Source: Collinsella aerofaciens (GTDB taxonomy: Bacteria; Actinomycetota; Coriobacteriia; Coriobacteriales; Coriobacteriaceae). Taken from it: a stretch of DNA of 64,000 nucleotides. Positions 1 to 64,000 of this stretch are shown here, one piece after another. Made by a program: the position numbers and the translations under genes. The stretch spans positions 17,703-81,702 of the forward strand of contig DBFBCB010000037.1 in assembly GCA_048246715.1 (NCBI GenBank). The letters run 5' to 3'. Under the pieces are notes generated by a model that was given only the letters and a program-made list of their open reading frames with translations, had not been told where the DNA came from and did not search any database. Position 1 is the first letter of the stretch. Each line of letters opens with the position of its first letter.

Positions 1-1
1 T

Positions 2-754
2 CGCAATAAGATTGCCGCGCTTCGTCGCGAGCTCAAGCAGGTTGAACAGCGTCGCGATGTCCAGTCCAAGAGCCGCATTGAGTCACCGGCGTTTCGCGTC
101 GCGTTAGCCGGTTATACCAATGCCGGTAAATCGACGTTGCTCAATCGCCTGACCGGCTCTACGGTACTTTCGCAGGACAAGCTGTTTGCTACGCTCGACC
201 CGACGACGCGTTCGTATCGCCTGCCCGGCGGTCGCGGCATGACGATTACCGATACCGTTGGCTTTATTCAAAAGCTACCGCATGGTCTCGTTGATGCCTT
301 TAAGTCCACGCTGTCTGAGGTTCTTGGTGCCGATCTGATCCTTAAAGTTGTGGATGCCTCTGACGAGGACTACGAGCGCCAGCTCGAGGCAGTCGATCGC
401 GTTCTTGACGAGATCGGTGCCGGCGAGCGTTTGACGCTTACGGTGTTCAATAAAATCGATCTTCTCGATAGCGTTGATCGATTGAGTTTCCGTCGTCGCT
501 ATCCCGAGGCCGTGCTGTTCTCGGCCCAGACGGGCGAGGGACTTGACGATCTCGTCGACCGTATTGCTCGTGAGGCGGCTGCCACCGATGTGTTGCTCTC
601 CGCTGATATCCCGTATCGCGAGGGCGCCCTCATCACGCTGGTGCATGAACAGGGAACCCTTCTGCACGAGGAATATCTTGAGGGCGGCGTTCGTATTGTT
701 GCGAAGCTGCCGGCTCGTATCGCGCCGCGGCTCAAGCGTTATCGCACCGAGTAG
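2..754 (+). CDS. hflX: GTPase HflX, C-terminal part (5' end lies upstream of the window)
   Basis: The frame is open from nt 2. G-domain motifs GYTNAGKSTLLN, DTVGF and NKID are present in the translation. Confidence 0.9.
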   Translation, partial: RNKIAALRRELKQVEQRRDVQSKSRIESPAFRVALAGYTNAGKSTLLNRLTGSTVLSQDKLFATLDPTTRSYRLPGGRGMTITDTVGFIQKLPHGLVDAFKSTLSEVLGADLILKVVDASDEDYERQLEAVDRVLDEIGAGERLTLTVFNKIDLLDSVDRLSFRRRYPEAVLFSAQTGEGLDDLVDRIAREAAATDVLLSADIPYREGALITLVHEQGTLLHEEYLEGGVRIVAKLPARIAPRLKRYRTE

Positions 755-1443
755 ACGAGCTCCAAAAAGCCCAGAATAATGGGCTGATGCAGCAGATAAA
801 AGGGGAGTGCATGACGTCCAAGGCTGGCGAGCGCCGGGACGGGATTGGCGTAGGCCCAGCTTGGGGCGGGATGTTCACATCTTTGAGCGGTGCGCGCAGC
901 AAAGTATCCTGTGAGGTACATGAATATAAACGGGATGATTGGATAATAGTCGCCTGAAACGAACCAGGGGCCGGGAAATCCTAGCCACGCCAAATAGGGG
1001 AATGAATAGGTCGATTTCGGGATGCCCCATGTCGCTGCGAAGAGAGCGAGGCATATCGCAATGCCCCACGTGCTAGGCACTTTCTTAAGCATCGGTCGTG
1101 CTACGGCTGCCACAGCGGTACACGCCGCCATGCAATAAATGATGCCAAAGTTCACTGAATCGTCGACCGATACGAGCGTTGTTGCAATCCAGACGACCAA
1201 AGCTGCGGCAGCGTATTTGGCCGCTCGTTTGGCATTGTTGCGTGAGAGCGTGCACATCCAACCCGCGATAAACAAAAATACCCAGCTGATGCTGGCGCGC
1301 CAGATGTCTTGAAAGACAGTCTGGGTAAACCAGGGCATATCCCAGTCGTACAGGTAGGCGAGATCGTAGCAAGCGTGAAAACCTGCCATTGAAATCATCG
1401 TAAACCCGCGGACGGTATCAAAGATGGTGATGCGTTTTTGCAT
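739..1443 (-). CDS. polytopic membrane protein, DUF1624 / heparan-alpha-glucosaminide N-acetyltransferase-like
   Basis: 234-aa ORF. The N-terminal ITIFDTVRGFTMISMAGFH motif and many hydrophobic segments fit the family. The family call is from memory. Confidence 0.55.
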   Translation of the reverse strand: MQKRITIFDTVRGFTMISMAGFHACYDLAYLYDWDMPWFTQTVFQDIWRASISWVFLFIAGWMCTLSRNNAKRAAKYAAAALVVWIATTLVSVDDSVNFGIIYCMAACTAVAAVARPMLKKVPSTWGIAICLALFAATWGIPKSTYSFPYLAWLGFPGPWFVSGDYYPIIPFIFMYLTGYFAARTAQRCEHPAPSWAYANPVPALASLGRHALPFYLLHQPIILGFLELVYSVR

Positions 1444-2087
1444 TACGAGAACCGGCGCATCAAGCCGACGACTTTGCCCAAGATAACGGGATTCGTTGCA
1501 TAGATAGGCTCCATGGTGTCATTCTCGGGCTGCAGGCGTACGCGTCCCTGCTCCTTGTAGAACGTCTTGACGGTCGCTGAACCATCAATCATGGCCACGA
1601 CAATTTCGCCGTTCATGGCACTCTTTTGTTCACGGACGATGATGTAATCGCCATTGAAGATGCCGACATTGATCATTGAGCTCCCATGCACCTCAAGGAT
1701 AAAGGAACCCTGATCGGTGGCGATTTCGGTCGGGATAGTAAAAGTGTCTTCGATATTCTGCTCGGCCAGAATGGGAATCCCAGCCGCGACGCGACCAACG
1801 AGCGGTAGCGAGACCGTTCCGCGAGGTGCGGTGGGCTCGTCAGATTTAGAAATTGAGACAGAGGAACCGTCCTCGTTAAAGAGTTCCAGGGCGCGCGGTT
1901 TGGTGGCATCGCGCTTGAGTAGCCCGCGCGCCTCCAGGGCAGATAGATGGGCGTGCACGGTGCTGGGGGAGGAAAGGCCCACGGCAGAAGCCATCTCGCG
2001 CACGCTGGGCGGATAACCCTTCTCCTGCTGATATTCCTTGATGAAGTCGTAAATTTGCTGCTGACGCTTGGTAATTTTGCGAGCCAT
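1443..2087 (-). CDS. lexA: LexA repressor
   Basis: Start trimmed to ATG 2087 (MARKITKRQQQIYDFI). Winged-HTH N-terminus, then an S24 peptidase part (GSSM ... KTFYK). SOS boxes lie upstream. Confidence 0.93.
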   Translation of the reverse strand: MARKITKRQQQIYDFIKEYQQEKGYPPSVREMASAVGLSSPSTVHAHLSALEARGLLKRDATKPRALELFNEDGSSVSISKSDEPTAPRGTVSLPLVGRVAAGIPILAEQNIEDTFTIPTEIATDQGSFILEVHGSSMINVGIFNGDYIIVREQKSAMNGEIVVAMIDGSATVKTFYKEQGRVRLQPENDTMEPIYATNPVILGKVVGLMRRFS

Positions 2088-2111
2088 CAGGGCATCCTCT
2101 CTACCCATGTC

Positions 2112-2123
2112 AAACAAATGTTC
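2112..2123. promoter_or_regulatory. degenerate LexA box (AAACAAATGTTC)
   Basis: One mismatch to the GAAC-N4-GTTC Cheo-type consensus. Lies just upstream of the lexA start. Confidence 0.4.
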
Positions 2124-2132
2124 GAATTTTGC

Positions 2133-2160
2133 TTGACAGGAACAACTGTTCGAAGATAAT
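2133..2160 (+). promoter_or_regulatory. sigma-70-like promoter TTGACA-N16-GATAAT facing the LysM gene
   Basis: TTGACA at 2133-2138 and GATAAT at 2155-2160. A LexA box lies in the spacer. Confidence 0.5.
2140..2151. promoter_or_regulatory. LexA operator (SOS/Cheo box GAACAACTGTTC)
   Basis: Perfect GAAC-N4-GTTC palindrome in the lexA / LysM-gene intergenic region. Confidence 0.75.
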
Positions 2161-2167
2161 AATAACC

Positions 2168-2179
2168 GAACATTCGTTC
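2168..2179. promoter_or_regulatory. LexA operator (SOS/Cheo box GAACATTCGTTC)
   Basis: Perfect GAAC-N4-GTTC, just downstream of the -10 element. Confidence 0.75.
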
Positions 2180-2247
2180 TCGCGCTAGACATTTTTGTCC
2201 GCGCGGCTTGATAAAACTGTTCTCAGCAAAACACGCGAGAGGAGAAC

Positions 2248-2700
2248 ATGATGAACGCAACGAATATGGTCCAGGGAAACCTCGCCCTTAAGCTCGAGAC
2301 GTCTGCAGAATACACTTTTACGGTTGTTCAGGGTGGCCGCTCCGGCTTTCAGCCTTTGACCGTAAAGCCTGCTCGCAATCAGCAGGCTGTAGCCGCGCCG
2401 GGCCGCGTTGCCCTGAAGGTTCCGACGATTGTCGCCGTTGCCGTTGCGCTTACGCTCTTCTTTGTCCTCGCTACGTCGGTCTTTAGCGCTCGTCACGCCG
2501 CGTATGCCGAGTCCGTTTCCAACGTTACCTATGAGACCATTCGCGTTCAGTCTGGTGATTCTCTTTGGTCGCTTGCCGAGGAATATCCAATCGAAGGCCT
2601 TTCCACGCAAGAGACTTCCGACATGATCCGTAACGTCAATCATCTGGAGCATGGTTCGCTCGCCGCCGGTGCGCATCTTAAGGTTCCTGCTCGTTCGTAA
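2248..2700 (+). CDS. membrane-anchored LysM-domain protein, YneA/ChiZ/DivS-like candidate SOS cell-division inhibitor
   Basis: RBS GAGAGGAG. One TM segment (VPTIVAVAVALTLFFVLATSVF). C-terminal LysM (IRVQSGDSLWSLAEEY ... GAHLKVP). Divergent from lexA with shared SOS boxes. Confidence 0.7.
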   Translation: MMNATNMVQGNLALKLETSAEYTFTVVQGGRSGFQPLTVKPARNQQAVAAPGRVALKVPTIVAVAVALTLFFVLATSVFSARHAAYAESVSNVTYETIRVQSGDSLWSLAEEYPIEGLSTQETSDMIRNVNHLEHGSLAAGAHLKVPARS

Positions 2701-2751
2701 TCATTATCGCGCTGCGCATGGTACCCTTGTTATCGTTTAAGAGGAGGTACC

Positions 2752-3195
2752 ATGCGCTGTCCCAAATGCGGCAAGGCACATACCCGCGTCGTTGATTCCC
2801 GTATGCAGGAGTCAAATAACACCATTAAGCGTCGCCGCGAATGTTGCTCGTGTAACTATCGCTTTACAACGTTCGAACGATGCGAAGACCCAATCGAGGT
2901 CATTAAGTCGGACGGAACCAAGCAGCGGTTCGATCGCAATAAGCTGCTCGTCGGCTTGATGCGCGCCACTATCAAGCGCGATATCGACACTAAGAAGCTC
3001 AATGAGATTATCGATGACATCGAGGTCGAGCTGCGCTCTCGCACGCTGACGGCCGTTACGTCCCATGAGTTGGGTGACATGGTACTCAAGCGCTTGGCCA
3101 AGATCGACAAGGTGGCGTACATCCGCTTTGCCTCGGTCTACCGCGATTTCAAAGACGTCGATGAGTTTCTGCAAGAGCTCGACAAGCTAAGGTGA
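2752..3195 (+). CDS. nrdR: transcriptional repressor NrdR
   Basis: MRCPKCG...[13 protein letters not shown] zinc ribbon followed by an ATP-cone. Confidence 0.93.
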
Positions 3196-3199
3196 TTCC

Positions 3200-3643
3200 A
3201 TGTCCAACATTACCGTCAACATAAAGCGTCTCGACCCCACCGTCGAGCTTCCCAAATACGCCCATCCCACCGATGCCGGCTTGGATCTGCGCTCCAACGA
3301 GGACTGCGTCCTGAAGCCCTTCGAACGCCGTCTGGTCTCTACTGGGCTGGCCATCGCCCTGCCCGACGGTTACGCCGGCTTCGTCCAGCCCCGCAGCGGC
3401 TTGGCCATCAAGCAGGGCCTGTCTATAGTCAACACGCCGGGCCTCATCGACGCCCACTACCGAGGAGAACTCAAGGTTATCCTCATCAACCTGGATCCCT
3501 CCAACAACATCAAAATCAACAAAGGCGACCGCATAGCCCAACTCGTCATCCAAGAAGTCCCCACGGTCAACCTCATAGAGGTAAACGAGCTAGACAAAAC
3601 CGACCGAGGCAACGGAGGCTTCGGCTCCAGCGGCGTCGCCTAG
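3200..3643 (+). CDS. dut: dUTP diphosphatase
   Basis: Motifs [21 protein letters not shown] and the C-terminal [10 protein letters not shown]. Confidence 0.93.
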
Positions 3644-3659
3644 GGCGCTCGTATCCCTC

Positions 3660-3760
3660 CCGCCCGGGGCTTACCTATATCATTCCATGCTCAAACATTC
3701 TCGCGTCGCTTCGCTCGCTGCGAAACTGCGCGTGGAACGATATAGGTAAGCCCCGGGCGG
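3660..3760. repeat. palindromic element A (22-bp arms, 57-nt core)
   Basis: CGCCCGGGGCTTACCTATATC at 3660-3681 pairs with 3739-3760. The core is shared, inverted, with element B. Confidence 0.8.
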
Positions 3761-3799
3761 GCGGCTACTCGCTTGAAAATAATAATCATTCTTTCTGAT

Positions 3800-3841
3800 A
3801 AGCCGATGCGACAAAGGGTTGGATCCTTTGTCGCATCGGCT
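3800..3841. terminator. hairpin AGCCGATGCGACAAAGG / CCTTTGTCGCATCGGCT, candidate bidirectional terminator
   Basis: 17-bp perfect stem. T-rich tract on the plus side and A-rich tract before it. Confidence 0.5.
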
Positions 3842-3922
3842 TGCTGTATCTTTATTTTCCGGTTTCGCCTTTGCAGGTTCTAGTGGTGGGGAATCTGGTA
3901 TATCTGCTAGTACGTTAACGCA

Positions 3923-4026
3923 GCTTACCTGTGGGAGGCCCCTATATATCGTCCCACGCGCAGTTTCGCAGCGCAGCGAGAATGTTTGAGCATGGGATGA
4001 TATATAGGGGCCTCCCACAGGTAAGC
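3923..4026. repeat. palindromic element B (28-bp arms, 48-nt core)
   Basis: GCTTACCTGTGGGAGGCCCCTATATATC at 3923-3950 pairs with 3999-4026. The core is the reverse complement of the element A core. Confidence 0.8.
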
Positions 4027-4039
4027 GGACAGTCCAATG

Positions 4040-5341
4040 CTAGCGGATATGCGCGGGTTTTTCGCCCCAGTAGAAGCGGCAGAAGGCTCGTTTGCGCTTT
4101 TGGGGCTTGCCTACGAGCTCCATGGTTGCGATGGCGATGTCCTCGGCTGCGCGTGGACGGCGCAGCACTTCGCCATTGATGAGCAGTGCCTTGAGCGACT
4201 CGGGATGATCGTGGAGATGGCGTAACGTCACGATGAGTTCTCGTGCGGTGGTGACATGCATGCTGGCGCCCATGCCGGTGAGCATCGTGGTGTTGGCCTT
4301 TTCTTGACCGTATGATTTGCCCAGCAGGATCATCGGTAGATGCGCGCACAGGCACTCGGTGACGGTGAGCCCGCCCGATTTGAGGATTGCCAGGTCGCAG
4401 CCGTGCATGAGGGCCGCCATGTCGTCCACGTAGTCCAGAACCGTGACGTTTTCGAGCTTCATGGCGTCGAAGAGCGTCTTGAGGCGGGTGGCGTATTCCT
4501 TATCCTTGCCCGGCAAAAAGACAAAATGCATGTCCTCAAAGCTGCGCAGGAAGGGGAGTGTGTGGTCCATCGCCGCGCGAAAGCGGACGTACGGTTGAGG
4601 CAAGCTGGCACCGGCCATTACCAGCACGACGGTCTTGTCGATGGGGAGATTGAACTTGCTCAACTCATCTTCGCGTTTGTAATCTGAATCGAAACCGGCT
4701 CGGATGGGGATGCCCGTTATGCGGATCTTTGACTCGGTAACCTTGCGCGGGCGCAGCGTTTCGGCCATAAACTCGTTGGCCACACAGAATAGATCGGTGT
4801 CCTTGTGGGGCCACCAGCCCTCGACTTCGTAGTCGGTCGGGACGCAGATGACCGGATAATCGATACCTGTAATTACGCGGGCGCCCACGGCAACGTTGGC
4901 TGCCGTGATGTGCGTTGCGACCACGGCTATGGGCCTGCGGTTACGAATATATTCGTTGAAGGCGGGGAACATAATTCGCGACCATGCCGTGCCGCCACCC
5001 CAGAGAAGATGTCCCGTAAGCGTATATCGCCAGGTCAGGTCGTAAATGGGGCGCGTGGCTCCCGTAAAAGAAGCCGCGGTCTTATTGCCGTCGAATTTAA
5101 TACGTCCAAAATCAAGGATATCGAGCACTTCAATCTCAACATCCTCGGGGACGCCATTGGTGCCGCGGACGAGGTCGAATGCCTGCGCAATCGCATTTGC
5201 GGCGGCCTTGTGGCCCGAGCCGACCGAGGCATGCACGATGGTCACGAGGGGTTTTTGCTGAGCCAAGAGCGTGGTTTGCTCCGATTGGGGAGTGCTGTGC
5301 GTGATCAGGGGAGCGTCGTCGCTCGTCTGCGTCTGATCCAT
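4040..5341 (-). CDS. GT28 MGDG-synthase/UgtP-like diacylglycerol glycosyltransferase
   Basis: N-terminal VTIVHASVGSGHKAAANAIAQAF motif of the MGDG-synthase domain. Start trimmed to MDQTQ (RBS AAGGGGA). Confidence 0.8.
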   Translation of the reverse strand: MDQTQTSDDAPLITHSTPQSEQTTLLAQQKPLVTIVHASVGSGHKAAANAIAQAFDLVRGTNGVPEDVEIEVLDILDFGRIKFDGNKTAASFTGATRPIYDLTWRYTLTGHLLWGGGTAWSRIMFPAFNEYIRNRRPIAVVATHITAANVAVGARVITGIDYPVICVPTDYEVEGWWPHKDTDLFCVANEFMAETLRPRKVTESKIRITGIPIRAGFDSDYKREDELSKFNLPIDKTVVLVMAGASLPQPYVRFRAAMDHTLPFLRSFEDMHFVFLPGKDKEYATRLKTLFDAMKLENVTVLDYVDDMAALMHGCDLAILKSGGLTVTECLCAHLPMILLGKSYGQEKANTTMLTGMGASMHVTTARELIVTLRHLHDHPESLKALLINGEVLRRPRAAEDIAIATMELVGKPQKRKRAFCRFYWGEKPAHIR

Positions 5342-5459
5342 CGATAACTCCCCTTCGACGTTGTAACACGGATTTATCATTGTAGTGCATGAGTGTCACG
5401 TTCACGTTAATTTGGGTATGAGCGCAAAGAACGACAACGTTTCGACGAGAGGACTCTTC

Positions 5460-6398
5460 ATGATTACCGATCAGACAATCGATGTTGCGATTATCGGCGG
5501 CGGCCCCGCGGGCTATGCTGCCGCCATTTATGCGGCGCGCGCCAACCTTACGACGACTGTCCTTGAGCAGGGTATGTCTGGCGGACAGATTGCTACATCC
5601 AACGAGATTGAGAATTATCCTGGTATTCCACTGCTGAGCGGCGCCGAACTTGGTGAGCGGTTCCAACAGCATGCTGAAGGCCTGGGGGCCCAGGTTAAAT
5701 GGAGTATGGTGACAGGCGTCGATTACGATGCCGATGCGGCTCAATTTACCATCCATCATGATATGGGCGACACAGCGGCCAAGAGCGTCATTGCGTGCAT
5801 GGGCGCCACGCCGCGTCCTGCGGGTTTTATTGGCGAGGACACGTATCGCGGTCGTGGCGTTTCATATTGCGCAACATGTGACGGCATGTTTTTCCGTGGC
5901 AAGCAGGTTTTTGTAATCGGTGGTGGCAATTCGGCATGCGAAGAGGCGCTGTTCCTGGCTGACATTGCCAGCAGTGTGACCATCGTGCTGCGCCGCGACC
6001 AGTTCCGTGCGCCCGATGGTGTTGTTCAGAAAGTACTCGCAAAGGACAATATTACAGTTAGGTACCAAACTAGTATTGTGGAGCTATCGGGCGAAGTCAT
6101 GCCAACGACGATTACCTTTAAGAACAATGCATCCGGCGAGACTCATACCGAGTCATTTGAGCCCGGCTCGTTTGGTATCTTTGTCTTTACCGGAACGCAA
6201 CCCCATACCGAGCTTGTTGAGCATCTAGTCGATCTGGCGCCTGATGGCGGCATTTTGACTGATGAATCCATGGCGACCCGCACGCCAGGTCTATTTGCCG
6301 CTGGCGATATCCGTTCCAAGCGTTTACGCCAAGTTGTGACCGCCGTTTCTGATGGAGCCATAGCGGCAACCAGCGCATACGCATTTCTCCGTGGATAA
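5460..6398 (+). CDS. trxB: thioredoxin-disulfide reductase
   Basis: DVAIIGGGPAGYAAAIYAAR FAD motif, CATCDG redox centre and GGGNSA NADPH motif. Start at MITDQ with RBS GAGAGGA. Confidence 0.92.
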   Translation: MITDQTIDVAIIGGGPAGYAAAIYAARANLTTTVLEQGMSGGQIATSNEIENYPGIPLLSGAELGERFQQHAEGLGAQVKWSMVTGVDYDADAAQFTIHHDMGDTAAKSVIACMGATPRPAGFIGEDTYRGRGVSYCATCDGMFFRGKQVFVIGGGNSACEEALFLADIASSVTIVLRRDQFRAPDGVVQKVLAKDNITVRYQTSIVELSGEVMPTTITFKNNASGETHTESFEPGSFGIFVFTGTQPHTELVEHLVDLAPDGGILTDESMATRTPGLFAAGDIRSKRLRQVVTAVSDGAIAATSAYAFLRG

Positions 6399-6440
6399 GT
6401 ACGATAATATATCTTATGTAAGGCTGCTATCTTTAAAACA

Positions 6441-6485
6441 AAGTGGTTGGACGGTGCATCAATGTGCTGTCCAACCACTTTTACT
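6441..6485 (+). terminator. rho-independent terminator after trxB
   Basis: AAGTGGTTGGAC ... GTCCAACCACTT stem followed by a T-rich tail. Confidence 0.6.
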
Positions 6486-6553
6486 TGCCGGCTATATGGT
6501 ATGCAAAACTAGATAACCTAGAATACAATATAGCTAATGAACGGAGGATCCTT

Positions 6554-7165
6554 ATGAACCACGCCAAACGCGTTATCCCGATGTCCGATACATCGGTCAG
6601 CATTAAGCCTGAGGATATTCAGCCCACTGTGCTGCCCGATGCATTTATTCAGTCCGATATCGTGCGCAAACTTAATACGTTGAGTCTGCCGCGCTATAAC
6701 CAGTTGCCCAATGTGACGCTCTACCGCGACCAGGTTATTGAGTATGTTGCGCTGTGGATGGAGCCGCTGTCCATTTGCGTTGAGCAGCCTGTCATTACGC
6801 CATCGATGATCAATAACTACGTGAAGGTCGGCCTGGTGCCTGCTCCGGTCAAAAAGCAATATGGCCGCGAGCAGATTGCCCGCCTGATCGCTATCTGCAT
6901 CTTTAAGCAGGTGCTACCTATTGCTGCGGTGCAGGCACTCTTTAACATTCAGCGTTTGAGCTACGATGCCCCGACGGCCTTTGATTATGTGGTCGATCAG
7001 CTCGAGGCATCGATTCGTTCGGCGTTTTCCGTCGAGCAGACGCCGGTTCCCGATACGGCGCATCAGGTAACGCGTGAGTCGCTGCTTGTGCGCAGCGCGG
7101 TTTCATCCTTTGTTTCGAAGGCTTACTTGATGAGCTATCTCAAGTTCAACGGGTTTAATAGCTAG
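6554..7165 (+). CDS. DUF1836 (YkrK-family) putative DNA-binding protein
   Basis: ITPSMINNYVKVGLVPAPVKKQYGREQIARLIAICIFKQVL signature. RBS GGAGGA 6 nt before ATG 6554. Convergent with a DegV gene. Confidence 0.7.
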   Translation: MNHAKRVIPMSDTSVSIKPEDIQPTVLPDAFIQSDIVRKLNTLSLPRYNQLPNVTLYRDQVIEYVALWMEPLSICVEQPVITPSMINNYVKVGLVPAPVKKQYGREQIARLIAICIFKQVLPIAAVQALFNIQRLSYDAPTAFDYVVDQLEASIRSAFSVEQTPVPDTAHQVTRESLLVRSAVSSFVSKAYLMSYLKFNGFNS

Positions 7166-7175
7166 CCGACGTATA

Positions 7176-7227
7176 AAACGGGCGGGACAAAGAGCCATCT
7201 GTCGCTTTGTCCCGCCCGTTTTTTTGC
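7176..7227. terminator. bidirectional terminator between the DUF1836 and degV genes
   Basis: AAAACGGGCGGGACAAAG ... CTTTGTCCCGCCCGTTTTTTT. Confidence 0.75.
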
Positions 7228-7238
7228 TTGGTTGGACT

Positions 7239-8105
7239 TTATTTGCCCGAAGCTACGCCCATGCCGTAGCCGATGATCAGGCCGTGCATCTCGGCGTAAT
7301 AGGAATCCAGGCCGTTGCAGGGCATGATGATGGTCTTGGAGCCGGGCCAATGTTCGACTATGCGATCAGTAAGCGCCTGGGCTCCAGCTTCGTTCTCAAC
7401 GTGATCGATGATGACCTCACCGCCCGTAAAGCCCTCGGCTTCCATAGTGTCGATGATCTTGTTGAGCATCTTCTTTTCGCCACGCGTGTGCCCGACGAGT
7501 TCGATTTTACCGGCCTCACTCGCCGTGCCCAAAATGCGGATATTGAGCTTGTTGGCAATGACGCCGGCTGCCTTAGGGATACGTCCGGCTTTGGCGAGGT
7601 TTTCGTAATTGCACAAACTGAAGAGGATTTTGCTGTTCTGTTCAAGGCTATCGAAGTATGCGCAAGCATCCTCGAATGAGACATTCGGATTGCTTGCAAG
7701 ATAGCGGTCGAACAGCAAGAAAATGAGGTCCATTTTGCCGCCAGCTGCGCGTGAATTGACTAGATGAATCTGCCGGTCGGGCTCCTCGGCAAGAACCATA
7801 TCGCGAGCCGTGGCTGCCGCGTTGTAGCTGCCCGACACGCCCTCAGAGATCGGCATGCAGATGGTCTTGTCTGCCAATTTGAAGAGCTCGGCCCACTCCC
7901 CCACGCTGGGACAAGCGCTCGAAGAGGCATTCGTCTCCGCCTGAACAGCGCAGTTGAGCTCATGAACATCAAGCGAAAGGTCATCGACGAATTCACGCTC
8001 CCCCACTCGAATTTTGAGGGGCGCAAATGCAAAGGTGGTATGGGGCGCGGTCGGTTGCCAATCGCGGAGGTTACAGCTTGAATCTGAGATAAGTGCCCAG
8101 CTCAT
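7239..8105 (-). CDS. DegV family fatty-acid-binding protein
   Basis: 288 aa. N-terminal ALISDSSCNL and overall DegV-like pattern. Confidence 0.85.
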   Translation of the reverse strand: MSWALISDSSCNLRDWQPTAPHTTFAFAPLKIRVGEREFVDDLSLDVHELNCAVQAETNASSSACPSVGEWAELFKLADKTICMPISEGVSGSYNAAATARDMVLAEEPDRQIHLVNSRAAGGKMDLIFLLFDRYLASNPNVSFEDACAYFDSLEQNSKILFSLCNYENLAKAGRIPKAAGVIANKLNIRILGTASEAGKIELVGHTRGEKKMLNKIIDTMEAEGFTGGEVIIDHVENEAGAQALTDRIVEHWPGSKTIIMPCNGLDSYYAEMHGLIIGYGMGVASGK

Positions 8106-8160
8106 AGAGGGTCCTTTCTAATTGTTCCCAAACAATTATAGCCTTCTTGCAGACCGATTG

Positions 8161-8195
8161 GGCCGCTATCTAGTATTCAAAACTAGATAGCGGCC
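8161..8195. promoter_or_regulatory. 14-bp-arm palindrome GGCCGCTATCTAGT-N7-ACTAGATAGCGGCC upstream of degV
   Basis: Perfect inverted repeat with no flanking T-run. Shares AACTAGATA with 6504-6526. Confidence 0.35.
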
Positions 8196-8269
8196 TGCAC
8201 TAAAGGCAAAAGAATGGACCCCATGACTAAAAGCCACGAGGTCCATATCCGCTTGCTTTATCTGAATAC

Positions 8270-9397
8270 TTAGTAGCGCACGAAGATGTAGTTATTGTTC
8301 ATGCCGGCGGCAACGGAACTGATGATAACACCCGTGTTGTAGTCGGATGCATGAATCATCTGACCACCACCGATGTAAATGCCAGTGTGGTACGAGTTGA
8401 CCACAACGTCACCGGGCTGCGGATCGGACACACGCGTCCAGCCCATAAAGGTACCCGTGGTGCCCAGACGGCAATAGCGACCAGTGAGGCAATAGCTAAC
8501 AAAACCAGAGCAGTCGAAGCTGTTCGGGCCAATTCCGCCCCAGGAATAAGCGCAACCAAGCTTACTGTATGCACGAGAGACAACAGAACCGCCGTCGACG
8601 GACTGGCTCGGGGCAGAAGGCGTCGGAGCCGGAGCAGGTGCGGGGGGCTGCGGCGTCGGAGCAGGTGCCGGCGTAGGAGCCGGGGTGTTGCCGCCCTGGT
8701 TGTTGTTATTGCTGGTCTGGCCACCGTTGTTGGTGTTCTCGGTCGTACCAGCAGTCTCGTTGCTCACCGTGGCCTTCTCGGCGGTGCTGGCGTTGATGCC
8801 GGCCTGCAGCGCGGCGTTGGCCTCGGCCTCTGCGGCAAGCTCGGCTTGCAGCTGCGAATCCAGGGAGTTTACGACGTTCTGGGCTTCAGCCTGCTGGGCG
8901 TTAAGCTCGTCGACCTTCTTTTGCGTGGCGGCGACGTTCTTTTCCTGCTCGGCCTGCTTATCGGTGAGCTGCTGCTTAAGCTCCTTGACCTCTTGAATGG
9001 TCTGAGCTTGCTTATCGGAAACTTTGCCGTAGTAGAACAGACGGTTGAGCATATCGCTCAGGTCATCGACGCCCGTCAGAACCTGAAGCAGGCTCAGACC
9101 GCCGGTTTTGTACTCGCCGGCGACATAGGTCGAGAGCTTGGCCTGACCATCGGCGATCTCCTGCTGCTTTTGCGTGATCTCGCCGGCAGTCTGATCGAGC
9201 GCCTGCGTCTGCGTGGCGAGCTCATCGTAAATCTGCTGAGTTTGGGTACCGATCTGCTCGAGCTTCGTACGAGCAGCGGCAAGGTCGGATGCGGTATCGG
9301 CGTAGGCAGGAGCCGCGAGGCCCAAGCCCAAAACACAAGCGAGGGTTGCCGTAGCAGCGCAGCGTGCCATGTTTTTGTGCGTGTTTGCTGTGCGCAT
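8270..9397 (-). CDS. secreted NlpC/P60 (C40) peptidoglycan hydrolase with coiled-coil N-domain and Pro-rich linker
   Basis: Signal peptide, long coiled coil, PAPTPAPAPTPQPP linker, and a C-terminal CSGFVSYCL ... HTGIYIGGGQMIHA catalytic region. Confidence 0.87.
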   Translation of the reverse strand: MRTANTHKNMARCAATATLACVLGLGLAAPAYADTASDLAAARTKLEQIGTQTQQIYDELATQTQALDQTAGEITQKQQEIADGQAKLSTYVAGEYKTGGLSLLQVLTGVDDLSDMLNRLFYYGKVSDKQAQTIQEVKELKQQLTDKQAEQEKNVAATQKKVDELNAQQAEAQNVVNSLDSQLQAELAAEAEANAALQAGINASTAEKATVSNETAGTTENTNNGGQTSNNNNQGGNTPAPTPAPAPTPQPPAPAPAPTPSAPSQSVDGGSVVSRAYSKLGCAYSWGGIGPNSFDCSGFVSYCLTGRYCRLGTTGTFMGWTRVSDPQPGDVVVNSYHTGIYIGGGQMIHASDYNTGVIISSVAAGMNNNYIFVRY

Positions 9398-9429
9398 GTA
9401 GCTTCCTTTCCAGTAACTAAGGGTAACGG

Positions 9430-9960
9430 CTAGTCCACCGTCACCAGGCTAAAGAGCTCCACATCGTCATCAGACGGCGTGAGCTTCTCGCGCGGGTTGA
9501 GAAACGCAAGCTCAAGGATACAACCGTAACCGACAAGCTTTGCACCCATATCTCGCACCAGTTTACCTGTTGCCTCGACGGTTCCACCCGTCGCGACCAA
9601 GTCGTCCAGAATCAACACGGTATCTTTAGAGCTAATAGCGTCGGCATGGATCTCAATTGAATCGGTGCCGTACTCGAGCTCGTAGCTCTGGCTTACGGTC
9701 TCGCGCGGCAGCTTGCCCGGTTTACGTGCGGGAACAAAGCCGGCGCCAAGGGCTACGGCCACCGGTACGCCGACCATAAAGCCGCGAGCCTCGGGACCCA
9801 CAACCTTGGTGATTCCCATGCCGGCAAAGTGCTCGGCGAGGGCATCGGTCATGGCTTTGAGCGCCTCGGGATTGCCAAAGAGCGGCGTGATGTCTTTAAA
9901 GATGACTCCGGGCTCGGGATAGTCGGGGATGTCGACGATTTGAGATTCGAAGTCGTACAT
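9430..9960 (-). CDS. apt: adenine phosphoribosyltransferase
   Basis: DYPEPGVIFKDITPL and the VLILDDLVATGGT PRPP motif. Start at MYDF with RBS GAAAGG. Confidence 0.92.
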   Translation of the reverse strand: MYDFESQIVDIPDYPEPGVIFKDITPLFGNPEALKAMTDALAEHFAGMGITKVVGPEARGFMVGVPVAVALGAGFVPARKPGKLPRETVSQSYELEYGTDSIEIHADAISSKDTVLILDDLVATGGTVEATGKLVRDMGAKLVGYGCILELAFLNPREKLTPSDDDVELFSLVTVD

Positions 9961-10000
9961 TGCATGACCTTTCAATGGTTTGCCGAAATTTCAGCAGCTG

Positions 10001-10879
10001 TTATTTGCCCGCGGTGGCGGTGCCGGATTGCGAAGGGACGACGACCTTGAGCGGTTTTACGAGAGAATCCTCGTGCGAAGCCGGCGCGGCTGTCTCTTCG
10101 TTTTTGGCCTTGGTGGACTCGGAGCGAGTGATTTCCTCATCGAGTGCATCGATGTCGGCGTCCTCGACCACGGCGTTGAGCGACTCAAAAACGCGGTTCT
10201 TGAGCAGCGCGGTGTGCACACCTTCTGTCAGGTCGTGAAGCTTCTTAAACGCACGCTCGAGCTTGGCGTCGCGCTCGTCATCGGAGGTATCCATTCCGAG
10301 CATGCTCACGAGCACCTGCTCAAACATCGAGGACTCGCGGTTGGCGGAAGACACGTACTGACGCAGGTTGCGCGGCTCGATATGGAAGCGTGACAGCTCG
10401 GAGCAGTAGCGGATGATCGGGAAATCGCGACCATCGACGAGCTCTCGATTCTGCGGGCTCTTGATGATGCGAATGAGGTCGTTTTCGGCAAGGGAGCGGA
10501 TAAACGAAATCTCGACGCCCAGCATATCGGGAATGGTCTCGATGGGATGCAGCTTTTGCTTAGTCTCCTTGGGCTCCGTCTTGAGCGGAACATCGGACAG
10601 CAAGCCCACCTCGTAGGCGAGCGTTGATAGGTCCGTGGCGTTTTCCAAGCGCTGCTTAATCACGTTGAGCGGCATGTAGCGGGTCTTCTGCAAGTGCAGG
10701 ATGACCTCCAGGCGATCAACGTCCTCCTTCGAGTACTGACGGTATCCCTTAGGCGTACGATGAGGGGTAATGAGCCCCTCATCCTCTAGAAATCTAATTT
10801 TTGAGTTCGAAAGATCGGGGTATGCGCCTCGAAGTAGGTTGACGACTTGGCCGATACTCAGATAGTTGCGTTCGGCCAT
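10001..10879 (-). CDS. MerR-family transcriptional regulator (FtsR-like), long C-terminal extension
   Basis: LSIGQVVNLL...KIRFLEDEGLITPHRTPKGYRQYSKEDVDRL MerR HTH. Lies directly downstream of the FHA gene, as in the corynebacterial odhI-ftsR arrangement. Confidence 0.8.
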   Translation of the reverse strand: MAERNYLSIGQVVNLLRGAYPDLSNSKIRFLEDEGLITPHRTPKGYRQYSKEDVDRLEVILHLQKTRYMPLNVIKQRLENATDLSTLAYEVGLLSDVPLKTEPKETKQKLHPIETIPDMLGVEISFIRSLAENDLIRIIKSPQNRELVDGRDFPIIRYCSELSRFHIEPRNLRQYVSSANRESSMFEQVLVSMLGMDTSDDERDAKLERAFKKLHDLTEGVHTALLKNRVFESLNAVVEDADIDALDEEITRSESTKAKNEETAAPASHEDSLVKPLKVVVPSQSGTATAGK

Positions 10880-10882
10880 GCC

Positions 10883-11317
10883 CTACTCACCGGTTTCGAT
10901 GCGCTCCGGCGTGCTCTCGTGGTAGATGAGCGTAAACGTACCGATCTGGACGGAAGAACCGTCGTGCAGCGGGGCTGCGTTGACAATGGCGCCGTCGACC
11001 CAGGTGCCATTGAGCGAGCCCAGGTCCTCGATGCGAGCGCCGAGGCCCTCGCGAATAATGCGCGCATGGCTGCGCGAAACGGTCATGTCGTTGAGGAAGA
11101 TGCCGTTCGCAGGATCGCGGCCGATGGTGGTCACGTCGTCCTCGAGCTCAAAGGCGGCACCAGTCTGCGGACCCTTGACGATGGACAGAACGGGGGCGGT
11201 GATGCGCACGTTGGCCATGAGGTCGGGAACGGTGACGTCGCTTGAAGGCACGCGGAATACGCAGGTAGCGTCAGCAGTCTTATCATTCTGAGGCATATTG
11301 TTAACCATGTTGTCCAT
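10883..11317 (-). CDS. garA: FHA-domain protein, GarA/OdhI-like
   Basis: N-terminal TCVFRV phospho-acceptor-like motif and an FHA core (TTIGRDPANGIFLNDMTVSRSHARI ... GSLNGTWV). Confidence 0.78.
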   Translation of the reverse strand: MDNMVNNMPQNDKTADATCVFRVPSSDVTVPDLMANVRITAPVLSIVKGPQTGAAFELEDDVTTIGRDPANGIFLNDMTVSRSHARIIREGLGARIEDLGSLNGTWVDGAIVNAAPLHDGSSVQIGTFTLIYHESTPERIETGE

Positions 11318-11383
11318 GACAACCCCTAACTTGTCGCGGACGTGCCGCAAATAATGAACCGTACGTAATCATACCCCAACGAA

Positions 11384-12178
11384 TCAGTCTTCGATTTCAG
11401 GGTTCAGAAAGTCAATGTCCTCGTCCTCGGGATGCGCGAGAGCCTGTTTAATGGCCACTCCGCCCTTAATGGAGTAGATGACAGCCGTGAGCATGGAGAA
11501 GATCACGCCGCCGTACACAAAGAAGATGCCGAGGGGCACCGAGCTTCCGTTGAGGCCCGGGAAGGCCGTAAGGGATGAAGGTAGAAGATGCAGGCCGTCA
11601 ATAACGGGGAACCCGAGCAGCATGAGCGAGAAGCCGGTCATGAGCAGTGCAGTGGCAATCTTTCCGGGAAAGACGACATCGATGGGGCGACGGTGATAAT
11701 GACGAACGATAAGCGTGCCGATGCCCAGATAGATGTCGCGGCCAATAATGAGCACGCAGACCCAGATGGGCAGCTCTCCGCGGACCACCAGGCCAAGTAC
11801 GCCGGTGAACAGCAGCGCGCGGTCGCAAATGGGATCCATGACCTTGCCGAGCCACGAGACCGTCTTAGTCATACGGGCGATCTGACCGTCCATCCAGTCG
11901 GTGGAGGCGGCGACGGCGTAGATAACGATGGCGATGACGCGGTTGTTGTCCGTCACAAACAGGTACAGAAATACCAGGGTGAGGATCAGGCGCGTAAAGG
12001 TGATGAAATTGGAGATCGTAAAGATCTTATTCGACGGGTAATCGGAAGTGCCGATAAGCTCCTTTTTGATCTTCTTTTTGATGCCCACAGGACTCCCCCG
12101 CTGGTTAACGACAAAACTTTCGATACTATACCCGTTCCGGCGATGTCTATCCAGCGTAAGCATAGAGAGTCCAGACAT
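11384..12178 (-). CDS. pgsA: CDP-alcohol phosphatidyltransferase (PgsA-type)
   Basis: DWMDGQIARMTKTVSWLGKVMDPICDR matches D-G-x2-A-R-x8-G-x3-D-x3-D. Multiple TM segments. Confidence 0.85.
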   Translation of the reverse strand: MSGLSMLTLDRHRRNGYSIESFVVNQRGSPVGIKKKIKKELIGTSDYPSNKIFTISNFITFTRLILTLVFLYLFVTDNNRVIAIVIYAVAASTDWMDGQIARMTKTVSWLGKVMDPICDRALLFTGVLGLVVRGELPIWVCVLIIGRDIYLGIGTLIVRHYHRRPIDVVFPGKIATALLMTGFSLMLLGFPVIDGLHLLPSSLTAFPGLNGSSVPLGIFFVYGGVIFSMLTAVIYSIKGGVAIKQALAHPEDEDIDFLNPEIED

Positions 12179-12217
12179 GTGGAGGGCGCTGTCGCAACGT
12201 GAATGTGCCGTTTTTGT

Positions 12218-12270
12218 GTACGTCAGCCTCCAAACATGTCATAAATTGTCGTTTTTGGAGGATGACGTAC
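12218..12270. other. 17-bp-arm hairpin upstream of pgsA
   Basis: GTACGTCAGCCTCCAAA ... TTTGGAGGATGACGTAC with one mismatch, followed by AAGTTTTTG. Confidence 0.5.
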
Positions 12271-12340
12271 AAGTTTTTGTTAAGCGAAAGTATCGATTAA
12301 TAAAGCCGTTGATTCTTCGTTGCTTACTTTATTTATTCTT

Positions 12341-12427
12341 AACAAAAAAGGTCAGGCACTAGGTGCCTGACCTGTAAACTTCTGGGCAGGACGACTGGAT
12401 TCGAACCAGCGACCCCTTGACCCCCAG
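12341..12427 (-). repeat. direct repeat copy A: displaced 3' half of tRNA-Pro plus terminator hairpin (att-like)
   Basis: Near-identical to 25983-26068. Identity stops inside the anticodon loop. The acceptor end is mutated (CAGGACG versus CGGGACG). Confidence 0.85.
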
Positions 12428-12808
12428 CGAGGTCAGAATGACCCTGACCTGTGCTTAATTTGTTAAAACACGCGCAGATAGCGCAAGTAGCGCATTTCCG
12501 CATTTGCAAATTTTACCAGCTCAGCGCGGTCTGTCCAGATAGCATATTTTCGGCTTCGAGGAGCGCGGTGCAGCCAATGACTTAATCAACGGGGGTGGGA
12601 GCCCCGAATCGTCGTCTCTCTGGGTTCCCGCAGGTGGGCCCTTCTGTTTCTAATCAACTGCGGATTCAGGAGCTATGTGGTCAATATAATACCGTTGAAC
12701 CCGCATATCGATACCGCTCAGCCATTCGCCTCGCCCCCGTCGCACGTATCTTCATCCGGTCTGTTACTTTTAATCTAACAATTCTTTGAGGAACGTAGGT
12801 GCTTCTAA

Positions 12809-14622
12809 ATGTACTGTCGACTTCTTCTCAAGCTAATCCTAAGAGACAAGGCCGTATGGATCTCTACGCTCGTTCTTGCTGCAGCCTTTTCCGTCCCCAT
12901 TGCGTTCAATTCACCCATCTACGGCCCCTTCTTTATGAAGCAGGGCATGCAGGGCTTTGTCGACGCATTCAATACGCGCGCGCCCCAGGCCAGCGGCACA
13001 GACCTATCGCCAGAGCAGCAAGATGACGCTGAGCTTGCAAGATACGCGAACGCCGCCCTCGCCGCTCAAACCGACGCCGCCTTTCTCGACTCTGCCGAGA
13101 GCTACTACGCGCTCATGGGCGAGGGCTTCCAATCCGGGTCCATCGTGGGGGACCAGGAGACCAATGACGCAGAGCTCGCATATTGCCGCGCTCTGAGCAG
13201 CTCCGGCATCGCGGATATCCCGGCCTCCGCAAACGACCTGCCGTTCCTCTCCTTCCTGCCCTACGCCATTGCCCAGGCGCCGTCCTTCCTTCCCTTCATC
13301 CCCTTCCTTCTCTCGTCGATACTCGTGCTCGGCGCCACAAGGCCCGGGACCCTGGCGGCGAAGGCGCCCGTGCCCAAATTCCGGCGCCTTATCCAGATCG
13401 TGTTTTCGATAATCGCCGCGGGGACCGCGATGCTCCTCGCCGGCCTTGCGCCCGGGGGCATTTACGCCTTGGTCCTAAACGGCTTCGGGCAGATCGGGTA
13501 CCCGATCGCCTTCTTCCATGACGGCGCGCTTACCACCACGACTGCGGGAGACGTCTTCACGACCCTGCTTCTCGCGCTGCTCGCGGGTGGAACCTTGATA
13601 TCCGTTTGTTCCGTCGTCCTATCGACCGCAACGAGGCGCGTCCTCGCGGGCCCCCTTGCCTCCGCGCTGCTTGTCGCGGCCCCGGTATTCCCGTTACTGT
13701 CCGATTCGGCGCTGGAGCATAACGCCGCGCTCAATCTCCTGCCGCTGGCCGTGTTCTCGCCTATCGAGGCAACGGGTTACGTGGGATGCTTCCCGACAGA
13801 ATTCATTGGCTCCGGTTCGGGCGGCGCATCGATGCTTGCCGTGGCCCTGGCATACGTCGCGGTCCTTTTCGCGGTCGGCTCCGTTGCGGCACGTTCGCCC
13901 AAACAGCCTGGACCCGCGAAAAAGCACCATGGGCTCGAGCTTCTGGACGTGAGCGTGGGATACGGGAGCACGACGATACTTTCGATCGGGTCGCTTTTCC
14001 TGAGCCCGGGAACGGTGGCGGGCCTCGTTGCCCCCAACGGCTCGGGGAAAACCACCCTTCTTGAAGCGCTGTCGGGCCAATTTCCCACCCGCATCCGCTC
14101 GGGAAGCCTGTTGGCAGACGGAATCTACCAACGTCGATCAGCCGAATTTGCAGAACTCGTCTACCTGAGCTCTTCGGGCAGCGCGGATCTCTACCCCACG
14201 CTATCGGCCGCGAGCACCTCTCTTTCGTTAGGGAGGCGTGGAAATCGGCCGCCGACATCGACTCGCTCTGCAGCTCCCTCGGAATCTCCCCATATCTCGA
14301 CAAGCCGACCCGTAAACTCTCGACAGGAATGAAGCAGCAGGTAAAGCTTGCCATGGCGATATCGACCGGTTGCCCGTACCTTATCCTCGATGAACCGCTG
14401 AACGGCCTCGATCCGGGAAAACGGAAAACCTCCTGCGACGCGATGCGCAGCGAAGTGGCGCGGGGACGCAGCGTGCTCATTTCAAGCCATCTACTCGACG
14501 ACCTGGCAGACCTTACCAACTCGTTCTACTTCATCGAAGCCGGCACGCTCGTGGAAAAGATCAAGTCGTCCTCGCAGACGCTCAAGCAGGAATACCTCGA
14601 TACATACGAGGGAGGTGAATGA
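12809..14622 (+). pseudogene. ABC transporter, ABC-2-like permease fused to ATPase, frameshifted
   Basis: Permease region, then Walker A (APNGSGKTT). The frame breaks near 14207-14212 (LYPTLSA | REHLSFV continues in frame 1). The signature LSTGMKQQ and Walker B LILDEP follow in the 14329-14622 ORF. Confidence 0.75.
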
Positions 14623-14623
14623 C

Positions 14624-15052
14624 ATGATAGGCAAGAGCTATGCAAAGATAGCGATTGTTGGCTTTGTACTTTGTCTTGCAATGGTGCTATGTGCATCATT
14701 TGCGAGGTATAGGTCCGAGCAGTCGTTCATCGATGGCGCTGAAAATGGGTTTGGCATAGACGGGATGTATGTCAACGATGGCGCGACCAGGCCGTCTATG
14801 GCGATTCTTGCAGGCGAAGACATGGAATGGCAAATCTGTAATGACGATGGCTCTTGTCTGAGTGGTCGTTTGGCCGCAACGAGCGACCCGAATTCGTTCG
14901 ATCTTCTCGACAATGATGGATCGGATTGCGGTTCAGTTCACCTGTCGTATGCATCACGAGACGGGATGGACGGCATTCTCTACGTCTCCCACGAGACTGG
15001 CGATTTCAAGATGCGCAGGACTAACCGAGTGCCGGCTTTTATCGAGGAGTGA
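14624..15052 (+). CDS. hypothetical membrane-anchored protein
   Basis: RBS GAGGGAGGTG 6 nt before ATG 14624 and an N-terminal TM segment. No recognisable domain. Confidence 0.5.
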   Translation: MIGKSYAKIAIVGFVLCLAMVLCASFARYRSEQSFIDGAENGFGIDGMYVNDGATRPSMAILAGEDMEWQICNDDGSCLSGRLAATSDPNSFDLLDNDGSDCGSVHLSYASRDGMDGILYVSHETGDFKMRRTNRVPAFIEE

Positions 15053-15095
15053 GAACTCCCGGCGGTCTGCCGATCAGGCCGCCGGGGTATCGAAC

Positions 15096-15160
15096 CCCGC
15101 ATTCATCCGTACACACACGGATGAATGCGGGAAGTGTCCGGATGAAGTTGATAATCAAGG
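15096..15160. repeat. left 65-bp terminal inverted repeat (contains a 14-bp-arm palindrome at 15096-15131)
   Basis: Reverse complement of 17767-17832 with a few mismatches. Confidence 0.8.
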
Positions 15161-15181
15161 AAACAATGCCGTTCTGCCTGG

Positions 15182-15490
15182 GACGGCTTTGGCCTGGACT
15201 TTAACTACAACATCGCGATCGACACTTATCAGCTCGCGCGACGCGCATGGCCAGATCTCGGACGCTGGTGCATGGAGGACCTTCGAGATTTACTGTACAT
15301 CCAAAACGACGACGCACACCGCGTGCTCGCCGACTGCGAAGACGAGTTGGCTGTCTACAATGCGATCAGAAACGGCGTGAAGTCCGGAGAGCTTTCTGTC
15401 GAACCGCCGCGCCGTCGCGCGAGCCGACCGGGCAACCCGGGCAATCTGGTCCCGGCTCTCCCGGTCGTATTCCTACGATATCGCCCCTAG
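15182..15490 (+). pseudogene. C-terminal fragment of a DnaQ-like 3'-5' exonuclease
   Basis: No start codon. DTYQLARRAWPDL ... HRVLADCED resembles the Exo III motif (H-x-A-x2-D). Confidence 0.45.
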
Positions 15491-15502
15491 ATCACCAATG
15501 TG

Positions 15503-15742
15503 TCAGATAAAGAATGAGGCAATGGCTGTGATCACGCCTACGGCGGACGCAACGACTGCGCCTTTTTTCCTCTCCTTTAGTCCGACGAATAGGGTTGCCG
15601 TAAAGTAAAGGGCGGAAATGCAGTCTATGGCAAGCAAAACGAGTTCCTTGGGCGGTTTCAGCAAAAGGTCGCTAGCAAAGAGTAATGCAAGCAGGGCAAA
15701 GCCGATTGTGACCAAGTATCTCGATTGATTTTGCGACAGCAT
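15503..15742 (-). CDS. small two-TM membrane protein
   Basis: 79-aa hydrophobic ORF in an AT-richer segment. Confidence 0.4.
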   Translation of the reverse strand: MLSQNQSRYLVTIGFALLALLFASDLLLKPPKELVLLAIDCISALYFTATLFVGLKERKKGAVVASAVGVITAIASFFI

Positions 15743-16332
15743 GGCAACTGCCTTTCAGAACATGCAAGTGAAAAGTCGGTACGATGTCATTGCGGTTGCA
15801 AACAAGCCGCCGTCAGGACCGGTTGTCACGAGACCGGCGATAACGCATTTTCTCGGTTTCCAGCTCATGACAGACCCCTCTCTCATGGTGCAACGCATAC
15901 ATTATGAGATATGCACATTATCTCGCTAATCAATTTCAATATCCATCATCCAACTAAAGAATACTGACTCACTGGTTCAGCGACGATGCGTTTTTACCCT
16001 CGCGTTCCCACTCGCCGCGTTGGCGGTCGGAAGGGTCTCCGTCTCGCAATCAGCGACCTTGTAACCGTATCTGTCGAGCCAGGCGGCAAGCACGTCCCAA
16101 TCGACGCGCTTCCAGTCGCCGCCCGGCGCGTGCTGCATCACGAGGCCTCCGGCGACCATGAGCGCGTGGATATGCCCTCCTTGCAGGCCAGCGATGATCC
16201 CGCCGGTGCATACGATGCCAGGTCGCTGTGCCGGCATGGCGCAAACGTATTGGCCTTTGTGCCCCTTTTGGCAACTTTAGCATGGCTGTAGGTTAAACCA
16301 ACCCACAGCCATGAGCACGTTAACGTAGTATT

Positions 16333-16752
16333 ATGCTAATTACACGGATAAGGCAGGGGTATTTTTCTTTGGCGAATAAATTTGTATTTCATGGCAAGGG
16401 GAGTGGCGTTAAGGTTTTCATCGCTATATCAGTTGCCGTGTTCGCATTCTCTGCGCTATTTCTAAAAGTGGAGCGTTGCCAAAAAGATAGCGGAGGTGAC
16501 TATTCACATTTGTGGTTCGTGAGCGGATTGGTGTTGAACGTTGACAGCTCTGGCGATTTTACCATGTCGGTCGAAAGCGAAGATCCATATAACGACGGGT
16601 CTGATCGTCTGACCATTCTGGTTGATTCAGAACATACGCGCTATGTAAGCGATAGCCCCGTGAGCGTTGGGTCTAAAGTCAAGGTAGGCTATTTTCTCGA
16701 TTCCCGAAAGAAAAATACGATTCGCTGCTCTTCTGTGGATGTGTTGGAATAA
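16333..16752 (+). CDS. hypothetical protein with N-terminal TM anchor
   Basis: 139-aa ORF followed by a terminator. The start is uncertain. Confidence 0.45.
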   Translation: MLITRIRQGYFSLANKFVFHGKGSGVKVFIAISVAVFAFSALFLKVERCQKDSGGDYSHLWFVSGLVLNVDSSGDFTMSVESEDPYNDGSDRLTILVDSEHTRYVSDSPVSVGSKVKVGYFLDSRKKNTIRCSSVDVLE

Positions 16753-16785
16753 TTTTTGAGTAACTATCAGTAAAAAGCTGCGAGC

Positions 16786-16817
16786 AAAGGCCGCTCCACG
16801 TGGGGCGGCCTTTTTGG
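16786..16817 (+). terminator. rho-independent terminator
   Basis: AAAGGCCGCTCCACGTGGGGCGGCCTTTTT. Confidence 0.75.
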
Positions 16818-17232
16818 TGGATAGACGTTGCGGAGGATGATTGATTGACGTTTTTACTCCGCATGGAAATCGAGTGAGGATTCTGTTCCGCGAGGGGCGT
16901 GTTTTGAGGCTCTTGGCGGTACGTAATTCTCGTTCGGCGTCTTGACGGGACAAAACCCTCGGTTGACTTTTTGAAGCGTCCCTAGAATCAGCTGTTACGA
17001 TAAAAACGGGGGTAACTCCGCGGACACGGCCTAGCGCGCTGCCATCCAGTGCCGATTCTGCCATACTCGCAATTCGGCGAGGATGAGGTGTATGAATTGA
17101 TCGGGGCTTATAGGACAAAATGTGTGTCCTATAAGCCCCAAGGATGACGATTCCAATACGGATGACGACACCAAAACCGGCATCGACGGTTCCATGGACG
17201 ATTCGGATTCCAAATAGGCCCTGTTAGTTGAT

Positions 17233-17670
17233 CTACTTCTTTGCCGGTGTCGTATACGATACCGCTATACCCGCGGCAATTGCCATGAGACAGCTCGCGA
17301 TGAATCCGAACTCATACTTCAAAACGTTTGTTGCGGTCAGGGCGATAATCAACACGGTCGCAATTTGCAGAATTATCATTATTGCGAAGAGATTGATTCC
17401 TTGTTTGGCCGAAGTCGCTGAGTGAGTTTGGCTTTGTTGATTCAGGTTGTAGCTGACAACAAAAGCGACCAGTTCGCTTGATACGGGGCCGACTACATAG
17501 AAAAAGATTGCGTCAATGAAGCCTATAGTGTTGTAAGTTGTTTCGCCGGAAAAAACAGCGTATAAAGCATATCCAAATCTTGGCTGATTCATGTATGAGT
17601 ACGAAAAGACGAAGAGCGTCAATATTGCTAATACCAGAAGTGCATTCAGGACAAATCGTTTGCTTTTCAT
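17233..17670 (-). CDS. hypothetical polytopic membrane protein
   Basis: Start trimmed to MKSKRFVLN (RBS GGAAGGAG). Four to five hydrophobic segments. Confidence 0.55.
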   Translation of the reverse strand: MKSKRFVLNALLVLAILTLFVFSYSYMNQPRFGYALYAVFSGETTYNTIGFIDAIFFYVVGPVSSELVAFVVSYNLNQQSQTHSATSAKQGINLFAIMIILQIATVLIIALTATNVLKYEFGFIASCLMAIAAGIAVSYTTPAKK

Positions 17671-17766
17671 CGATCGCTCCTTCCGGGTGACTCTTATTTG
17701 TAATTCTACAGCATCCATTTGTTTTTCAAAGAATTTGACTGTCCTAAATAACATGCACTTTCGCTG

Positions 17767-17832
17767 CCTTGATTATCAACTTCATCCGAACACCTCCCAC
17801 ATTCATCCGCACATGTGCGGATGAATGTGGGA
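17767..17832. repeat. right 65-bp terminal inverted repeat (contains a 38-nt perfect palindrome at 17795-17832)
   Basis: TCCCACATTCATCCGCACA|TGTGCGGATGAATGTGGGA. The whole block is the reverse complement of 15096-15160 and runs straight into the IS30 transposase fragment. Confidence 0.8.
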
Positions 17833-18217
17833 ACCCGGTACCCTGAGGGCCGGACCGGCCGGCCCCGGGAGATCGGAGGACGGCCGGTCCGGAAAGAGGA
17901 AGAAGGGTTCCGCGGAGGCGGCCCCGAGGGCCTACGGCAGGCTCACCAGGCACGAGCGGGACACGGTCCAGAGGATGCTGGAGCGCAGGGCCTCGTGCAG
18001 GGAGATCGCCAGGGAGCTGGGCAGGTCGCCCTCGGCGGTGAGCGCCGAGGTGGCTTCGCACAGGTTCGTGACGGCGCCGAAGTCCAGGCGCGGCGAGCGC
18101 GTCGACGGCTCGGCCGACCTGTCGGCGGCCTGCCCGCGCCTGGCGGCGTGGCCGCGCTGCTGCAACGGGTGCGGCCGGTACCGTGCGATCGGCTGCAAGC
18201 GCCGCCCGCACGTATTC
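17833..18217 (+). pseudogene. IS30-family transposase, N-terminal fragment interrupted by an IS21 remnant
   Basis: HTH region LTRHERDTVQRMLERRASCREIARELGRSPSAVSAEV and a CPRL...CCNGCGRY...CKRRPHV cysteine motif. The reading frame resumes briefly after 19377. Confidence 0.7.
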
Positions 18218-19376
18218 TGTGTTTCGTCAAGAGGATTTGAGCAAAAAGAGCATCGGAAATTGAGCAGTCGCAGCATCGGAAGCGCGCACGCTTTTTGAGC
18301 GGCTAGCCCTCCTGCATGAGGGCATGGCGGACGCGGTAGGACTCGCCGCGGAACTGGACGAGCCTCCCGTGGTGGACGATGCGGTCGATCACGGCGGCGG
18401 CCATCTGGTCGTCCCCGAACACCGACCCCCACCTGCTGAACTCCAGGTTCGTGGTGATTACCACCGACTGCCTCTCGTATGCGTCGGCGAAGACCTGGAA
18501 GAGCAGCCTCGCCCCGTCCGCGTCGAGCGGGAGAAACCCGAGCTCGTCGATGACGAGCAGGCGGGCCTTGCCGATGAGCGCGGCCTCCCGGTCGAGCCTC
18601 CCGTCGTCGCGGGCGCGCCTCAGGCGCATCACGAGCGAGGACGCCGTGAAGAAGCGCGCCTCGAGCCTCCTCTCGCACGCCAGCGCGCAGAGGGCCGACG
18701 CCATGTGCGTCTTGCCGGTGCCGACGTCGCCCATGAGCACGAGGTCCTCCCTGCGCCCGACGAAGTCGAGCGCGAGCAGCGACTCGCGCCCCATGCCCTC
18801 CGGCCACGACACGGCCGACCAGTCGTAGCCGTCGAAGGTCTTGGGCGCCGGCAGCGCGCAGCGCCTGAGCAGCGTCGCGCGCTTCGAGGCCTCGCGGCTG
18901 GACCTCTCCGCCTCGAGGTAGCCCGCCAGGTACTCCACCTGCTTCGGGGTGCCGAGCCTCGACCACTCCTCCAGGACGGCGGTGGTGAGCGAGCACGACC
19001 GCCCGGCCTCCACGACCCTGCGGGCCAGCTCCTCGCTAGCTGCCATCGGCGACCGCCCCCTTCAGGAACCCGTCGTAGACCGACAGGTCGGCCCCGCCGG
19101 CCCCGCCGAGAGGGCGCGCGCAGAGAGGGGCGATGCCCCGCTGGCCTAGCCTAAGGGCGAAAACGGAATAGACGGACCGACCGTCCGGCTGAGTCTGGGA
19201 AGAGGTGCCGGGCGGCGGGCGGAGCATGGCCACCGGACCCATCGAAACACATCTCCACCGTTCCTTCAACTGGGAAAACGACGCCCCGTGGCCTGAATGG
19301 GGCCTCGGGGGCGTTCGGCTAACTGCGGGAACGGCCTATCCGCTCAATGTGTTCGGCTGAGATCGGAAATCAACCA
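18216..19376 (-). mobile_element. IS21-family element with internal istA deletion, nested in the IS30 remnant
   Basis: Both ends start with TG. A possible 4-bp TATT duplication flanks it. Only a fused N-/C-terminal stub of IstA remains (19036-19230), next to an intact istB. Confidence 0.7.
18303..19046 (-). CDS. istB: IS21-family helper ATPase IstB
   Basis: Walker A GDVGTGKTH, Walker B LLVIDELGF, and the TTNLEFSRWGSVFGD motif. Confidence 0.9.
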   Translation of the reverse strand: MAASEELARRVVEAGRSCSLTTAVLEEWSRLGTPKQVEYLAGYLEAERSSREASKRATLLRRCALPAPKTFDGYDWSAVSWPEGMGRESLLALDFVGRREDLVLMGDVGTGKTHMASALCALACERRLEARFFTASSLVMRLRRARDDGRLDREAALIGKARLLVIDELGFLPLDADGARLLFQVFADAYERQSVVITTNLEFSRWGSVFGDDQMAAAVIDRIVHHGRLVQFRGESYRVRHALMQEG

Positions 19377-19431
19377 TATTATGGGCACAGTCGGCATTTG
19401 GGTTGGATAGCCTCGCACCGGAGGAATCAAC

Positions 19432-19833
19432 ATGAGTACAAGTAGCTACAAACCGCAAAAAGGCCGTGGCCTCCCGTGGCCTTTAGACACGGACGCTCCA
19501 TCGGTTGCCGATCAGGCCGAGACGCCTAGCGAGATGGAGGCGGCGCTTGACGTTCGACAGGATGAGATTGCAAAGAGCGAGATCCTGAGTGGAATCAACA
19601 GGCCATCCTACGACTCATTATTTGCGGTCGCGAAGAATCGCGTCCAGCTTGCGATTCTGATCATGATTTGCTCCTTCCAGACGTCCAAAGGGCCTAATAG
19701 GAAGGATGCCAACGGAAAAGAACTTACAAAAGGTCTTTTCATGCGTCAGGACAAGCTCGAAAAAAAGTCTGTTCGACTCAACCGACTGTATCGAAAGCTC
19801 TGGGCGAGCTGGCTCATCGAGGCATCATCATGA
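19432..19833 (+). CDS. hypothetical protein
   Basis: RBS GGAGGA before the ATG. 133 aa with no recognisable domain. Confidence 0.4.
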   Translation: MSTSSYKPQKGRGLPWPLDTDAPSVADQAETPSEMEAALDVRQDEIAKSEILSGINRPSYDSLFAVAKNRVQLAILIMICSFQTSKGPNRKDANGKELTKGLFMRQDKLEKKSVRLNRLYRKLWASWLIEASS

Positions 19834-20862
19834 AGACCGATGGGGTGTGGGTCATCGTTTGGGCTCAGCTCGATATTCAAGCGCGTGAGGCCGGATGGGA
19901 TCCGCGCGCGGACGCGGACGGCGAGGTCGGACGTGAAAGCCGGACCGCAGAGGTATCGAGCGCACGCGGCCAGGGCCTCGAGGGCGCCTGGCGGGTAGGG
20001 AGATCCGAGCATGAGGCAGGACAACGCGCAGGCCCGCGAAAGGTTCACGAGCTCCCCCGCGACGCGGCTGGACCCTCGGCTGCCCCTCGTAAAGGATGCA
20101 GAAGACACGGTCGAGGTCCGACGGTTCGACCAGGCTGTACCGGCAGTCCGCGTACAGTGCGCAGCCCCTCCCGCGCGGGTCGCCGTCCGAGTCCTCATCC
20201 GGCTCATGATGGCGCACCTCAACCCAAAGGGCCTCCAACACGTCGTCGAACCCGAAATCGAGCTCCGCCTGGACGCTCTCGCCGAGCGCATCGCCCAGGG
20301 CGAGCTCCGGCACCTTCGTCACACGGCCGTCCAGCCACTCAATCTCTGTCATCGCGCGCATGGTGCAAGCCCCTTCCGACACGGGATTGTCAGCTCAACC
20401 CGACCCTTACCCATACGGACGAACATAACTCGCCAGGGGGAAGCCCCTGAAGGCCGTGCGCCACAACATGAGGCCGAATCCGCCCCCGGCTGGACAGGCC
20501 AACAACGAAGGAGCACACGGAACCGGCGCGGCGTTACAACCGTCCCGGCAAGCGTGTCACTTGGCCAAGTCATGATGCCGACAAACCCGGAAATGCTCCA
20601 ACGGAGCGCCGAACGAGCGTAACAATATAAAGCCGTGCAACACGTGTTGGACGACCGGAACATCCCAAACAAAGGCCTGTAGGTCCCACCTTCAAGCCCA
20701 ATAGCAAAATGTGCATCAGCGGATTTGCAGCGATACAAGTCTCAACCGTCACCATCACACCGCAGCGCGCCTAGTCCCACTCATCCTACTGCAAATGTCC
20801 CAGAACGAGAAAACGACCAGCTTAACATGCCAACCTTTATATCCGCACGCGCGTAATTCAAC

Positions 20863-21522
20863 TCATAAGGACCGGCTATCCCTTACCTGTGACACAATCT
20901 CAAACGCACAGAACAGAATCATCAGTCCAATCATCGTATAAGAGGCAGCCGAACCTTCAAGCACTATTCCACAAAGAACAATCTCCGCGCAGCCAATAAG
21001 AACTGTTATCAGGCGCTCTGCCTTTTTGCTCTCGCCGCTCGCATAAAAAGGCGGCAAAGTGCACAAGATCACATATAGCCCGGGAAGGGAATACAGGATC
21101 GATAGTCCAAGTCCCCCATCAACCGCAGTGCTTTGCGTAAGAATCAACTGAACCCAAACGGCAATTATCACTGAGCAGGTTGTCGATAAAAGAAGACTAG
21201 AAATATAGCACGCAACAAAGTCCCGTCGCATTCGAGCAGAGAAATCCGCGAACTCTCTTCGCCGCGTGGAAACAATAAGGTACACAGAAATTGCAATAGA
21301 ACCAATCAGAGAAAACAGCGGAACAACCAGCAATTCAAGCTTATTACCCCATCGATCAACCACACCCCCACTCCAATGAGCGGGAATTGTATCAGGGAGG
21401 ACTGACCAAGCCGCCCATAGAATCAGAAATGGAAGAATAGAGAGGATGAAAGATGATAACACTGCAGTAGTTTTTTTGAGGCTCTCATCGATTCCGCATC
21501 TCCTTGCGCGCCCACATTCCAC
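20863..21522 (-). CDS. DUF1648/SdpI-like polytopic membrane protein
   Basis: PDTIPAHWSGGVVDRWGNK motif after the first TM, then five to six TM segments. Confidence 0.6.
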   Translation of the reverse strand: MECGRARRCGIDESLKKTTAVLSSFILSILPFLILWAAWSVLPDTIPAHWSGGVVDRWGNKLELLVVPLFSLIGSIAISVYLIVSTRRREFADFSARMRRDFVACYISSLLLSTTCSVIIAVWVQLILTQSTAVDGGLGLSILYSLPGLYVILCTLPPFYASGESKKAERLITVLIGCAEIVLCGIVLEGSAASYTMIGLMILFCAFEIVSQVRDSRSL

Positions 21523-21676
21523 TCCGCCTTAAATCAAGTATACGTTTTGGAACGGGATGTCACTCCGAACGCCTTACCCTCTTAGTGTGAATGCCGCTGC
21601 GGCATTGTTGACTCATCCTTAGTAATCGCGTCTATCCTCTGCAGCATCAGCCAAAGCAATCCGAGAGGAGCCGCAC

Positions 21677-22638
21677 ATGCATGCAGCGGAAATTCCTTTC
21701 GGGGGGTATCTCCCAGATTTACCCGCCGCCCGAAGGGGCAGTCGACAGTCGAGTACGTACTGATCATCGCGATCATCGTCCTGGTGGCGCTGATCGCGGG
21801 ACCGTGGGTCTCGTCGGCGATCACAAACCAGTTCAACACGGTGGCGGGGACGCTCGGCAACGGAATCTCAAAGGGGAGCTGGGAGTCGGGCGGCACGGGC
21901 GGCGGCAACGGGTCGTTGACCGACGCCGACATCGTGGACCCCGTTCACGGGATAGCGTTCGCCGTGTACTCGGAGGACGACCACAGCCTCATGTTCTACA
22001 AGCGCCGCGGGGTCCCCAGAGTCGGTGACATGCTCAACAGCCGCCGCGTGACGGCGGTGTATACGGGGTTCGAAAATGGATACGCCACCGCGACCGTGGG
22101 AAACGACGGCAAGACGACTGCCCCCTGGTGGCCTAACAGAAATAATATCGTGGCCGTAAAGGCCATTGACGATGGCATAGAAATCCACTCGTTGGCATTT
22201 TGCTTTCAGTACATGGAGAACTGCAAGAGCTTTGATCTGGCAAAGTTCGACATGTCGAACTGCACAAATCTGCAGCACGCATTCGCGTATTGCGGCAATG
22301 CGACTTCCTTCAGTATTTCAAGCTGGGATACGTCCTCGGTCGTCGAATTCGACTCGGCGCTCAAAAACCTTTACAAGGTCGAGGAGATTGACATCTCCGG
22401 ATGGTCGACGCGGAAAGCCGGCGATTTACGTCTCCTTTTTTCCACCGACAGTTCGCTGAAAAGCGTGAAATTTGGACCAGGGTGGAAGACCTCAGATGTT
22501 ATGGATATGCTCGGCATGTTTAGCTATTGCAAAAATCTAAACCTCGACTGTTCCGATTGGAATGTCCCAACCTATGCCAATCATAGTGACTTCAATCACT
22601 GCGCCCCCGGCGTTATCCTTCCGAAGGCGTGGCAGTAG
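21677..22638 (+). CDS. Flp-type prepilin fused to a BspA/DUF285-like leucine-rich-repeat domain; both ATGs are out of frame with the body (G6 tract). Phase-OFF or pseudogene.
   Basis: RBS GAGAGGAG, then ATGCATGCAG. The body frame reads GQSTVEYVLIIAIIVLVALIAGPWVSSAITNQFNTVAG. C-terminal repeats of the W-D/N-T/V-S...M..MF type. Confidence 0.6.
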
Positions 22639-22783
22639 GTCTGAAGAAACAAAACGGCAAGCAGTTTATGTGGCGCGGGCACCCGTGCCGCCGTTGCCTC
22701 AGCGGCACGTTACGGGCTAGTCGGTTCGATTTAACGTACGCTCTGCATGCAATATCAATCCCCATGCGAAGGGAGTGTCGCAT

Positions 22784-23786
22784 ATGCATGCAGCGGCAAT
22801 TAACCTTCGGGGGGTGGTTATCTCCTAGGAATACCCGCCTCCGAGGCCAAGGAGCCATCGAGTACGTTCTGGTCATCGCGATTATCGTCCTGGTTGTGAT
22901 GATAGCCGGCCCTTGGGTCTCGTCGGCAATCAGGAACCAGTTCAACACGGTGGCGGGAGTATTGGTAAACGGGACAGCAGGTGGGACTTGGGAACCGAGC
23001 GGTTCCGGCAGCGGTAACGGCGCGGGTTCCGCGACCGTCCAGGCGGCGCTCGCCAAGGACGCGAAGGACACGCGAAGGACTGGACCCTCGGTGAGCAGAA
23101 GGCAGTTGCCGAGGGCATCGCCGCCAAGGGCGAGGCGTCGCCCGCCTACGCCAAGGCGAAGGCCGCGATGGATGCCGGCACCGAGTTCTCGATGAAGCTC
23201 ACCGATGGCAAGACGCTGACTTACCGCATTATCGGCATCAATCATGATGACCCTGCAGGCGGATCCGGCAAGGCGGGCCTCACGTTCCTCACCACCACGA
23301 CGGGCATTTGGTCCCCCATGAACGCGATTGACACCAACGCCGGCGGTTGGGAGAAGTCTGAACTCCGTCAGAAAATGAACTCCGGCAAGATCTGGAATCT
23401 GATGCCCTCCGATTTCCAGTCCAAGGTGAAGGCCGTCAAAAAGCTATCGAACAATGTCGGGGGCGGTGATGAGAACAAGAACGCCGCCGTGACGGCTACC
23501 TCGGACAAGCTGTTCCTGCTCAGCTACTCTGAGATCGCCCCCCACCTCCTATTGGGCATCCTATCCCTGGACTTCCTCCGAGGGCACCCAGTACGAGGCC
23601 TTCAAAGGCAAGGTGACGGAGAACTATAATCCCAACTCTGCCATTGCCATTGGCAGCGGTTGGTGGGAGCGTTCGGTGTTTCCGAACGCCTCGAAGGGCT
23701 TCCTCCATGTCGACAGCAGCGGCAATCCGTCGGACAGCAACTCCGCGCCGGGCTGGTTTTGCGTCTCCCCCGCCTGGTGCTTCTAG
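22784..23786 (+). pseudogene. Flp-type prepilin fused to a DUF6273-like domain, multiply frameshifted
   Basis: The G6 tract puts ATG1 out of frame. There is an 11-nt tandem duplication at 23059-23080 and a second frameshift at the C6 tract 23538-23543. The restored reading ends in ...GWFCVSPAWCF. Confidence 0.75.
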
Positions 23787-23798
23787 CTTGTCTAGCGC

Positions 23799-23832
23799 AA
23801 AGCCCGCGTTACCCCGCGCGTGCTTTCTTTTG
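23799..23832 (+). terminator. rho-independent terminator after Flp-fusion copy 2
   Basis: AAAGCCCGCG ... CGCGTGCTTTCTTTT. Confidence 0.6.
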
Positions 23833-24048
23833 GCGACCGAACGAACGGCTTCAGGTTCATGGCACGGGTAGTCGGATTGAAGAGAAATGGGGTCATACAG
23901 CGGCTCTCAGAGCGCCTGCCGCACTCCCCCGCCATTACCTCTGCTGCGTCCTCGTATAGAGTCCATCCTGCTTGGTGTTTCGAGTTCGGGGCGTATACGG
24001 TGGGTGGATAATGGATTCACTTCGATGACGGCGTTTACGGGAGCGACC

Positions 24049-24276
24049 ATGGCGATGCGCGAGATCGCGGTCAAGTTCGATGAGGGCGAAATGGCCTTGA
24101 TTCAGGGCCATGCGGACGCCACGGGCATGACCTTTTCCGAGTTCGTGAGAAGGGCCGCGTTCGAGAAGGCTGAGGACATGGCGGACATCGAGGCCTACAA
24201 CGAGGCTTTGGACGGGGACGGCGGCACTCGCTACCCGATGGAAGAGGTCGTGCGCATGGCGGTGGAGGCTGAGTGA
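24049..24276 (+). CDS. ribbon-helix-helix antitoxin (RelB/DUF6290-like), apparently an orphan
   Basis: MAMREIAVKFDEGEMALIQGHADATGMTFSEFVRRAAFEKAEDMADIEAYNEAL. RBS GGGAG. No toxin ORF follows. Confidence 0.6.
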   Translation: MAMREIAVKFDEGEMALIQGHADATGMTFSEFVRRAAFEKAEDMADIEAYNEALDGDGGTRYPMEEVVRMAVEAE

Positions 24277-24563
24277 TTGTCCACACGCGTTGTCTGTCTC
24301 GGCTCTAAAGGCTTCTCTTGGGCGGGGTTCTGCTTATAGCCGGGTCCCGCTTTTTTGCGGCTTTCAGTTGTCTTTCTGAAGGTATGAAATGGCTGCCTCG
24401 ATATGAATACGGTCGGCATTCGAAGCGGACGTTATAGCCGCGCTAATAGCGCATGACTTTCTCCCCTGCCGTCATCGTTGCCGCAGCGGCAAGACCGTTG
24501 CAAATACTTGGAATAGCCCTACGCTCGGCTCGTATTGCAAACCCCGAGTGAAGGGAGCCGTAT

Positions 24564-25514
24564 ATGCATGCAGCGGCAATTAACCTTCGGGGGGGGGTCG
24601 CTCCTGAAACGACCCGCTTCCGAGGGCAATCAATTATCGAGTACGTCCTGATCATTGCCGTCATCGGCCTGGTCATCGTGTTCGCGGGACCCGGCGTGGC
24701 CGGAGCCATCCGAAACCAGTTCAACCTGGTCGGCAACACGGTGAACAATGGGACGGTCGGCGGCGTCGAGGGAGGCGCGTCCGGTGGCGGCTCCGCAGGC
24801 GCCGATTCCGCGGCCGTCCAGGTGGCCATCGCCAAGGACGCGAAGGACTGGACCCTCGACGAGCAAGAGGCGGTTGCCAAAGACATTGCCAAGAACGGTA
24901 CATCGTCTATCGCCTACGCCAAGGCCAAGGCCGCCATGGATGCCGGCACCAAGTTCTCGATGAAGCTGACCAATGGCAAGACGCTCGAGTACCGTATCAT
25001 CGGCATCAACCACGACGACTTGGCCGATGGTAGCGGCATGGCAGGCTTGACGTTCGAGGCGACCAACTCTGCCTTGGGTAGCCAGAGAATGAACGCTACG
25101 GACACCAATGCCGGTGGTTGGGATAAGTCCGAGCTCCGTACCCGCCTCAACAGCGGTGACCTCTGGTTGCTCCTGCCCAGCGAGCTCCAGTCAAAGGTGA
25201 AACCCGTCACAAAGACAACCGATAACGTTGGCGGTAACTGGGGCGGTGCCCCCTCAGCGACGACCGACAAGGTTTTTCTGCTCTCGGCAACCGAAGTATA
25301 CGGGGATATGCAATCTGACGGCATCCAGTACGAGTGCTACAAATCCAAGGGCGTGACGGGGTCGAACTATTCCGGTGCATCAGGCTATAGCCACTGGACT
25401 CGTTCCGTGAGACCGCGCAGCTCCACATCCTTTCGCTATGTTCAAAGCGGCGGTATTTGCTACAGCTACAGCGCGACGGACTCGTTTTATGTCCTCCCCG
25501 CTTTCTGCTTCTGA
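24564..25514 (+). CDS. Flp-type prepilin fused to a DUF6273-like passenger domain (the only in-frame copy)
   Basis: MHAAAINLRGGVAPETTRFRG|QSIIEYVLIIAVIGLVIV matches the G-x4-EY Flp/TadV cleavage motif. Gly-rich linker, then NAGGWDKSELRTRLN ... DKVFLLS ... HWTRSV ... PAFCF. Confidence 0.8.
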   Translation: MHAAAINLRGGVAPETTRFRGQSIIEYVLIIAVIGLVIVFAGPGVAGAIRNQFNLVGNTVNNGTVGGVEGGASGGGSAGADSAAVQVAIAKDAKDWTLDEQEAVAKDIAKNGTSSIAYAKAKAAMDAGTKFSMKLTNGKTLEYRIIGINHDDLADGSGMAGLTFEATNSALGSQRMNATDTNAGGWDKSELRTRLNSGDLWLLLPSELQSKVKPVTKTTDNVGGNWGGAPSATTDKVFLLSATEVYGDMQSDGIQYECYKSKGVTGSNYSGASGYSHWTRSVRPRSSTSFRYVQSGGICYSYSATDSFYVLPAFCF

Positions 25515-25527
25515 TCTCTTTCATCGC

Positions 25528-25562
25528 AAAGCCCCCGCAATCCTGCGAGGGCTTTTCTTTTG
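25528..25562 (+). terminator. rho-independent terminator after Flp-fusion copy 3
   Basis: AAAGCCCCCGCAATCCTGCGAGGGCTTTTCTTTT. Confidence 0.75.
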
Positions 25563-25982
25563 GCGATTACTCAAACAATTCGAGGTTCATTGTACAGGTA
25601 ATCGGGTTGAGGAGAAATGGGGTCATACAGCGGCTCTCAGAGCGCCTGCCGCACTTCCCCGCCATTACCTTTGCGGCATCCTCGTATGGAGTCCATCCTG
25701 GTTGGCGTTTTGTTGTAACCGCTCACTTGTCCACAGATCAAGTGAACTGCTGGAATAAATACAGCGACACACTAGTTCGTTACAGTCGCCATATCTGCGT
25801 AAATCGCCGCGATAAATACAGCCTGTAATCGTCTGTATACCAGCTACGCGTATGTAGATTCATGTCGCGTTAATAAATCGGCTCAAGCGCGTGCAAAACG
25901 CGCAAGTAACCGCAAAAAGCGATTATCGCGCAGGTAGATTTTTGGCACCCTGTTGCTTAATCAAAATTAAGCAATTGCTTAA

Positions 25983-26100
<118 letters not shown>

Positions 26101-26180
26101 AAGCTTTTGTTTGTTGCTCTGCTCTCGCTCGCAACAGGGAATATATTAACCCGAAACTTTAGACTTGTGCAAGAACTTTT

Positions 26181-27392
26181 TTATAAATTTTGAAGCAAGT
26201 CCAAAATTGTATCTGCGAGCTTGTGTTTTGTTAGCACGGGAAGTTCTTGCGTACCCGCTGTACTCACGATCCAGGCCTTGTTGGTATCGGTTCCAAAGCC
26301 CGAATCGGCGCGCGAGACATCGTTGGCGATAATGGCATCGCAGCCCTTGCGGGCCAATTTGCGCTCGGCGTACTCGACAACGTTATCGGTCTCGGCCGCA
26401 AATCCGATTACGCACCGCTCGCCCTTCTGGCGCGAGAGCTCGGCCAAAATATCGACCGTCTCGACAAGCTCGATGCAATCCAAGCGTTCGTTGGACTTTT
26501 TGAGTTTATGGTCCGCCGGGTCCGCAGGCGTGTAGTCGGCGACGGCAGCGGCGCAAATGGCCGCGTCGGCCGTCTGGAAGGCGCTCAGTGCCGCCTGGAG
26601 CATCTCTGCGGCGGTCTGCACGCGCACGCAATCCACGCCGCGGGGCACATCGACCGATGTCGGTCCCAACACGAGCGTGACCGCAGCACCACGGCGAGCA
26701 GCCTCCCCCGCCAGGGCGATGCCCATCTTGCCCGAAGAGCGGTTGCCAATGAAGCGCACCGGGTCGATAGGTTCGTGCGTGGGGCCGGCGGTAATCACGA
26801 TGCGCTTACCTGCCAGGTCCTGAGGCGCGGGGTTGAGCACCTCACAGACAGCCTCGACGATGTCCTCGGGCTCGCTCATGCGTCCCGTGTCCACGTCGCC
26901 GCAGGCAAGGTAGCCGCTGCCGGGCCCCACCACATGGACACCGCGCTCGCGCAGCGTGGCCATGTTGGCCTGCGTCGCCGTCGCCTTCCACATGCCGTTG
27001 TTCATAGCGGGTGCGATCACGATGGGTCGCGGCGTCGCAAGCAGCGTGGTGGAGATGAGGTCATCGGCGACGCCGTTGGCCATCTTGGCAATGATATTGG
27101 CCGTCGCGGGCGCCACGACCACCAGGTCGGGCTCCTGCGCCAGCGAAATGTGGTGGATGGGGTCGGAGGGATTGTCGAATAGGCCCACGGCAACGGGCTC
27201 GTTGGTGAGCGCACGGAAGGTGAGCGGGCCCACAAACTCGGTGGCATGCTCGCTCATAACGACCTTGACGCGCGCGCCACGCTTTTGCAGCAGGCGCACG
27301 ATATTGCACGACTTATAGGCGGCGATCCCGCCGGTAATGCCCAGCAGGATCGTTTTTCCCTCAAGTTGCATTGAATTGTTGGATGCCGCCAT
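26181..27392 (-). CDS. coaBC: bifunctional phosphopantothenoylcysteine decarboxylase / phosphopantothenate-cysteine ligase
   Basis: GKTILLGITGGIAAYK flavoprotein N-domain plus the C-terminal CoaB domain. 403 aa. Confidence 0.92.
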   Translation of the reverse strand: MAASNNSMQLEGKTILLGITGGIAAYKSCNIVRLLQKRGARVKVVMSEHATEFVGPLTFRALTNEPVAVGLFDNPSDPIHHISLAQEPDLVVVAPATANIIAKMANGVADDLISTTLLATPRPIVIAPAMNNGMWKATATQANMATLRERGVHVVGPGSGYLACGDVDTGRMSEPEDIVEAVCEVLNPAPQDLAGKRIVITAGPTHEPIDPVRFIGNRSSGKMGIALAGEAARRGAAVTLVLGPTSVDVPRGVDCVRVQTAAEMLQAALSAFQTADAAICAAAVADYTPADPADHKLKKSNERLDCIELVETVDILAELSRQKGERCVIGFAAETDNVVEYAERKLARKGCDAIIANDVSRADSGFGTDTNKAWIVSTAGTQELPVLTKHKLADTILDLLQNL

Positions 27393-27395
27393 CGT

Positions 27396-28115
27396 TTAAG
27401 CTTCCTTGCTCGGGAGCACCAGGAGGCGGTGGCAGTACGGGCAGTGCGTAATCTCGCTACCGTCGTGGTTGAGGTCGCTCATGGACGATGCCTGCAGCGC
27501 GGTGTGGCAGACCGTGGGGATGTTGCCCTGGATGGTCTCGACAGCCAGGCCGCGGAACTGCTTGAGCAGACGCTCGTAGTCGGTGAGAACGTCGGCCGGC
27601 AGCGTGGCAGCAAGCGCGGTGCGCTCCTTAGCGGCGGCGTCAATCTGAGCCTGCAGGTCGGCAGCCTTGGCGCGGGCGGCCTTGGTATCGGCCTTCACGC
27701 CCTCCTCGAACTTGGCGATGATTGCCTGCGTGCGGGCCTCGCGGTCGAGCGCCTCCTTATGGGCGACAACGACGTCCTTGCGGGTGTGCTCAATCTTGTC
27801 CAGACGCTTTGCCAGGGTGGCAAGCTCATTCTCCAGGTCCTGCACCTCGCGGTAATCAGAACCGTCGACGTGACGCTTCTTGGCAGCCTCGATGGCGTTG
27901 TTGGTCTGAATCTCGGTGGTATTGAGATCGTCGAGCTCAATGTCCAGATCCTTGCGCTGGGCGTAGAGCTTGGTCATCTCGGACTTGAGCTTCACATAGG
28001 TCTTGCGCTTGGAAGCGAGCTCCTTGAGCTCCGGCATATTGGCAAGTTCGCTCTTGTTGCGGGCGAGCTCCAAATCGATCTGTTGCAGCTTGAGTAGCGT
28101 AGCGCCGGCGCTCAT
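27396..28115 (-). CDS. COG1579/DUF164 coiled-coil protein with C-terminal zinc ribbon
   Basis: Long coiled coil and C-terminal C..H...CPYCHRLL. ATGA overlap with nif3. Typical nif3 neighbour. Confidence 0.75.
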   Translation of the reverse strand: MSAGATLLKLQQIDLELARNKSELANMPELKELASKRKTYVKLKSEMTKLYAQRKDLDIELDDLNTTEIQTNNAIEAAKKRHVDGSDYREVQDLENELATLAKRLDKIEHTRKDVVVAHKEALDREARTQAIIAKFEEGVKADTKAARAKAADLQAQIDAAAKERTALAATLPADVLTDYERLLKQFRGLAVETIQGNIPTVCHTALQASSMSDLNHDGSEITHCPYCHRLLVLPSKEA

Positions 28116-28921
28116 AAGTTCTCTCCTTTTGTCACAGTCCACCATTGGCAAGGGTTCAGTATTTTAATCGCATGACGGGGGTCGACCCCGGCGTCAACTG
28201 CAGAGTTCATCAATATATCAACGAACGGCTCCTCGGAGCGATCGTGTCCGAGCAAGATCACCGGCAGCCCGCGTAAGGCAAGGTCTTGCGCCACGTGGTA
28301 GCCCGCCTCGCCCGTCACGACAACGTCCGCGCCCGCGGCGATGGCAAGCTCTCCAAAGTCGCCCAGGGAGCCGCCCAAAATGGCGACGGTGCGGCACGGG
28401 CGATCAACTTCGCCCCACACACGCGGGTCGCTGCCGAAGGCTGTGGCAGCACGGGTGGCAAGATCGCGCAGCGTGCACGGGTCGTTGAGCGTTGCAAGCG
28501 CGCCCAGGCCGGTGGACTCGGGGTCGTCCACGTGCTCCAGTGAGCTCACGGGTGCGGCACCCAGCAGCTCGCTCAGGCAGACGCGGGCTTCGTGCGAGCG
28601 GTCCAGGTTGGTGTGGAGCGATATGATGCTCACGCCGCAACGCGCTGCCTCGTAGAGTGCCGCGCTGCACTGGGGGCGTGCGGCATCAGCTGGGCAAAAG
28701 GCCTCAGGAGCCTTGATATAGATAGGGTGATGCGTCAGCAGAACGTTGGCACCGGCCTCGAGAGCGCGGTGCACGTTGGTCTCGGTTGCATCGAGCGCAC
28801 AGGTCACGCCGGTGATCTCGGCGGCAGGGTCGCCCACGGATAAGCCTACGTGGTCCCAGGGCTCGGTGTCCGTCTTTGGATAGCGTGCCAGCAGAGCGCG
28901 CTCGAGCTCGGCGACGATCAT
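28112..28921 (-). CDS. Nif3-like dinuclear metal centre protein
   Basis: WDHVGLSVGDP and LLTHHPIYIK motifs. 269 aa. Confidence 0.85.
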   Translation of the reverse strand: MIVAELERALLARYPKTDTEPWDHVGLSVGDPAAEITGVTCALDATETNVHRALEAGANVLLTHHPIYIKAPEAFCPADAARPQCSAALYEAARCGVSIISLHTNLDRSHEARVCLSELLGAAPVSSLEHVDDPESTGLGALATLNDPCTLRDLATRAATAFGSDPRVWGEVDRPCRTVAILGGSLGDFGELAIAAGADVVVTGEAGYHVAQDLALRGLPVILLGHDRSEEPFVDILMNSAVDAGVDPRHAIKILNPCQWWTVTKGENL

Positions 28922-30096
28922 GCGACACCCACGATCGACAGCAGCGCTTGGGCAAAGTCGTCCAGATCGGCTGGGTTCACGCGGTCATCGAACGAGATTC
29001 GAAGAGCGCCGAGAGCTTGCTCGCGACCGATGCCCATCGCGCTCAAAACATGGCTCGGGTCCATGCTGCCGCTCGAGCAGGCGGAACCGGCCGATACCTC
29101 AAAGCCGGCGGCGTCTAGCTTGATGATGAGTTCCTCGGAGTCCATGCCGTCAATGTAGATCGATACCATGCCGGGCAGACGGTCGGCATGCGCATAGTCG
29201 CCCATGGTGGCGTGAATGCGCGGATGGGCCGTAAGCTTGGCGTAGAGCTTGTCGGAAAGGGCTTGCAGCTTTTCGCGCTCCTGAGCCACTTGGGGCACCA
29301 GCGTGCGGGCAGCAGCGGCAAAGGCTAGCTGCGTGCGCAGGTCCTGCGTGCCGGCGCGACGTCCGGCTTCCTGTCCGCCGCCAAAGATGCGGGGGCGCAG
29401 TGGCGTGCGGGTCTTAACGTAGAGCGCGCCGGATGCCACAGGACCGCCAATTTTGTGGGCCGCGACGGACATAGCATCGACGCCCAGCTCGGTGACATCG
29501 AGTGGAATGTGCAGATAGCCCTGGATAGCATCGGTGTGGAACACTGCGCCCACGGTATGAGCGGCCGAGGCAAGCTCGCGGATGGGCTGCACCACGCCGG
29601 TCTCGTTGTTGGCGACCATAATGCTCACGAGCGCCACGTCGTCGTCGAGCAGATCGACAAGCGCGGCAGGCTCAATGTAGCCCGCGCGGCAGGGCTGCAC
29701 CAGGTCGACGGTAAAGCCGGCGGCACGCAGCAGCGGCAGGTTGTCCAGAATCGAATCGTGCTCGATGGCCGAAACGATTACACGATCGCGCTTGCGATCG
29801 CGCTGACGAGCGCCCTCGGCAAGACCGAGCAGCGCCAGCTGGTTGGCTTCGGTGCCGCCGTTGGTCAGAACAATCTCGGACGGGCGGACGCGTGCGCCAA
29901 AGCTATGGGCGATCTCGCGACGGGCAACCTCCAGGCGCGCGGCGGCCTTGCGGCCGAGCGAGTGCAGCGAGTTGGGGTTGACGCCGGCAAGCTCGCTGTC
30001 GTCATATTCGCGCTGCGCAAGGAGCGCCTCGGCGCGCATGGGCGTCGAGGCGGCGTAGTCAAGATTCACGGGTATGCGGTTTTGACCTGCGGTCAT
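28918..30096 (-). CDS. cysteine desulfurase (class V aminotransferase, NifS/IscS-like)
   Basis: PLP lysine context SVAAHKIGGP, with GGTEAN and SAIEH motifs. Confidence 0.88.
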   Translation of the reverse strand: MTAGQNRIPVNLDYAASTPMRAEALLAQREYDDSELAGVNPNSLHSLGRKAAARLEVARREIAHSFGARVRPSEIVLTNGGTEANQLALLGLAEGARQRDRKRDRVIVSAIEHDSILDNLPLLRAAGFTVDLVQPCRAGYIEPAALVDLLDDDVALVSIMVANNETGVVQPIRELASAAHTVGAVFHTDAIQGYLHIPLDVTELGVDAMSVAAHKIGGPVASGALYVKTRTPLRPRIFGGGQEAGRRAGTQDLRTQLAFAAAARTLVPQVAQEREKLQALSDKLYAKLTAHPRIHATMGDYAHADRLPGMVSIYIDGMDSEELIIKLDAAGFEVSAGSACSSGSMDPSHVLSAMGIGREQALGALRISFDDRVNPADLDDFAQALLSIVGVA

Positions 30097-30102
30097 AAGG
30101 GT

Positions 30103-30774
30103 TTATGCCTCCTGTGCGGCCTCATTGCCCAGCTTCTGCAGCAGCGCAACCTCGGCGGCGGGATCTTCGGACTTAAATACGGCGGAGCCGGCCACGAGAA
30201 CGTTGGCACCAGCCTTGACGACCTCGGCAATGTTCTTGGAAGAAATGCCGCCGTCGACCTCGATCATGGGCGACACGCCGTGGCGCTCGCACATGGCCTT
30301 GAGCTCGTGCAGTTTGGCGATAGTGCCCGGGATAAAGCTCTGGCCGCCAAAGCCGGGGTTCACGCTCATCAGCAGCACCATATCGACGACGTCGATGATG
30401 CTCTCAAGTACGCACACGGGGGCGGCGGGGTTGAGCACCACGCCGGCCTTGACGCCGCGCTGCTGCAGGTGCGTGAGCGTGCGATGCAGGTGCGTGGAGG
30501 CCTCGTAGTGCACGGTGATCATGTCGGCACCGGCATCGGCGTACCAATCGACGGTCTCGTCGGGGTTCGACACCATGAGGTGCGCATCGACCGGCACGTT
30601 GGTGGAGCGCTTGACGGCCTTAAGGATGTCAACGCCAAAGGTCAGGTTGCCGGTAAAGTGGCCGTCCATAACGTCAAAGTGAACGTAGTCGGCGCCGGCG
30701 ATCTTGTCGAGCTCTCCCTTGAGGTTGGCCATGTCGGCCGAAAGGACGGACGGAGCGATTTTGATGGAACCCAT
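30103..30774 (-). CDS. rpe: ribulose-phosphate 3-epimerase
   Basis: IAPSVLSAD, HFDVMDGHF and MSVNPGFGGQ motifs. Confidence 0.93.
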   Translation of the reverse strand: MGSIKIAPSVLSADMANLKGELDKIAGADYVHFDVMDGHFTGNLTFGVDILKAVKRSTNVPVDAHLMVSNPDETVDWYADAGADMITVHYEASTHLHRTLTHLQQRGVKAGVVLNPAAPVCVLESIIDVVDMVLLMSVNPGFGGQSFIPGTIAKLHELKAMCERHGVSPMIEVDGGISSKNIAEVVKAGANVLVAGSAVFKSEDPAAEVALLQKLGNEAAQEA

Positions 30775-30792
30775 GGTAGTAGCCTTTCTACG

Positions 30793-31800
30793 CTAGTCGG
30801 TGAGTCCGTAGAACTCTTGAGAAGGGACGCGGTCGGTAAGAATCTCGAGCGCCCTATCCAAAGTAACACCGTTGTAGAGCGTTTGCTCCACGGCAAAGGT
30901 GAGCGGAATGTCTACGCCCAGTGAACGGGCAAGTTCGCTGACGCTGCGGGCCGCGACGGCGCCCTCGACAACCATATGCGTGCGCGTCTGGTACTCGTCG
31001 AGCGACACGCCGTGGGCAAACTCGTAGCCAAAGGTGCGGTTACGCGAATGCTCCGAGGTACAGGTGGCAATGAGGTCGCCCATGCCGGCAAGCCCCATGC
31101 AGGTCATAGCTTGACCGCCGCGGGCGTGCACCAGACGGCTGATCTCTGCCAGGCCGCGTGTCATGATAAGGGCGAGCGTGTTGTCGCCCGCACCGGTGCC
31201 GGCGGAGATGCCGCACACGATGGCGATGACGTTTTTCATGGCGCCGCAGACCTCGACACCGGTCATGTCCTGCGACAGGTAGATGCGGAAGGCCGTTGAC
31301 AGAAGCAGGTCCTTAAAGGTCTCCCCTATCTGTGGATCTTCGCTGGCGATGACGGCGGCAGAAAGACCTCCGCGGCAGATTTCCTCGGCATGGTTGGGGC
31401 CAGAAAGAGCCGCGACACGTGCCTCGTTGCCGATCTCGCTGGCGATGACCTCGCTCATGAGCAGGCCGGACTCGGGCTCAATGCCCTTTGTGAGGCAGAG
31501 CACCGGGGTATCGGCGGCGATAAAGGGCGCGGCTTGGTGGCACACGCTGCGAAGGTGCGTGGAGGGCACGGCAAAGATGATGGCCTCGGCGCCGTCAAGC
31601 GCCTGGGCCAGGTCCGTCGTAGCGACAACGTTTTCCGGCAGCACGTAGTCCACCAGATAGCGCGGGTTGCGGTGCTCGCCGTTGATGCCGGCGGCCGTCT
31701 GCTTGCCATGGGCCCACATGGTCACGCGCTCGGCTCGCGCGGCGGCAAGGCCGGCGACGGCGGTTCCCCAGGAGCCAGAGCCAATTAGCGCAACATTCAT
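30793..31800 (-). CDS. gpsA: NAD(P)H-dependent glycerol-3-phosphate dehydrogenase
   Basis: N-terminal IGSGSWGTA Rossmann motif and GALKNVIAI-like motif (GAMKNVIAI). Confidence 0.93.
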   Translation of the reverse strand: MNVALIGSGSWGTAVAGLAAARAERVTMWAHGKQTAAGINGEHRNPRYLVDYVLPENVVATTDLAQALDGAEAIIFAVPSTHLRSVCHQAAPFIAADTPVLCLTKGIEPESGLLMSEVIASEIGNEARVAALSGPNHAEEICRGGLSAAVIASEDPQIGETFKDLLLSTAFRIYLSQDMTGVEVCGAMKNVIAIVCGISAGTGAGDNTLALIMTRGLAEISRLVHARGGQAMTCMGLAGMGDLIATCTSEHSRNRTFGYEFAHGVSLDEYQTRTHMVVEGAVAARSVSELARSLGVDIPLTFAVEQTLYNGVTLDRALEILTDRVPSQEFYGLTD

Positions 31801-31809
31801 GACTCTCTC

Positions 31810-32493
31810 CTACTTATCGTCGGGCTCGGTGACGCGCTTGGTAAACGAGAGCTTGGACTCCTTACCGGTCATGAGCCTTTTAATGTTCGCGCGATGGGCC
31901 CACACCACGGTGATGCCGATCATCGCCATGCAAAACTTGAGTCCCAGGCTGCTGTACGGAAAGACCGCGCAGGCAGCGATGGGAAGACCGATGGCGGCGG
32001 CAAGCGAGCCCACCGACACAAACTTGGTGATGGCGACGGCCACGATAAACATGCCCAGCAGCGAAAGCCCAATGGGCCAGTACCATGCGAGGATTACGCC
32101 CAGACCGACCGCGATGCCCTTGCCGCCATGGAAGTTGAGGTAGGGCGAGAAGATATGGCCCCATACGGCCGCCAGGCAGATGACGCCGAGCATCCAATCG
32201 CCGGCGGCACCGGGGGCCATAATGCTCACGGGGAAGCCATAGCCCAAGTCGGCAATGAGCGGACGCGCGATAAGGACGCAGATGGCGCCCTTAAGGCAGT
32301 CGAGCAGCAGCGTGAGCGCGGCCACCTTGGGGCCGGCCACGCGCAGGGCGTTGGTGGTGCCGATGTTGCCGGAGCCCGCCTTACGAATGTCCGTGTGGTT
32401 GAACACGCGGCCCAGGATCAGGCCAAACGGAATCGCCCCGATAAAGAACGAGACCACGGCGCAGATGGCGGTCAGCAGAATCGGATTATGCAT
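31810..32493 (-). CDS. plsY: glycerol-3-phosphate acyltransferase PlsY
   Basis: GSGNIGTTNALR and FHGGKGIA motifs. Start trimmed to MHNPILL. Confidence 0.92.
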   Translation of the reverse strand: MHNPILLTAICAVVSFFIGAIPFGLILGRVFNHTDIRKAGSGNIGTTNALRVAGPKVAALTLLLDCLKGAICVLIARPLIADLGYGFPVSIMAPGAAGDWMLGVICLAAVWGHIFSPYLNFHGGKGIAVGLGVILAWYWPIGLSLLGMFIVAVAITKFVSVGSLAAAIGLPIAACAVFPYSSLGLKFCMAMIGITVVWAHRANIKRLMTGKESKLSFTKRVTEPDDK

Positions 32494-33820
32494 CCTTTTG
32501 CTCCTTCTTCCTAAAGAAGAGTCGAATGGGTGTGCCGGCAAAGTCGAAGGTCGAGCGCATGCGGTTCTCGATGTAGCGCTGATAGGTGTCGTTGACCAGA
32601 TCGCTGTGGTTGACGAAGAACGTGAACGTCGGCGGGTTGACGCCCGTCTGGGTCACGTAGTGCATGCGCAGGCGGCGCTTGCCGTCCACCACGGTATGAC
32701 CGAACTCGCGCAGATCGGTGAGGAACGTGTTGAGGCGCGAGGTGCTAATCTTCTGCGAGCGCGTCTTTTCGGCGGCGTCGACCATCGCCCAGATCTTCTC
32801 GACGCTGCGGCCAGTGAGGGCAGAGATGCGCAGGTACTGGGCCCAGGGAGCCATGACGCCCAGACGGCGGTCGATGGTCTCCATGCAGGCCTCGCGCTTG
32901 CGGTCATCGTCGAGCAGGTCCCACTTGTTGAGCAGCACCACGATGGCGCAGCCGCGCTCGATGGCCAAGCCCATGACCTTCTGGTCCTGCTCGGTGACGC
33001 CCACGGAGGCGTCGACGACGAGCAGCGCCACGTCGGCGCGGTCGATGGCGCGCAGGCCGCGGACCATCGAGTAGTACTCGATGTTTTCGTACACGGTGCT
33101 CTTCTTGCGGATGCCCGCGGTGTCGACCATGCGGTAGTGCTTGCCGTTACGCTCGACGACCGTGTCGATGGCGTCGCGCGTCGTGCCGGCAATGTTGGAC
33201 ACGATAGAGCGGTCGGCGCCCAGGATGCGGTTGAACAGCGACGACTTACCGGCGTTGGGACGGCCGATGATGGCGACGTTCAGTGCGTCGGGGAACTCAT
33301 CGGCGACCTCGTCCTCTTCCTCCGGAAGCAGGGCCACGATGTCATCGAGCAGGTCGCCCGTGCCGTGGCCATGCAGGGCCGAGAGCGGCGTGGGCTCGCC
33401 GATGCCGAGCGAATAGAACTCCCAGATGCTGTCGTTTTCGCGATCGGGGTTGTCGAGCTTGTTCACCAGCAGAAAGACCGGCTTGTCGCAGCGCTTGAGC
33501 ATGCGGGCGACCGACTCGTCCTCCTCGGTGACGCCGGTGCGGCCATCGACCACAAACAGGATGACGGCGGCTTCCTCGGCGGCGGCGAGCGCCTGGTCGC
33601 GGATGGACGTGGCAAAGACGTCGTCGCTCTTGAGCGGCTCGATACCGCCCGTGTCGACGATGGTGAACTCACGGCCGTTCCAATCGGCCGTGTGATAGGA
33701 GCGGTCGCGCGTGACGCCGCGGGACTCGTGGACGATGGCGTCCGAGGTCTGGGCCAGGCGGTTAACGAGCGTGGACTTGCCCACGTTGGGGCGTCCGACG
33801 ACGGCGACGATAGGTTTCAT
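32486..33820 (-). CDS. der: ribosome biogenesis GTPase Der (EngA)
   Basis: Two G domains (GRPNVGKSTLVN and GRPNAGKSSLFN) plus a KH-like C-terminus. Start at MKPIVAVVG with RBS AAAGGAGAG. Confidence 0.94.
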   Translation of the reverse strand: MKPIVAVVGRPNVGKSTLVNRLAQTSDAIVHESRGVTRDRSYHTADWNGREFTIVDTGGIEPLKSDDVFATSIRDQALAAAEEAAVILFVVDGRTGVTEEDESVARMLKRCDKPVFLLVNKLDNPDRENDSIWEFYSLGIGEPTPLSALHGHGTGDLLDDIVALLPEEEDEVADEFPDALNVAIIGRPNAGKSSLFNRILGADRSIVSNIAGTTRDAIDTVVERNGKHYRMVDTAGIRKKSTVYENIEYYSMVRGLRAIDRADVALLVVDASVGVTEQDQKVMGLAIERGCAIVVLLNKWDLLDDDRKREACMETIDRRLGVMAPWAQYLRISALTGRSVEKIWAMVDAAEKTRSQKISTSRLNTFLTDLREFGHTVVDGKRRLRMHYVTQTGVNPPTFTFFVNHSDLVNDTYQRYIENRMRSTFDFAGTPIRLFFRKKEQKDA

Positions 33821-33830
33821 CTGCTCTCCT

Positions 33831-35273
33831 TTAATGGGTAGGGTCAGTGGAAATGTTAGAGTCTGCGGGCACAATGCCAAGGATGCGCTCCAGGGTATCG
33901 AGCAGCTCATGCGGCATCGTCGACACCACATGAACCTCGGCGCCACGGTGGTTAAGGCTTGCGAGTAAATCGTCACGATGATACTCGTCAAGCGTCATGC
34001 CGTCAGCGTTGAACATGAGCTTAGGCACAAAGAGCATAACCCCCGACAGATCTTGGGGCAGCTGCTCCAGAATGTCACACGCGACGATGAGGCCGGTCAC
34101 GTCCACGTTGCCGCCAAAGTAGCGGTTCTTGATGGCTGTGACGGTGCCGGCGAGACCATACGGCGACTCCACAAAGCGCGCCACGGTGTCGCGCGCGCTG
34201 GCGCCGGAGAGGCACAGAAGGCGCTGGTTGCGCTCGGCGATGCCAGCGCGGACGCGGGCCAGACGCTCGGCGTCGGCGGCAAGCACGTCGTCGGTCTCGT
34301 CCAGATACGAGCGGATCATGCCAATGCCGTCGTAGTACTGCGGGTAACCGTCGTAAAAGTCTGCCTCGGGAGGATCGATGCCGGCGTCCAGATAGAACTC
34401 GTCGCTCATCTGGAAGGTGTGGCGTCCAAAGCGCTCATAGGCGCGGTCCTGGTAGGGACGGATCATGGCAATGGTCTCGCGCGCTAGCTCAGGCTTGTCG
34501 CTGTAGGACCAGCTAAAACGGTTTTGATGCTTGGTAAAACCGAGCGGCACAATGCCCAGGCTTGTGATTTGCTCGTGCTCCTCGCAAAAGCGCAGGGTCT
34601 TTTCCAGCTCCTCGCCGTCGTTCATGCCGGGGCACAACACAATCTGCGCGTGAATCTCGATGCCGGCGGCCATGACGGCCTCGAGCACATCCATGCCGCG
34701 CTGGGCGTTGCGGCCCATCATGCGGCGGCGGACGTCGGGGCTTACGGCATGGACCGACACGTTCATGGGGCTCATGTTGCGCTGGATGACGTTTTGCACG
34801 TCCTCGTCAGTGAGGTTCGTGAGCGTGACAAAGTTGCCCTGCAAAAAGCTCAGGCGATAGTCGTCGTCGCGAATATAGAGCGTGGAGCGGCCGCCCTTGG
34901 GCAGCATGGTCATAAAGCAAAACACGCAGGCGTTCACACAGGTACGCATGCCGTCGAAGATGGGGCCGTCGAACTCCAGGCCCCAGTCCTCGCCCGGGAA
35001 GCGGTCGAGCTCCACGGGCGTGACGGTGTTGTCGCGCGGGTCGAAAACCTCCAGCTCGACGGTGTCGTCGTCGGCTTCCCAGAGCCAAACTATCATGTCG
35101 GTGAGCGCCTCACCGTTGACCGTGAGCACGCGCATGCCCGGCTCGATACCCACATCCCACGCGGGCGATTCGGGACGCACGTTCTTTACGAGCGCGCCCT
35201 CACCCGGCTCGGGGTCGCGGCTGCGCCCGTAATCGGCCACCTCGGCGGCGTATGCGGGTACGGTCTGGTCCAT
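33831..35273 (-). CDS. DUF512 domain protein (PDZ + radical-SAM-like + DUF512)
   Basis: CVNACVFCF cysteine motif and LSFLQGNFVTLTNL. Start at MDQTV, right after the ispH stop. Confidence 0.8.
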   Translation of the reverse strand: MDQTVPAYAAEVADYGRSRDPEPGEGALVKNVRPESPAWDVGIEPGMRVLTVNGEALTDMIVWLWEADDDTVELEVFDPRDNTVTPVELDRFPGEDWGLEFDGPIFDGMRTCVNACVFCFMTMLPKGGRSTLYIRDDDYRLSFLQGNFVTLTNLTDEDVQNVIQRNMSPMNVSVHAVSPDVRRRMMGRNAQRGMDVLEAVMAAGIEIHAQIVLCPGMNDGEELEKTLRFCEEHEQITSLGIVPLGFTKHQNRFSWSYSDKPELARETIAMIRPYQDRAYERFGRHTFQMSDEFYLDAGIDPPEADFYDGYPQYYDGIGMIRSYLDETDDVLAADAERLARVRAGIAERNQRLLCLSGASARDTVARFVESPYGLAGTVTAIKNRYFGGNVDVTGLIVACDILEQLPQDLSGVMLFVPKLMFNADGMTLDEYHRDDLLASLNHRGAEVHVVSTMPHELLDTLERILGIVPADSNISTDPTH

Positions 35274-35275
35274 GG

Positions 35276-36175
35276 TTAGCGGCAAAGCTCCTTGATGCGC
35301 TCGACGGCGCGCTCGATGTGTTCTTGCGGGGTGGAGGCTCCGGCGGTGATGCCGATGTGGTGAGCGTCGGTAAACCACGCGGCCTGGAGCTCGGAAGCTT
35401 CCTCGATGTGATGCGTGTGCTCGCAGGTGTCTGCGCAAATCTGAGCCAGGCGGCGGGTGTTGCCCGAGTTCTTGCCACCCACGACGACCATGCAATCACA
35501 GCGTTTGGCAAGTGATGCGGCTGCCTGCTGGCGCTCGCTCGTGGCGGCGCAGATGGTGCTGATCACGCGCAGCTCCTGCACGCGCGGGGTGATGGCAGCC
35601 ACGACCTCGGCGAGGTTCTGCGCGGTCTGGGTGGTCTGCACGACGAGGCCCACCTTGCCCCTGAGCGACAAGGCGTTGGCGTCAGCGGCACAGCTCACGA
35701 CCTGCGCATCGTCGCCGGCGTGACCCAGAATGCCCTCGACCTCGGGATGCCCCGGCTCACCCACGACCACCATGCGATAGCCCTCGCGCACCAGGCGCTC
35801 CGCTGCAACATGGACCTTCTTCACGTAGGGACAGGTGGCGTCGACCACGTTGAGGCCGCGCTTGCGGGCAGCATCGATGACCTGCGGCACCACGCCGTGG
35901 GCGCGGATGATCACGGTGCCGGTTGCGGCGTCGTCCAGGGTTTCGGCCAAGCCAACGCCTGCCTCAGCGAGCTCGCGTACCACGATGGGGTTATGGATGA
36001 GCGGCCCCAAGGTATGGACCTGAGCGCACTCACCTGCCTGCGGTGCGGCGGCTAGCGCCATATCGAGCGCGCGCTGCACGCCGTAGCAAGTGCCGGCGTG
36101 GGCTGCGATCTCGATGGTGGGGGCGTCTGCCTTTCCGGCCACAGCCTCGGCAGTGTTCATGACTTCCTCGCCCAT
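35276..36175 (-). CDS. ispH: 4-hydroxy-3-methylbut-2-enyl diphosphate reductase
   Basis: GTCYGVQRA, LGPLIHNP and TCPYV motifs. Start uncertain (36175 or 36160). Confidence 0.92.
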   Translation of the reverse strand: MGEEVMNTAEAVAGKADAPTIEIAAHAGTCYGVQRALDMALAAAPQAGECAQVHTLGPLIHNPIVVRELAEAGVGLAETLDDAATGTVIIRAHGVVPQVIDAARKRGLNVVDATCPYVKKVHVAAERLVREGYRMVVVGEPGHPEVEGILGHAGDDAQVVSCAADANALSLRGKVGLVVQTTQTAQNLAEVVAAITPRVQELRVISTICAATSERQQAAASLAKRCDCMVVVGGKNSGNTRRLAQICADTCEHTHHIEEASELQAAWFTDAHHIGITAGASTPQEHIERAVERIKELCR

Positions 36176-36177
36176 GG

Positions 36178-36906
36178 CTAGAACCTGCCCGGGTGTTCGG
36201 CGCACAGGTCGTCGCGCATGGCGTAGACGCGGTTCATGGCTTCGGACTCAAACCATGCCAGGCGCTCCTTGCGCTTGAGCTCGGCCGGAGCATCGGATAG
36301 CGAGACGGCCTTGCCGGCGCGGATCCAGCACTTTTTGGGGCGCATGAGCTTTTTGCCTGCAGGCGTGATATCGGACCAGCCGCAGATGGCGAGCGGGTTG
36401 ACGGGTGCCTTACCCATCTGGGCGATGAGCGCAAATCCGCCGTGGACCTCGGGCTTGATCTCGCGCGAGCGGATGCGCGTGCCCTCGGGGAAAATCAGGA
36501 CGTCCTCGCCGCGTTGCAGCGCATGCTGGGCGGCGCGCAGGCACTTCATGTCGGCGGTGCCGCGCTCGACGGGAATACCGCCCACGCGGCTAAAGGCCCA
36601 GCGCACGATCTTGGTCTTGGCGAACTCGGATTTAAAGATGGGGCGGATGCGGCGGCCGCCAAAGAACAGTGCCGTCTCCACGGCCAGCAACTCGGCCATC
36701 GAGGTGTGGTTGCAGATGACCACGCTGCCGCGGCCTTCCTGGCGCTCAAACAGCAGGTCGGCGTCCTCGACCTTCCAGCGCCACATGAGCTTGGAGAAGA
36801 CCCACAGGATGCCCATGACCACGACGACGGTGCCGCGGATGAGCGCCGGGAACTCGGCGTAGGGGGCGTTGTAGTAATCCTCGGGCGTCTGCTTAAACAG
36901 GCGCAT
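36178..36906 (-). CDS. plsC: 1-acyl-sn-glycerol-3-phosphate acyltransferase family protein
   Basis: NHTSMAE (H-x4-D/E block) and FPEGTR motifs. Confidence 0.85.
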   Translation of the reverse strand: MRLFKQTPEDYYNAPYAEFPALIRGTVVVVMGILWVFSKLMWRWKVEDADLLFERQEGRGSVVICNHTSMAELLAVETALFFGGRRIRPIFKSEFAKTKIVRWAFSRVGGIPVERGTADMKCLRAAQHALQRGEDVLIFPEGTRIRSREIKPEVHGGFALIAQMGKAPVNPLAICGWSDITPAGKKLMRPKKCWIRAGKAVSLSDAPAELKRKERLAWFESEAMNRVYAMRDDLCAEHPGRF

Positions 36907-36909
36907 GTG

Positions 36910-37596
36910 CTACCTCCTTTGGTTGATGAGGTCCTCGATGATCGAGACGACCTCATCGATGGTGTGAGCGGTGGAGTCGACGTGCACGGCGTCCTCGGCG
37001 GGAACGAGCGGCGCGACCTCGCGGCTGCTGTCGAGCTTATCGCGCTGCTTGAGGGCGTCGAGGGTCTCGTCGACCTCTGCCTCGAGCCGCTCTTCGGTGA
37101 GCGGCTGGGCGTCGTTTTGGTGGCGCTGCAGCACGCGGCGACGGGCGCGCTCGCGCGGGTCGGCGGTCAGGAACACCTTGACCTGCGCGTTGGGAAACAC
37201 GACGGTGCCGATGTCGCGACCCTCGGCGACGATATCGCGGTCCTCGGCGGCGCGGCGCTGGTGGATGAGCATGGCGGCACGCACGCCCGGGTAGGCCGAG
37301 ACCTTGGATACGTTGGCGTCGACCTGCGGGGTGCGGATGGCGGCTGAGGCGTCCTTACCGTCGATGGTCAGGCGCGTGTCCTCGCCGGTGCCGTTGGTAA
37401 AACGAATCTCGATCTGCTTGGCGAGGGCGTCGATGGCCGCCTCGTCGTCCAGGTCGATGCCGCGGTCGAGCGCGGCGAAAGTGACGGCGCGATACATGGC
37501 GCCCGTGTCGAGCTTGTTAAAGCCCAGCTGGCGGGCGATCTCCTTGGCGATAGTGGACTTGCCGGAACCGGCGGGGCCGTCGATGGCGACGATCAT
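36910..37596 (-). CDS. cmk: cytidylate kinase
   Basis: IVAIDGPAGSGKSTIAKEIA ... DTGAMYR. Confidence 0.94.
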   Translation of the reverse strand: MIVAIDGPAGSGKSTIAKEIARQLGFNKLDTGAMYRAVTFAALDRGIDLDDEAAIDALAKQIEIRFTNGTGEDTRLTIDGKDASAAIRTPQVDANVSKVSAYPGVRAAMLIHQRRAAEDRDIVAEGRDIGTVVFPNAQVKVFLTADPRERARRRVLQRHQNDAQPLTEERLEAEVDETLDALKQRDKLDSSREVAPLVPAEDAVHVDSTAHTIDEVVSIIEDLINQRR

Positions 37597-37662
37597 GCAA
37601 TGCTTCCTTTCGGTGGTTGACGTGCTGGTATGGGACGCGAGCGCTGTTGCTTGGTGTACTGG

Positions 37663-38634
37663 CTAACCCGTGTAGCGCTCGCGGTAGGTGTTGCGCTTGG
37701 GCGCGGAACCGTGGCTGCCGTGGTGACGCGTGCGGCTCGCCGTGTTGGTCGCCGGCGCGGCGCCGTGCTTGGAGCTGGCCTGCTTGGGCGGGATGCCGCC
37801 GGCCTTGAGGATCTGCACCTCGCGATCGGTGAGCTCGCGCCATGAACCCTTGGCCACATCCTTGAGCTCCAGGCCGGCAAAGTTGCAGCGATGCAGGCGG
37901 ATCACCGGATGGTGAATCTTGCTCAGCATGCGCTTGACCTGGTTCTTGCGGCCCTCGCGGATGATGACCTCAACGGCAGTGGTGCCGGGCTTGATGCCCT
38001 GCGGGGCCACTGCCTCGGCCTCGCGCGCGTTGATGACACGGCAGATTGCCGGCTGGCACAGGCCGTCGTCGAGCTCGATGCCGCGACGCAGCGGCGCAAG
38101 ATCACGATCGGAAAGCTGCCCGTCGACGAGCGCCTGGTAGGTCTTGTAGACGTGCTTGCTGGGGTGCAGCAGGTCCTGCGACAGGTCGCCGTCGGTGGTA
38201 AAGAGCAAAAGGCCCGTGGTGTCGCGGTCCAGACGGCCCACCGGGAAGAGCCCCGGAAAACGGTCGCGCGGGACCAGGTCGGCCACGCAAGGGCGCTCCT
38301 GCGGATCGCTCATGGTGGTGAGGTAGCCTGTCGGCTTGTAGAGCATCAGGTATACGGCGCCCTGGTTGAGCTTGACGGGCATGCCGTCGACCTCGATATG
38401 GTCGCGATCGACATCGACCTTGGTGCCCAGTTCGGTCGCGACCTGCCCGTTGACGGTCACGCGGCCGGCGGTCATCAGGTCCTCCGAGCCGCGGCGACTC
38501 GCCACGCCCGCGCGCGCCAAAAAGCGCTGCAGGCGCATCGTGTGCGGGCAAACGGGCTGGGCGCCGCCTGCGGGCGTGGTGGTGTCCGTGGCGCCCGCGA
38601 TGCGCGTCTCCCCTGCTTCGTTAGTCCTCGTCAT
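37663..38634 (-). CDS. rluB: RsuA/RluB-family pseudouridine synthase with S4 domain and basic C-tail
   Basis: S4 domain (MRLQRFLARAGVASRR) and catalytic GRLDRDTTGLLL. Start chosen at MTRTNEAG. Confidence 0.88.
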   Translation of the reverse strand: MTRTNEAGETRIAGATDTTTPAGGAQPVCPHTMRLQRFLARAGVASRRGSEDLMTAGRVTVNGQVATELGTKVDVDRDHIEVDGMPVKLNQGAVYLMLYKPTGYLTTMSDPQERPCVADLVPRDRFPGLFPVGRLDRDTTGLLLFTTDGDLSQDLLHPSKHVYKTYQALVDGQLSDRDLAPLRRGIELDDGLCQPAICRVINAREAEAVAPQGIKPGTTAVEVIIREGRKNQVKRMLSKIHHPVIRLHRCNFAGLELKDVAKGSWRELTDREVQILKAGGIPPKQASSKHGAAPATNTASRTRHHGSHGSAPKRNTYRERYTG

Positions 38635-39355
38635 GTATATCCTCCGAGGTATCGACGGTGGGTAGAAGCTCCTCGCCATCGGTATCCTCAACATCGGTGT
38701 CCTCAACATCGGTATCGATCAGTTCGCGCTCTTCGTCCAGGTCCTCAGCCTGCTCCTCGAGCGTAGACTGAATGCTGCGGCCGCTCAGGCGCTCGCGGAT
38801 AAACTGGCGCGACTGCTCATCGGGGGCAAACTGCTCCAGATCGGGCAGATCGCGGGTAGAACGCAGGCCGAACTTTTCCAAGAAGGCGTTGGTCGTGCCG
38901 TAGATGATGGCCTGACCGCGCTCGGGGTCGCGACCGAGCTCGCGCACCAGGCCCTTGTCCACGAGCGACGCGATAACGCCGTCGGAGTTGACGCCGCGGA
39001 TGCCCTTGACCACCTCACGCGTGACGGGCTGGTGATAGGCGATCACGGCCAGGGTCTCGAGCGCCGCCTGCGACAGCTTTTGCGTGTCCCAGCTCAGCAC
39101 ATAGGCCTCGACCACATCGTGGTAGGCGGGGTGTGTAAACAGGCGCCAGCCACCGGCGACCTCGCGCAGCTGAAAACCGCGGTTGGCCTCCTCGTACTCA
39201 ACCTTGAGCTCGGCCAAAAGCGACGCGCACTCGCCCGGGGCGATATCCAGCGCACCTGCCAGCGCGGGTGCGCTCACGGGGTCGCTCGACACCAGCAGCA
39301 GCGCCTCGAGGGCGCCTTTAAGGCTGTTTGCCTCCAGCGTGGAAAGGGTTGACAT
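38621..39355 (-). CDS. scpB: segregation and condensation protein B
   Basis: ALEALLLVSSDPVS, AYHQPVTR, and an acidic C-tail. Confidence 0.9.
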   Translation of the reverse strand: MSTLSTLEANSLKGALEALLLVSSDPVSAPALAGALDIAPGECASLLAELKVEYEEANRGFQLREVAGGWRLFTHPAYHDVVEAYVLSWDTQKLSQAALETLAVIAYHQPVTREVVKGIRGVNSDGVIASLVDKGLVRELGRDPERGQAIIYGTTNAFLEKFGLRSTRDLPDLEQFAPDEQSRQFIRERLSGRSIQSTLEEQAEDLDEERELIDTDVEDTDVEDTDGEELLPTVDTSEDIHDED

Positions 39356-39366
39356 GGTTGGCGCTC

Positions 39367-40176
39367 CTATTCGGTGAGCTCGGGGCCCTCGCCGGGCACG
39401 TATGCCTCGGCGCCCTCGACGCGGTTGATATGAATGGTTCCAAAGATCTCGTCCTGGCTCAGTGTGAGCGAGCCGCGCTTGGCGAGCTCCAGCATGGCCA
39501 GGAAGGTGACGACGAGCTGCTCGGTGGTGGCGTCGCCGTCCAGCAGCTCGCGGAAGGTGCAGGCTTGGTGTGCCATGGTAAAGCGGTCGACCGAGGCCAC
39601 CGTCAGGTCGAGCGGCACGCGATGCGGTGCCACGTGCTCGGCCTCCAGCAGGAAGGTCTGGCGTTTGCCGTCCAGGTCGGCGCAGATGACGGCGAGGCCG
39701 CGCAGGGTAATGCCGGCCAGATAGTCGGGCATAAGGCCTAGGAACTCGGGGTCGGGGCCGGCCACGCGCGGATGCATGCGGCTCTCGGCCTGCATACGCG
39801 CGCCAAGGGCTGCCGCCGCGCCCTTAAACTGCTTGTAGGCGATCAGACGCTGGATCAGGACCTCGCGCAGGGCGTCGCCGTCGAGCGCACTGAGTTCCTC
39901 GAGGTCTTCGTCGTCCTCGTCATCGTCGACTGTCTTGCGCGGGGCCTCCTGGGGCACCAACGAGGCGGCCTTGATGTCCAAAAGAGTTGCCGCGACCAGC
40001 AAAAAGTCGCTCGCCACGTCCAGGTCCAGCGCCTCGATGCGCTCGGCCTCGGCAAGGTATTGCTCGGCTACCTCGCTGATCGAGATGGCACCGATATCAA
40101 CTTTTTGGCGGGTTACCAGCTGCAGCAGCAGGTCGAACGGTCCGCTGTAGACCTGCGTCGACACGCGATACGACAT
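39367..40176 (-). CDS. scpA: segregation and condensation protein A
   Basis: YSGPFDLLLQLVTRQKVDI at the N-terminus. 269 aa. Confidence 0.9.
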   Translation of the reverse strand: MSYRVSTQVYSGPFDLLLQLVTRQKVDIGAISISEVAEQYLAEAERIEALDLDVASDFLLVAATLLDIKAASLVPQEAPRKTVDDDEDDEDLEELSALDGDALREVLIQRLIAYKQFKGAAAALGARMQAESRMHPRVAGPDPEFLGLMPDYLAGITLRGLAVICADLDGKRQTFLLEAEHVAPHRVPLDLTVASVDRFTMAHQACTFRELLDGDATTEQLVVTFLAMLELAKRGSLTLSQDEIFGTIHINRVEGAEAYVPGEGPELTE

Positions 40177-40260
40177 ATTCGACCTCCTTTGACGGCGCCT
40201 TCGCGGCGCGGTTTGGGTGCATGTTACGACCGCTTTGCACGGTCGACCTGTTAGTTTACC

Positions 40261-40944
40261 TTAGATGCCGGCGATTGCGAAGTTGAGCAGCTGCTCAGCA
40301 AGCGGATACACGGTAACGTCGAAATAGCGGCCGATCACGTCGATGCCGGTCCACATGGGCAGCAGGTACAGCACCAGGATGAGTATGGGCATAGCGTATT
40401 GCTGCAGGCGGTAATAGTTGTTGAGCGCCTTGCCCTTGAGGAAGGGCACGATGATCGATGAGCCATCGAGCGGCGGAATCGGGATGAGGTTGAAGAACGC
40501 AAGCGACAGGTTGACCACGATGAACGTAGCGCCGAAATTCATGATCTGTGATGCCAGGGCAAAGGACATGCTGGTGTAGAGGCTGCCATAGGCCAGGCGC
40601 ATGAGGACCGCGGCAAGACACGCGAGTGCGATGTTGGACGCGGGGCCGGCCACGCTCACCAGGACCTCGTCGCGCTTGGGGTGCTTGAGGTTGTTGAGGT
40701 AGACGGGCACTGGCTTGGCGAAGGCGAACACCGGGCCGCCGGCGGCAAGCATGAGCAGAGGCAGGATGATGGTGCCAAACGGGTCGATATGGTTGAGCGG
40801 GTTGAGCGAGACGCGGCCACGGGAGCGGGCCGTCTTGTCGCCAAGCGCCCAGGCCGCGGCTGCGTGCGCGCTCTCGTGGATAACGATGCCCACGATGACG
40901 GCGACCGCGCTGGCGAGTAGGTTCATGAGGTAGCTGCCGGACAT
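40261..40944 (-). CDS. site-2 protease family (M50) membrane metalloprotease
   Basis: HESAHA zinc motif inside TM1. Polytopic. Confidence 0.85.
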   Translation of the reverse strand: MSGSYLMNLLASAVAVIVGIVIHESAHAAAAWALGDKTARSRGRVSLNPLNHIDPFGTIILPLLMLAAGGPVFAFAKPVPVYLNNLKHPKRDEVLVSVAGPASNIALACLAAVLMRLAYGSLYTSMSFALASQIMNFGATFIVVNLSLAFFNLIPIPPLDGSSIIVPFLKGKALNNYYRLQQYAMPILILVLYLLPMWTGIDVIGRYFDVTVYPLAEQLLNFAIAGI

Positions 40945-40953
40945 GTCGATCCC

Positions 40954-41220
40954 CTAGCGGACGCGGCGCGAGGCGCGCGTGAGCAAGTAGTCGGCCACAA
41001 ACAGGATGACGGCCACGATGGCGTAATCCAAGCGGAACACGCCGCCAAAAGGTGAGGTGATGACGCCATAGCCGGCAATGGCGCTCGGCAGTGCGCGAGA
41101 AAGCTCAACGACAAAGCCCACGATCTGCAGCTTGGCGGTGAGGCCGCTAAAGCACAGCAGCACGGTCATCGCGCTCATAAAGATGCCGCAGATGCGACAA
41201 GCGATGGCGATGATGCTCAT
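40954..41220 (-). CDS. small hydrophobic membrane protein
   Basis: Start trimmed to MSIIAIACR so it does not overlap the ABC-F gene. Three hydrophobic segments. Confidence 0.45.
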   Translation of the reverse strand: MSIIAIACRICGIFMSAMTVLLCFSGLTAKLQIVGFVVELSRALPSAIAGYGVITSPFGGVFRLDYAIVAVILFVADYLLTRASRRVR

Positions 41221-41236
41221 CGCCACGGCAGCGGCC

Positions 41237-43270
41237 TTACGAGAGTTCACGCGCGGTCTCCTCTTCGATCTGGGTGGAAAGCTCCAGCCATTCGTCTTCG
41301 AGCTTGGGCAGCTCTTGCTTAAGGCCGTTATATTCCCCCAGCGCGGCGTTGAACTTATCCTGATCGGCATAAAGCTCTTCGCTCGCCATCAATTCCATAA
41401 GCTCGTCATAGCGGGCACGCTTTTTGTCCAGCTCTGCCTCGATCTTCTTGAGCTGGTTGCGCACGCCCTTGAGCTTTTTGTTGAGTGCGGCACGGGCCTG
41501 GGCCTCGGCGCGCTTTTGCTCCTTGGTCTTTTTGCCCTCGGCAGGCTTGGAAGCGGTGGCGGGGGTGTCGGGCTGGGCCGCGGTGACCTTGGCGGACTTG
41601 GTCGCGGCCGGTGCACTCTCCCCTGCCGCCTCGGCGGCGGCGCGGGCTGCGAGGTCCTCGCGCTTGTAGAGGTAGTAGTCGTAGTCGCCGTCATAGACCG
41701 TGACCTTGCCGTCGCGGATGTCGATCACGCGGTTGGCCACCGCGCGCACCAGGTGCTCGTCGTGGCTGATTAGCACGATGGTGCCGGGGAAGTTTTGCAG
41801 GGCGTTCTCGAGCATGTCCACCGAGTCGATGTCCAGGTGGTTGGTGGGCTCGTCCAGGCACAGGAGCGCCTCGGGGGCCACGAGCATCTTGGCGAGCGCC
41901 AGACGCGCCTTTTCGCCGCCGGAGAGGACGCGAACCTGTTTCTCGATGGAATCGTTGTCGCTAAACAGGAAGGCGCCCAGCAGGCTGCGCTGCTGCGGCA
42001 CGGTCCACTTGGGCGTGACGGTGTCGATCTCTTGCAGGACTGTGTTGGACTCGGTCATGCCCTCGAGTGCGTGCTGGGCGTAGTAGGCCACGCCCACGTT
42101 GGTGCCCAGTTCGCGGGTGCCGGTGGTGGGTGGCTCCAGGCCGGCGAGGATCTTCATGAGCGTGGACTTGCCGGCGCCGTTGGGGCCGACGAGCGCCACG
42201 TGCTCGCCGCGGTAGAGCTTGAGGTCGATGTCGCTGTAAATGTGCTTATCGCCGTATGACTTGGAGACGCCCTCGAGGCCCACGACCATGTCGCCGGAGC
42301 GCGGCGGGTCGGGGAACTTAAAGTCGATGTGCTTGTGGCCCTCGGGCAGGATGACGAGCTCCTTTTTGATCTGCTCGATCTTGCGGATGCGCTCCTGGGC
42401 CTGGGCGGCCTTGGTGGGCTTGTAGCGGAACTTGTCGACGAAGACCTGCATGTGGGCGATGTCGCGCTCCTGGGCGGCGCGCTTGGCGCGCATCTGCTCC
42501 AGGTTGTCCTCGCGCTGCTTGAGGTAGCTGCTGTAGTTGCCGGTGTAGGTGGTCACGCGGCGGTTCTCGAGCGCGGCGACGTGGTCGACGCAGGCGTCCA
42601 TGAAGGCGCGGTCGTGGCTGACGATGAGGACGGCGCCGTCGTAGTTGGCAATAAAGCCGCGCAGCCACTGGATGCTCTCGAGGTCCAAGTGGTTGGTGGG
42701 CTCGTCCAGAAGCAGCAGGTCGGGGTGGCGCAGGAAGAGCTTGGCGAGCGCGATGCGCATCTGCCAGCCGCCCGAGAACTCGGAGCACGGGCGCTCAAAG
42801 TCGGTGACCTTAAAGCCCAGACCGGATAGGATCTTACGGGCGTTGCTCTCGAGCTCGTAGCCGCCCAGGTGCTCAAAGCGGTCCTGGACCTGGCCATACT
42901 CGTTAAGGAGTGCGTCGACGTCCTTCCCCTGTTCGGAGAGCTCGGTGATCTGGGCCTGCAGCTCGTTGGCGCGCTCGCCCATGCGGCGGATTTCCTTGGC
43001 AGCGGCCATGACCTCGGCGAGAATGGTGGTGTCCTTTTGCTCCAGGTTGGTTTCCTGCTCTAGGTAGCCCACCTGGCAGTCCTTGGCGTACTGGACCTGG
43101 CCGGCGTCTGGGCTGTCGATGCCCATGATGATTTTGAGCATGGTGGTTTTGCCGGCGCCGTTGGGTCCCACGAGCGCGAAGCGCTCGCCGGGGTTGATCT
43201 GGAAGGACGCGCCGCTAAAGAGGACGCGTGCGCCGAAGCTTTTTTCGATCTTGTCGACCAGGAGGATCAT
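41237..43270 (-). CDS. ABC-F family ATPase (Uup-like, C-terminal coiled coil)
   Basis: Two ABC cassettes (GPNGAGKTT twice, LSGGW/LSGGE signatures), no TM domain, basic coiled-coil tail. Start at [10 protein letters not shown]. Confidence 0.9.
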
Positions 43271-43472
43271 GGTGCCGCCTTTGACCTTGTGTGCCAATAT
43301 GAAAAAAGGCCCCAACTTGCGTTGGAGCCTCATTCAATGCTCGGGTGGAGACGAGGGGGATCGAACCCCTGACCTCTTGACTGCCAGTCAAGCGCTCTCC
43401 CAGCTGAGCTACGCCCCCGTGCGAAGAAGTACTATACGGGAACTCGGACCACGATGCAAGGACAATTTTGGA
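43246..43472. repeat. 227-bp duplicated block, copy 1 (5' end and promoter of the ABC-F gene plus tRNA-Ala)
   Basis: Near-identical to 43795-44021. Confidence 0.85.
43346..43418 (-). tRNA. tRNA-Ala (GGC anticodon)
   Basis: GGGGGCG acceptor with G3:U70, anticodon loop CUGGCAG, T-loop GGTTCGATCC. Confidence 0.9.
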
Positions 43473-43618
43473 AAAACTTTCCGCCGCGGCGTCCCGGCAG
43501 CCGACCCGGGGCGCCCGGAAGCTGGCAGGACGGCCTTCTATCGACCGATATGTAAGCTATATAAAAGAAAGAATAAAAGAAAGAAGGCCAGACATAGTGC
43601 CTGGCCTTCTGGAAATTC

Positions 43619-43694
43619 TGGTGGGCCCTCCGGGATTCGAACCCAGAACCCAGGGATTATGAGTCCCCTGCGCTAACCGTTGCGCCAAGAGCCC
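43619..43694 (-). tRNA. tRNA with CAT anticodon (elongator Met, or Ile2 if lysidine-modified)
   Basis: GGGCTCT acceptor with a paired 1:72, anticodon loop CUCAUAA, encoded CCA, and a terminator hairpin at 43582-43612. Confidence 0.88.
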
Positions 43695-43794
43695 TTGTAG
43701 TTAGTGGCTGTGATAGTAATGTCGGCTATCCATTTGCATTAGTTTTGCACCACGAGGAGAAATACTACCATGCACGCGACGGTCGTTCAACGCA

Positions 43795-44021
43795 CGATCT
43801 TGTCGACAAGGAGGATCATGGTGCCGCCTTTGACCTTGTGTGCCTATATGAAAAAAGGCCCCAACTTGCGTTGGAGCCTCATTCAATGCTCGGGTGGAGA
43901 CGAGGGGGATCGAACCCCTGACCTCTTGACTGCCAGTCAAGCGCTCTCCCAGCTGAGCTACGCCCCCGTGCGAGAAAGTACTATACGGGAACTCCCCCGC
44001 CGATGCAAGGACAATTTTGGA
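43795..44021. repeat. 227-bp duplicated block, copy 2 (includes a 24-nt stub of the ABC-F start)
   Basis: GATCTTGTCGACAAGGAGGATCATGGTGCC ... GGACAATTTTGGA. Confidence 0.85.
43895..43967 (-). tRNA. tRNA-Ala (GGC), second identical copy
   Basis: Same sequence as 43346-43418. Confidence 0.9.
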
Positions 44022-44120
44022 TAATTTCGCAGTCGCGGCGCGGGCCGCCATCCGCCCAACGGCCGTCCTGCCGGCGCCAGGCCCGTTATCGGGGCCGATC
44101 GCGCTCCCGCCGACCCGGCG

Positions 44121-44283
44121 ATTTCAAAACCATGCCGGTTTACGGGGCCGGGCCGGGAACCCCCCGAGCATGCCGTCATCGGTAAAATCAAAACCGCAGG
44201 TAGACGGCTTGCGCATTCCGTGAAATGCAGGGCATGGACGGCCGGTCCGGGTCCAGCACCGTAATCCGGCATAGTTTTGAAAT
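44121..44283. repeat. long imperfect palindrome (25-nt outer arms, 23/25 match)
   Basis: ATTTCAAAACCATGCCGGTTTACGG versus the reverse complement of CCGTAATCCGGCATAGTTTTGAAAT. Confidence 0.65.
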
Positions 44284-44335
44284 GAAATTAATTCACTAAC
44301 AGGCAAACTAGGTAGTTCTAGCGCCTTGTCGCCGA

Positions 44336-45493
44336 CTAATTTCCGATTTCCAACCAGTTGCACAAAACATTTGCTCGCAGTCGCGTCTCGGCTGACTTCA
44401 TTGCTTCAGTTTTGGCTTTATAGCGAATCCCTAAACGGTCGCAGACGCTCCTGACTATGGTGTCTAGCTGCTTTGAATCGTTGAGCATATCGTGAGTCAC
44501 CAGGAATACATCGAATCCCATGCTCTGCAACGCAGTCATGCGCTCGGCATCGTGGTCAAGTACCGCGCCAGATCCATGGATGACTTCACCTTGGATCTCG
44601 ATAATTACCGCCTTCATCAGGATTGGATTTACGATCACGATATCGCCGTAGCAAACCTTTTGCCCTGCGATGCTTTGGGCCGCCATGGATAGAGGGGTTA
44701 AATCGTTGAGGTACACGTATCTGAATCCTGCACCACCTAGACGTCGAGAACGACTTAGAAGCAGGACCCCAGCGACCTCGAGTGGAGACGCAGCAATGCC
44801 GATAACCTGCTGAGCGGCATCATAAAACTGCTTTCCCCACATTTGACTTTTGACCTTGTCGGCGAAACGATGCAGGTCGCTCAGTTCGATGAGCGGCTTT
44901 CTCATCCAAAGAGAAGTACCTTTGAGTTTCGTGAGCTCTCTTCCATCTTCACGCTTGCTCTTTTGGCCATCATTATCTGGGTCCTTTACGGTTGCACGGG
45001 CATAAACTCGTTTCCAAGGAACCTCGTCTTCGCCTTGTCCAAGTTCGAACAAATCCTGCGTGCTGGAATTGCGATTCTCCTCTACCGCCATTTTTAGCTG
45101 CATTTCGACAGCGGGGGTCGGCTCGAATACAGAAAACCAGCCGCAAAGTTCGTACATAGCCAGTACAAGATCTATTTGGGACACAAAGCGCGTCATAGTA
45201 AATAACGTGTTAAGCGGATTGGTGACACAAAAGCCTAAATGAGTGTCGATTGTTGTGCTGACATCCGATGCCCCTTCCCAGCGAATAGTGGAGCGCAATC
45301 CCGAGTGGTGATTACAACAACCTGGCGAAGCAACAGCGATAATCGGGGTCTTGAGGACGTCGGTTACGAAAGGGGCTTGGGATAGAGCTCGCCAGCCTTC
45401 TTCGGAGTTGGGTAGGCGCGGGTAGAGGTCATGCACCTGCGGTGGGCAGCGCCAGTAGCGGAATGCGGTGTTTGCGCAGACGATTTCGTCCAT
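44336..45493 (-). CDS. hypothetical protein with a C-terminal DUF559/Vsr-like endonuclease-type domain
   Basis: C-terminal IEIQGEVIHGSGAVLDHDAERMTALQSMGFDVFLVTHDML pattern. Start at MDEIV with RBS AGGGGAGG. Confidence 0.55.
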   Translation of the reverse strand: MDEIVCANTAFRYWRCPPQVHDLYPRLPNSEEGWRALSQAPFVTDVLKTPIIAVASPGCCNHHSGLRSTIRWEGASDVSTTIDTHLGFCVTNPLNTLFTMTRFVSQIDLVLAMYELCGWFSVFEPTPAVEMQLKMAVEENRNSSTQDLFELGQGEDEVPWKRVYARATVKDPDNDGQKSKREDGRELTKLKGTSLWMRKPLIELSDLHRFADKVKSQMWGKQFYDAAQQVIGIAASPLEVAGVLLLSRSRRLGGAGFRYVYLNDLTPLSMAAQSIAGQKVCYGDIVIVNPILMKAVIIEIQGEVIHGSGAVLDHDAERMTALQSMGFDVFLVTHDMLNDSKQLDTIVRSVCDRLGIRYKAKTEAMKSAETRLRANVLCNWLEIGN

Positions 45494-45873
45494 GTGGCCT
45501 CCCCTGGTTTCGACCGTAGGCCGTGTGGATTGCGGGCATGGCCGATTATCTACCGGGGCATCATGCGGGTAAGTACCGGAAGCAAACCAAAAGCTTGACG
45601 AGTTCCGCCGGAAAACCGTCGTGAGATAGATATCCGCTGGAAGACGCTCTGGGCATATGGTCCCTGTCTCCACATTTGCACTTGGATCCCATGGGGAATT
45701 CAATGAAAATTCGCATGCGTTTTATACAAAACATGCAATGGCGTCAGCAAAAAGGGTGCGATAAAAATGACGCCTTAGACGACAACGATTTGTTCTTGGT
45801 GCCAGTTTTGGTGTCACCCTTGGTGAAAAAAGAAAAAGGCCAGAGGCTTAACACCTCTGACCTGTGCTTTAGA

Positions 45874-45948
45874 TGGTGGGCGATACAAGATTCGAACTTG
45901 TGACCCCATCCGTGTGAAGGATATGCTCTACCCCTGAGCCAATCGCCC
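45874..45948 (-). tRNA. tRNA-Val (CAC anticodon)
   Basis: GGGCGAT acceptor, anticodon loop UUCACAC, T-loop AAGTTCGAATCTT, encoded CCA, and a terminator hairpin at 45838-45868. Confidence 0.9.
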
Positions 45949-46086
45949 GTCGCCTTTCGGCAAAAGAGATACTATCATAGCCGCGCGTGGTTTACCAAGA
46001 ACTTTTTGCCCCCGATTTTAAATTCGTGGGCGCAGACCGCGCCACCGTAATCAGGGCAGCCGACAAACCCCCAGCTCAACAGCCCT

Positions 46087-46875
46087 TCATCGCTTAATCC
46101 ACGAGGTCTCGGGGCGGCAGATAAGTCGCGCGTTGTTGTAGGCCATGTCGAGCGTGAGGCAGGTGCGCGCGGCGTAAAAGCCGTCCTCGCGCTGGATGGT
46201 CAGCGCCAGCTCGGGCTTGTCGCCGGTCAGGCACAGTGGCAACAGCAGTTGGATCCGGCCGCCGTAGAACTGCGGCACCGCGAGCGTGTAGTTGGCGGCG
46301 GCGCGGCGGGCGGCCTCGACGACGGCGCCCTCAAAGGCGCGGCGCAGCAGCAGCGAGTTGTCCTCCCCCATCAGGCTGGCGGGAATACGCGTAAGGTTCT
46401 CCTCGTCGCCCAAAATGTGGTCGATGTTGGAGCGGATGGGCAGGCGGTAGTCAAAGACCAGCTCGGAGGGGTCCTCGGCAAAGCGCACGCGGCACGGCAG
46501 GTACTCAAATGAGACCAGCATGGGGTCGCTCTCCTTAAAGAAGCCCTTCAAAAACCAGCGCTGGCGCGCGTCGGGCTTGGTGTTGGGCTCAAACAGGCCG
46601 TAGATGGTCTCGTAGCGGCGCGTGTACAGGCCGGTGTTGAACAGGCAGCGGTCGCCGTCGAACACCAACGGCAGGTTGGACGGCGCGGTCTGGTTCACGT
46701 CGCGTTCGGTCAGAAACACCGCGCGGCTAAACGAGAACGACAGGTAATTCTTAAGGATACGGTTGTTGGGACCCCAGTCCTCGGGATCGGCGAGGTCTAC
46801 CAGGCGGTCGTAACAGGGCTCGGGGCAAAACGCAAAGTCGTAGACATTGCTGCACAGGGTGTTGGGGATCTCCAT
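46087..46875 (-). CDS. DUF3825 domain protein
   Basis: LKNYLSFSFSRA, FNTGLYTRRYETIY, QLLLPLCL and LTLDMAYNNARLI blocks recalled for DUF3825. Confidence 0.55.
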   Translation of the reverse strand: MEIPNTLCSNVYDFAFCPEPCYDRLVDLADPEDWGPNNRILKNYLSFSFSRAVFLTERDVNQTAPSNLPLVFDGDRCLFNTGLYTRRYETIYGLFEPNTKPDARQRWFLKGFFKESDPMLVSFEYLPCRVRFAEDPSELVFDYRLPIRSNIDHILGDEENLTRIPASLMGEDNSLLLRRAFEGAVVEAARRAAANYTLAVPQFYGGRIQLLLPLCLTGDKPELALTIQREDGFYAARTCLTLDMAYNNARLICRPETSWIKR

Positions 46876-47091
46876 GTGGCGTCCAATCCAATTGATAGCT
46901 GGCGGGCGGATGCTTTGATTCTATACGGGCGACACGTCGCCGGTACGCGCAACGCAATTGCATCGAGGTTTTTTGGCGAGTTAGGCCATCGCCGGCGTGA
47001 TAAGGTTGGCCCCTCGGTACGGGCGTCGATCGTGCAGCCGTCGACCACCAGCGCTTGGGATACCAAAGGAGCCGCGTCAGCCAAGGCTGCA

Positions 47092-47475
47092 TCAGCTCTG
47101 GCGCTGTCTGAAGATACGCAACGCTTTCTCTAGCTCAGGAATATCATCGACGATAACTTTCCATGCAAGGGATCGATCGACTTCTCGATATCCATGTGCT
47201 ACGTATCCATGTGCTACGAAATTTCGAAAACCCCCAATATCGTTCCAAGGATACTCCGGAAAAGCCGATTGGATCTCATCGGAAAGATGGAGTGCATCCT
47301 CGGCGATTCTGTAGACGGGGCTCATGATCGCGTCGTAAGCAAGCTCACCTTCCTCGCTCCGATCGCTAACGAAAGAGTTTTCCGTGGCATCAAAATAATC
47401 GATTCGTCTAGCCAGAGTTTCGCAATCGGAAAGAATGACCCCGATGAGCTCCTCGTCCCGTTTACGCCGCTTCAT
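47092..47475 (-). CDS. hepT: HepT-like (DUF86) RNase toxin
   Basis: R-x4-H-x-Y motif FRNFVAHGY. Overlaps the MntA stop by 14 nt. Carries an in-frame 15-bp tandem duplication. Confidence 0.8.
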   Translation of the reverse strand: MKRRKRDEELIGVILSDCETLARRIDYFDATENSFVSDRSEEGELAYDAIMSPVYRIAEDALHLSDEIQSAFPEYPWNDIGGFRNFVAHGYVAHGYREVDRSLAWKVIVDDIPELEKALRIFRQRQS

Positions 47476-47761
47476 AGAGACGCACCTCATCCTTTTCAAT
47501 GCTCTTGCGAAATGCAGGGCGCATATGCTCGGGAGGGTTGGTGACAATCTCAACATCTCGCCCGAGCTCTTCTTCGAGCTCAAGGGAGAGTTCGTATAGC
47601 GTGCCGAACGTCATTGTTTCACCGCAGACAAGACGCAAATCAATATCGCTATCTGGCGTTTGCTCGCCACGGGCGAAGGGGCCAAATAGGTATGCCTCGC
47701 GGACGTCGTAACGAGACAGCACACGAGAAACAGCAGCGGATATGTCGACAAGCGTAATCAT
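47462..47761 (-). CDS. mntA: MntA-like nucleotidyltransferase antitoxin
   Basis: LFGPFARGEQTPDSDIDL matches G-x-x-x-R-G-x(n)-D-x-D. Confidence 0.82.
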   Translation of the reverse strand: MITLVDISAAVSRVLSRYDVREAYLFGPFARGEQTPDSDIDLRLVCGETMTFGTLYELSLELEEELGRDVEIVTNPPEHMRPAFRKSIEKDEVRLYEAA

Positions 47762-48185
47762 GTCTCAATTTTACTTACCGATTGAAAGGATGGCAATCGC
47801 CATGCGCCCGTTCCACAGGCCGGTGATTAGAGAGGGGCTGTATCCGGTAGTATGCGGCAAAATCTGAAGATGCCATACGCGAGGGAGATTGGCAAAGTCT
47901 CTAACCGTGGTATTGTTGACAAAAATCGGGTTGTGCTCAGGGATTGCTAATTTTTCCTCGCGCTTCCGAAATATAGGCATTTTGGCAGCGATCTGAGGTG
48001 CCTTTGAGCGCCATGCCGATGTCGCCGAGCCAAGAGCAATTGGTTAACGGACAAGCTGGGGCACGCGTTCTAGTATTTCAATAGCCAATGCCGAGGGGAC
48101 ACGTTAAGATGAAGCCAGTAAACCCGCCCGGCCCCTGCTTAGCATGCACACTGGCGGGTCTTTTTTTCAAATTCTAGGAGCCGAG

Positions 48186-48646
48186 ATGAAGTACGAGAAG
48201 CCATTCCTCACCTACGACGAGCAGGCGGACCTGCTGATCTCGCGCGGCCTCATGGCAGACCGAGAAGAGCTCGTCGGCAAGCTCGAGCGCGTGGGATAAT
48301 AGCAGGCACGCTCGGAGTTAGCGCCAAGGTGGCCGAATCCTGGCTCGTGGCGCTCAACACTGTGAGGAACTGCTGTGCCCACCATAGCCGCCTCTGGAAC
48401 AAGACGCTCGGCACCAAACCCATGATCCCAAGGGATGACACCGCCTGGCACGAGCCCCACGAGGTCGGCAACCACAAGATGTTCGGCACGCTCACTGTAC
48501 TCAGCTACATGCTCGAAACCATCGCGCCGGCCACCTCATGGAGGTCGCGCCTCCTCGATCTCATGGAAGAGAGGCTGCCTCGCGAGGAATGGCGAGCCAT
48601 GGGCTTCGGAGACGGGTTGATTTCCGATCTCAGCCGAACACATTGA
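48186..48646 (+). pseudogene. Abi_2 (AbiD/AbiF-like) abortive-infection gene, internally deleted and 3'-truncated
   Basis: MKYEKPFLTYDEQADLLISRGL N-terminus. Two stop codons at 48296-48301. The frame shifts to ...VAESWLVALNTVRNCCAHHSRLWN. The ORF is cut at GFGDG by an IS21-type end. Confidence 0.75.
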
Positions 48647-48679
48647 TCGGATAGGCCGTTTCCGTAGCCAGCCGAACCC
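48615..48679 (+). repeat. IS21-family terminal sequence fragment (target of the IS110 insertion)
   Basis: GGTTGATTTCCGATCTCAGCCGAACACATTGATCGGATAGGCCGTT... matches the reverse complement of 19305-19376. A diverged continuation lies at 50107-50217. Confidence 0.7.
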
Positions 48680-48950
48680 ATTACAGTCTGAAATAGGCCA
48701 TCGATAAATTTCGATGGCGAGCATTCGGCGCATTGCCTACGATACGGGCAAGCCCCGAGGGGCCGCCGATCGGGCGCCTCCGGATGGCCGTCTGCCCCTG
48801 CCCCGTAGAGGGCCCGGGGGGTGTTGCCACCGGGGGCGCTCGCCGCTCCGGACGACTGATAGGAAACTGCCGGGCGCAAGCGCCACGGCCAGGTAATGTG
48901 GGTGTCGCGGGGAGGGGTTCCGATCGGCCTACCGATTGGAGGATACCACC
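48680..48950 (+). ncRNA. predicted IS110-type bridge (guide) RNA region in the left end
   Basis: Inferred from the family architecture (long structured 5' non-coding end). GC-rich self-complementary segments. Not folded or searched. Confidence 0.35.
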
Positions 48951-50108
48951 GTGGCACCAATTAGAATGCCGGAAGCCGTCATCGGGCTCGATGTCGGGAA
49001 ATCGTCCCACTGGGCATGCGTCGCGACTCGAGATGGCGAGGTGCTGTTGAGCACCCCCGTCGCGAACAGGGAGGACGACCTGGACTCGCTGTTCGGCCGC
49101 TTCCCCGATGCGCTCGTGGTCGTCGACCAGTCGCGCAACATAGGCGCCCTCGCGCTCGCCCGCGCCAGGGCGGCCGGGATGTCGTCGGCGTACCTGCCGG
49201 GACTCGCGGCGCACGGGGCCGCCAGGCTCTTCGCCGGCGACGCCAAGACCGACGAGCGAGACGCGATGGTCATCGCGAAGACGGCGCTTGGCATCCCCGA
49301 CGCGCTCCTGCCGGTCGGAGACCCAGGTCCGACGATTGCGGCGGCGAGGGCGCTGGCCGCCCAGAGGAACTTCCTGACCTGCGAGAACACTAGGAATAAG
49401 AACCGGCTGCGCAGCATCCTGCTGGAATCGTGCCCCGCCTTCGAGGCGCTGGTCGACCTGTCCGACGGGCCCCAGCTGAGGCTCATGGCATCCCTCGGCG
49501 GGGCCTGGTCGGTAGCCGACGCCGGGCCCCGCAGGGCGGCGGCGCTCACGCGTGGGGCGGCGCGCGGTAAGATCGAGGCCCTCGTCCGCTCGACAACCTC
49601 CTCGACAAGGCCGGATGCGTCGGTCGTCGCCGCCGAGGACCGGGCGGTGAAACTGCTCGCGCGCAGGATATCCGAGAACTCGGCGGAGATCGAGGCGATC
49701 ACGGCGGAGATCTCCGCCCTGCTCGAGGGCGACGATACCTACCGATGCCTCCTGACGGTGCCGGGCATCGGGCCCAAAACCGCTTCCGAGCTTGCGATCT
49801 CCATCGACATCGAAGACTTCCCCAGTCACGACAGGCTCGCGTCGTACTGCAGCCTGGCGCCGCGCAACCGCCAGTCGGGAACCTCGATCTCCTCGGTGAC
49901 GGCATCGCGCCAAGGCAACAAGAGGCTGAAGAACCTGCTCATATTCTCATGTAACTGCCTTACCCGGACAGAGGGGAGATGGGGCGACTACTACACCAGG
50001 TGCCGGGAGCGGGGCATGTCGCACGGCAAGGCGCTCAAGGCGCTGGCGCGAAAGAGACTGAAGGTCATCTACGCGGTAATGCGAGACAGGGTGCCTTACG
50101 CAGCCTAG
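48951..50108 (+). CDS. IS110-family transposase (DEDD/RuvC-like plus Tnp domain)
   Basis: VIGLDVGKSSHWACV N-terminus and LLTVPGIGPKTASELA helix-hairpin-helix. Start probably GTG 48951 after GGAGGA. Confidence 0.9.
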   Translation: MAPIRMPEAVIGLDVGKSSHWACVATRDGEVLLSTPVANREDDLDSLFGRFPDALVVVDQSRNIGALALARARAAGMSSAYLPGLAAHGAARLFAGDAKTDERDAMVIAKTALGIPDALLPVGDPGPTIAAARALAAQRNFLTCENTRNKNRLRSILLESCPAFEALVDLSDGPQLRLMASLGGAWSVADAGPRRAAALTRGAARGKIEALVRSTTSSTRPDASVVAAEDRAVKLLARRISENSAEIEAITAEISALLEGDDTYRCLLTVPGIGPKTASELAISIDIEDFPSHDRLASYCSLAPRNRQSGTSISSVTASRQGNKRLKNLLIFSCNCLTRTEGRWGDYYTRCRERGMSHGKALKALARKRLKVIYAVMRDRVPYAA

Positions 50109-50217
50109 CCGAAACGCACCGAGCAGACTGAAGCCCACCGGCCTAATGGCTTGGCGTCAGCATGCCGCGATTCGGTCGCACGGAGAGCATTTCCCAGTTG
50201 ACAAAACTATAGGAACA

Positions 50218-50330
50218 CATTACAGTCAGAAATGAGCTATTCGATATCTCGTTGATGCATTTCCCCGGTGTCGGATACGATGCAAGCAAGCCCGTCTGGG
50301 CCGCCGATCGGGCGTCCCCCCACATTGTAA
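50218..50330 (+). repeat. solo partial left end of a second, related IS110-family element
   Basis: CATTACAGTCAGAAATGAG...GATACGATGCAAGCAAGCCC...GCCGCCGATCGGGCG parallels 48680-48785, but the internal segment differs. Confidence 0.65.
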
Positions 50331-50477
50331 AATGCGTTCGCTAGAATCGGCTCATTTACCCGTAGAGAGGGCTAGCGCCCATGGTCGACCACGCCGACGT
50401 AGCTTGCAATCTCCCCAAGCGCGCACATGAGCTCATCGAAGAAGCCGACCACATCGAATCCAGCTGTAATGCCAGCC

Positions 50478-51833
50478 TCATTCGATGGGAGTCACGTGCA
50501 TGGAGACGATGCGGAACAAGCCGTCGTCCCAAACCACGTAGTTGCTGTACGTCTTGCTGCCGTAGTATTTGATTCCGTCGATGCCGGCATGACGGCAGCA
50601 TTGGGCGACGAAGTTCGGCACGAGGTACTCCGGCGGGATGACCTGGTCGGTGTTGGTGAATGGGAACCGAAGGTACTTCAGGAAGTAGTTTGTCCCGCGG
50701 CCCACGCCGGAAAGGCTGATGAGGCGGACGTCGCGCCTGCCCTCTATCTCGGCGACCTGGGCCTCGTCCCCCGAACCGTGCTTCCCAATCTCCTGCATCG
50801 CGCCGTGCTCTGTGTCGGAGAAGTAGTAGTAAGCCTTCTGCGGGCCGTTAAACCTTCCCGCTTTCACAAGTAGGCGGGGCGCTTTGACCATGTCGTCCTT
50901 AAGGTACGAGGCCGTCCCTGCGGGTTTCAGCCGAGCGTGGTAATAGACCGGGCTGTCGAACGAAATCGCATCCCTCCAGTCCCGAACCGTCTCCCAGATA
51001 AGCCTACCGGCCTTGCAATCCCTTGCGAAGGCGGGGTCATCCGAGCAAAGCTGCTGAAGCTTCATCATGTCAACCTCGGTCAGCCCCTCAAGGAAGGACA
51101 GGGACGAGGTCAGGACGTTGAACGAGCGAACGCTCGCGGACACCACGCCGAAATCATCGCCGACGCAATTGCAGGGCCCGGGGTCCGTCTCGGCGTCCGC
51201 CGCAAGCAGCCTCTTTCCCCTGATGTCGACCGAGACATCCTCGCTAACGGAGAGCCGCTCGAGCGAGACCTTGCTGAGGTTCTTCACGAAGGTCTTGGTA
51301 CCACGCGGTATCGAGCCGCCGTAGCCGAAATCTCCGAGGGAATCGACAAGCCCGCCGACATTGCCAAGGAGGGCGATGTCGGGACCCCTGACGGTCAGCC
51401 CAGAAAGGCTGCTGGCAAGGCTCTCGTAGACGCCGAAGTAGTCTTTAGACGCAAAGCGGTCCGCCATGTCCCGAATGGCGGGGGTCTGGAGCGAGGCCGT
51501 ACATGCCGCAAGAAGTTCTTGCTGGGCGGAAACAACCTTCATGACCTCGGAAGCTCGATAGGAAGAGAGCCAGCCGCTGGAGTTGATGGAATCGAGGACC
51601 GCACGAATGGAGTCGAGGCGGACGCCCGCCGTAATGGACTTGATGCTGTCAACAAAAGTCACGAGGGCCGGCGCCATACTAGCGCAAACCGCCTCGGACG
51701 TCTTATGCATCATCTCGGTATATGCGACGGACTCGCTCAGGGCCTTCGCCATGCTGAGCCGCATCGCCTCCGACTCGCGCAGTGCCTCTGAGAGGTCCGT
51801 GCGGGCGGATGCAGAATCCTCGCCAGCCCTCAT
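50478..51833 (-). CDS. RES-domain protein with a long N-terminal extension
   Basis: C-terminal AGRFNGPQKAYYYFSDTEHGAMQE ... GIKYYGSK fits the R/E/S signature. About 270 aa of unassigned alpha-helical N-region. Confidence 0.6.
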   Translation of the reverse strand: MRAGEDSASARTDLSEALRESEAMRLSMAKALSESVAYTEMMHKTSEAVCASMAPALVTFVDSIKSITAGVRLDSIRAVLDSINSSGWLSSYRASEVMKVVSAQQELLAACTASLQTPAIRDMADRFASKDYFGVYESLASSLSGLTVRGPDIALLGNVGGLVDSLGDFGYGGSIPRGTKTFVKNLSKVSLERLSVSEDVSVDIRGKRLLAADAETDPGPCNCVGDDFGVVSASVRSFNVLTSSLSFLEGLTEVDMMKLQQLCSDDPAFARDCKAGRLIWETVRDWRDAISFDSPVYYHARLKPAGTASYLKDDMVKAPRLLVKAGRFNGPQKAYYYFSDTEHGAMQEIGKHGSGDEAQVAEIEGRRDVRLISLSGVGRGTNYFLKYLRFPFTNTDQVIPPEYLVPNFVAQCCRHAGIDGIKYYGSKTYSNYVVWDDGLFRIVSMHVTPIE

Positions 51834-52033
51834 CTCATCTACCGTAGCAATCGACTTCCCTCACCAAATGGCCCGACCTGTCTTCTATCCGAATCGCCAT
51901 GGCCGCAGCCTGCGTCAGCGGCGACCCGCGACTCGTTTCCCGATTATACCAGCTGCAACCGAGAAGAGCTTTCCCAGGCTCCTGCGCAGGGCAAAAACGA
52001 GCACGAAGAAGAGGGCGACTTGGATACCAAGAA

Positions 52034-52140
52034 CGGTCGCGCCTCCTCGATCTTATGGAAGAGAGGCTGCCTCGCGAGGAATGGCGAGCCATGGGCTTCG
52101 GAGACGGCCGGGAGAGGCACCCGCTCTGGTCTAAGTGGTT
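52034..52140 (+). pseudogene. second fragment of the Abi_2 C-terminus (72 nt duplicated from 48541-48612)
   Basis: RSRLLDLMEERLPREEWRAMGFGDGRERHPLWSKW. Confidence 0.7.
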
Positions 52141-52486
52141 AGTCAACGAAAAGGTCGATGAAAGCTTCAACGAAGAGAGCCGGCAAAACGAAGGTCGGCA
52201 GGACCAGACAAAGGGGCCCGGCCAACAGCGTTGCCACGCCCCATGTCAGCTCTTGTTGCAGCCGCTCGCGCGTCATGCCAGGATCTCGTTCGCGCGCTTC
52301 TACACCGTTGAGCCTCACCATGCAGCCGAGACGGACAGAAGACCGTGAGCACGGCGAAGAAGACGCGACTGGCTCATCCTTCAATCAATCCAATATATGA
52401 AATCAGATGCAGCCCACTCCAAAGACAACTTCGAAGTTCTTGATTTAGCTACAGCTTTACTGTCACTTACAGCGCCTAAATCAGCA

Positions 52487-53932
52487 TCAGCCCCTACCCG
52501 TTGCCTTGTTAATTTTCCTATACATCTTGGAAACATGGCCACTAATGGGATCATTCGGAAACGCCTTCTGAGCTCTTGCAACATATGAAAGATAGTTTCC
52601 ATGGTGGCTTGGGTCCGAAGTGCCTCGCTTGTCACTCGATCTGTTCCCCTTCGGAGAGTAATGCTCGTACAATGCGCTTACGCGCTTTTTACTCGGATGC
52701 TTGTCCGGATTATCGGCCAGCCTGCCGATTGATTTAGCAGCACGATAAAACCTGCTGTAAAACCTGCCGACCGTAGATTGGCGAATTCGGACATCTTTAC
52801 CGTCAAAATCAAATCCCAAAAACGAAACATGATTTCCAGCATGATGCGCGGTTCGCACAACTTCCATTTCTCCTGCGAGCAATGCACCAAGTGAAAGTTG
52901 CTCGACCCTCCCATCGTTTACACGGTGGATTTTGGTCTTTTCATCTTGTAGTTCAACTGCAGGAACTCCCTGTGCCAAAGCAAGTGCATTGCTTGCTGTT
53001 TTGAGATCCTTGGCTCGGACGATAATGATGAAGTCATCGCAATATCGTATATACCTGCCATTCACGCTGGCAACACACGCGTTAATCTGGGCATCGATAT
53101 CAAACATATACATGTTCGCCAAGACGCCACTTGTTGCCAGCCCTTGGGGGATGCCCCTCGCATCATGACTTCTTTTCCAAGGCACAACAATCGAAGAACC
53201 CTTGTAAGCCGAAAACTCCGCAGGTGTCAAGATGCGCGGTAGCCTGTTAAGACTCCTTAACGCCTTGGATCGAACTTTGGACGCAGAATCGCCAAACGTG
53301 AACGGGTCGTCTGGCTGAAGATCAATCCAGCCAAGCCCATTCCTTCTCGCTAAATCGCCAACAGGCCAATAACAGTAATGCAATATGTTTTTCAGGACTT
53401 GGTAATGGTCCGGTGGAAGCACGCCCTCGTTAAAGAATCCTCTAACGGCCTTGCGTAAGTAACTATGGTCAAGGTTATCGAAAAAGTGGGTGAAGTCTCC
53501 CGTGATAACTAGCGAATCCCCCTGCCCGCGAATGGCATCGATTGCATCTGCAGCAACAGAGCAATTAGTGAGGTGAAATCCGCTTCGATAAGCCGTAGCA
53601 ACACTGCCGATACCAGTTTCTAAGGCACGACGGTCATATAACTTGCCCCATTGCAGCGCATAATACTGAAAAATCCTATGATCCAAGTGAGATGCATATG
53701 CGATATCTCTCGTCTTCAGGATCTTCTTACCGTCCCTGAATCTCACATGGCAAAGCGTATTCGCAATCAAGGGAAGAAATGCGTGACGCTGAATAAAATC
53801 TACGTCACAAACCCTCGCCTCGACATCCTTGAATGCGACACGGTAATCGAAATGCGCGTAGCTCTTCTTTATCGCATACCCTGGAATACGAGGCGGGTCG
53901 AAATCGTCCACGGGCTCACCGCCTTTAATCAA
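52487..53932 (-). CDS. reverse transcriptase, UG/Abi-type (defence-associated RT candidate); not retron- or group-II-like
   Basis: RT motifs ITGDFTHFFDNLDH (A), GIPQGLATSGVLANMYM (B) and YIRYCDDFIII (C; YCDD at 53033-53044), plus SFLGFDF. No maturase, endonuclease or other fused domain. TTG/GTG start. Confidence 0.85.
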   Translation of the reverse strand: MIKGGEPVDDFDPPRIPGYAIKKSYAHFDYRVAFKDVEARVCDVDFIQRHAFLPLIANTLCHVRFRDGKKILKTRDIAYASHLDHRIFQYYALQWGKLYDRRALETGIGSVATAYRSGFHLTNCSVAADAIDAIRGQGDSLVITGDFTHFFDNLDHSYLRKAVRGFFNEGVLPPDHYQVLKNILHYCYWPVGDLARRNGLGWIDLQPDDPFTFGDSASKVRSKALRSLNRLPRILTPAEFSAYKGSSIVVPWKRSHDARGIPQGLATSGVLANMYMFDIDAQINACVASVNGRYIRYCDDFIIIVRAKDLKTASNALALAQGVPAVELQDEKTKIHRVNDGRVEQLSLGALLAGEMEVVRTAHHAGNHVSFLGFDFDGKDVRIRQSTVGRFYSRFYRAAKSIGRLADNPDKHPSKKRVSALYEHYSPKGNRSSDKRGTSDPSHHGNYLSYVARAQKAFPNDPISGHVSKMYRKINKATGRG

Positions 53933-54478
53933 CCTGCTCGGTATATAGGAAGCGGCTCACCCAAACCGAGCAGGCTAACATAAGGTGAAGCGAGTTCACC
54001 AACGCAATGCGGCCGCCCATTCCAATGCTTGCCTATGGCATACTAGATGGAGATGCGGAGATAACCGATATGATTATCAGCGCCCTTGCCCAGCTATGCG
54101 CAGGCAACGTCGGCATCAATAGTGCGAACGTCGGAATTTCGTCGTTTGCGCTATTGACGGCGATAACGCACCTTTACGCCAAATGCGTAAAGCAATTTTA
54201 TTGTACCGGAATGCTATCTTGAATCACGCGATCGCATCAGATCAGAAATATAGCCTACCTGAAAGAGAGTTATCGAAACTTACATTGGCATCAGATGCTT
54301 GAGGCCTTAGTGTCAATAAATACAGAGCAGCTGCCCACAGCCTAGCGGCGACATCCCGGTCTCGGACGGTCTAACGCTGCCCGAGACCTTCCTCTTATCA
54401 AAGCGCCACCGTAAGACGCATGGCTATATCATAAAATGGCACGTATAAACCTCCGTTGATCGAAAGAAAGTCGAGCAT
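53933..54478 (-). ncRNA. candidate structured non-coding RNA / template region upstream of the RT (hypothesis)
   Basis: 546 bp with no convincing ORF. Several hairpins: 53935-53975 abutting the RT start, 53984-54000, 54171-54191 and 54357-54389. Short direct repeats AACGTCGG and GCATCAGAT. Confidence 0.3.
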
Positions 54479-55768
54479 ATGTCAAGAGTTGACGAAGTTA
54501 GAGCAGAGCTGGGCGAGGACAACGTCAACGAGCTTATGGACGCCTACTACACCTCTGGCCTCTCACTGAATGATCTGAGGGAGCTCTATGACCTCCCGAA
54601 GAGCTTCACAGACAAGAAGATCGTTGAGCTGTTCCCTATGATTGAGCTGGACGATGGCTGCCCCCTTTGCGGCGGTGCGCTCTTTGCGCCTAGAATCAGC
54701 AGGGGCATCAAGGACGTCTCGGCGGACTCGTACTATAAGGATCAGGTCTTCTGCCCAAATTGCGGTAAAACTAGACAGCAAGCAATGCGAGAGCTCGAAG
54801 AGTTTGAGCGGAAGTACAGGCTGCGTCGTGCATTCTCAATTGAGCCGAAAGAGTTCGAATGGGCCAAGCGCAATCCTGATAGCCTCACGAGCACAGTATT
54901 CGAGGTCCTGATCGAAGTAAGAGGCGGGGGTGGCAATACCTACCTTGGGCCCATCGCAGACCAACCGCTCTTGTTTGGCTTCATCGACGTCTGTAAGGCG
55001 CTCAGGGGCGAGGGGTACATTCAACCAACCGCAGCATTCGACAAATGGTTGAGCGGGTTTGAGGAAGAGGAAGACGGCTTCAGCTTCTATTGGTACAAGG
55101 TGCCCTTTGCAATCAAGTTGAAAGGCTACACTGCCCACGAGAGAAACCCCATCATCGTCGTAGGTGATCGCGAATACGTCGCGCTTGGTCAGGGTGAGCG
55201 CGAGTACTGGCTGCGAACCGCAAAAGGTCTCGTTCTAGCCTACCTCGATGTCCAGCTTGACGATGCGTGCTACGAGTATGAGGGACCGAAGCGCGAAGAG
55301 TTTGAAACTCTGCTCGACACCATGCTCCTAGAATACTCGCCCGCACAGATCACCTCGCTCATCTGGAACGCGATGGCGACTGCCGAAAAGCACGCAGAGG
55401 AGGGTCCTGCCTACAAAAGAACAGGCAATTGGGCAATGGGTGTCGTCCTCAACCGTGCTAAGAAGGCTCTCTCCGAGCATTGGGATTTGCATCCGAACTT
55501 CCCCTCAAGGACGGTTGAGGACACCGAGTTCGAGTGGAACTTCTTCGACGTCCATGTACCCATAGGCGAAACTTGGATGTACAGGAGCGTCCCCGAGGTC
55601 ACGGGCGGCTGCATAGAAATCAAACATGCAAAGATGCCGAAAGGTGCCGATGCCGCAACAGCGGCCATGATAGCGAAAGCCCGAGAGATCGCTTGGAGAA
55701 TCGGAACGGGCGAACCCGATTACCTCTCGTACGACGAGACCGACCGGTTCATCAAGCGGTACGAATAA
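54479..55768 (+). CDS. hypothetical protein with an N-terminal CxxC...CxxC zinc ribbon
   Basis: 429 aa. CPLCGG ... CPNCG. No other recognisable domain. Divergent from the RT gene. Confidence 0.6.
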   Translation: MSRVDEVRAELGEDNVNELMDAYYTSGLSLNDLRELYDLPKSFTDKKIVELFPMIELDDGCPLCGGALFAPRISRGIKDVSADSYYKDQVFCPNCGKTRQQAMRELEEFERKYRLRRAFSIEPKEFEWAKRNPDSLTSTVFEVLIEVRGGGGNTYLGPIADQPLLFGFIDVCKALRGEGYIQPTAAFDKWLSGFEEEEDGFSFYWYKVPFAIKLKGYTAHERNPIIVVGDREYVALGQGEREYWLRTAKGLVLAYLDVQLDDACYEYEGPKREEFETLLDTMLLEYSPAQITSLIWNAMATAEKHAEEGPAYKRTGNWAMGVVLNRAKKALSEHWDLHPNFPSRTVEDTEFEWNFFDVHVPIGETWMYRSVPEVTGGCIEIKHAKMPKGADAATAAMIAKAREIAWRIGTGEPDYLSYDETDRFIKRYE

Positions 55769-55899
55769 CGAAAAAAGAACGACGGTATGAAGTGACTAGC
55801 GCACAGCAATTCGCGTGCCACGAACAAGTACTTGATGAAAGCGGCTACCTCCAACGCTCCCGTTAAAAAGGAACAACCCCTGAAAAGACCCTAGGGGAC

Positions 55900-56330
55900 A
55901 AGAATCAAGCATGGCTTCAGCAGCCTGGGGTGCCACTGTCCCGCGCCTCAAACAAGTAAATTTGCCGGAGAGAGCCCTCCGACTTCTTCGGGTTGATATT
56001 GCTCGCATAAACGTCGGCAAGCCGCGTATACTAACAATATCCGACCCCCTCCTGAGCGCCGTCGCGGTGCCCGCGCTTGACCTGGCCAAGCACCTCGGGG
56101 TCGAAGTCGTGGCGGTCGCGCGGCGGATATCCCACGCGGGGCAGCGCATGCACAGGCAGCGAAGCCGAATCCCGCGTTGAACATCTCTTCAATCTTTGGC
56201 ACGGATAGATACGGGAGAAGTCTCCAGCATCCTCTACGATTTCTCCGAGACGCTTCTGATATCGGCTTCGTTGATATCAGAATGTGCCGAGATGAACCTC
56301 CTCTGATGAACCCCAATGCGGCGGTTTCCA
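55900..56330 (-). pseudogene. IS256-family transposase C-terminal remnant (frameshifted)
   Basis: GC-rich patch. Weak similarity to the IS256 C-terminal blocks (..IY..PKIEEMFN.. and G.P.RD...L..V...). Confidence 0.4.
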
Positions 56331-57458
56331 TTACTTGCTGGTGGCTGGCATGGCTGCGACACGAAATGATTCGATGGCCTCCTCTATTGCATTGGGGTTC
56401 ATCACCTTGAGCTCGCCGCTGGCGCGCATCTCGCTGATCTCTTCCGAAAGATCATCAATAGCGTAATCCAGGGAATTCGATATTCGAATCGATATCTCTC
56501 GGTAAAGCGAGGAAAGGCGCTCCGTTCCTTTATTTTCTTGCGAGTAGAATCGACATCTTCCATTCCACCTTGGCAACCTGCCGTTTTCATTTGAATCCGG
56601 CAGGAGGAAGAAGCGCTCTTTTACGATGCCATTCTCGAGGCTAATGTAGCAGGTCGCTGAATTTTCGAAAGCTCTGTTATGGACGATCTCGTTTCTCAGT
56701 TCTTCTAAGTACACGGCTTCGGGAAAGTCGTTGCATATATGGCCTTCGTCGCCAGAGTGCGGACTCTTTGACCTGAATTTGGAATATAGGGCCGACTTGT
56801 CTGATCGGATTTTCTTGAAGGATTCGAATCGATTGGGAATCCGGTCCAGCTCAAATAGCAGATGGCTGAGAATATCCAATGAAGAATACACCCTAATTAT
56901 GAACGACTCCACTTCTCTCATCATTGAATGAGACTTTGGAGAGGATACCTTGAATACTCCGTCCGAGATGTCTCCAATGGGCTCGATTTCCCCTAGTGCG
57001 CAGAATGCCATCCTGAGTGAGCCCACGGCCTGATCGTACGTTTCGCCAAAGCTATCGGTTAAATACCTTAGATCATCTAGATAGATGAGCCTTCGCGCCT
57101 CCTCGAATGAGAAACGTTTGACGTAATCAGCGAACGAATTCCTATCGAAAGTCATTTCGGGACTGAAGCCGCCCTCTGATATTGCAATCGGACAGAAGCG
57201 GATGATGGAATAGTAAATCGACTGATTTCCGAACAATCTTTCGATGATGAGATTGTCGAGGTCGATCAATCTCGAATGGATTTGCTCCTGAATGCTGTCA
57301 TAGGAATCGTATAAAAGATCTTGCGACGGCAAGCTGTACACATAGAAGCCATCAGGTTCATCGTCCAGAGTCCCTTTTGATACTGTTCCTTGTTCAGAAT
57401 AGTAAGTAATTAATGATCTATCAATCGTATTAGAGAGGTTGCTGGCGTTCAATTCCAT
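56331..57458 (-). CDS. hypothetical protein with a HEPN-like R-x4-H motif
   Basis: ELRNEIVHNR (R255-H260, nt 56679-56696) in a helical C-half. AT-rich gene directly downstream of the Gabija-like pair. Confidence 0.55.
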   Translation of the reverse strand: MELNASNLSNTIDRSLITYYSEQGTVSKGTLDDEPDGFYVYSLPSQDLLYDSYDSIQEQIHSRLIDLDNLIIERLFGNQSIYYSIIRFCPIAISEGGFSPEMTFDRNSFADYVKRFSFEEARRLIYLDDLRYLTDSFGETYDQAVGSLRMAFCALGEIEPIGDISDGVFKVSSPKSHSMMREVESFIIRVYSSLDILSHLLFELDRIPNRFESFKKIRSDKSALYSKFRSKSPHSGDEGHICNDFPEAVYLEELRNEIVHNRAFENSATCYISLENGIVKERFFLLPDSNENGRLPRWNGRCRFYSQENKGTERLSSLYREISIRISNSLDYAIDDLSEEISEMRASGELKVMNPNAIEEAIESFRVAAMPATSK

Positions 57459-57567
57459 GACTTATTCTCCTCTTGTGAATATGCGATTGCTGGGAGAAAG
57501 ATAGTGTAATGAGTATCTGCTGCGTCCCCGGTATCCGTTTTGGCTGTCAAACAAACACGTGATTTAT

Positions 57568-58647
57568 TTATGGTTTCCAAACGCTTAGCGTGTCTGGAAG
57601 CTCATTTATTTTATTGTCAGCAACCACGAAGCCAACGCTGAACCTCGCCCTAGTAATTGCAACATAGAGCTTGGAGCGCGTCTGCGGCTTCAGATCCGTT
57701 GAAGCGTCTTGCAACCAAGAGGCCATATCGGCAACTGGATAAATCAGAACATGGTCATATGTTCGGCCTTTTGCTTTGCCGAAGTTGCAGACCAATGAAG
57801 CGTTCGCGGTCTGAGTGGCGACGCTATGTCTCAAAATCACTGGATCCAAAAACTCGCAATACTTTTGTGCAAGTGACTTTGGAATAGCCCAAACTCCATT
57901 ATGGGTTTCATTTGAAGCGGCACACAAAGATTCGGTTGGTGGGAACTCCGGATAGACCATGTTTGCGAATTCGATGACGCTCTTAGAGCAACGATGCGTT
58001 CCGTTGAGAGTCGCGCGATCTATCTCGCAGAGCGACGTAAGCTTCTTTTTCTCGATATATTGCTCGAGGCTCAGACCCTTGTTCTTGTTTCCAGCATTGG
58101 TGCGATAGGTTGACTGCCTCTCATCGCCGCACATGACTACGGGCATGCCAGAGGATAGAAGCGCGGCGATAAAGTCATAGTCGTATCCGGCCATATCTTG
58201 TATTTCATCGATGAGCACAACGTCGAACAGCTCCTTGATCCTTTCGATAACCGCTCCGAAACTGCATTCATTGCATTTCAGCGCAAGCGCTGGAAGTTTG
58301 GCCGCATAAATCTCTTTCGATTTATTACAGTAATAACGAAGGGTTCCTTTCTTATAGAAATTCCTTCCTTCAGGATTCAGGTCAACCCCGCTGAATTTCT
58401 CTTTACCGAAGCCCGCAGCGCCTTGGAAAGGACGCACTCCGTGCTCAAGAAGGAAGGTGAACCACGGGAGTACAGTGATGTTGGAAGGGATGCAGCCATA
58501 CTTCTGATAAATCATCTCCTTCGCCACCGCCGAATTTTCATCCGTAAAGGTGGTGTAAAGGATTTTTTGATCGGCATCCGAAAGACTATTGATTAAGAAT
58601 GTGGTTTTTCCTGAGCCGGCAGCAGCTAAATAGATCTTAGATTTCAT
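57568..58647 (-). CDS. gajB: UvrD-like SF1 helicase-family protein, GajB-like (short)
   Basis: Walker A AAAGSGKTT, DEIQD box, and motif VI YVAITRAR. 11-nt overlap with the upstream OLD gene. Confidence 0.75.
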   Translation of the reverse strand: MKSKIYLAAAGSGKTTFLINSLSDADQKILYTTFTDENSAVAKEMIYQKYGCIPSNITVLPWFTFLLEHGVRPFQGAAGFGKEKFSGVDLNPEGRNFYKKGTLRYYCNKSKEIYAAKLPALALKCNECSFGAVIERIKELFDVVLIDEIQDMAGYDYDFIAALLSSGMPVVMCGDERQSTYRTNAGNKNKGLSLEQYIEKKKLTSLCEIDRATLNGTHRCSKSVIEFANMVYPEFPPTESLCAASNETHNGVWAIPKSLAQKYCEFLDPVILRHSVATQTANASLVCNFGKAKGRTYDHVLIYPVADMASWLQDASTDLKPQTRSKLYVAITRARFSVGFVVADNKINELPDTLSVWKP

Positions 58648-60310
58648 CTAATTCGCCTCGCACCCAAGCAATGGTTTGCATTATGTATTCCGGATACGAC
58701 AAGGTTTCCACCGAATCAAATATCTTGAGCGCGACCTCTGTCTTGTTTTCCTCCATATACTTGAGTGCGGAATCTCGATCCTTGAACTCTTTGCCCAAGA
58801 TTTTCGACAGCATTTCAGCGCCAATCGATTCGTACATCTCTGCTTCAAGCGTGTTGTAGTTGATTCCCTCCATGCTGCCCTTTTCAAGAAGCCTATTTGC
58901 GTACGAGACGACTTGCAGTTCATCTTCTTGAGCTAGGGTTACATACTTGTAGCCTTGATACTTCTTTTCCAGTGCCCCAATGTTTCCATCGTTGTCGGTC
59001 ATGGCGATAACCCTCTTATTGATCACCTCTGCAACTTCAAGGAATCGAAGGAAGCTTGTTCCGACGGAAATGACATCGACACCATCCTGAATTGGAAGTT
59101 TTCCATCGGAGGCATTCATATATGCGCGCTGGACAACGAGCTCGTCAGCATCTCCCTCGACGAGAATAGCGGTATCGCACAGAAGAACCCTCAATGTCTT
59201 GTATCCAGGGGCCTTCATGAAGAACCTAGAGGTATCCTCGCTCAGGTCTCTCATCGAGGCAGAATTACCTCCGTTGAGAAGGATCAAGTTCCTAAGCTCG
59301 AGCTTGTTTGCAACGAAGCTGCTATGTGTCGTGATGATTAGCTGAACCCCCTCACATCGGCTCTTCACGCCCTCAAGGAACATATTCAACCTAGTATGTG
59401 AAAGATGGTTCTCGGGCTCTTCAAGCAATACCACGTTGCCGCCACGCTTTTCGCTCTTTGCCAAAGCGAGCTCTGTGCTGACGATGCTTTTGGTTCCATC
59501 TCCTACGTTGGAGAATGGAATATCCTCAAGTTTGGTGATGACTCCATTTTCCCAGGAGTTTACTGTGCCCGCTTCGAACCCAAACGTTACAGCCTTATTC
59601 GTGAGACTCTTTGCTCTTTCGGAAATCTTTTCATTTATACTTTTGACGGTTTGGTCGGCGGAAAAGCCAGTGCGCATTCTTCTATGCACTTGCGATATGG
59701 CTATCTGATCGGATCTTTCCAGCACGTCTCTTGCAATTCTTGTCACTATCGCTTTCGAACCAGGCCAAGCAAGAGAATTGCCAGCGCCAACTAGTGCCGA
59801 CTTGAACTTGATGCCAGCAGGGCGGATGCTCTTTCTGGCAAATGTCGTCCATGAGCATGCGTAGTATTCGATAGGTAAACCATGGTGTGATTTCGCGGCA
59901 ACAAAGTCTTGGTACTCATCGGAAAAAGACTCTGCGTCTATGGCGATATCTAGCTTGATTCCAGATTCAGCGACACCGCGACTATTAAAGTCGCCCTTAT
60001 AAAGAGCAACTGTGTCCTCTTCGCCGGAAAATACCACCTCGATAACAATGCTCGGAGGATTGCAAGGCTTTCCGTTCTTCAGCAGGCAAAGATACTCGTC
60101 AACGATATCCTTGTTAAAGAGATCCTCGGAAATGCTCCTCATCAGCGGAGCTCCTCGATATTGACCATCGATTACTGCTGTTACCGCCTCAAGCAGCGTC
60201 GACTTTCCAGAATCATTATCTCCAACGACAATGTTTATTCCTTCGGAAAACGAGATGCTCGCCTCGCGAAATCTCTTAAATCCAAATACCCTGAGCTCTT
60301 TTATATGCAC
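58637..60310 (-). CDS. gajA: OLD-family ATPase + TOPRIM endonuclease, GajA-like (Gabija)
   Basis: GDNDSGKST Walker A, LLEEPENHLS, ITTHS, and TOPRIM ILVEGDADE ... AMTDNDGN. GTG start after GGTGGA. Confidence 0.8.
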   Translation of the reverse strand: MHIKELRVFGFKRFREASISFSEGINIVVGDNDSGKSTLLEAVTAVIDGQYRGAPLMRSISEDLFNKDIVDEYLCLLKNGKPCNPPSIVIEVVFSGEEDTVALYKGDFNSRGVAESGIKLDIAIDAESFSDEYQDFVAAKSHHGLPIEYYACSWTTFARKSIRPAGIKFKSALVGAGNSLAWPGSKAIVTRIARDVLERSDQIAISQVHRRMRTGFSADQTVKSINEKISERAKSLTNKAVTFGFEAGTVNSWENGVITKLEDIPFSNVGDGTKSIVSTELALAKSEKRGGNVVLLEEPENHLSHTRLNMFLEGVKSRCEGVQLIITTHSSFVANKLELRNLILLNGGNSASMRDLSEDTSRFFMKAPGYKTLRVLLCDTAILVEGDADELVVQRAYMNASDGKLPIQDGVDVISVGTSFLRFLEVAEVINKRVIAMTDNDGNIGALEKKYQGYKYVTLAQEDELQVVSYANRLLEKGSMEGINYNTLEAEMYESIGAEMLSKILGKEFKDRDSALKYMEENKTEVALKIFDSVETLSYPEYIMQTIAWVRGELDEI

Positions 60311-60479
60311 GGTTCCACCAACTCTCGCAGCTCAATTCGTTATTCTTTCTATTATCCGCCAAGAAAAAGCGTCACATAGGGATCGCATGTTGGTGTAAAG
60401 GGTCGCTTCCCCGGCCGTAGAAAGCACGATGCGGCTATCGCCTGGAATTCTAATTGCTGAAGTCAGGATTCGTAGAAAG

Positions 60480-60740
60480 GCAATAACCGCATATGAACAA
60501 GATGCACGAGATCGCGGGCGGCGGTGCCCTGATGCCGAGATTCGACGACGGCATGGTGAACATGGCCGAGCTCATAAGGGTGATGGCCGAGTCGCTCGTC
60601 AACAAGATCATGGACACCCAGGCCGACGAGGCATGCGAGGCCGGCAACCGGCCCCCTACATCTGGCTCGATGCTACCTGCATCAAGAGCCGCAGCGAGGG
60701 CCGGGCGCAGTCGACCGCGCCCGCCACGGTCACATAGCAG
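60480..60740 (+). pseudogene. IS256-family transposase remnant (N-terminal part, internal deletion)
   Basis: MAELIRVMAESLVNKIMDTQADEACEAGN, and in another frame YIWLDATCIKSRSEGRAQS. Confidence 0.6.
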
Positions 60741-60765
60741 GTCCAAAGAAACGTCCGCATCTTCA

Positions 60766-63150
60766 TCACGTCCTCCTGCTATTTCGCCTCCAATGCGCAA
60801 GGAGCCTACCAGCTTCTTCAGCAGAGACCTCGTTCCCACCATCATCGTCTCTATTCGCAACGCAGAAAGCTGCCGCAACCAGCTGGTAGTCTTCCGGCAA
60901 CTCGAAAAAGCTGCCGTCTGCGCGCGCCTCAGTAAGAAGACCGTCGATCTTTGCGAGCTCGACCACCCTTGCGACACCAGCCTTATCGAATGAGAAGCTC
61001 GTTACTTCGCCGCTGTCAAGCGAGGTGTAGCGCCCCGACCCGAACGAGAGAAAAGACGCGCACCCCGCCCCGTCAACGTTGGCAACCCTTTTCGCATAAG
61101 CCATGAATTCATTGGGTTTACACTCTTTGAGCAAGATCAACGCATAATGACACTCATCGTCTAGGAACAGGTTCCTCGTGGCGGCGTCCTCGATCACCTT
61201 GGCGCAAACGGCATCGGAAAGCTCGAAAATGTCGCCTTCGGGCAAAAGCGTCTTGCAGCCACCGTCTCCCCTGTCATTCAGGCTGTTCAGCTGCGATATC
61301 AAGAAAGGCGTGAGCGGACAGATCACTCTCCCCTGGCTCTCGTCCACCGACGCTCGCAGAATCTCGCCAGACTTAGCAGGCCCCAACTGTTTGAACAGCA
61401 ACTCGATGAGTCTGAGGAGTTCCAGGTCGGCACTCGTCGAGGCCAAAGGGGCATAGTGCTTTTCCTTGCTCAGACCCAAGGCCAAAAGGCACGCTTTGGC
61501 GACGACTTCGGCACGTCCTTCCTCCAACGTCGATACGCGGGCCCTCATGGCCGACACAAAGTCAATCATGCTACCCGCTTCGGCGTGCCTGCGCAGGTCT
61601 TCGAGCAGCACTCCGCCCTCGCTCACATTCAACGCATCCTGTACCTCGTGAACATCGATTCCGTCCGGCATGTTCGAATGGAAGTATAGATCGAAGGAAT
61701 CGGCCCGCCAGATAGCGTTCAAGGTCTCCCTCGAGTAAGAGACGCAATGACTCGTGCCAGTTATATTTGCCACCCGCGGGAAAAGCCTGCAGACGGCCTC
61801 GACCGCCCACTTGGCCTCAGAGCTCGGGACTATCCCAGAAAACAGCTTCTCCAAATTGGCGAGGCTGTCTTTCGGATCCATGTTATTCATATACAACGAA
61901 GATCCGATCGTGCCGCAAAGGAGGTCCTTGTGCACGCGAATCCAATCAACGAGCTTTGGCACCTTGAGCTCCAGCACCGCCAAGGCGACGACGTCCTCGA
62001 AGCAGCAGAATCGCGGCAGGATGCTTAACTTCGCCTTTAACGCGTTCGAGAAGCGCCGAACCTCCCTTATGGTGAAGAACCGATTGTTCAGAAACGTCAG
62101 GCAGACGCCGTTCCACCTCTTGTCGTCAAGATCCTCCCGCCTGTAGGCAAACGCCTCAAAAATCGCGTTAATGTCCTTGAGAAGCATCCGCTCCAAATCG
62201 CCCGATGAAATGGACGGCAGGCGCACAGGGACCTGGACTACCTTCTCCAGGTATTCAGCGCCATCGCACTTCTGGACCTCACTTAAAGCCCGCGTAACCA
62301 CCTCCTCATCGAAAGAAAGAAGGTAGTTTATCTTGGGAAGCTTCGCCAGAGAGGCGACGAGCTGAAACACCATACGCACCTGGTCGTTCGGCAGCCGATC
62401 GATGTCATCGATGATCACTACGACTCGCCCATCGAACTTGAGGAGCTCCTCCTCAAGTCTCTGTTTCTTCGAGGAGACGCTTCCCGCCCTAACTGCGGAT
62501 TTCCTCAACCTGCTCGTCAAACGATTGCCGAAGGCGGGCACAGCAACGCCCGCAAGCGGCATGCCCGCCAAACTGGCAGCGGCGCCGGCGGTCATCAACA
62601 AGGCTTCAGAATATGCCGCGAAGGCATTGAGGACCTCGGGGCGCTTAGCGCGCAACTTTCCGAATAGCTTGCGCCGCCCATGTGCATCTTTATCAAGCGC
62701 ACTCCCGACTTCCTTAAGGAACTGAGCGAGCAGCTGCTCGGCCGTGAGGTAATTCCAGGGCTCAAAACGGACGACAGAGACGCCCGCCTTTTCGTCATCG
62801 TCTTTTCGGGAGAGCGCATTTTCAACGAGGTTTATAACCGAAGTCTTGCCTGATCCCCAAGGTCCATACAAACCAATGACAAGCGACTCGGGCCCAGCTG
62901 CGGATTTCAGAATATCAGCCAGTCTCTCAGCGAAAGGGATCCTTCCGATAAGATCTTGCTCCCTCACCTTGATTGGTGTATCGGTGGCAAGAGATAGGTT
63001 GGGGTTATCCAAGGCCACTACCTCCCCAGTTCGTAGCTGCGCACGGCGGCCTCGGAAAGCCGCATTTTCTCTGTCAGGTCGAGCTGCGTCATTTCCAGCT
63101 CCTGGCATCTTCATCTGTTCTTTGTTCCGAAGCTGGCTCCCACAATACAC
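60766..63150 (-). CDS. KAP-family P-loop NTPase
   Basis: GLYGPWGSGKTS Walker A, a hydrophobic insert (LLMTAGAAASLAGMPLAGVAVPAF), and VVIIDDIDRL Walker B. The start codon is uncertain (GTG 63150 or ATG 63114). Confidence 0.8.
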   Translation of the reverse strand: MYCGSQLRNKEQMKMPGAGNDAARPDRENAAFRGRRAQLRTGEVVALDNPNLSLATDTPIKVREQDLIGRIPFAERLADILKSAAGPESLVIGLYGPWGSGKTSVINLVENALSRKDDDEKAGVSVVRFEPWNYLTAEQLLAQFLKEVGSALDKDAHGRRKLFGKLRAKRPEVLNAFAAYSEALLMTAGAAASLAGMPLAGVAVPAFGNRLTSRLRKSAVRAGSVSSKKQRLEEELLKFDGRVVVIIDDIDRLPNDQVRMVFQLVASLAKLPKINYLLSFDEEVVTRALSEVQKCDGAEYLEKVVQVPVRLPSISSGDLERMLLKDINAIFEAFAYRREDLDDKRWNGVCLTFLNNRFFTIREVRRFSNALKAKLSILPRFCCFEDVVALAVLELKVPKLVDWIRVHKDLLCGTIGSSLYMNNMDPKDSLANLEKLFSGIVPSSEAKWAVEAVCRLFPRVANITGTSHCVSYSRETLNAIWRADSFDLYFHSNMPDGIDVHEVQDALNVSEGGVLLEDLRRHAEAGSMIDFVSAMRARVSTLEEGRAEVVAKACLLALGLSKEKHYAPLASTSADLELLRLIELLFKQLGPAKSGEILRASVDESQGRVICPLTPFLISQLNSLNDRGDGGCKTLLPEGDIFELSDAVCAKVIEDAATRNLFLDDECHYALILLKECKPNEFMAYAKRVANVDGAGCASFLSFGSGRYTSLDSGEVTSFSFDKAGVARVVELAKIDGLLTEARADGSFFELPEDYQLVAAAFCVANRDDDGGNEVSAEEAGRLLAHWRRNSRRT

Positions 63151-63175
63151 ATCTTGTCGTCTGCTGCCGCATCCG

Positions 63176-63937
63176 TTAGAAATCCATTTTATTAAAATCG
63201 ATGGAATATCCCATTGACTTGAGTTCTTTCAAAAGGCCGAACTCCCAACTGTCTGTTCCGGTATAAACGACGCCCTGTAGATCGGAGGGAATCTCGATAC
63301 CTTTGTCAACAAGAATTGCAACGTTTTCCCTGCCAAGCCGACCAATAAAGTATCCGGCTTCAAATACAACATTCTGTCTAGCCCTGGGATTTGCCGACTG
63401 TTCTGCCTTGGCCCTTCCTTCGTCGTCCGCCGTAAAAAGGCATACCGCTCCTGCTGCATCGCCTTCAATTTCCAGCTTTTCGATGATTGTCTTGCCCTGA
63501 TTTGACTGCTCGTTCAGGACTACCGCCGTCAGGCCCTGCCTTTCGATGATTCTCGCGACCCTTTCTCTAAGCTCTCCGTTGTGGCCATGAACGATAAATA
63601 CCTTCGAATAATCTCCGACATTTGCAGTCGATCCGGTTTCCCCTTCGGCTGAAAACTCATCAAGGTATGTCTCCAGCACAGCTTTTGCTTTGCGCAGGCC
63701 GTCCGCACAGGCATCAGCAAAAGCCGATTTGGGCGTGCCGGGGGCGAAATAAGACAACGAATAGCTGATTTCGTTAAAACTTTTAAATTCGTAGCTGTCT
63801 TCTCCAAACCGCCTAATTAAAAGCCTGTCCGCCCTTGTCTTCCATGCTTTAAAGTCAGGCGAACTAGAGCGGATGTATTTCTTTGAAAGATCGTCTGCTG
63901 TTTCGCACAACTGTTGCAAAATTTCAAAATCAGACAT
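63176..63937 (-). CDS. TIR-like (pfam10137 / CAP12-PCTIR-type) nucleotide-binding protein with a helical N-domain
   Basis: VFIVHGHNGELRERVARIIE ... GKTIIEKLE ... CLFTADDEG ... RARQNVVFEAGYFIGRLGRENV ... PSDLQGVVY. Confidence 0.7.
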   Translation of the reverse strand: MSDFEILQQLCETADDLSKKYIRSSSPDFKAWKTRADRLLIRRFGEDSYEFKSFNEISYSLSYFAPGTPKSAFADACADGLRKAKAVLETYLDEFSAEGETGSTANVGDYSKVFIVHGHNGELRERVARIIERQGLTAVVLNEQSNQGKTIIEKLEIEGDAAGAVCLFTADDEGRAKAEQSANPRARQNVVFEAGYFIGRLGRENVAILVDKGIEIPSDLQGVVYTGTDSWEFGLLKELKSMGYSIDFNKMDF

Positions 63938-64000
63938 TAAGCCTTCTTTCTATAACCAATAACGGAGCTAAGAAGCATCTTATTCCAATGGGCAGCCAAA

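Follow-up and report, generated by a model that had tools for sequence, protein, structure and literature searches.

Genes that open as a Flp pilin normally end soon after the pilin helix, and the locus described here raises the question of what is encoded when such genes run on into large additional domains. The window, by which we mean the whole 64-kb stretch of DNA analysed, is from Collinsella aerofaciens, a common bacterium of the human gut, and contains three same-strand tandem paralogues. We consider it probable that these are phase-variable 'modular Flp pilins', whose adhesin passengers are displayed via a Tad pilus. Judged from the sequence, each gene begins with a short basic leader, after which come a complete Flp module of the type IVc / Tad kind with a predicted prepilin-peptidase site (G/xxxxEY), a Gly-rich and helical spacer, and a passenger predicted to bind a ligand; in copy 1 the passenger is a BspA-like LRR domain (DUF285), and copies 2 and 3 have a C-type-lectin-like one (DUF6273). 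The features of the locus, all on the forward strand, are as follows.

21663–21683, forward: translation start of copy 1, with Shine-Dalgarno GAGAGGAG at 21663–21670, ATG1 at 21677 and ATG2 at 21681 (sequence)
21677–22638, forward: copy 1, a Flp-module / DUF285 (PARCEL / BspA-like LRR) fusion, phase-OFF (Pfam, NCBIfam)
21701–21706, forward: poly-G tract of copy 1, G6, within the leader-peptide coding region; the gene is OFF at G6 (17-locus alignment)
22784–23786, forward: copy 2, a Flp-module / DUF6273 fusion pseudogene (three-frame translation)
22809–22814, forward: G tract of copy 2, G6, interrupted by T (G6-T-GGG) (sequence)
23059–23080, forward: two units of ACGCGAAGGAC (23059–23069 and 23070–23080), the 11-bp tandem duplication that frameshifts copy 2 (sequence)
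23538–23543, forward: C6 run, site of the second frameshift of copy 2 (three-frame translation)
23796–23980, forward: 3' flank repeat A, a terminator-like hairpin (23805–23820) and about 160 nt (terminator scan)
24049–24276, forward: small ribbon-helix-helix / DUF6290 antitoxin-like gene between copies 2 and 3 (Pfam)
24564–25514, forward: copy 3, an intact 316-aa prepilin-fusion gene, in frame from ATG1 (ORF)
24589–24597, forward: poly-G tract of copy 3, G9 (17-locus comparison)
25525–25710, forward: 3' flank repeat B (repeat comparison with repeat A)

An earlier note, made from the letters of this DNA and its open reading frames, had described a family of three such genes, and the three paralogues are real. 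Comparison of repeats within the window shows the 5' modules to share 72–80% DNA identity over 107–163 nt, so that the likeness among the copies is not by chance. As the note had it, every copy starts with ATGCATGCAGCGG, located 6–8 nt 3' of a GGAG-type Shine-Dalgarno; ATG1 and ATG2 of copy 1 overlap one frame apart within this motif, and the same layout is present in all copies. Each also has the G-x4-EY motif followed by the hydrophobic Flp helix (GQSTVEYVLIIAIIVLV, GQGAIEYVLVIAIIVLV, GQSIIEYVLIIAVIGLV) and then a Gly-rich linker. The leader had been said to end in R-G throughout, which does not hold for copy 1, where it ends K-G.

The expressible set is smaller than a 'family of three' implies, for copy 1 is in its OFF phase and copy 2 has become a pseudogene. 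Copy 1 had been taken as a coding Flp fusion from the shared start, which proved incorrect; its Flp frame is open from neither ATG, with ATG1 leading to a 28-aa ORF and ATG2 to a 115-aa out-of-frame ORF, and the first in-frame start codon is a GTG within the helix. The Flp module of copy 1 begins at the Gly codon at 21736 and its DUF285 domain spans approximately 22192–22560 (Pfam, E 2.5e-22; Class_IIIsignal, 4.8e-5; PARCEL repeat, NCBIfam). Copy 2 is a chimera in which the 5' half resembles copy 1 and the 3' half resembles copy 3 (repeat families D2/D4 vs D1/D6), and its Flp frame can be reached from the second ATG only. It is broken twice, by the 11-bp duplication, of which copy 3 has a single unit at 24838–24848, and by the frameshift at the C6 run, the equivalent of which is read through in an intact relative (locus L007); the same truncated 135-aa ORF is present in all 17 related loci. 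When repaired, copy 2 matches DUF6273 (Pfam, E 6e-11). Copy 3, for which the note had given an in-frame 316-aa ORF, is the sole intact gene of the three; its exact protein occurs on contigs from 72 index blocks, and it has 2308 homologues, including COLAER_02101 of C. aerofaciens. The expression states read from the window are thus OFF for copy 1, dead for copy 2 and ON for copy 3.

The fusion genes occupy a conserved chromosomal site by coaBC and tRNA-Pro, in the type strain as well. The flank repeats A and B are 83–85% identical, and this 3' flank was evidently duplicated along with its gene; it has no Rfam match and a fold z-score of +1.3. The small gene between copies 2 and 3 (DUF6290, 1.6e-14; NikA-like, 3.3e-7; Pfam) is kept in every related locus, and insertion sequences are found inside the locus in L001 and L009.

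The modules of copy 3 are arranged as follows.

24624–24755, forward: Flp module, with the cleavage-site Gly21, mature Q22-S-I-I-E26-Y27, the hydrophobic helix and the rest of mature Flp (BLASTP, profile matches)
24756–24944, forward: Gly-rich linker and predicted helical spacer (sequence, AF2 model)
24945–25511, forward: DUF6273 (C-type-lectin-like) passenger (Pfam)
25410–25499, forward: hypervariable patch of DUF6273, residues 283–312 (column entropy)

That a complete Flp prepilin is fused through the linker to a passenger, as the earlier note had proposed, is borne out by comparison with the 85-aa Flp (P0236) of a Collinsella tad operon, with 58% identity over 57 aa (BLASTP, E 2e-21) in an alignment that begins at the cleavage site and covers mature Flp in full. 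Over 43 mature residues the identity to the tad-operon pilin is about 70%, and there are weaker matches to classical 57–82-aa Flp pilins and profile matches to the solved Tad pilins 8u1k and 8u2b. By these alignments the N-terminal 65 aa is a whole Flp pilin. The profile check that the note had suggested gave a mixed outcome; the DUF285 and DUF6273 passengers were matched, whereas Flp_Fap was sub-threshold for copy 3 (8e-4, 19.5 bits vs the family cut-off of 32.2), and Class_IIIsignal scores about equally on the N-terminus. TadE (Pfam) matched none of the window proteins.

The similar scoring of Class_IIIsignal is one of three observations that favour a pilin-derived anchor without a pilus, in which the Flp-like N-terminus is a Sec/SRP signal-anchor, or is cleaved yet never polymerised, and the lectin or LRR domain stays on the surface of the membrane or wall. 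There is a parallel in archaeal class III signal-peptide proteins other than filament subunits, and phase variation would still apply. The second observation is that the 64-kb window has no tad/cpa genes and no A24 peptidase (Pfam and precomputed annotation), in agreement with the note as to the secretion genes, and the third is that the fusion genes lie at a core chromosomal site whereas the tad operon seems accessory within Collinsella. This operon, with one or two Flp genes, an A24 peptidase, TadE, two TadF/G-like proteins, RcpC/CpaB, CpaF, TadB and TadC, is present in L007, L018–L021 and L024, two of which are named C. aerofaciens, and its surroundings are island-like (JetD, HNH, ArdC). 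The Collinsella CpaF 90% cluster holds 1138 distinct sequences, compared with 8169 and 22986 for two core genes, and a scan of 185,579 species genomes for close CpaF includes at least one Collinsella genome among the matches listed. Because the tad operon is island-like and the fusion genes are at a core site, many carriers of fusion genes may be without Tad machinery.

Several features nevertheless argue against a simple anchor. The entire mature Flp is kept, beyond the hydrophobic helix, and among homologues R20, G21, Q22 and Y27 are invariant, E26 is nearly so, and the module is better conserved than the passenger. Since the Gly at -1 and Glu5 and Tyr6 of the mature form are near-invariant and the module is more conserved than its passenger, the constraint exceeds the need of a plain anchor. 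Fusion paralogues also adjoin the tad operon, located 2–3 kb upstream of it in two Collinsella contigs, with a 332-aa DUF6273 fusion directly upstream in L007 and a 288-aa DUF285-type fusion directly upstream in L018. Moreover, the spacer of about 60 aa would be unlikely to span the actinobacterial wall; its helices are placed at residues 80–127 in a low-confidence AF2 model (pLDDT 38 and 45 for the two AF2 models). An anchor without a pilus therefore seems unlikely, if still to be reckoned with, and we favour assembly into a Tad pilus.

How expression of these pilin fusions is set is suggested by the G tract, which in every copy lies directly 3' of the two overlapping ATGs, as G6 in copies 1 and 2 and as G9 in copy 3; the earlier note had not remarked on it. 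G/C runs of at least 6 nt are rare in the window, which has eight, three of them at this same leader position, and the G9 is the sole run of at least 7 nt; poly-G tracts are present too in the tad-adjacent paralogues. Across 17 near-identical loci, in which the copy 1 alignment has substitutions in just 20 of about 1070 columns, the copy 1 tract has 6, 7, 8, 9 or 10 G, and copy 1 is full-length in five (ORFs of 319–337 aa in L002, L005, L006, L011 and L014). The copy 3 tract is G9 in 14 loci, giving translation from ATG1 (leader MHAAAINLRGG...), and G10 in three, giving translation from ATG2 (leader MQRQLTFGGG...). Of every three tract lengths, two give a full prepilin, each with its own leader start, and one is OFF. 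The tract has the properties of a hypermutable slippage hotspot and contingency-type switch, and because the residues it encodes belong to a leader whose removal is predicted, the mature protein should be identical in the two ON states.

Some of the differences in tract length come from assemblies of long reads or from old drafts, which may contain homopolymer errors, and we considered whether all the differences are assembly or sequencing errors in genes that are constitutively expressed. Homopolymers are error-prone, several of the loci are from long-read assemblies, and the type strain has G12 in the NCTC assembly and G11 in the ATCC 25986 draft, which has two further 1-nt indels. In Illumina scaffolds alone, however, every copy 1 length from 6 to 10 G is represented, as are both copy 3 lengths (9 and 10 G). 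Tract length also varies together with linked substitutions (the TATCT and TGT haplotypes), and hardly any variation is seen at other homopolymers within the 1-kb gene. Database proteins from many sources make use of all three leader frames, many members being frameshift-truncated. Sequencing error is therefore a highly unlikely source of the variation.

Real indels could instead be ordinary pseudogenisation of duplicated surface-protein remnants that are being lost. Copy 3 is full-length in 16 of the 17 loci, however, and its intact homologues run to thousands and show strong conservation of the N-module, which is difficult to reconcile with a decaying cluster. Decay would predict what is seen in copy 2, whose 11-bp duplication and second frameshift recur in every one of the 17 loci, in copy 1, which 12 of them have OFF or broken, and in the two loci entered by insertion sequences; yet the interrupted tract of the dead copy 2 is what is expected once selection for switching is lost. 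In copy 1 the indels cluster in a single tract, and full ORFs are restored at more than one length and via either ATG; for this reason we regard it as a reversible contingency locus. We judge general decay to be very improbable as an account of the locus, and the phase-variable reading is retained.

The passenger of copy 3 matches DUF6273 with E 1e-15 (Pfam) at residues 173–315 (25080–25508), and this domain in copies 2 and 3 and DUF285 in copy 1 are as the note had named them. DUF6273 is reported to have a C-type-lectin-like fold and is a documented scaffold of phage targets of diversity-generating retroelements (DGRs), with the variable regions at its C-terminus (PMC10743442, PMC11792537). 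The Collinsella passenger is 33–37% identical to gut phage tail-module proteins, and its patch at residues 283–312, with column entropy of 1.5–2.1 bits compared with 0.2–0.9 elsewhere (106 homologues), is at the position where the phage variable regions map. This C-terminal region is rich in N/D/Y/S/G/H and hypervariable between Collinsella lineages, and a reverse transcriptase gene is located 27 kb away, such that rewriting of the C-terminus from a template repeat could be proposed. That gene, though, encodes a defence enzyme of the DRT2 type (E 7e-109), and neither 3' end has a template repeat within the 64-kb window. The patch is variable between lineages but invariant within this one, the copy 3 3' region having 0–1 differing positions among 17 strains from different samples. 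DGR diversification is refuted for this lineage, and as an explanation of the genes it is barely credible. Other fusion relatives carry PKD/Ig stalks or both passenger types together and reach 1374 aa; together with the copy 2 chimera, these mixed-passenger relatives suggest module shuffling in the family.

A plausible mechanism for a phase-variable modular pilin is that the protein would insert so that its N-terminus faces the cytoplasm and its C-terminus the exterior, and that a TadV-type A24 peptidase would cut after the Gly and so remove the leader together with the Gly residues that the tract encodes. The Flp module would then let the protein join a Tad pilus, in all likelihood as a tip subunit or as an occasional one in the shaft, placing the passenger beyond the cell wall as an adhesin. 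Strain-specific binding could arise from the hypervariable C-terminal loops of the lectin-like domain, and slippage would set the repertoire of adhesins displayed. Such a system would join modular pilins with contingency loci, and the fusion family points to an undescribed means of making variable sticky tips on Tad pili.

Modular T4a pilins are known from Streptococcus sanguinis, in which PilB carries a vWA and PilC a lectin module (Raynaud et al. 2021, PMC8179133; review PMC10191384). These share with the Collinsella fusions an N-terminal pilin module on to which is grafted an adhesive domain whose use is not confined to pili, a monoderm host, a proposed location at the pilus tip, and a lectin-type passenger in one member. 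The S. sanguinis module is, however, a globular T4a pilin (IPR012902) processed by PilD, whereas that of Collinsella is a minimal, all-helical Flp of about 45–50 aa (Tad, T4c) with G/xxxxEY, and phase variation is unreported for the S. sanguinis proteins. The published survey of modular pilins covered IPR012902 pilins only and never mentioned Flp/Tad. The note had been aware of no Tad pilins with grafted modules, which needs some qualification; large TadG/KilN-type minor pilins with C-terminal modules, though not of the Flp type, have been published as interchangeable pilus tips in the Myxococcus Kil system (Herrou et al. 2025, PMC12075869). There too a Tad-type pilus is customised by pilin-like proteins with variable C-terminal modules, and several paralogous sets give different target ranges, which may be likened to the Collinsella family. 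The Kil proteins are TadE/F/G-type pseudopilins with a beta-stranded fold that form heterotrimers from kilLMN triplets, whereas the Collinsella fusions are single genes in which the carrier is a major-pilin (Flp) sequence, the passengers are DUF285 and DUF6273, and there is poly-G switching.

Phage DUF6273 proteins include DGR targets and 'tentaclins' (PMC10743442, PMC11792537). The Collinsella passenger is the same C-type-lectin-like Pfam domain with variability at its C-terminus, but it is attached to a pilin rather than a tail or Ig-like stalk, no DGR was found in the window, and the variation is between lineages with none within. Canonical Flp/Fap pilins (Aggregatibacter Flp1, Caulobacter PilA; PF04964) share G/xxxxEY, the hydrophobic helix and a C-terminal amphipathic part; they are 50–90 aa compared with 288–1374 aa for the Collinsella fusions, which in the window are outside a tad operon and score below the Pfam cut-off.

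Stochastic switching of pilus adhesins also has precedents. The PilV tip adhesins of the R64 thin pilus, whose genes are on a mobile element, are varied by a shufflon, and there too a stochastic DNA switch selects among alternative binding segments at the C-terminus of a type IV minor pilin; that switch is site-specific inversion in a T4b system, as opposed to slippage in a Tad system, and the two sets of passengers are unrelated in fold. The Neisseria pilus adhesin PilC is phase-varied by poly-G, and multi-ATG repeat switches are known, for example at lic1 of Haemophilus influenzae. With these the Collinsella genes, as putative pilus-associated adhesins, share the placing of a homopolymer or short repeat within the 5' coding region or leader, and alternative start codons in different frames make more than one repeat length ON. 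The differences are that the Collinsella switch is in a Gram-positive gut actinobacterium, that the switched gene is itself a pilin fusion, and that the residues encoded by the tract are in a leader predicted to be cut off.

Three paralogous genes lie on the same strand at 21677-25514, and each joins an Flp-type prepilin module through a Gly-rich stretch to a passenger, which is a DUF285 (BspA-like LRR) domain in copy 1 and a DUF6273 domain in copies 2 and 3:

21677-22638, forward strand: copy 1, poly-G tract (G6) starting at 21701
22784-23786, forward strand: copy 2, poly-G tract (G6) starting at 22809
24564-25514, forward strand: copy 3, poly-G tract (G9) starting at 24589

All three open with a GGAG-type ribosome-binding site and then ATGCATGCAGCGG, which includes two ATG codons (the overlapping first and second starts, ATG1 and ATG2) placed 4 bases apart and so in different frames, and all encode G-Q-x-x-(V/I)-E-Y, then a hydrophobic helix, then the Gly-rich stretch. 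The 5' modules are 72-80% identical at the DNA level, so the likeness of the copies is not due to chance, and the earlier note was right to describe three tandem paralogues with a common 5' design. Its assignment of the passengers is borne out by Pfam, with DUF285 (PF03382) scoring 79.3 bits in copy 1 (cut-off 25, E 2.5e-22) and DUF6273 (PF19789) scoring 58.4 bits (1e-15) in copy 3 and 42.9 bits (6e-11) in a repaired copy 2 (cut-off 23.5); copy 1 also matches the NCBIfam PARCEL repeat (TIGR02167) at 25.8 bits, just under the cut-off of 30. The implication that all three genes can be expressed did not hold, as the only intact open reading frame is that of copy 3 (316 aa), which reads from ATG1. 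For copy 1, neither ATG reaches the pilin frame and the earliest in-frame start is a GTG within the helix. The pilin frame of copy 2 is entered from ATG2 and is then lost, first through an 11 bp tandem duplication (23059-23080) and again at a C6 run (23538-23543), the site of a second frameshift. Copy 2 is moreover a chimera, with its 5' part resembling copy 1 and its 3' part resembling copy 3 (repeat families D2/D4 versus D1/D6), which provides direct evidence of module exchange by recombination. A promoter scan upstream of the genes returned nothing convincing. Short GC-rich palindromes of the GCCGC(N)GCGGC type are located 70-90 nt before each start (21592-21612, 22683-22710, and 24471-24491), and their motif GCAGCGGCA occurs again inside the start region; they could act as an operator or could mark where the preceding unit terminates.

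The N-terminal module contains the prepilin-peptidase motif G/xxxxEY and about 20 hydrophobic residues (GQSIIEYVLIIAVIGLVIVFAG in copy 3, with equivalents in copies 1 and 2). Pfam Flp_Fap (PF04964) matches the N-terminus below threshold (E 8e-4, 19.5 bits, cut-off 32.2 bits), as does Class_IIIsignal, and some homologues carry a precomputed PF04964 match; the TadE-like domain (PF07811) gives no match at E up to 1 in the fusion proteins of the window. When the N-terminal 80 residues were searched against 1.84 billion representative proteins, 113 clusters were recovered, including many fusion proteins of 280-1374 aa, Collinsella proteins of 75-93 aa, and classical Flp pilins of 57-82 aa at E ~1e-4. 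The short Collinsella proteins are true Flp pilins that head an operon in six contigs (L007, L018-L021, and L024), two of which are named C. aerofaciens. In a BLASTP alignment with P0236, one of these tad-operon pilins, copy 3 is identical at 58% of 57 residues (E 2e-21); the aligned stretch opens shortly ahead of the cleavage Gly and extends through the last residue of the mature pilin, and a count gives about 30 identical residues among the 43 mature positions. The family profile also weakly matches the solved Tad pilins 8u1k and 8u2b. Among homologues, R20, G21, Q22, and Y27 never change and at least 90% retain E26, and the module as a whole is more strongly conserved than the passenger. 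From the homology to P0236 across the mature pilin, the invariant residues, and the conservation of the module, we conclude that the carrier is most likely an entire Flp pilin and not merely a class III signal peptide. The fusion proteins (316-320 aa, with a passenger of 190-250 aa) lie outside the usual Flp form of about 50-90 aa with no globular domain.

The 64-kb window contains no tad or peptidase genes (TadV, CpaF/TadA, TadB/C), in agreement with the earlier note. In the six contigs with Flp-headed operons, the order is one or two Flp genes, an A24 prepilin peptidase, TadE, two TadF/G-like pseudopilins, RcpC/CpaB, CpaF, TadB, and TadC, and the TadE-like genes are separate members, distinct from the fusion genes. 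A fusion gene is located 2-3 kb upstream of the tad operon in two independent contigs, encoding a 332 aa protein of the DUF6273 type in L007 and a 288 aa protein of the DUF285 type in L018 (C. aerofaciens GCA_902501405.1). The proposal that a prepilin is fused to a passenger, which we find partly supported, is strengthened both by the Flp homology and by this adjacency of relatives to a real tad operon, and is sharpened by the phase variation described below; it is weakened insofar as the strain may lack the machinery. A second, more divergent type of tad operon, in which CpaF is 60% identical, is present in contigs L022-L023; the -1 residue of its Flp is Ala, a feature also of the longest fusion proteins, and the operon adjoins genes for a SpaA-type sortase pilin, a sortase, DNA methylases, and restriction alleviation.

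The distribution of the machinery suggests, as far as can be read from sequence, that the tad operon is accessory in Collinsella. The first type (L007 1-20258; L018-L021) sits beside JetD (Wadjet), about eight conserved genes without a Pfam match, HNH, and HTH genes, with ArdC in L007. The CpaF cluster holds 1138 distinct sequences, versus 8169 and 22986 for two core proteins, and when 185,579 species genomes were scanned with CpaF, one Collinsella genome with a close CpaF was among the matches listed. Given these island-like settings, it is possible that the Tad machine is carried by integrative or conjugative elements. The fusion genes appear to be core and the tad island accessory, and the main rival interpretation is that in strains without the island the Flp module serves simply as a membrane anchor. 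The strong conservation of Gly-1, Glu5, Tyr6, and the whole mature Flp sequence argues against an anchor-only role, which we regard as the less probable reading.

To examine variation at the locus, the window was compared with 16 related contigs from different samples, anchored on copy 3 and an antitoxin-like protein, to give 17 loci. The tract (G6-G12) begins 24-25 nt after ATG1, and the frame consequence was computed for each length. Substitutions in copy 1 are confined to 20 of about 1070 alignment columns, and yet its tract has six G in three loci, seven in one (in which an IS110 is inserted there), eight in one, nine in seven, and ten in five. Which of ATG1 and ATG2, if either, opens the pilin frame of copy 1 depends on the tract length together with a linked TATCT / TGT variant, and a full-length open reading frame (319-337 aa) is present in five of the 17 loci; copy 1 of the window is OFF. 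A secondary C4/C3 slip is found in four loci. The copy 3 tract is G9 in 14 loci (ATG1; leader MHAAAINLRGG...) and G10 in three (ATG2; leader MQRQLTFGGG...), and by frame reading both states are ON. With two overlapping starts, two of every three tract lengths are productive, and because the Gly residues coded by the tract precede the predicted cleavage site, the mature protein should be identical in the two ON states. In copy 2, a pseudogene, the tract is interrupted (G6-T-GGG). All three leader frames are in use among database members, many of which are truncated by frameshifts, and the tad-adjacent paralogues also have a tract (G10 and G7).

Differences in the length of a homopolymer could be an artefact, but this is unlikely here, as short-read scaffolds alone cover the full range of 6-10 G. 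We give less weight to the type strain, for which the DUF285-type fusion gene has G12 in the NCTC complete genome (L151 4148-4159) and G11 in the ATCC 25986 draft (L152 4149-4159). Over 17 kb these two sequences have only three internal differences, namely the tract and two 1-nt indels by which a housekeeping gene is broken up in the draft; since the older draft has these other indel errors, sequencing error is possible and the G12/G11 difference is only a hint. The 64-kb window has eight G or C runs of at least six, three of which are at the same leader position and one at the copy 2 frameshift. As judged from their sequences, the fusion genes are probably phase-variable contingency genes, in which a hypermutable 5' tract has frame consequences, a feature that was absent from the earlier reading of the fusions. 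The linker is plastic in length too, as the copy 1 orthologue in L014 has a 48 bp in-frame tandem duplication in the Gly-rich linker (~1770-1870), to give a 337 aa protein.

The site of the locus is conserved, with a DUF1648 membrane-protein gene on one side and tRNA-Pro / coaBC on the other in all 16 related contigs, and a related version occupies this chromosomal position in the type strain. The GpsA protein of the window is identical to proteins named Collinsella or Collinsella aerofaciens. COLAER_02101 of C. aerofaciens ATCC 25986 shares 76% identity with copy 3, whose homologues form 2308 clusters (90% identity) at E up to 1e-3, and the index of the contig collection lists the exact 316 aa protein in 72 blocks. 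A ribbon-helix-helix / DUF6290 antitoxin-like gene (24049-24276) separates copies 2 and 3; it is an orphan without an obvious toxin partner and is found at this position in the type strain too, and the exact 75 aa protein is indexed in 4577 blocks, far above the pilin genes. A direct repeat of about 185 nt follows copies 2 and 3 (23796-23980 and 25525-25710; 83-85% identical), with a terminator-like hairpin at its start, and is confined to this locus among those fetched. It is probably a duplicated 3' flank and, less likely, a small RNA or regulatory site; as a structured RNA or riboswitch the intergenic repeats were rejected, with tRNA-Pro the only Rfam match and the 185-nt 3' repeat folding no better than shuffled sequences (z +1.3).

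The locus is repeatedly struck by insertion sequences. An IS110-family element in L001 (5572-7200) is inserted exactly at the copy 1 poly-G tract, and L009 (1800-3200 and 5659-6117) has an IS3-type (rve) element within copy 2 and an IS200 (Y1 transposase) after copy 3. To the left, a truncated IS21 helper IstB (18303-19046, reverse strand) and several ORFs of low GC3 without a family match (16600-20500) look like mobile-DNA remnants, and the pilin cluster is located between this region and tRNA-Pro (26024-26100, reverse strand). Further along the window is a defence island (44336-63937), in which several neighbouring ORFs have low GC3 and no family match:

50478-51833, reverse strand: RES-domain protein
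52487-53932, reverse strand: DRT2 reverse transcriptase (PADLOC E 7e-109)
57568-58647, reverse strand: Gabija GajB
58637-60310, reverse strand: Gabija GajA
60766-63150, reverse strand: PifA-like KAP NTPase
63176-63937, reverse strand: PDC-S35 TIR protein

Passengers vary across the family, other members of which have PKD/Ig stalks, BspA-type LRRs (LRR_5), or DUF285 and DUF6273 together. The fold of DUF6273 is assigned as C-type-lectin-like (PMC10743442). AF2 models of copy 3 had a pLDDT of 38 (full length, 25 sequences) and 45 (passenger only, 106 sequences), too poor for a fold search because the alignments are too shallow (70-99% identity), and a PDB sequence search found no match to the passenger, the Flp module and the low-complexity linker being the only parts matched. 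Among 106 Collinsella homologues, residues 283-312 form a hypervariable patch, with a column entropy of 1.5-2.1 bits versus 0.2-0.9 elsewhere. A DGR target was considered and rejected for this lineage: blastn with both 3' ends gave no template repeat anywhere in the window, the reverse transcriptase at a distance of 27 kb is the DRT2 defence enzyme, and neither the variable patch nor the 3' end varies among the 17 strains, so the diversity lies between lineages. DUF6273 is also encoded by about 45 gut phage contigs (L105-L150, IMG/VR; ~35-44 kb), at 33-37% identity to residues 145-316 of copy 3, and no template repeat is found within 6 kb of these homologues. The phage genes are in tail modules (for example L108 5770-6519), near tail-protein, tail-fibre, and Hoc-like genes and with an endolysin gene downstream; this homology and setting indicate common ancestry of the pilin passenger and phage receptor-binding domains. 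Such a phage-tail-like, putatively lectin-type passenger hints at bacterial or mucosal glycans as possible ligands.

The architecture of the proteins, their Flp homology, the machinery and gene adjacency at the level of the genus, the hypermutable tract, and the hypervariable lectin patch, each established at the sequence level, are the basis for the mechanism that we consider most likely. Insertion of the protein would be SRP/Sec-dependent with the passenger outside, and an A24 peptidase would remove the leader after the Gly. Through its Flp module the fusion protein would then join a Tad pilus, probably as a tip subunit or as an occasional subunit of the shaft, where the passenger would be displayed as an adhesin toward a glycan or protein ligand, and slippage would stochastically set which adhesins are displayed. 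Collinsella would in this way have a chromosomal, phase-variable wardrobe of Flp-fusion adhesins (lectin-like, LRR, Ig-stalked), polymerised by a Tad machine on a mobile island, a proposal that we make tentatively and regard as somewhat short of an even chance. If it is correct, gain of a tad island would instantly arm a cell with strain-specific sticky pili, these would be the first major-pilin-type Flp to act as a carrier of grafted binding modules, and a dominant gut actinobacterium would for the first time be credited with a homopolymer contingency system. Collinsella aerofaciens is among the most prevalent human gut species and has been repeatedly linked to disease states; with a poly-G and dual-ATG switch and hypervariable lectin loops, the fusion proteins would be colonisation factors that differ between strains and are expressed stochastically.

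Flp pilins are, to our knowledge, the smallest pilins and have no globular domain, which leaves the binding specificity of Tad pili to be explained. The more than 2300 clusters (90% identity) in public data of proteins with a whole Flp and a lectin-like or LRR domain would provide a simple answer, and would extend the grafted-module principle from type IVa pili to the Tad class, which predominates among the pili of gut actinobacteria such as Bifidobacterium and Collinsella. In our literature search, no paper was found to describe Flp-fused pilins, pili bearing DUF6273 or DUF285, or homopolymer phase variation in Collinsella. The switch has counterparts elsewhere, in the poly-G switching in the leader region of the pilus adhesin PilC of Neisseria and in the multi-ATG repeat switch of H. 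influenzae lic1. Modular pilins are established for type IVa pili by PilB and PilC of S. sanguinis (PMC8179133), and the Collinsella proteins likewise consist of a pilin module, a Gly-rich linker, and a domain that is not specific to pilus biology (DUF285 or DUF6273). Their motif is the Flp-type G/xxxxEY and not the G/FxxxE of IPR012902-type N-methylation. The global survey of modular pilins was built on the IPR012902 motif and lists neither Flp nor Tad (PMC8179133). In Tad pili, large TadG/KilN-type minor pilins with C-terminal modules act as interchangeable tips, although these are pseudopilins of another fold class that form heterotrimers (PMC12075869), unlike the Flp-type carrier described here. 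We therefore class the Collinsella fusions as a variation on known kinds and not as categorically new.

Follow-up and report, generated by a model that had tools for sequence, protein, structure and literature searches.

Classical translational phase variation is known from Neisseria pilC, in which a poly-G tract lies in the region coding for the signal peptide, and from the Haemophilus influenzae lic genes, whose alternative ATGs are in different frames. The Collinsella locus described here resembles both, because its repeat lies just past the start in leader-coding sequence of a pilus-associated or surface gene, where frame changes would mean ON or OFF. As in lic, the additional ATG means that a full-length product can be read in several repeat phases. 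In contrast, pilC and lic belong to Gram-negative pathogens and have no class III leader, and the lic repeat is a tetranucleotide. We know of no hairpin described as embedding the tract of pilC or lic.

In Bifidobacterium breve UCC2003, replication slippage at G tracts switches sortase-dependent pilus genes (Penno et al., 2022; PMC9187656). Like Collinsella, B. breve is a gut-commensal actinobacterium with intragenic poly-G between the secretion-signal part and the body of a pilus protein. The B. breve reference sequence has an out-of-frame tract, in-frame lengths permit expression and equivalent tracts occur genus-wide (PMC9187656), a pattern that the Collinsella locus would share. However, the B. 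breve proteins are sortase-assembled pilins with a Sec signal and LPXTG, whereas those of Collinsella carry a Flp-type (class III) leader and DUF285 or DUF6273. Unlike B. breve, Collinsella also has two overlapping starts, giving two productive phases. Tract populations were measured directly in B. breve (PMC9187656), whereas the Collinsella case rests on genome comparison. If it switches, the locus would add to Bifidobacterium another actinobacterial case of independent standing. Because both ON phases would alter only the discarded leader, its design would be the cleaner of the two and suited to the study of slippage rates.

Homopolymer-tract phase variation has also been described in Mycobacterium tuberculosis, for example in glpK (PMC10334774), and glpK drug tolerance was called rapidly reversible (10.1101/717272). 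M. tuberculosis is like Collinsella in being an actinobacterium in which short coding G/C homopolymers cause frameshifts, found by comparing many genomes. It differs in that the genes are metabolic or regulatory, the tracts are usually 7-9 nt, and neither a paralogous surface family nor a dual start is known to be involved. Our search of the full-text literature found no description of phase variation in Collinsella. A poly-G switch is an ordinary mechanism, and it is one not previously described for Collinsella or for this gene family.

The window, by which we mean the whole stretch of 64,000 nucleotides that was analysed, carries genes of Collinsella (aerofaciens group) in which a Flp-type leader (G/QxxxEY) is fused to DUF285 or DUF6273. 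Three paralogues on the plus strand each have a poly-G tract at codons 8-11 of the leader. Copy 1 (21677-22638), a Flp-like leader joined to a DUF285/PARCEL-repeat protein, has a G6 tract at 21701-21706. Copy 2 (22784-23786), a leader joined to DUF6273, has a G6 tract at 22809-22814, and copy 3 (24564-25514), also a leader with DUF6273 and 316 aa long, has a G9 tract at 24589-24597 (codons 9-12, CGG GGG GGG GTC, read as R-G-G-V). Every copy starts with ATGcATG, with ATG1 at 21677, 22784 and 24564 and ATG2 4 nt further on; the dual start thus occupies 21677-21683 in copy 1 and 24564-24570 in copy 3. The conserved GAGTAC lies 74, 76 and 75 nt from ATG1 in copies 1, 2 and 3. An earlier note on this DNA had given the same tract coordinates, G counts and distances, and all of them agreed with our recount. 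It had also read copy 3 as in frame from ATG1, copy 2 from ATG2 only and copy 1 from neither, which is correct. Its claim that only one of three paralogues is in frame holds for copy 1, which is out of phase here with an intact mature-frame ORF of 295 aa, but the leader of copy 2 is not 'off', since ATG2 is regularly used.

A lone G9 is unremarkable in itself, as G9 or C9 was present in 31 of 100 shuffles of the 64 kb. Only five G runs of at least 6 lie on the plus strand of the window, and three of these occupy the identical codon position in the three paralogues. Across 883 kb of related Collinsella loci we counted 157 G/C runs of at least 7, and 138 fell within leader tracts that had been found by pattern. 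About 12 of the remaining 19 lie within leaders of further paralogues, which brings the total in leaders to about 150 of 157. Within related Collinsella loci, G/C runs of this length are site-specific to Flp-like leaders. Two DNA-pattern matches (L072 and L079) were unrelated to the family and were excluded as chance.

We think it likely that the G runs are hypermutable tracts of simple-sequence contingency loci, which switch Flp-type pilin-like proteins ON and OFF. The tracts would sit where each gene codes for a leader that is later cleaved off, in a family of modular proteins with Flp-type leaders (class III signal peptides). Strand slippage during replication, by gain or loss of a G, would put the protein body in or out of frame with the starts. 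Slippage is presumably the mechanism, and its rate may be sufficient for reversible switching within a population. A start codon 3' of the tract, which would place the tract in a 5' UTR, was considered and rejected: ahead of the EY motif the mature frame contains no ATG, GTG or TTG, and the first mature-frame start codon of copy 1, GTG at 21784, is already past it.

The overlapping starts appear to be a regular part of the system. The dual start is preserved as ATGYATG or GTGCATG in 157 of 159 metagenomic leaders. ATG2 is a regular second start, its phase being found in 69 of 168 alleles, and database proteins beginning MQRQ..FGGG are numerous; COLAER_02101 of ATCC 25986, for instance, starts MQRQLTFGGG. 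Because the two starts are +1 apart and both are used, two of three frames are ON. Shine-Dalgarno-like sequences precede copy 1 (GAGAGGAG at 21663-21670) and copy 3 (AAGGGAG at 24551-24557, 6 nt 5' of ATG1 and 10 nt 5' of ATG2), and a single such site would serve both starts of ATGcATG. Full-length precursors would begin MHAAAINLRGG via ATG1 and MQRQLTFGGG via ATG2, and cleavage at G/Q would give one mature protein from either. The third tract phase would yield a short out-of-frame peptide and would be the OFF state.

Public genome and metagenome sequences supplied about 330 homologous leaders, and we computed the frame of each. Across these leaders the flanks are identical while the tract ranges from G6 to G13; there are 4-6 length alleles per identical-flank group, and G9-G13 tracts occur in orthologues of all three copies. 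Species-representative genomes contributed 168 leaders (ATG1 phase, 62; ATG2 phase, 69; OFF, 37), and metagenome contigs gave an independent replicate of 159 (72, 53 and 34, respectively). The OFF share of alleles is about 21-22%. The earlier note had proposed comparing isolates and metagenomes, and tract length does vary between near-identical loci. Loci at least 99% identical across 1.1-11 kb differ essentially only in the tract; among loci with 2-13 mismatches in 1.1 kb, the tract is the sole recurrent indel. One such locus (L123) shares 99.7% identity with the window over 10.9 kb, yet has G9 in place of the G6 of copy 1. Tract lengths vary among cultured isolates too. The copy 3 protein falls in a 99% identical protein cluster (P0001) with 1112 members, and 19 loci of copy-3 type with identical flanks have G9 (12 loci), G10 (3) or G6, G8, G11 and G12 (1 each). 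Ten contigs encode the exact copy 3 protein of the window, and their copy 1 is G6, G8, G9 or G10; gene callers give products of 319-321 aa where that copy is in frame (G8, G9, G10) and 284 aa (GTG start) where it is not. No pair of contigs with differing tract length at one locus was found among the few contigs from the same sample.

These findings, a 5' coding homopolymer, length polymorphism with constant flanks, and an effect on frame with intact, constrained ORFs, are those expected of contingency loci. The slipped-strand ON/OFF switching suggested by the earlier note gains support from the comparative tract polymorphism, and switching may also take place at high frequency and in both directions within a clone. 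It is very improbable that the lengths are homopolymer sequencing or assembly errors and that all copies are truly in frame. Several sequencing platforms have difficulty with runs of G9-G10, some contigs come from long-read assemblies in which further genes are split (e.g. L137 and L138), and among what are mostly metagenomic consensus assemblies a minority of length calls could be erroneous. However, assemblies made independently share alleles (copy-1 G6 is present in the window, L039, L110, L125 and L140, and G9 in dozens), indels are nearly absent elsewhere in the same 1.1 kb, and the contigs are by name mostly SPAdes or MEGAHIT short-read assemblies and cultured isolates at 20-70x coverage. 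Random error would also not yield a phase bias as strong, and as opposite in the two protein types, as the one that we observed.

That bias appeared when OFF alleles were counted by type: 7 of 95 in the DUF6273 type (93% ON) and 26 of 32 in the DUF285 type. Neither fraction fits the one third expected by chance (about 1e-8 to 1e-9 in binomial tests that ignore relatedness). As the DUF6273 type is 93% ON despite its length variation, selection appears to act on frequently arising length variants. The modal length is G9 in all paralogues irrespective of phase, which may in part reflect shared ancestry instead of mutation-selection balance. A tract of about 7 or more is long enough to slip, as is the G9 of copy 3, whereas the G6 tracts of copies 1 and 2 in the window are expected to mutate much more rarely than G9-G10.

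In an alternative account, the tracts are somewhat prone to indels but change only on an evolutionary time scale, with gene decay, so that OFF alleles like copy 1 would be fixed nulls on the way to pseudogenes like copy 2. Among 31 loci of copy-1 type with identical flanks, G9 was found in 23, G10 in 3, G6 in 3, G7 in 1 and G8 in 1. About 80% of assemblies have copy 1 in the OFF state, mainly as the common, identical G9, which fits slow decay. The same can be said of the T6 run at 22436, where a few copy-1 orthologues have an additional 1-nt indel or second frameshift, of the widely shared pseudogene of copy 2 and of the short G6 tracts in the window. The mostly OFF state and the occasional T6 frameshift may represent gene loss in some lineages. 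We nevertheless consider slow decay unlikely as the general explanation. Loci 99-99.7% identical alternate between ON and OFF lengths. The 295-aa ORF is retained in 21 of 27 OFF copy-1 alleles, and between copy 1 of the window and a diverged OFF relative (L085), both with full ORFs, dN/dS is 0.41/1.29 = 0.32, so that constraint held over a dS of 1.3. Furthermore, in a copy-1 lineage with a flank 2 nt shorter, G9 and G10 are re-phased to ON, and the DUF6273-type genes remain largely ON with a variable tract. Copy-1 orthologues with G7 or G10 are in the ATG1 frame and those with G8 in the ATG2 frame, all ON. Switching by slippage, our preferred reading, predicts that gain of one, two or four G's would turn the G6 of copy 1 ON. 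The earlier note had named G7 as restoring copy 1 and G8 as restoring copy 2; the first exists in orthologues and is ON, but G8 would not rescue copy 2 because other frameshifts have killed it.

Copy 2 is a pseudogene spread over three frames. Its degenerate tract, G6-T-GG at 22809-22817, leaves the leader in frame via ATG2 (22788), and from ATG1 a TAG is reached at 22826. Most copy-2 orthologues have G6TGGG, which resembles an interrupted G10. Two downstream frameshifts had been overlooked in the earlier note. The first is a tandem duplication of the 11-nt unit ACGCGAAGGAC at 23059-23080, where intact relatives have one unit; across loci, 51 have two copies and 62 have one. The second is an extra C in a C6 run at 23538-23543, a run that is polymorphic in length (C6 in 43, C5 in 7, C7 in 1 and C9 in 1). 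As the 11 nt and the 1 nt add up to 12 nt, the frame is restored past the C run. These two lesions make copy 2 a pseudogene, and they are common to many genomes.

The tract also forms the 5' arm of a predicted sense-strand hairpin. In copy 3 (24584-24626) its 3' arm is the C/U-rich segment coding for T-R-F-R-G, and plus-strand equivalents lie at 22810-22842 in copy 2 and about 21695-21737 in copy 1. Pairing is conserved (97.9% of cells paired vs 93% in shuffles), with compensatory changes at two pairs, while the peptide encoded by the loop region varies. Folding of single-stranded DNA gave z of about -3 for the sense strand vs about -1.3 for the antisense strand. A further alternative is recoding, instead of or besides DNA switching: the G run and hairpin would cause transcriptional slippage or ribosomal frameshifting, and OFF alleles, the common G9 of copy 1 among them, would be expressed at a set low level. 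The compensatory changes, the unconserved loop peptide and an intact DUF285 paralogue that is usually out of frame agree with it. However, the tract length is demonstrably variable in DNA and tracks frame, and the run is inside the hairpin, not 5-9 nt ahead of it as is usual for frameshift stimulators. Productive transcriptional slippage is, moreover, best documented for A/T runs. We judge recoding to be quite unlikely.

A broader form of the slippage reading is more tentative, and as a whole we hold it to be doubtful: a poly-G hairpin switch with phase-offset paralogues, forming a genome-wide contingency system of Coriobacteriia for adhesin display. The tract may serve as an arm of variable length in a conserved hairpin of the mRNA or of the sense-strand DNA, about 18 nt past the dual start. 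Its length may then determine the shape of the hairpin as well as the reading phase (ATG1-ON, ATG2-ON or OFF). The switch may be graded, with three states, and the hairpin itself may favour slippage or recoding. At the modal G9, the offset between paralogues may leave the DUF6273 genes ON and the DUF285 gene OFF but poised, because one G more or less turns it ON. Adhesin modules may in this way be displayed in varying combinations on a filament of type IV-like build. In another Collinsella genome, a Dam-like methyltransferase is split by poly-G, which agrees with a genome-wide role for such tracts.

The proteins resemble pilins in their leaders. Class III leader motifs are RG/QSIIEYVLIIAVIGLVIVFAGP in copy 3, G/QSTVEY in copy 1 and G/QGAIEY in copy 2, each followed by a hydrophobic helix; the predicted prepilin-peptidase site of copy 3, G/QSIIEY (Flp-type G/XXXXEY), is encoded at 24624-24644 on the plus strand. 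G21, E26 and Y27 are invariant or almost so in 50 homologues. Flp_Fap (PF04964) scored 19.5 bits, under the curated cut-off of 32.2, and it was found at E <= 0.01 in 48 of the 50 homologues (best 5.7e-6), still below the curated threshold; Class_IIIsignal scored 20.6-22.9 bits against a cut-off of 23.7. The domains behind the leader are clear: DUF6273 (PF19789; cut-off 23.5) scored 58.4 bits in copy 3 and 28.1 bits in the copy 2 fragment, and DUF285 (PF03382; cut-off 25) scored 64.9 bits in copy 1. Flp/Tad (type IVc) pilins and modular type IV pilins such as PilB of Streptococcus sanguinis share the leader ending in G, the xxxxEY motif and the hydrophobic helix, and in PilB a functional module is likewise grafted on a pilin-like N-terminus (PMC8179133). 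Unlike Flp, with about 50-80 aa in its mature form, the mature part here is about 295 aa, which is outside the small-pilin range of Flp/Fap; the Flp_Fap score is sub-cut-off, there are no tad genes nearby, and cleavage and assembly into a filament are putative. A scan of 30 ORFs of the window detected no T2SSE, TadB/C or A24 peptidase domain, the genes that recur beside other loci included no Tad or prepilin-peptidase gene, and a search of the literature on Collinsella with Tad, Flp or pilin yielded nothing relevant. Surface display may nonetheless proceed via a Tad-like machinery.

A PDB sequence search gave no match for copy 3 or copy 1, and an AlphaFold2 model of copy 3 was unusable (mean pLDDT 40.6, pTM 0.38; alignment of 50 sequences, all at least 76% identical). 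In receptor-binding proteins of phages, DUF6273 is a reported target of DGRs (diversity-generating retroelements). We rejected the 3' ends of the three genes as such targets, because blastn against the whole window matched paralogues only, without a template or variable repeat; the RT gene at 52487-53932 likewise lacks a related repeat.

Few actinobacteria of the human gut are as prevalent as Collinsella. If switching occurs as we propose, strains identical by markers would differ in the putative adhesin or pilin modules that they display, and gene callers would routinely mis-annotate such genes, calling them hypothetical or truncated. Read pile-ups from metagenomes at the tracts could then report directly, in vivo, how host immunity or phage selects on surface structures. 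Around the locus, promoter and terminator scans gave nothing exceeding shuffles, and in an Rfam scan of 19000-27000 the sole match was a tRNA-Pro. For a RelB-like gene neighbouring the locus, the index of the assembly collection lists 4577 blocks.

Each of the three neighbouring Flp-leader paralogues (copy 1, 21677..22638; copy 2, 22784..23786; copy 3, 24564..25514; all on the plus strand) carries a poly-G tract near its start. The tracts are G6 at 21701-21706, G6 at 22809-22814 and G9 at 24589-24597, respectively, exactly as the earlier note had placed them. They are preceded by a conserved start region, ATGCATGCAGCGG (21677, 22784 and 24564), which contains two ATGs (ATG1 and ATG2) spaced 4 nt apart, giving phases that differ by 1 nt. 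Upstream, 6-8 nt from ATG1 and 10-12 nt from ATG2, lies a Shine-Dalgarno-like GAGAGGAG or AAGGGAG. A G9 run occurs once in the 64 kb, which is within chance (31 of 100 shuffles contain such a run). What makes it significant is where it lies and how it behaves from genome to genome.

We confirmed the distances counted previously from ATG1 to the conserved GAGTAC (74, 76 and 75 nt in copies 1, 2 and 3) and the reading frames deduced from them. Copy 3 is in frame via ATG1 and encodes a 316-aa ORF (24564-25514). Copy 2 is in frame from ATG2 only, as the ATG1 reading meets a stop at 22826. In copy 1 neither ATG is in frame, and the earliest potential start in the mature-protein frame is a GTG at 21784, downstream of the EY motif. 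Because this frame has no start codon before the EY motif, the poly-G tract must be translated, and a role for the tract as 5' UTR was ruled out.

In a pattern scan, one genome per species yielded 120 loci and 168 genuine leaders. Leaders that share the sequence flanking the tract on either side were compared with each other, and each such group showed several lengths. The copy-1 type (31 loci) had G9 in 23 cases, G10 in three, G6 in three, and G7 and G8 in one each; the copy-3 type (19 loci) had G9 in 12, G10 in three, and G6, G8, G11 and G12 once each; and the copy-2 type (24 loci) had G6TGGG in 19, G9TGGG in three, and G7 and G10 once each. Such comparative data fit the slipped-strand switching proposed in the earlier note. 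Across 1.1 kb, 2-13 substitutions separate these orthologues from the window, and the tract is almost the sole site of indels. At 99.7% identity to the window over 10.9 kb, the related locus L123 has G9 in copy 1, where the window has G6; a second locus, L125, likewise 99.7% identical, has G6 as in the window. Ten contigs with the exact copy-3 protein of the window had G6, G8, G9 or G10 in copy 1, and independent gene callers gave the in-frame alleles 319-321 aa and the out-of-frame alleles 284 aa with a GTG start. Ten further contigs, picked via the RelB-like neighbour and so without bias regarding tracts, had G9 (six), G10 (three) or G6 (one) in copy 1 and G9 (seven) or G10 (three) in copy 3. 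Cultured isolates showed a similar spread. In 883 kb of related loci there were 157 G/C runs of at least 7, and ~150 of them were at the leader position. Among the few contigs that came from one sample, no locus occurred with two different tract lengths.

These results could reflect a homopolymer artefact, but this is very improbable: the same alleles recur in independent assemblies, and the phase bias described below contradicts it. We consider the best-supported account, and a likely one, to be classical slipped-strand phase variation acting on translation, with a dual start. Slippage in the G tract would shift the frame, placing the gene in one of three states: ON from ATG1, ON from ATG2, or OFF. 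We infer that switching is reversible and frequent inside a clone.

The dual start is visible in database proteins of the family, which begin either as MHAAA(I/F)(N/S)(L/P)RGG V... or as MQRQ(L/F)(T/R)(F/L)GGG V...; read from ATG2, a leader with one additional G gives the second form, as in COLAER_02101 (ATCC 25986). Codon 2 is CAT, TAT or GAT, all of which preserve the overlapping ATG. Metagenome contigs, scanned separately, contributed 159 leaders, of which 72 were in the ATG1 phase, 53 in the ATG2 phase and 34 OFF. The dual start was retained in 157 of them, and both exceptions were OFF. The two ON phases would differ only in the ~8 first residues of a leader predicted to be cleaved; because only leader residues change, the mature protein would be identical in both.

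Of the leaders in the genome set 22% were OFF, as were 21% of those in the metagenome set, where ~0% is expected of ordinary genes and 33% under unconstrained drift. At the modal G9, the DUF6273 paralogues are ON and the DUF285 paralogue is OFF, becoming ON after a change of +1 or -1. DUF6273-type genes were ON in 88 of 95 cases and DUF285-type genes OFF in 26 of 32, each departing from one third with p ~1e-8 to 1e-9, uncorrected for relatedness. Selection thus appears to act on the ON/OFF state.

OFF alleles with a G-run of 6 or less number two in the genome set, both of them copy-1 G6, and none in the metagenome set, whose shortest runs are interrupted tracts. Slow indel polymorphism together with gene decay could also produce OFF alleles; we think this explanation unlikely. 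The OFF DUF285 alleles appear not to be decaying: the 295-aa ORF is intact in 21 of 27, and between copy 1 of the window and a strongly diverged relative, OFF too, dN/dS is 0.41/1.29 = 0.32. In one copy-1 lineage the flank is 2 nt shorter, so that G9 and G10 become ON. A T6 run inside copy 1 (22436-22441) is a second, minor indel hotspot; several otherwise near-identical copy-1 orthologues carry T5 or T7 instead, and their DUF285 domain is cut short as a result.

Copy 2 is a different case. Its tract is an interrupted G10 (G6TGGG in most genomes, G6TGGTT in the window), and its leader is in the ATG2 phase. The earlier note held that G8 would restore this copy. This was wrong, as the body is broken by an 11-nt tandem duplication (ACGCGAAGGAC twice, 23059-23080) and by an extra C in a C-run (23538-23543), 12 nt in total, leaving three ORF fragments. 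These lesions are common to dozens of Collinsella genomes, and the C-run varies among C5, C6, C7 and C9. Because the duplication is found in 51 loci and the related locus L036 holds an intact relative of 303 aa, copy 2 is evidently a genuine pseudogene passed on by descent rather than an error of assembly.

The tract may also be part of a structure. After setting the tract to G9 in 61 distinct leaders, we ran RNAalifold and found a 14-pair hairpin on the sense strand (copy 3, 24584-24626; copy 2, 22810-22842; copy 1, ~21695-21737). Its 5' arm, made up of the G run and the nucleotides adjoining it on the 5' side, pairs with a 3' arm (24612-24626 in copy 3) of C/U-rich T-R-L-R-G codons just upstream of the cleavage site. 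Paired cells amounted to 97.9%, a share that none of 500 column shuffles attained (93.0 +/- 0.5%), for sequences that are related and under coding constraints and a structure taken from their own consensus. When the partner was slid along, 42-64% of cells paired. In 14 sequences, changes at two inner pairs compensate each other (AU to CG; UG/UA to GC), positions facing the G run vary only by C-to-U or U-to-C, and the peptide of the loop and inner stem is unconserved (VAPETT, VSPRNT, VARRAA, IAHRAV). The structure is strand-specific: in single-stranded DNA folding, the sense strand gave -13.7 kcal/mol (z = -3.06) for copy 3 and -15.1 kcal/mol (z = -3.29) for the G9 copy-1 type, and the antisense strand reached only z = -1.29. 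The G6 copy 1 of the window gave z = -1.1. No Rfam family matched, and a promoter and terminator scan gave nothing above shuffles. The hairpin could aid slippage, influence initiation or promote recoding. As the explanation of the locus, hairpin-assisted recoding in the G run is improbable; it would be compatible with switching at the DNA level.

In all three copies a Flp-type class III leader with a terminal G precedes QxxxEY, after which comes a hydrophobic helix; the cleavage-site region of copy 3 is MHAAAINLRGGVAPETTRFRG/QSIIEYVLIIAVIGLVIVFAGP. Pfam Flp_Fap and Class_IIIsignal match the three copies below curated cut-offs only, and Flp_Fap matches 48 of 50 homologues. Above threshold, the bodies contain DUF285/PARCEL repeats (copy 1) or DUF6273 (copies 2 and 3). 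By architecture, they would be 'modular pilins', putative filament subunits. No tad or prepilin-peptidase genes were found within the 64-kb window. A PDB sequence search found no relatives, and the AlphaFold model was unusable (pLDDT 40.6). As DUF6273 is a reported DGR target, we searched the window for a DGR repeat and found none. There are more than 2300 homologues; those with names are from Collinsella aerofaciens, and the related genome loci are Collinsella in every case. Three homologues, P0106, P0003 and P0112, have R or E at the predicted -1 position, where G is otherwise nearly invariant (..LRRQSIIEY, ..LREQSIIEY); such predicted sites should not be substrates for a typical prepilin peptidase.

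Classical parallels are found in Neisseria, where the signal-peptide region of pilC contains a poly-G tract, and in Haemophilus, whose lic loci have alternative ATGs. Our literature search found no paper linking Collinsella and phase variation. The closest known case is in Bifidobacterium breve, where replication slippage in G tracts switches sortase-pilus genes (PMC9187656). The Collinsella locus would belong to this known kind of switch; the hairpin and the leader-only dual start are possible variant features.

The array is flanked on one side by a DUF1648 membrane-protein gene and an IS21-type element (17932-19046; IstB 18303-19046), and on the other by tRNA-Pro (26024-26100, minus strand) beside coaBC. 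In other genomes the tRNA-Pro/coaBC junction holds differing numbers of paralogues and differing IS elements, and is therefore a variable hotspot. Between copies 2 and 3 lies an orphan RelB/DUF6290-type antitoxin gene (24049-24276), for which no toxin partner is apparent; 4577 blocks of a public assembly collection are indexed with exactly this protein, and therefore the locus is widespread. Downstream of both copy 2 and copy 3 lies a non-coding repeat of 157 nt with 85% identity (23824-23980, 25554-25710), and short GC-rich palindromes (e.g. GTGCCGC...GCGGCAC) lie ~70-95 nt upstream of each paralogue start (21591-21607, 22694-22718, 24477-24492); neither matched Rfam. The array occupies a lower-GC segment (0.51-0.58, except one IS-containing bin at 0.66), and beyond ~26000 the GC fraction goes up to 0.61-0.66. 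A further lower-GC region, 44000-64000, resembles a defence island, with a Gabija-like pair of adjoining UvrD-like helicase (57568-58647) and OLD/AAA_15-TOPRIM ATPase (58637-60310), a reverse transcriptase (52487-53932), a KAP-family NTPase (60766-63150), a RES-domain protein (50478-51833) and a DUF3825 protein (46087-46875).

In another Collinsella locus, L097, an intragenic G11 tract (3399-3409) splits a D12-class N6-adenine DNA methyltransferase (PF02086) into two ORFs that are out of phase, one at 3074-3499 (profile positions 2-64) and the other at 3373-3954 (positions 85-244). This gene is a candidate phase-variable methyltransferase ('phasevarion'), and it suggests that poly-G contingency tracts in Collinsella extend beyond the pilin-like family.

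Follow-up and report, generated by a model that had tools for sequence, protein, structure and literature searches.

We report that a 64,000-nucleotide stretch of Collinsella aerofaciens DNA (contig DBFBCB010000037.1, positions 17,703 to 81,702; hereafter the window) very probably carries a DRT2 (UG2-class) anti-phage system of that species, consisting of one reverse transcriptase (RT) gene and a noncoding RNA (ncRNA) of ~272 nt encoded upstream on the same strand. The cassette is an intact copy of the already described DRT2 family, from a divergent Collinsella branch. By analogy with KpnDRT2 and other proteobacterial DRT2 systems (Tang et al., 2024, bioRxiv 10.1101/2024.05.08.593200; Wilkinson et al., 2024, PMC12039810), we infer that the Collinsella cassette synthesizes cDNA and acts in defense. 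An earlier note on this DNA, made by a model from the letters alone, had suggested a single-gene defense RT with an upstream ncRNA as its template and named DRT2 as a model; the suggestion is supported by the class of the RT and by a covarying ncRNA of DRT2 architecture, with the role of template again taken from analogy. Features are listed in Table 1.

The RT open reading frame was confirmed, as were the core RT blocks and the lack of fused domains already described for it: Pfam returned RVT_1 alone, with no fused, maturase, or endonuclease domain, and the window RT contains YCDD along with the other RT blocks, all of them invariant across homologues. The class, which the earlier note had held to be unassignable by eye, is given by PADLOC Drt2 model PDLC03757 (E = 7e-109, 363 bits, residues 22 to 476); another PADLOC Drt2 model matches at 2e-62, and Drt2 is also the top NCBIfam match, at 273 bits, short of the equivalog cutoff of 390. 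In the PDB, the only strong RT matches were the Drt2 cryo-EM structures 9c0i and 9lje (E ~1e-33, in an alignment spanning fingers, palm, and thumb), and the next-ranked match was a group II maturase at 5e-4. Identity to proteins named Drt2 is only ~25 to 28%. Judged by these profile and structure matches, the RT belongs to the DRT2 (UG2) family.

Generic RT-domain similarity produces weak matches to several other classes (PADLOC models of other DRT/UG classes, 1e-15 to 1e-21, with Drt9 at 1e-15 against 7e-109 for Drt2; retron RTs, ~1e-9), but there is next to no probability that a retron, a group II intron, or another RT class (DRT9, DRT3, Abi) has been mistaken here for DRT2: PADLOC models of every other class reach at most 73 bits against 363 for Drt2, NCBIfam retron models reach at most 45 bits against cutoffs of at least 235, and the group II RT/maturase model TIGR04416 gives 61.5 bits against a cutoff of 300, on a protein with no maturase or endonuclease domain. 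Between positions 52000 and 55000, no group II intron or retron RNA family was matched in Rfam, even at E ≤ 1. The statement that the gene is neither a retron nor part of a group II intron was correct.

The true start of the RT is probably GTG at 53911, which would give a protein of 474 aa, because the frame at the upstream TTG runs into a stop in the 65%-identity clade (TTG ATT TAG) and because homologous RTs begin in the alignment where the window has this GTG. The TTG falls within the terminal hairpin of the ncRNA. A hairpin at 53935 to 53975 had been described as abutting a non-ATG start; the hairpin itself stands, as the core of the terminal hairpin, and the start beside it does not, with TTG lying inside the hairpin and GTG 53911 being the more probable start.

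Table 1. Features of the Collinsella aerofaciens cassette (window coordinates; ends and functions of RNA and promoter elements are predicted)
Feature	Position	Strand	Remarks
DRT2-class reverse transcriptase ORF	52487..53932	-	481 aa from TTG
DRT2-type ncRNA	53925..54196	-	~272 nt; ends inferred from conservation
Long terminal hairpin, 3' scaffold	53928..53979	-	15 bp, 3 compensatory pairs; inverted repeat I2
Loop segment GCCGCU of terminal hairpin	53951..53956	-	candidate pseudoknot partner of 54012-54017 (GGCGGC)
Two small 3'-scaffold hairpins	53984..54011	-	54003-54011 and 53984-54000; RNAalifold helices 8 and 9
Acceptor tetranucleotide AUUG	54023..54026	-	directly 3' of template; ACA-2 counterpart
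Predicted template	54027..54164	-	138 nt; two covarying hairpin domains, 54110-54163 and 54029-54107
Predicted neo-like repeat unit	54027..54164	+	46 codons, encodes MLAYGILDGDAEITDMIISALAQLCAGNVGINSANVGISSFALLTA; junction codon AT/G
Extended -10-like TGgCATACT	54036..54044	+	hexamer 54039-54044, 12 nt from unit start
Antisense Shine-Dalgarno and ATG	54056..54072	+	GGAG 54056-54059, ATG 54070-54072; read from alignment
-35-like TTGACG	54154..54159	+	5 nt from unit end; reverse complement of invariant GUCAA
Donor tetranucleotide AUCG	54161..54164	-	6 nt before GUCAA
Basal stem closing template, 5' strand	54165..54168	-	pairs with 54014-54017
5' handle hairpin P1	54172..54192	-	8 bp, 5 pairs with compensatory changes
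Candidate -10 box TACAAT of ncRNA promoter	54203..54208	-	7-8 nt before 5' hairpin; read from alignment

As the earlier note had said, the 546 bp upstream of the RT gene are without a credible ORF (none of at least 40 aa on the minus strand of 53933 to 54478). The richness in hairpins claimed for this whole region applies to part of it. The RT-proximal 272 nt have a minimum free energy of -110 kcal/mol (z = -5.03; 0 of 200 shuffles as stable), and the distal 270 nt fold no better than shuffled sequence (z = +0.38) and are not conserved. Among loci with 40 to 94% RT identity, sequence conservation starts abruptly at the 5' hairpin and reaches the RT start, and the RT-proximal ncRNA is conserved in more than 80 Collinsella variants. 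An ncRNA filling the entire gap was rejected because structure and conservation end at ~54196 to 54208; only the RT-proximal ~272 nt are occupied. Covariance across homologues, a check that the earlier note had proposed, was found in this RT-proximal region: in an alignment of 289 columns, the RNAalifold consensus has 79 pairs (98.1% of cells paired), 19 of them with double (compensatory) changes, and the alignment holds 72 double-change cells against at most 11 in slid controls (reached by 0 of 500 shuffles). The ncRNA is structured and conserved, with covariation.

By its place in the alignment, TACAAT just upstream of the 5' hairpin is a candidate -10 box for a promoter of the ncRNA itself. 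TACAAT, TATAAA, TACAAA, TATAAT, or CATAAT stands at this position, depending on the clade, and the Clostridia relatives have a full TTGACA-17-TATAAT there. The sole minus-strand promoter-scan match in the gap (54276 to 54247) was set aside as lying in unconserved sequence.

The 5' handle hairpin P1 hardly differs from its 5' counterpart in the Vibrio splendidus DRT2 ncRNA, and the GGUGC...GUCAAUA that follows it closely resembles the same RNA, in the portion of Table S1 of Tang et al. covered here. The basal stem (RNAalifold helix 2) is 98% paired, with one-sided changes only. In the 3' scaffold, helix 9 has one compensatory pair and helix 8 is invariant. The canonical DRT2 scaffold contains a pseudoknot, and a candidate counterpart joins the loop of the terminal hairpin to GGCGGC; it is 100% pairable, with one compensatory change (locus L007, G-C to A-U) and U.G to U-A in three variants, and its support is weak because 24 to 34 of 500 shuffles pair equally well. 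The basal stem and the candidate pseudoknot compete for pairing.

The limits of the template were set by homology to the AUUG..AUUG units of relatives together with junction-promoter geometry; in 17 representatives, covering three ncRNA sub-types, the boundary pair was chosen by that geometry (-35, 17 bp, -10). Within the ncRNA, conservation is lowest in the template, whose helix 3 has seven compensatory pairs and whose helix 7 has three; all 83 variants have a template of either 138 or 144 nt. The sole length polymorphism among these 83 Collinsella variants is an in-frame addition of 6 nt. This natural variant sits in the loop of helix 3, and one natural template-deletion allele also exists in the Collinsella branch.

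As acceptor, directly 3' of the template, 84 of 85 Collinsella variants have AUUG (L007 has AUCG, equal to its donor), and AGCAUUG at this place is conserved from Clostridia to Collinsella. At the donor position, Clostridia and Eggerthellaceae relatives have AUUG, also 6 nt before GUCAA, and the 48% clade has ACUG. The window's donor AUCG and acceptor AUUG match at three of four positions, the fourth being compatible through a dG:rU wobble. Donor and acceptor are identical in just 1 of 85 Collinsella variants (L007), the others differing at one position; they are identical as well in L069, in all Clostridia, and in most Eggerthellaceae relatives. Where the donor varies, it covaries with helix 3 rather than with the acceptor. 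Two other repeats were considered as jump sites and dropped: GUUAUC...GUUAUC (102 nt apart), of which the second copy is not conserved in other clades, and UGCGUU...UGCGUU (164 nt apart), of which the second copy is likewise unconserved and the spacing not divisible by 3.

Read in the antisense direction, the 138-nt unit has a single open circular frame (30% of unit shuffles are open). The frame is open in 83 of 83 Collinsella-clade variants, and its neo-like peptide is recognizable in the antisense frame of L001 to L009. All 17 superclade representatives have a unit divisible by 3 with an open circular antisense frame (open in 4 to 42% of shuffled units), at nine unit lengths (126, 129, 132, 138, 144, 147, 150, 159, and 162 nt). 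From TTGACG to CATACT, the 17-bp spacer arises only across the junction of head-to-tail repeats, and TTGACG-17-TGgCATACT is the predicted junction promoter by its match to consensus. Relatives carry TTGACA, the canonical DRT2 -35, at the same offset as TTGACG, and TGnTATAAT at the offset of the -10 (GATAAT in L069). CATACT is a weaker -10 match than the relatives' TATAAT, in a host group (Coriobacteriia) whose promoter rules are poorly known. In every clade, GGAG or AGGAG followed by ATG 5 to 11 nt on is found at the aligned position (as reverse complement), and canonical DRT2 likewise has the order -10, GGAG, ATG. A by-eye model with TATGAT (54069 to 54074) as the -10 of a 108-nt unit was discarded, since this hexamer runs over the conserved ATG start and departs from TANNNT in other clades.

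The junction also bears on an unlikely alternative, a DRT2 system with a 123-nt template (54043 to 54165) lying between UAU at 54163 to 54165 and UAU at 54040 to 54042, encoding a 41-residue repeat and having no canonical junction promoter. A column-pair scan gives this unit a conserved direct repeat of 2 to 3 nt, a length (123 or 129 nt) divisible by 3, and an open circular frame in 14 of 14 representatives and 83 of 83 variants, and it would begin CTAGATGG, which recalls canonical TAGAAATGG; but its junction has no -10-like hexamer 16 to 18 bp from TTGACG, its repeat is only UA in the 48% clade (UAC versus UAU), and no repeat stands at the homologous position in the Clostridia relatives, whereas all clades conserve AGC-AUUG, which gives exact TTGACA-17-TATAAT junctions. 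We retain the 138-nt template.

Whether the frame is translated was considered separately. Improbable, and more so than the shorter template, is a DRT2-related module without a translated neo, whose frame would be open through RNA or sequence constraint and whose cDNA would serve as, e.g., a decoy, sensor, or primer. The nine unit lengths of the superclade, all divisible by 3 with the circular frame open, argue against it, as do the conserved antisense Shine-Dalgarno and ATG, the single indel being in frame (+6 nt), and the preserved geometry of the junction promoter. It draws on the imperfect donor and acceptor repeats, on Tang et al., who found Neo annotation "more challenging" for divergent clades of DRT2 and point to possible alternative mechanisms, and on a codon-position entropy test of the template, which found no three-base periodicity of substitutions in the putative frame. 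As every position is under constraint from RNA structure, the test is not informative in this case, and it lends no support to protein-level selection on the neo frame. Part of the conservation of the neo peptide reflects nucleotide conservation at the RNA and promoter levels.

With a translated neo, as we prefer, and by analogy with KpnDRT2, the RT would bind the 3' scaffold and copy the 138-nt template from 54164 down to 54027, and concatemeric cDNA would result. Upon phage infection the second strand would be synthesized, the junction promoter would then fire, and a never-ending ORF of 46-residue repeats (MLAYGILDGDAEITDMIISALAQLCAGNVGINSANVGISSFALLTA) would be translated, leading to growth arrest (abortive infection). 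Every mechanistic step beyond the structured RNA is proposed by analogy. To our knowledge, DRT2 experiments to date have used proteobacterial systems in Escherichia coli only.

Like KpnDRT2 and other proteobacterial DRT2 systems, the Collinsella cassette has one RT gene and, upstream of it in the same orientation, an ncRNA of ~270 to 280 nt. Also shared are a 5' handle hairpin with GGUGC...GUCAA after it, a short basal stem predicted to close the template, a -35 at the unit end with a -10 at the unit start, GGAG, and ATG, and an antisense stop-free frame of a length divisible by three. The Collinsella cassette differs in the unit (138 nt, 46 aa, versus 120 nt, 40 aa), the jump repeats (non-identical AUCG/AUUG versus ACA/ACA), the promoter offsets (5 + 12 nt versus 6 + 11 nt), the -10 (TGgCATACT, unlike canonical DRT2), and the host, a Gram-positive high-GC actinobacterium rather than a proteobacterium. 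Rfam RT-12, the family of the canonical scaffold (gathering threshold, 44.2 bits), has no match between 52000 and 55000 even at E ≤ 1; on the Stutzerimonas DRT2 locus L171 it scores 98.1 bits. RT-6, the family covering the 5' part of Clostridia-branch DRT2 ncRNAs, gives 25.4 bits (E = 0.013) on the window at 54124 to 54194 of the minus strand, beginning at P1, and 23 to 26 bits on L001, L003, L009, and L010. Its gathering threshold of 46.7 is not reached, so the RNA is not a member by the Rfam criterion, and the match is probably homologous because its place and strand are right.

The closest relatives characterized by annotation are DRT2 systems of a Clostridia branch with RT-6-type ncRNA, whose RTs are 34 to 37% identical to that of the window. 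In the portion covered, Table S1 of Tang et al. lists Flavonifractor sp. An100 (our locus L080; RT 35% identical to the window RT) and Clostridiales KLE1615 as DRT2, and gives these Clostridia relatives an ncRNA, a cDNA ending TTGACAACAAT, and a Neo CDS. The suggestion that the cassette may be an undescribed variant is not supported, given such relatives and the PADLOC assignment to Drt2. The portion of the Tang and Wilkinson supplements covered has no Collinsella or Coriobacteriia entry, and the full Tang table may differ. Common to the Clostridia branch and Collinsella are the 5' hairpin with ...GUCAA, the acceptor AGC-AUUG, the offsets of 5 + 12 nt, the extended -10, and Neo-like peptides of the form L-x-[YH]-x-I-[IL]-[ED]...L-T-[TA]-[MIV]. 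The Clostridia loci differ in their identical AUUG/AUUG, consensus TATAAT, units of 126 to 162 nt, and other 3' scaffold sequence. DRT9 (poly-dA synthesis) and DRT10 (telomerase-like repeats) likewise pair a defense RT with an adjacent structured ncRNA and a repetitive DNA product (here predicted). In the parts of the published accounts covered, those systems are primed by protein and copy very short templates, with DRT10 also requiring a SLATT partner; the Collinsella template, in contrast, is 138 nt long and predicted to be protein coding in antisense, with no conserved partner gene.

The cassette sits in a defense island with Gabija, PifA-like, and TIR-like genes. One flank has a RES-domain gene and an IS110 transposase, and the other has a 429-aa gene, a HEPN-like gene, and Gabija; neighboring genes vary among homologous loci. 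That the cassette is AT-richer than its flanks was confirmed (GC, ~0.48 versus 0.60 to 0.70 in the left flank). Two further observations of the earlier note were not borne out: neither the Abi remnant nor the IS256 remnant was found, whether by Pfam on the flanking ORFs or by tblastn, for which an Abi_alpha protein and a fragment of the IS256 family from homologous loci served as queries, and the short direct repeats occur as two copies each, matching over 9 to 20 nt, of a kind expected by chance.

We give slightly less than even odds that the Collinsella/Coriobacteriia branch forms a distinct DRT2 sub-type. Such a sub-type would be marked by jump sites that differ from each other (donor AUCG or ACUG onto acceptor AUUG through a dG:rU wobble, the donor sequence being set by a template hairpin and not by the acceptor), a Neo repeat of 46 residues, a junction promoter whose extended -10 suits a high-GC Gram-positive host, and a 3' scaffold below the RT-12 and RT-6 thresholds. 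If true, the wobble jump would relax the "identical ACA repeats" rule of programmed template jumping.

The system at this locus is not of a new kind. As its RT and RNA have diverged beyond the NCBI Drt2 and Rfam models, censuses of gut Actinomycetota under-count DRT2. Natural variation in the branch (units of 138 or 144 nt, jump repeats that match imperfectly, and a template-deletion allele) could be used to probe the rules that govern template jumping and Neo toxicity, and the complete DRT2 logic of handle, template, antisense ORF, split promoter, and ribosome-binding site with ATG is kept, at the level of sequence, in a common human-gut actinobacterium.

The minus-strand reverse transcriptase (RT) ORF of the earlier note was confirmed (481 aa, TTG start), with RVT_1 as its only Pfam domain, no minus-strand ORF of at least 40 aa in the gap up to the divergent gene that begins at 54479, and a cassette GC content of ~0.48 versus 0.60 to 0.70 to the cassette's left. 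The note had regarded the class as unassignable by eye and the RT as possibly an undescribed variant; neither view was supported. PADLOC Drt2 matched residues 22 to 476 (E = 7e-109, 363 bits), far ahead of UG17 (5e-21), Drt9 (1e-15), Drt3a (2e-15), and retron RTs (~1e-9). The best NCBIfam match was the Drt2 equivalog (273 bits, below its 390-bit cut-off), with group II RT/maturase and retron models far under their own cut-offs. Strong PDB matches were Drt2 cryo-EM structures only (9c0i, 9lje, 9lv7; E = 1e-31 to 1e-34), followed by a group II maturase (5e-4). Proteins named Drt2 at source are only 25 to 28% identical, and the close relatives are unnamed metagenome proteins. An identical RT occurs in Collinsella aerofaciens NZ_JBDMHA010000057.1, relatives at 44 to 94% identity in dozens of genomes of Collinsella and contigs from human-gut metagenomes, and relatives at 34 to 40% in Adlercreutzia/Enterorhabdus/Eggerthellaceae and in Clostridia (e.g., Flavonifractor, Ruminococcus, Oscillospiraceae, and Acutalibacteraceae).

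A hairpin-rich 546-bp upstream region with short direct repeats had been described. The RT-proximal 272 nt (53925 to 54196) folded at -110 kcal/mol (z = -5.03; 0 of 200 shuffles as stable) and the distal 270 nt showed no gain in stability over shuffled sequence (z = +0.38), so that the description stands for the proximal part only; the repeats were discounted as short matches with two copies each. When upstream regions of loci with RT identities of 40 to 94% were aligned, conservation set in sharply at a hairpin near 54192, reaching from there to the RT start, and the sequences upstream of that hairpin were unrelated. Structure was predicted with RNAalifold on alignment A2 (14 non-redundant representatives), in which 98.1% of cells were paired and 19 pairs (72 cells) carried double-sided changes. 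None of 500 column shuffles attained the observed covariation score, and sliding the 3' partners by 1 to 3 columns lowered pairing to 30 to 44% and the double-change cells to 11 or fewer. A candidate pseudoknot, GGCGGC (54012 to 54017) with the terminal loop (53951 to 53956), is pairable in every sequence with one compensatory change, weakly suggesting that it may form in the ncRNA.

The hairpin noted earlier at 53935 to 53975 is the predicted 15-bp terminal hairpin of this ncRNA, and the called TTG (53909 to 53932 region) sits in its 3' arm. In the 65% clade, the frame of that TTG reads TTG ATT TAG. Because the starts of homologous RT genes align with a GTG at 53911 in the window, the RT probably starts there, which would give a protein of 474 aa. 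The 510-aa call for P0001, the RT of homologous locus L001, is over-extended.

As published, DRT2 has a ~280-nt ncRNA with a 5' handle, in which ACA-1 and ACA-2 flank a ~120-nt template that a basal stem closes; reverse transcription is of the rolling-circle type, via template jumping. The antisense neo ORF has no stop codon and a length divisible by three, and the -35 and -10 of the sigma-70 promoter come together only across the repeat junction (Tang et al., 10.1101/2024.05.08.593200; Wilkinson et al., PMC12039810). Tang Table S1 gives the geometry exactly: the unit, in neo sense, begins directly after ACA-2, carries the -10 at positions ~12 to 17, then GGAG and ATG, and ends in TTGACA plus 6 nt. 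The V. splendidus 5' hairpin and next sequence (GCTTTACGCGATAGGCGTGAAGG GCUGUG ACAGAUUGUCAAUACC) are strikingly like those of the window ncRNA (GCTTTACGCATTTGGCGTAAAGG UGCGUU AUCGCCGUCAAUAGC).

Antisense to the ncRNA, the plus strand holds a stop-free frame of 231 nt (53989 to 54219); gene callers repeatedly called a small antisense ORF at the matching place in homologous loci, and the peptide MLAYGILD...LLTA is recognisable in this frame down to 40% RT identity. Clostridia loci carry one AUUG 6 nt before GUCAA and another within a conserved AGCAUUG. With boundaries picked by the junction-promoter criterion, their units joined head to tail read TTGACA-ACAAT|12 nt-TATAAT (17-bp spacer, TG extension), measure 126, 132, 144, 147, 150, 159, or 162 nt (all divisible by three), and each have one open circular frame; the Eggerthellaceae-type unit is 129 nt. 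Template boundaries in the window were fixed by homology to these distant AUUG positions, and the predicted junction is TTGACG-GCGAT|GCTTGCCTATGG-CATACT, in which the spacer measures 17 bp and TG occupies 54036 to 54037. CATACT is a modest match to a -10; downstream of it lie GGAG and ATG. The unit has one open circular frame, encoding a 46-residue repeat. A 123-nt template bounded by UAU 54165 and UAU 54042 would be in frame and open too, but it is without a junction promoter and the distant clades give it no support, making it an improbable alternative. For the 138-nt unit, the neo-like frame was open in every one of the 83 unique Collinsella variants whose anchors are intact, the sole length variant being +6 nt within a hairpin loop; shuffled units of 17 representatives were open in 4 to 42% of trials each. 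No codon periodicity was found in template substitutions. Donor and acceptor are equal only in L007 and L069 among Collinsella-type loci, the others having AUCG or ACUG versus AUUG; despite this mismatch, we infer that the cDNA end could pair with the acceptor via one dG:rU wobble. Variable donor positions covary with helix 3, inside the template region, and not with the acceptor.

Metagenome contig OHKD01002675.1 (locus L107) has a 106-nt deletion upstream of an intact RT gene (49% identical to the window RT); the deletion takes out most of the template, which lies between the anchors GUCAA and CAUAGGC, and leaves a natural "template-less" DRT2. A third ncRNA sub-type, from Adlercreutzia/Enterorhabdus/Eggerthellaceae (L072, L075, L076, L079, L087, L159, and L160), carries GAGCAUUGUCGUAAAC following the handle and has a 129-nt unit, TTTACG as -35, CACAAT/TACAAT as -10, and Neo-like peptides FICGTIA...DGDFV...FTT[IV].

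Features of the cassette and its neighbourhood (ncRNA elements predicted with RNAalifold where stated)
Feature	Position	Strand	Details
IS110 transposase, intact	48936-50108	+	DEDD_Tnp_IS110 9e-32; Transposase_20
RES-domain gene	50478-51833	-	451 aa; C-terminal RES domain 8e-9
RT ORF	52487-53932	-	481 aa; TTG start
Terminal hairpin	53928-53979	-	15 bp; RNAalifold
Two small hairpins	53984-54000, 54003-54011	-	RNAalifold
Long-range stem	54165-54168 with 54014-54017	-	4 bp; RNAalifold
Two hairpin domains	54029-54107, 54110-54163	-	within long-range stem; RNAalifold
5' hairpin	54172-54192	-	RNAalifold
Acceptor AUUG	54023-54026	-	homologous to Clostridia AUUG in AGCAUUG
Predicted repeat unit	54027-54164		138 nt; between AUCG and AUUG
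GGAG	54056-54059	+	downstream of -10
ATG	54070-54072	+	downstream of -10
Donor AUCG	54161-54164	-	homologous to Clostridia AUUG before GUCAA
429-aa gene	54479-55768	+	divergent from RT; CxxC...CxxC motifs
HEPN-like gene	56331-57458	-	375 aa; weak HEPN_Cthe2314 match, E = 0.006, under cut-off
Gabija GajB	57568-58647	-	PADLOC 2e-100
Gabija GajA	58637-60310	-	PADLOC 2e-169
PifA-like gene	60766-63150	-	794 aa; PADLOC PifA 1e-71
PDC-S35/TIR-like gene	63176-63937	-	candidate defence protein; 253 aa, 5e-99; TIR-like similarity

The cassette lies in a defence island. A complete Gabija pair (GajB/GajA overlap, 11 nt) adjoins it, and the PifA-like and PDC-S35 genes carry the island to the window end. 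The HEPN-like and RES-domain proteins may each be a toxin or a defence effector, and no partner was identified for either. The 429-aa protein had no match in Pfam, NCBIfam, or PADLOC; its gene flanks the RT in L001 (93% clade) and is absent beside it in more distant clades, and since the linkage is confined to the >90% clade, the gene does not belong to the system. The transposase nearby is intact and of the IS110 family; it sits in the GC-rich flank (~0.70) and marks, at a distance of ~2.4 kb from the cassette, a boundary in composition.

RT-12 and RT-6, two motifs that Rfam classes as "RT-associated" and of unknown function, map onto DRT2 ncRNA parts. RT-12 is the canonical scaffold (3' part; 98 bits at a Stutzerimonas locus, L171 1362 to 1484 (+)), and RT-6 is the 5' handle and template start of the Clostridia-branch ncRNA (L153 to L170); of the two, only RT-6 matched the window ncRNA (25 bits versus a gathering score of 46.7). 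Tang Table S1 entries include Flavonifractor sp. An100 (L080; RT 35% identical) and Clostridiales KLE1615, with ncRNA, cDNA ending TTGACAACAAT, and Neo CDS, and therefore a Gram-positive DRT2 branch is already published there. Among the Table S1 entries listed there were no Collinsella entries or Collinsella-type sequences, and no paper found in our literature search meaningfully linked DRT2 to Collinsella. The proposal of an ncRNA-templated RT defence module was right in outline. Read from sequence alone, the cassette is an intact DRT2 system, a divergent and currently unannotated member of an already known class.
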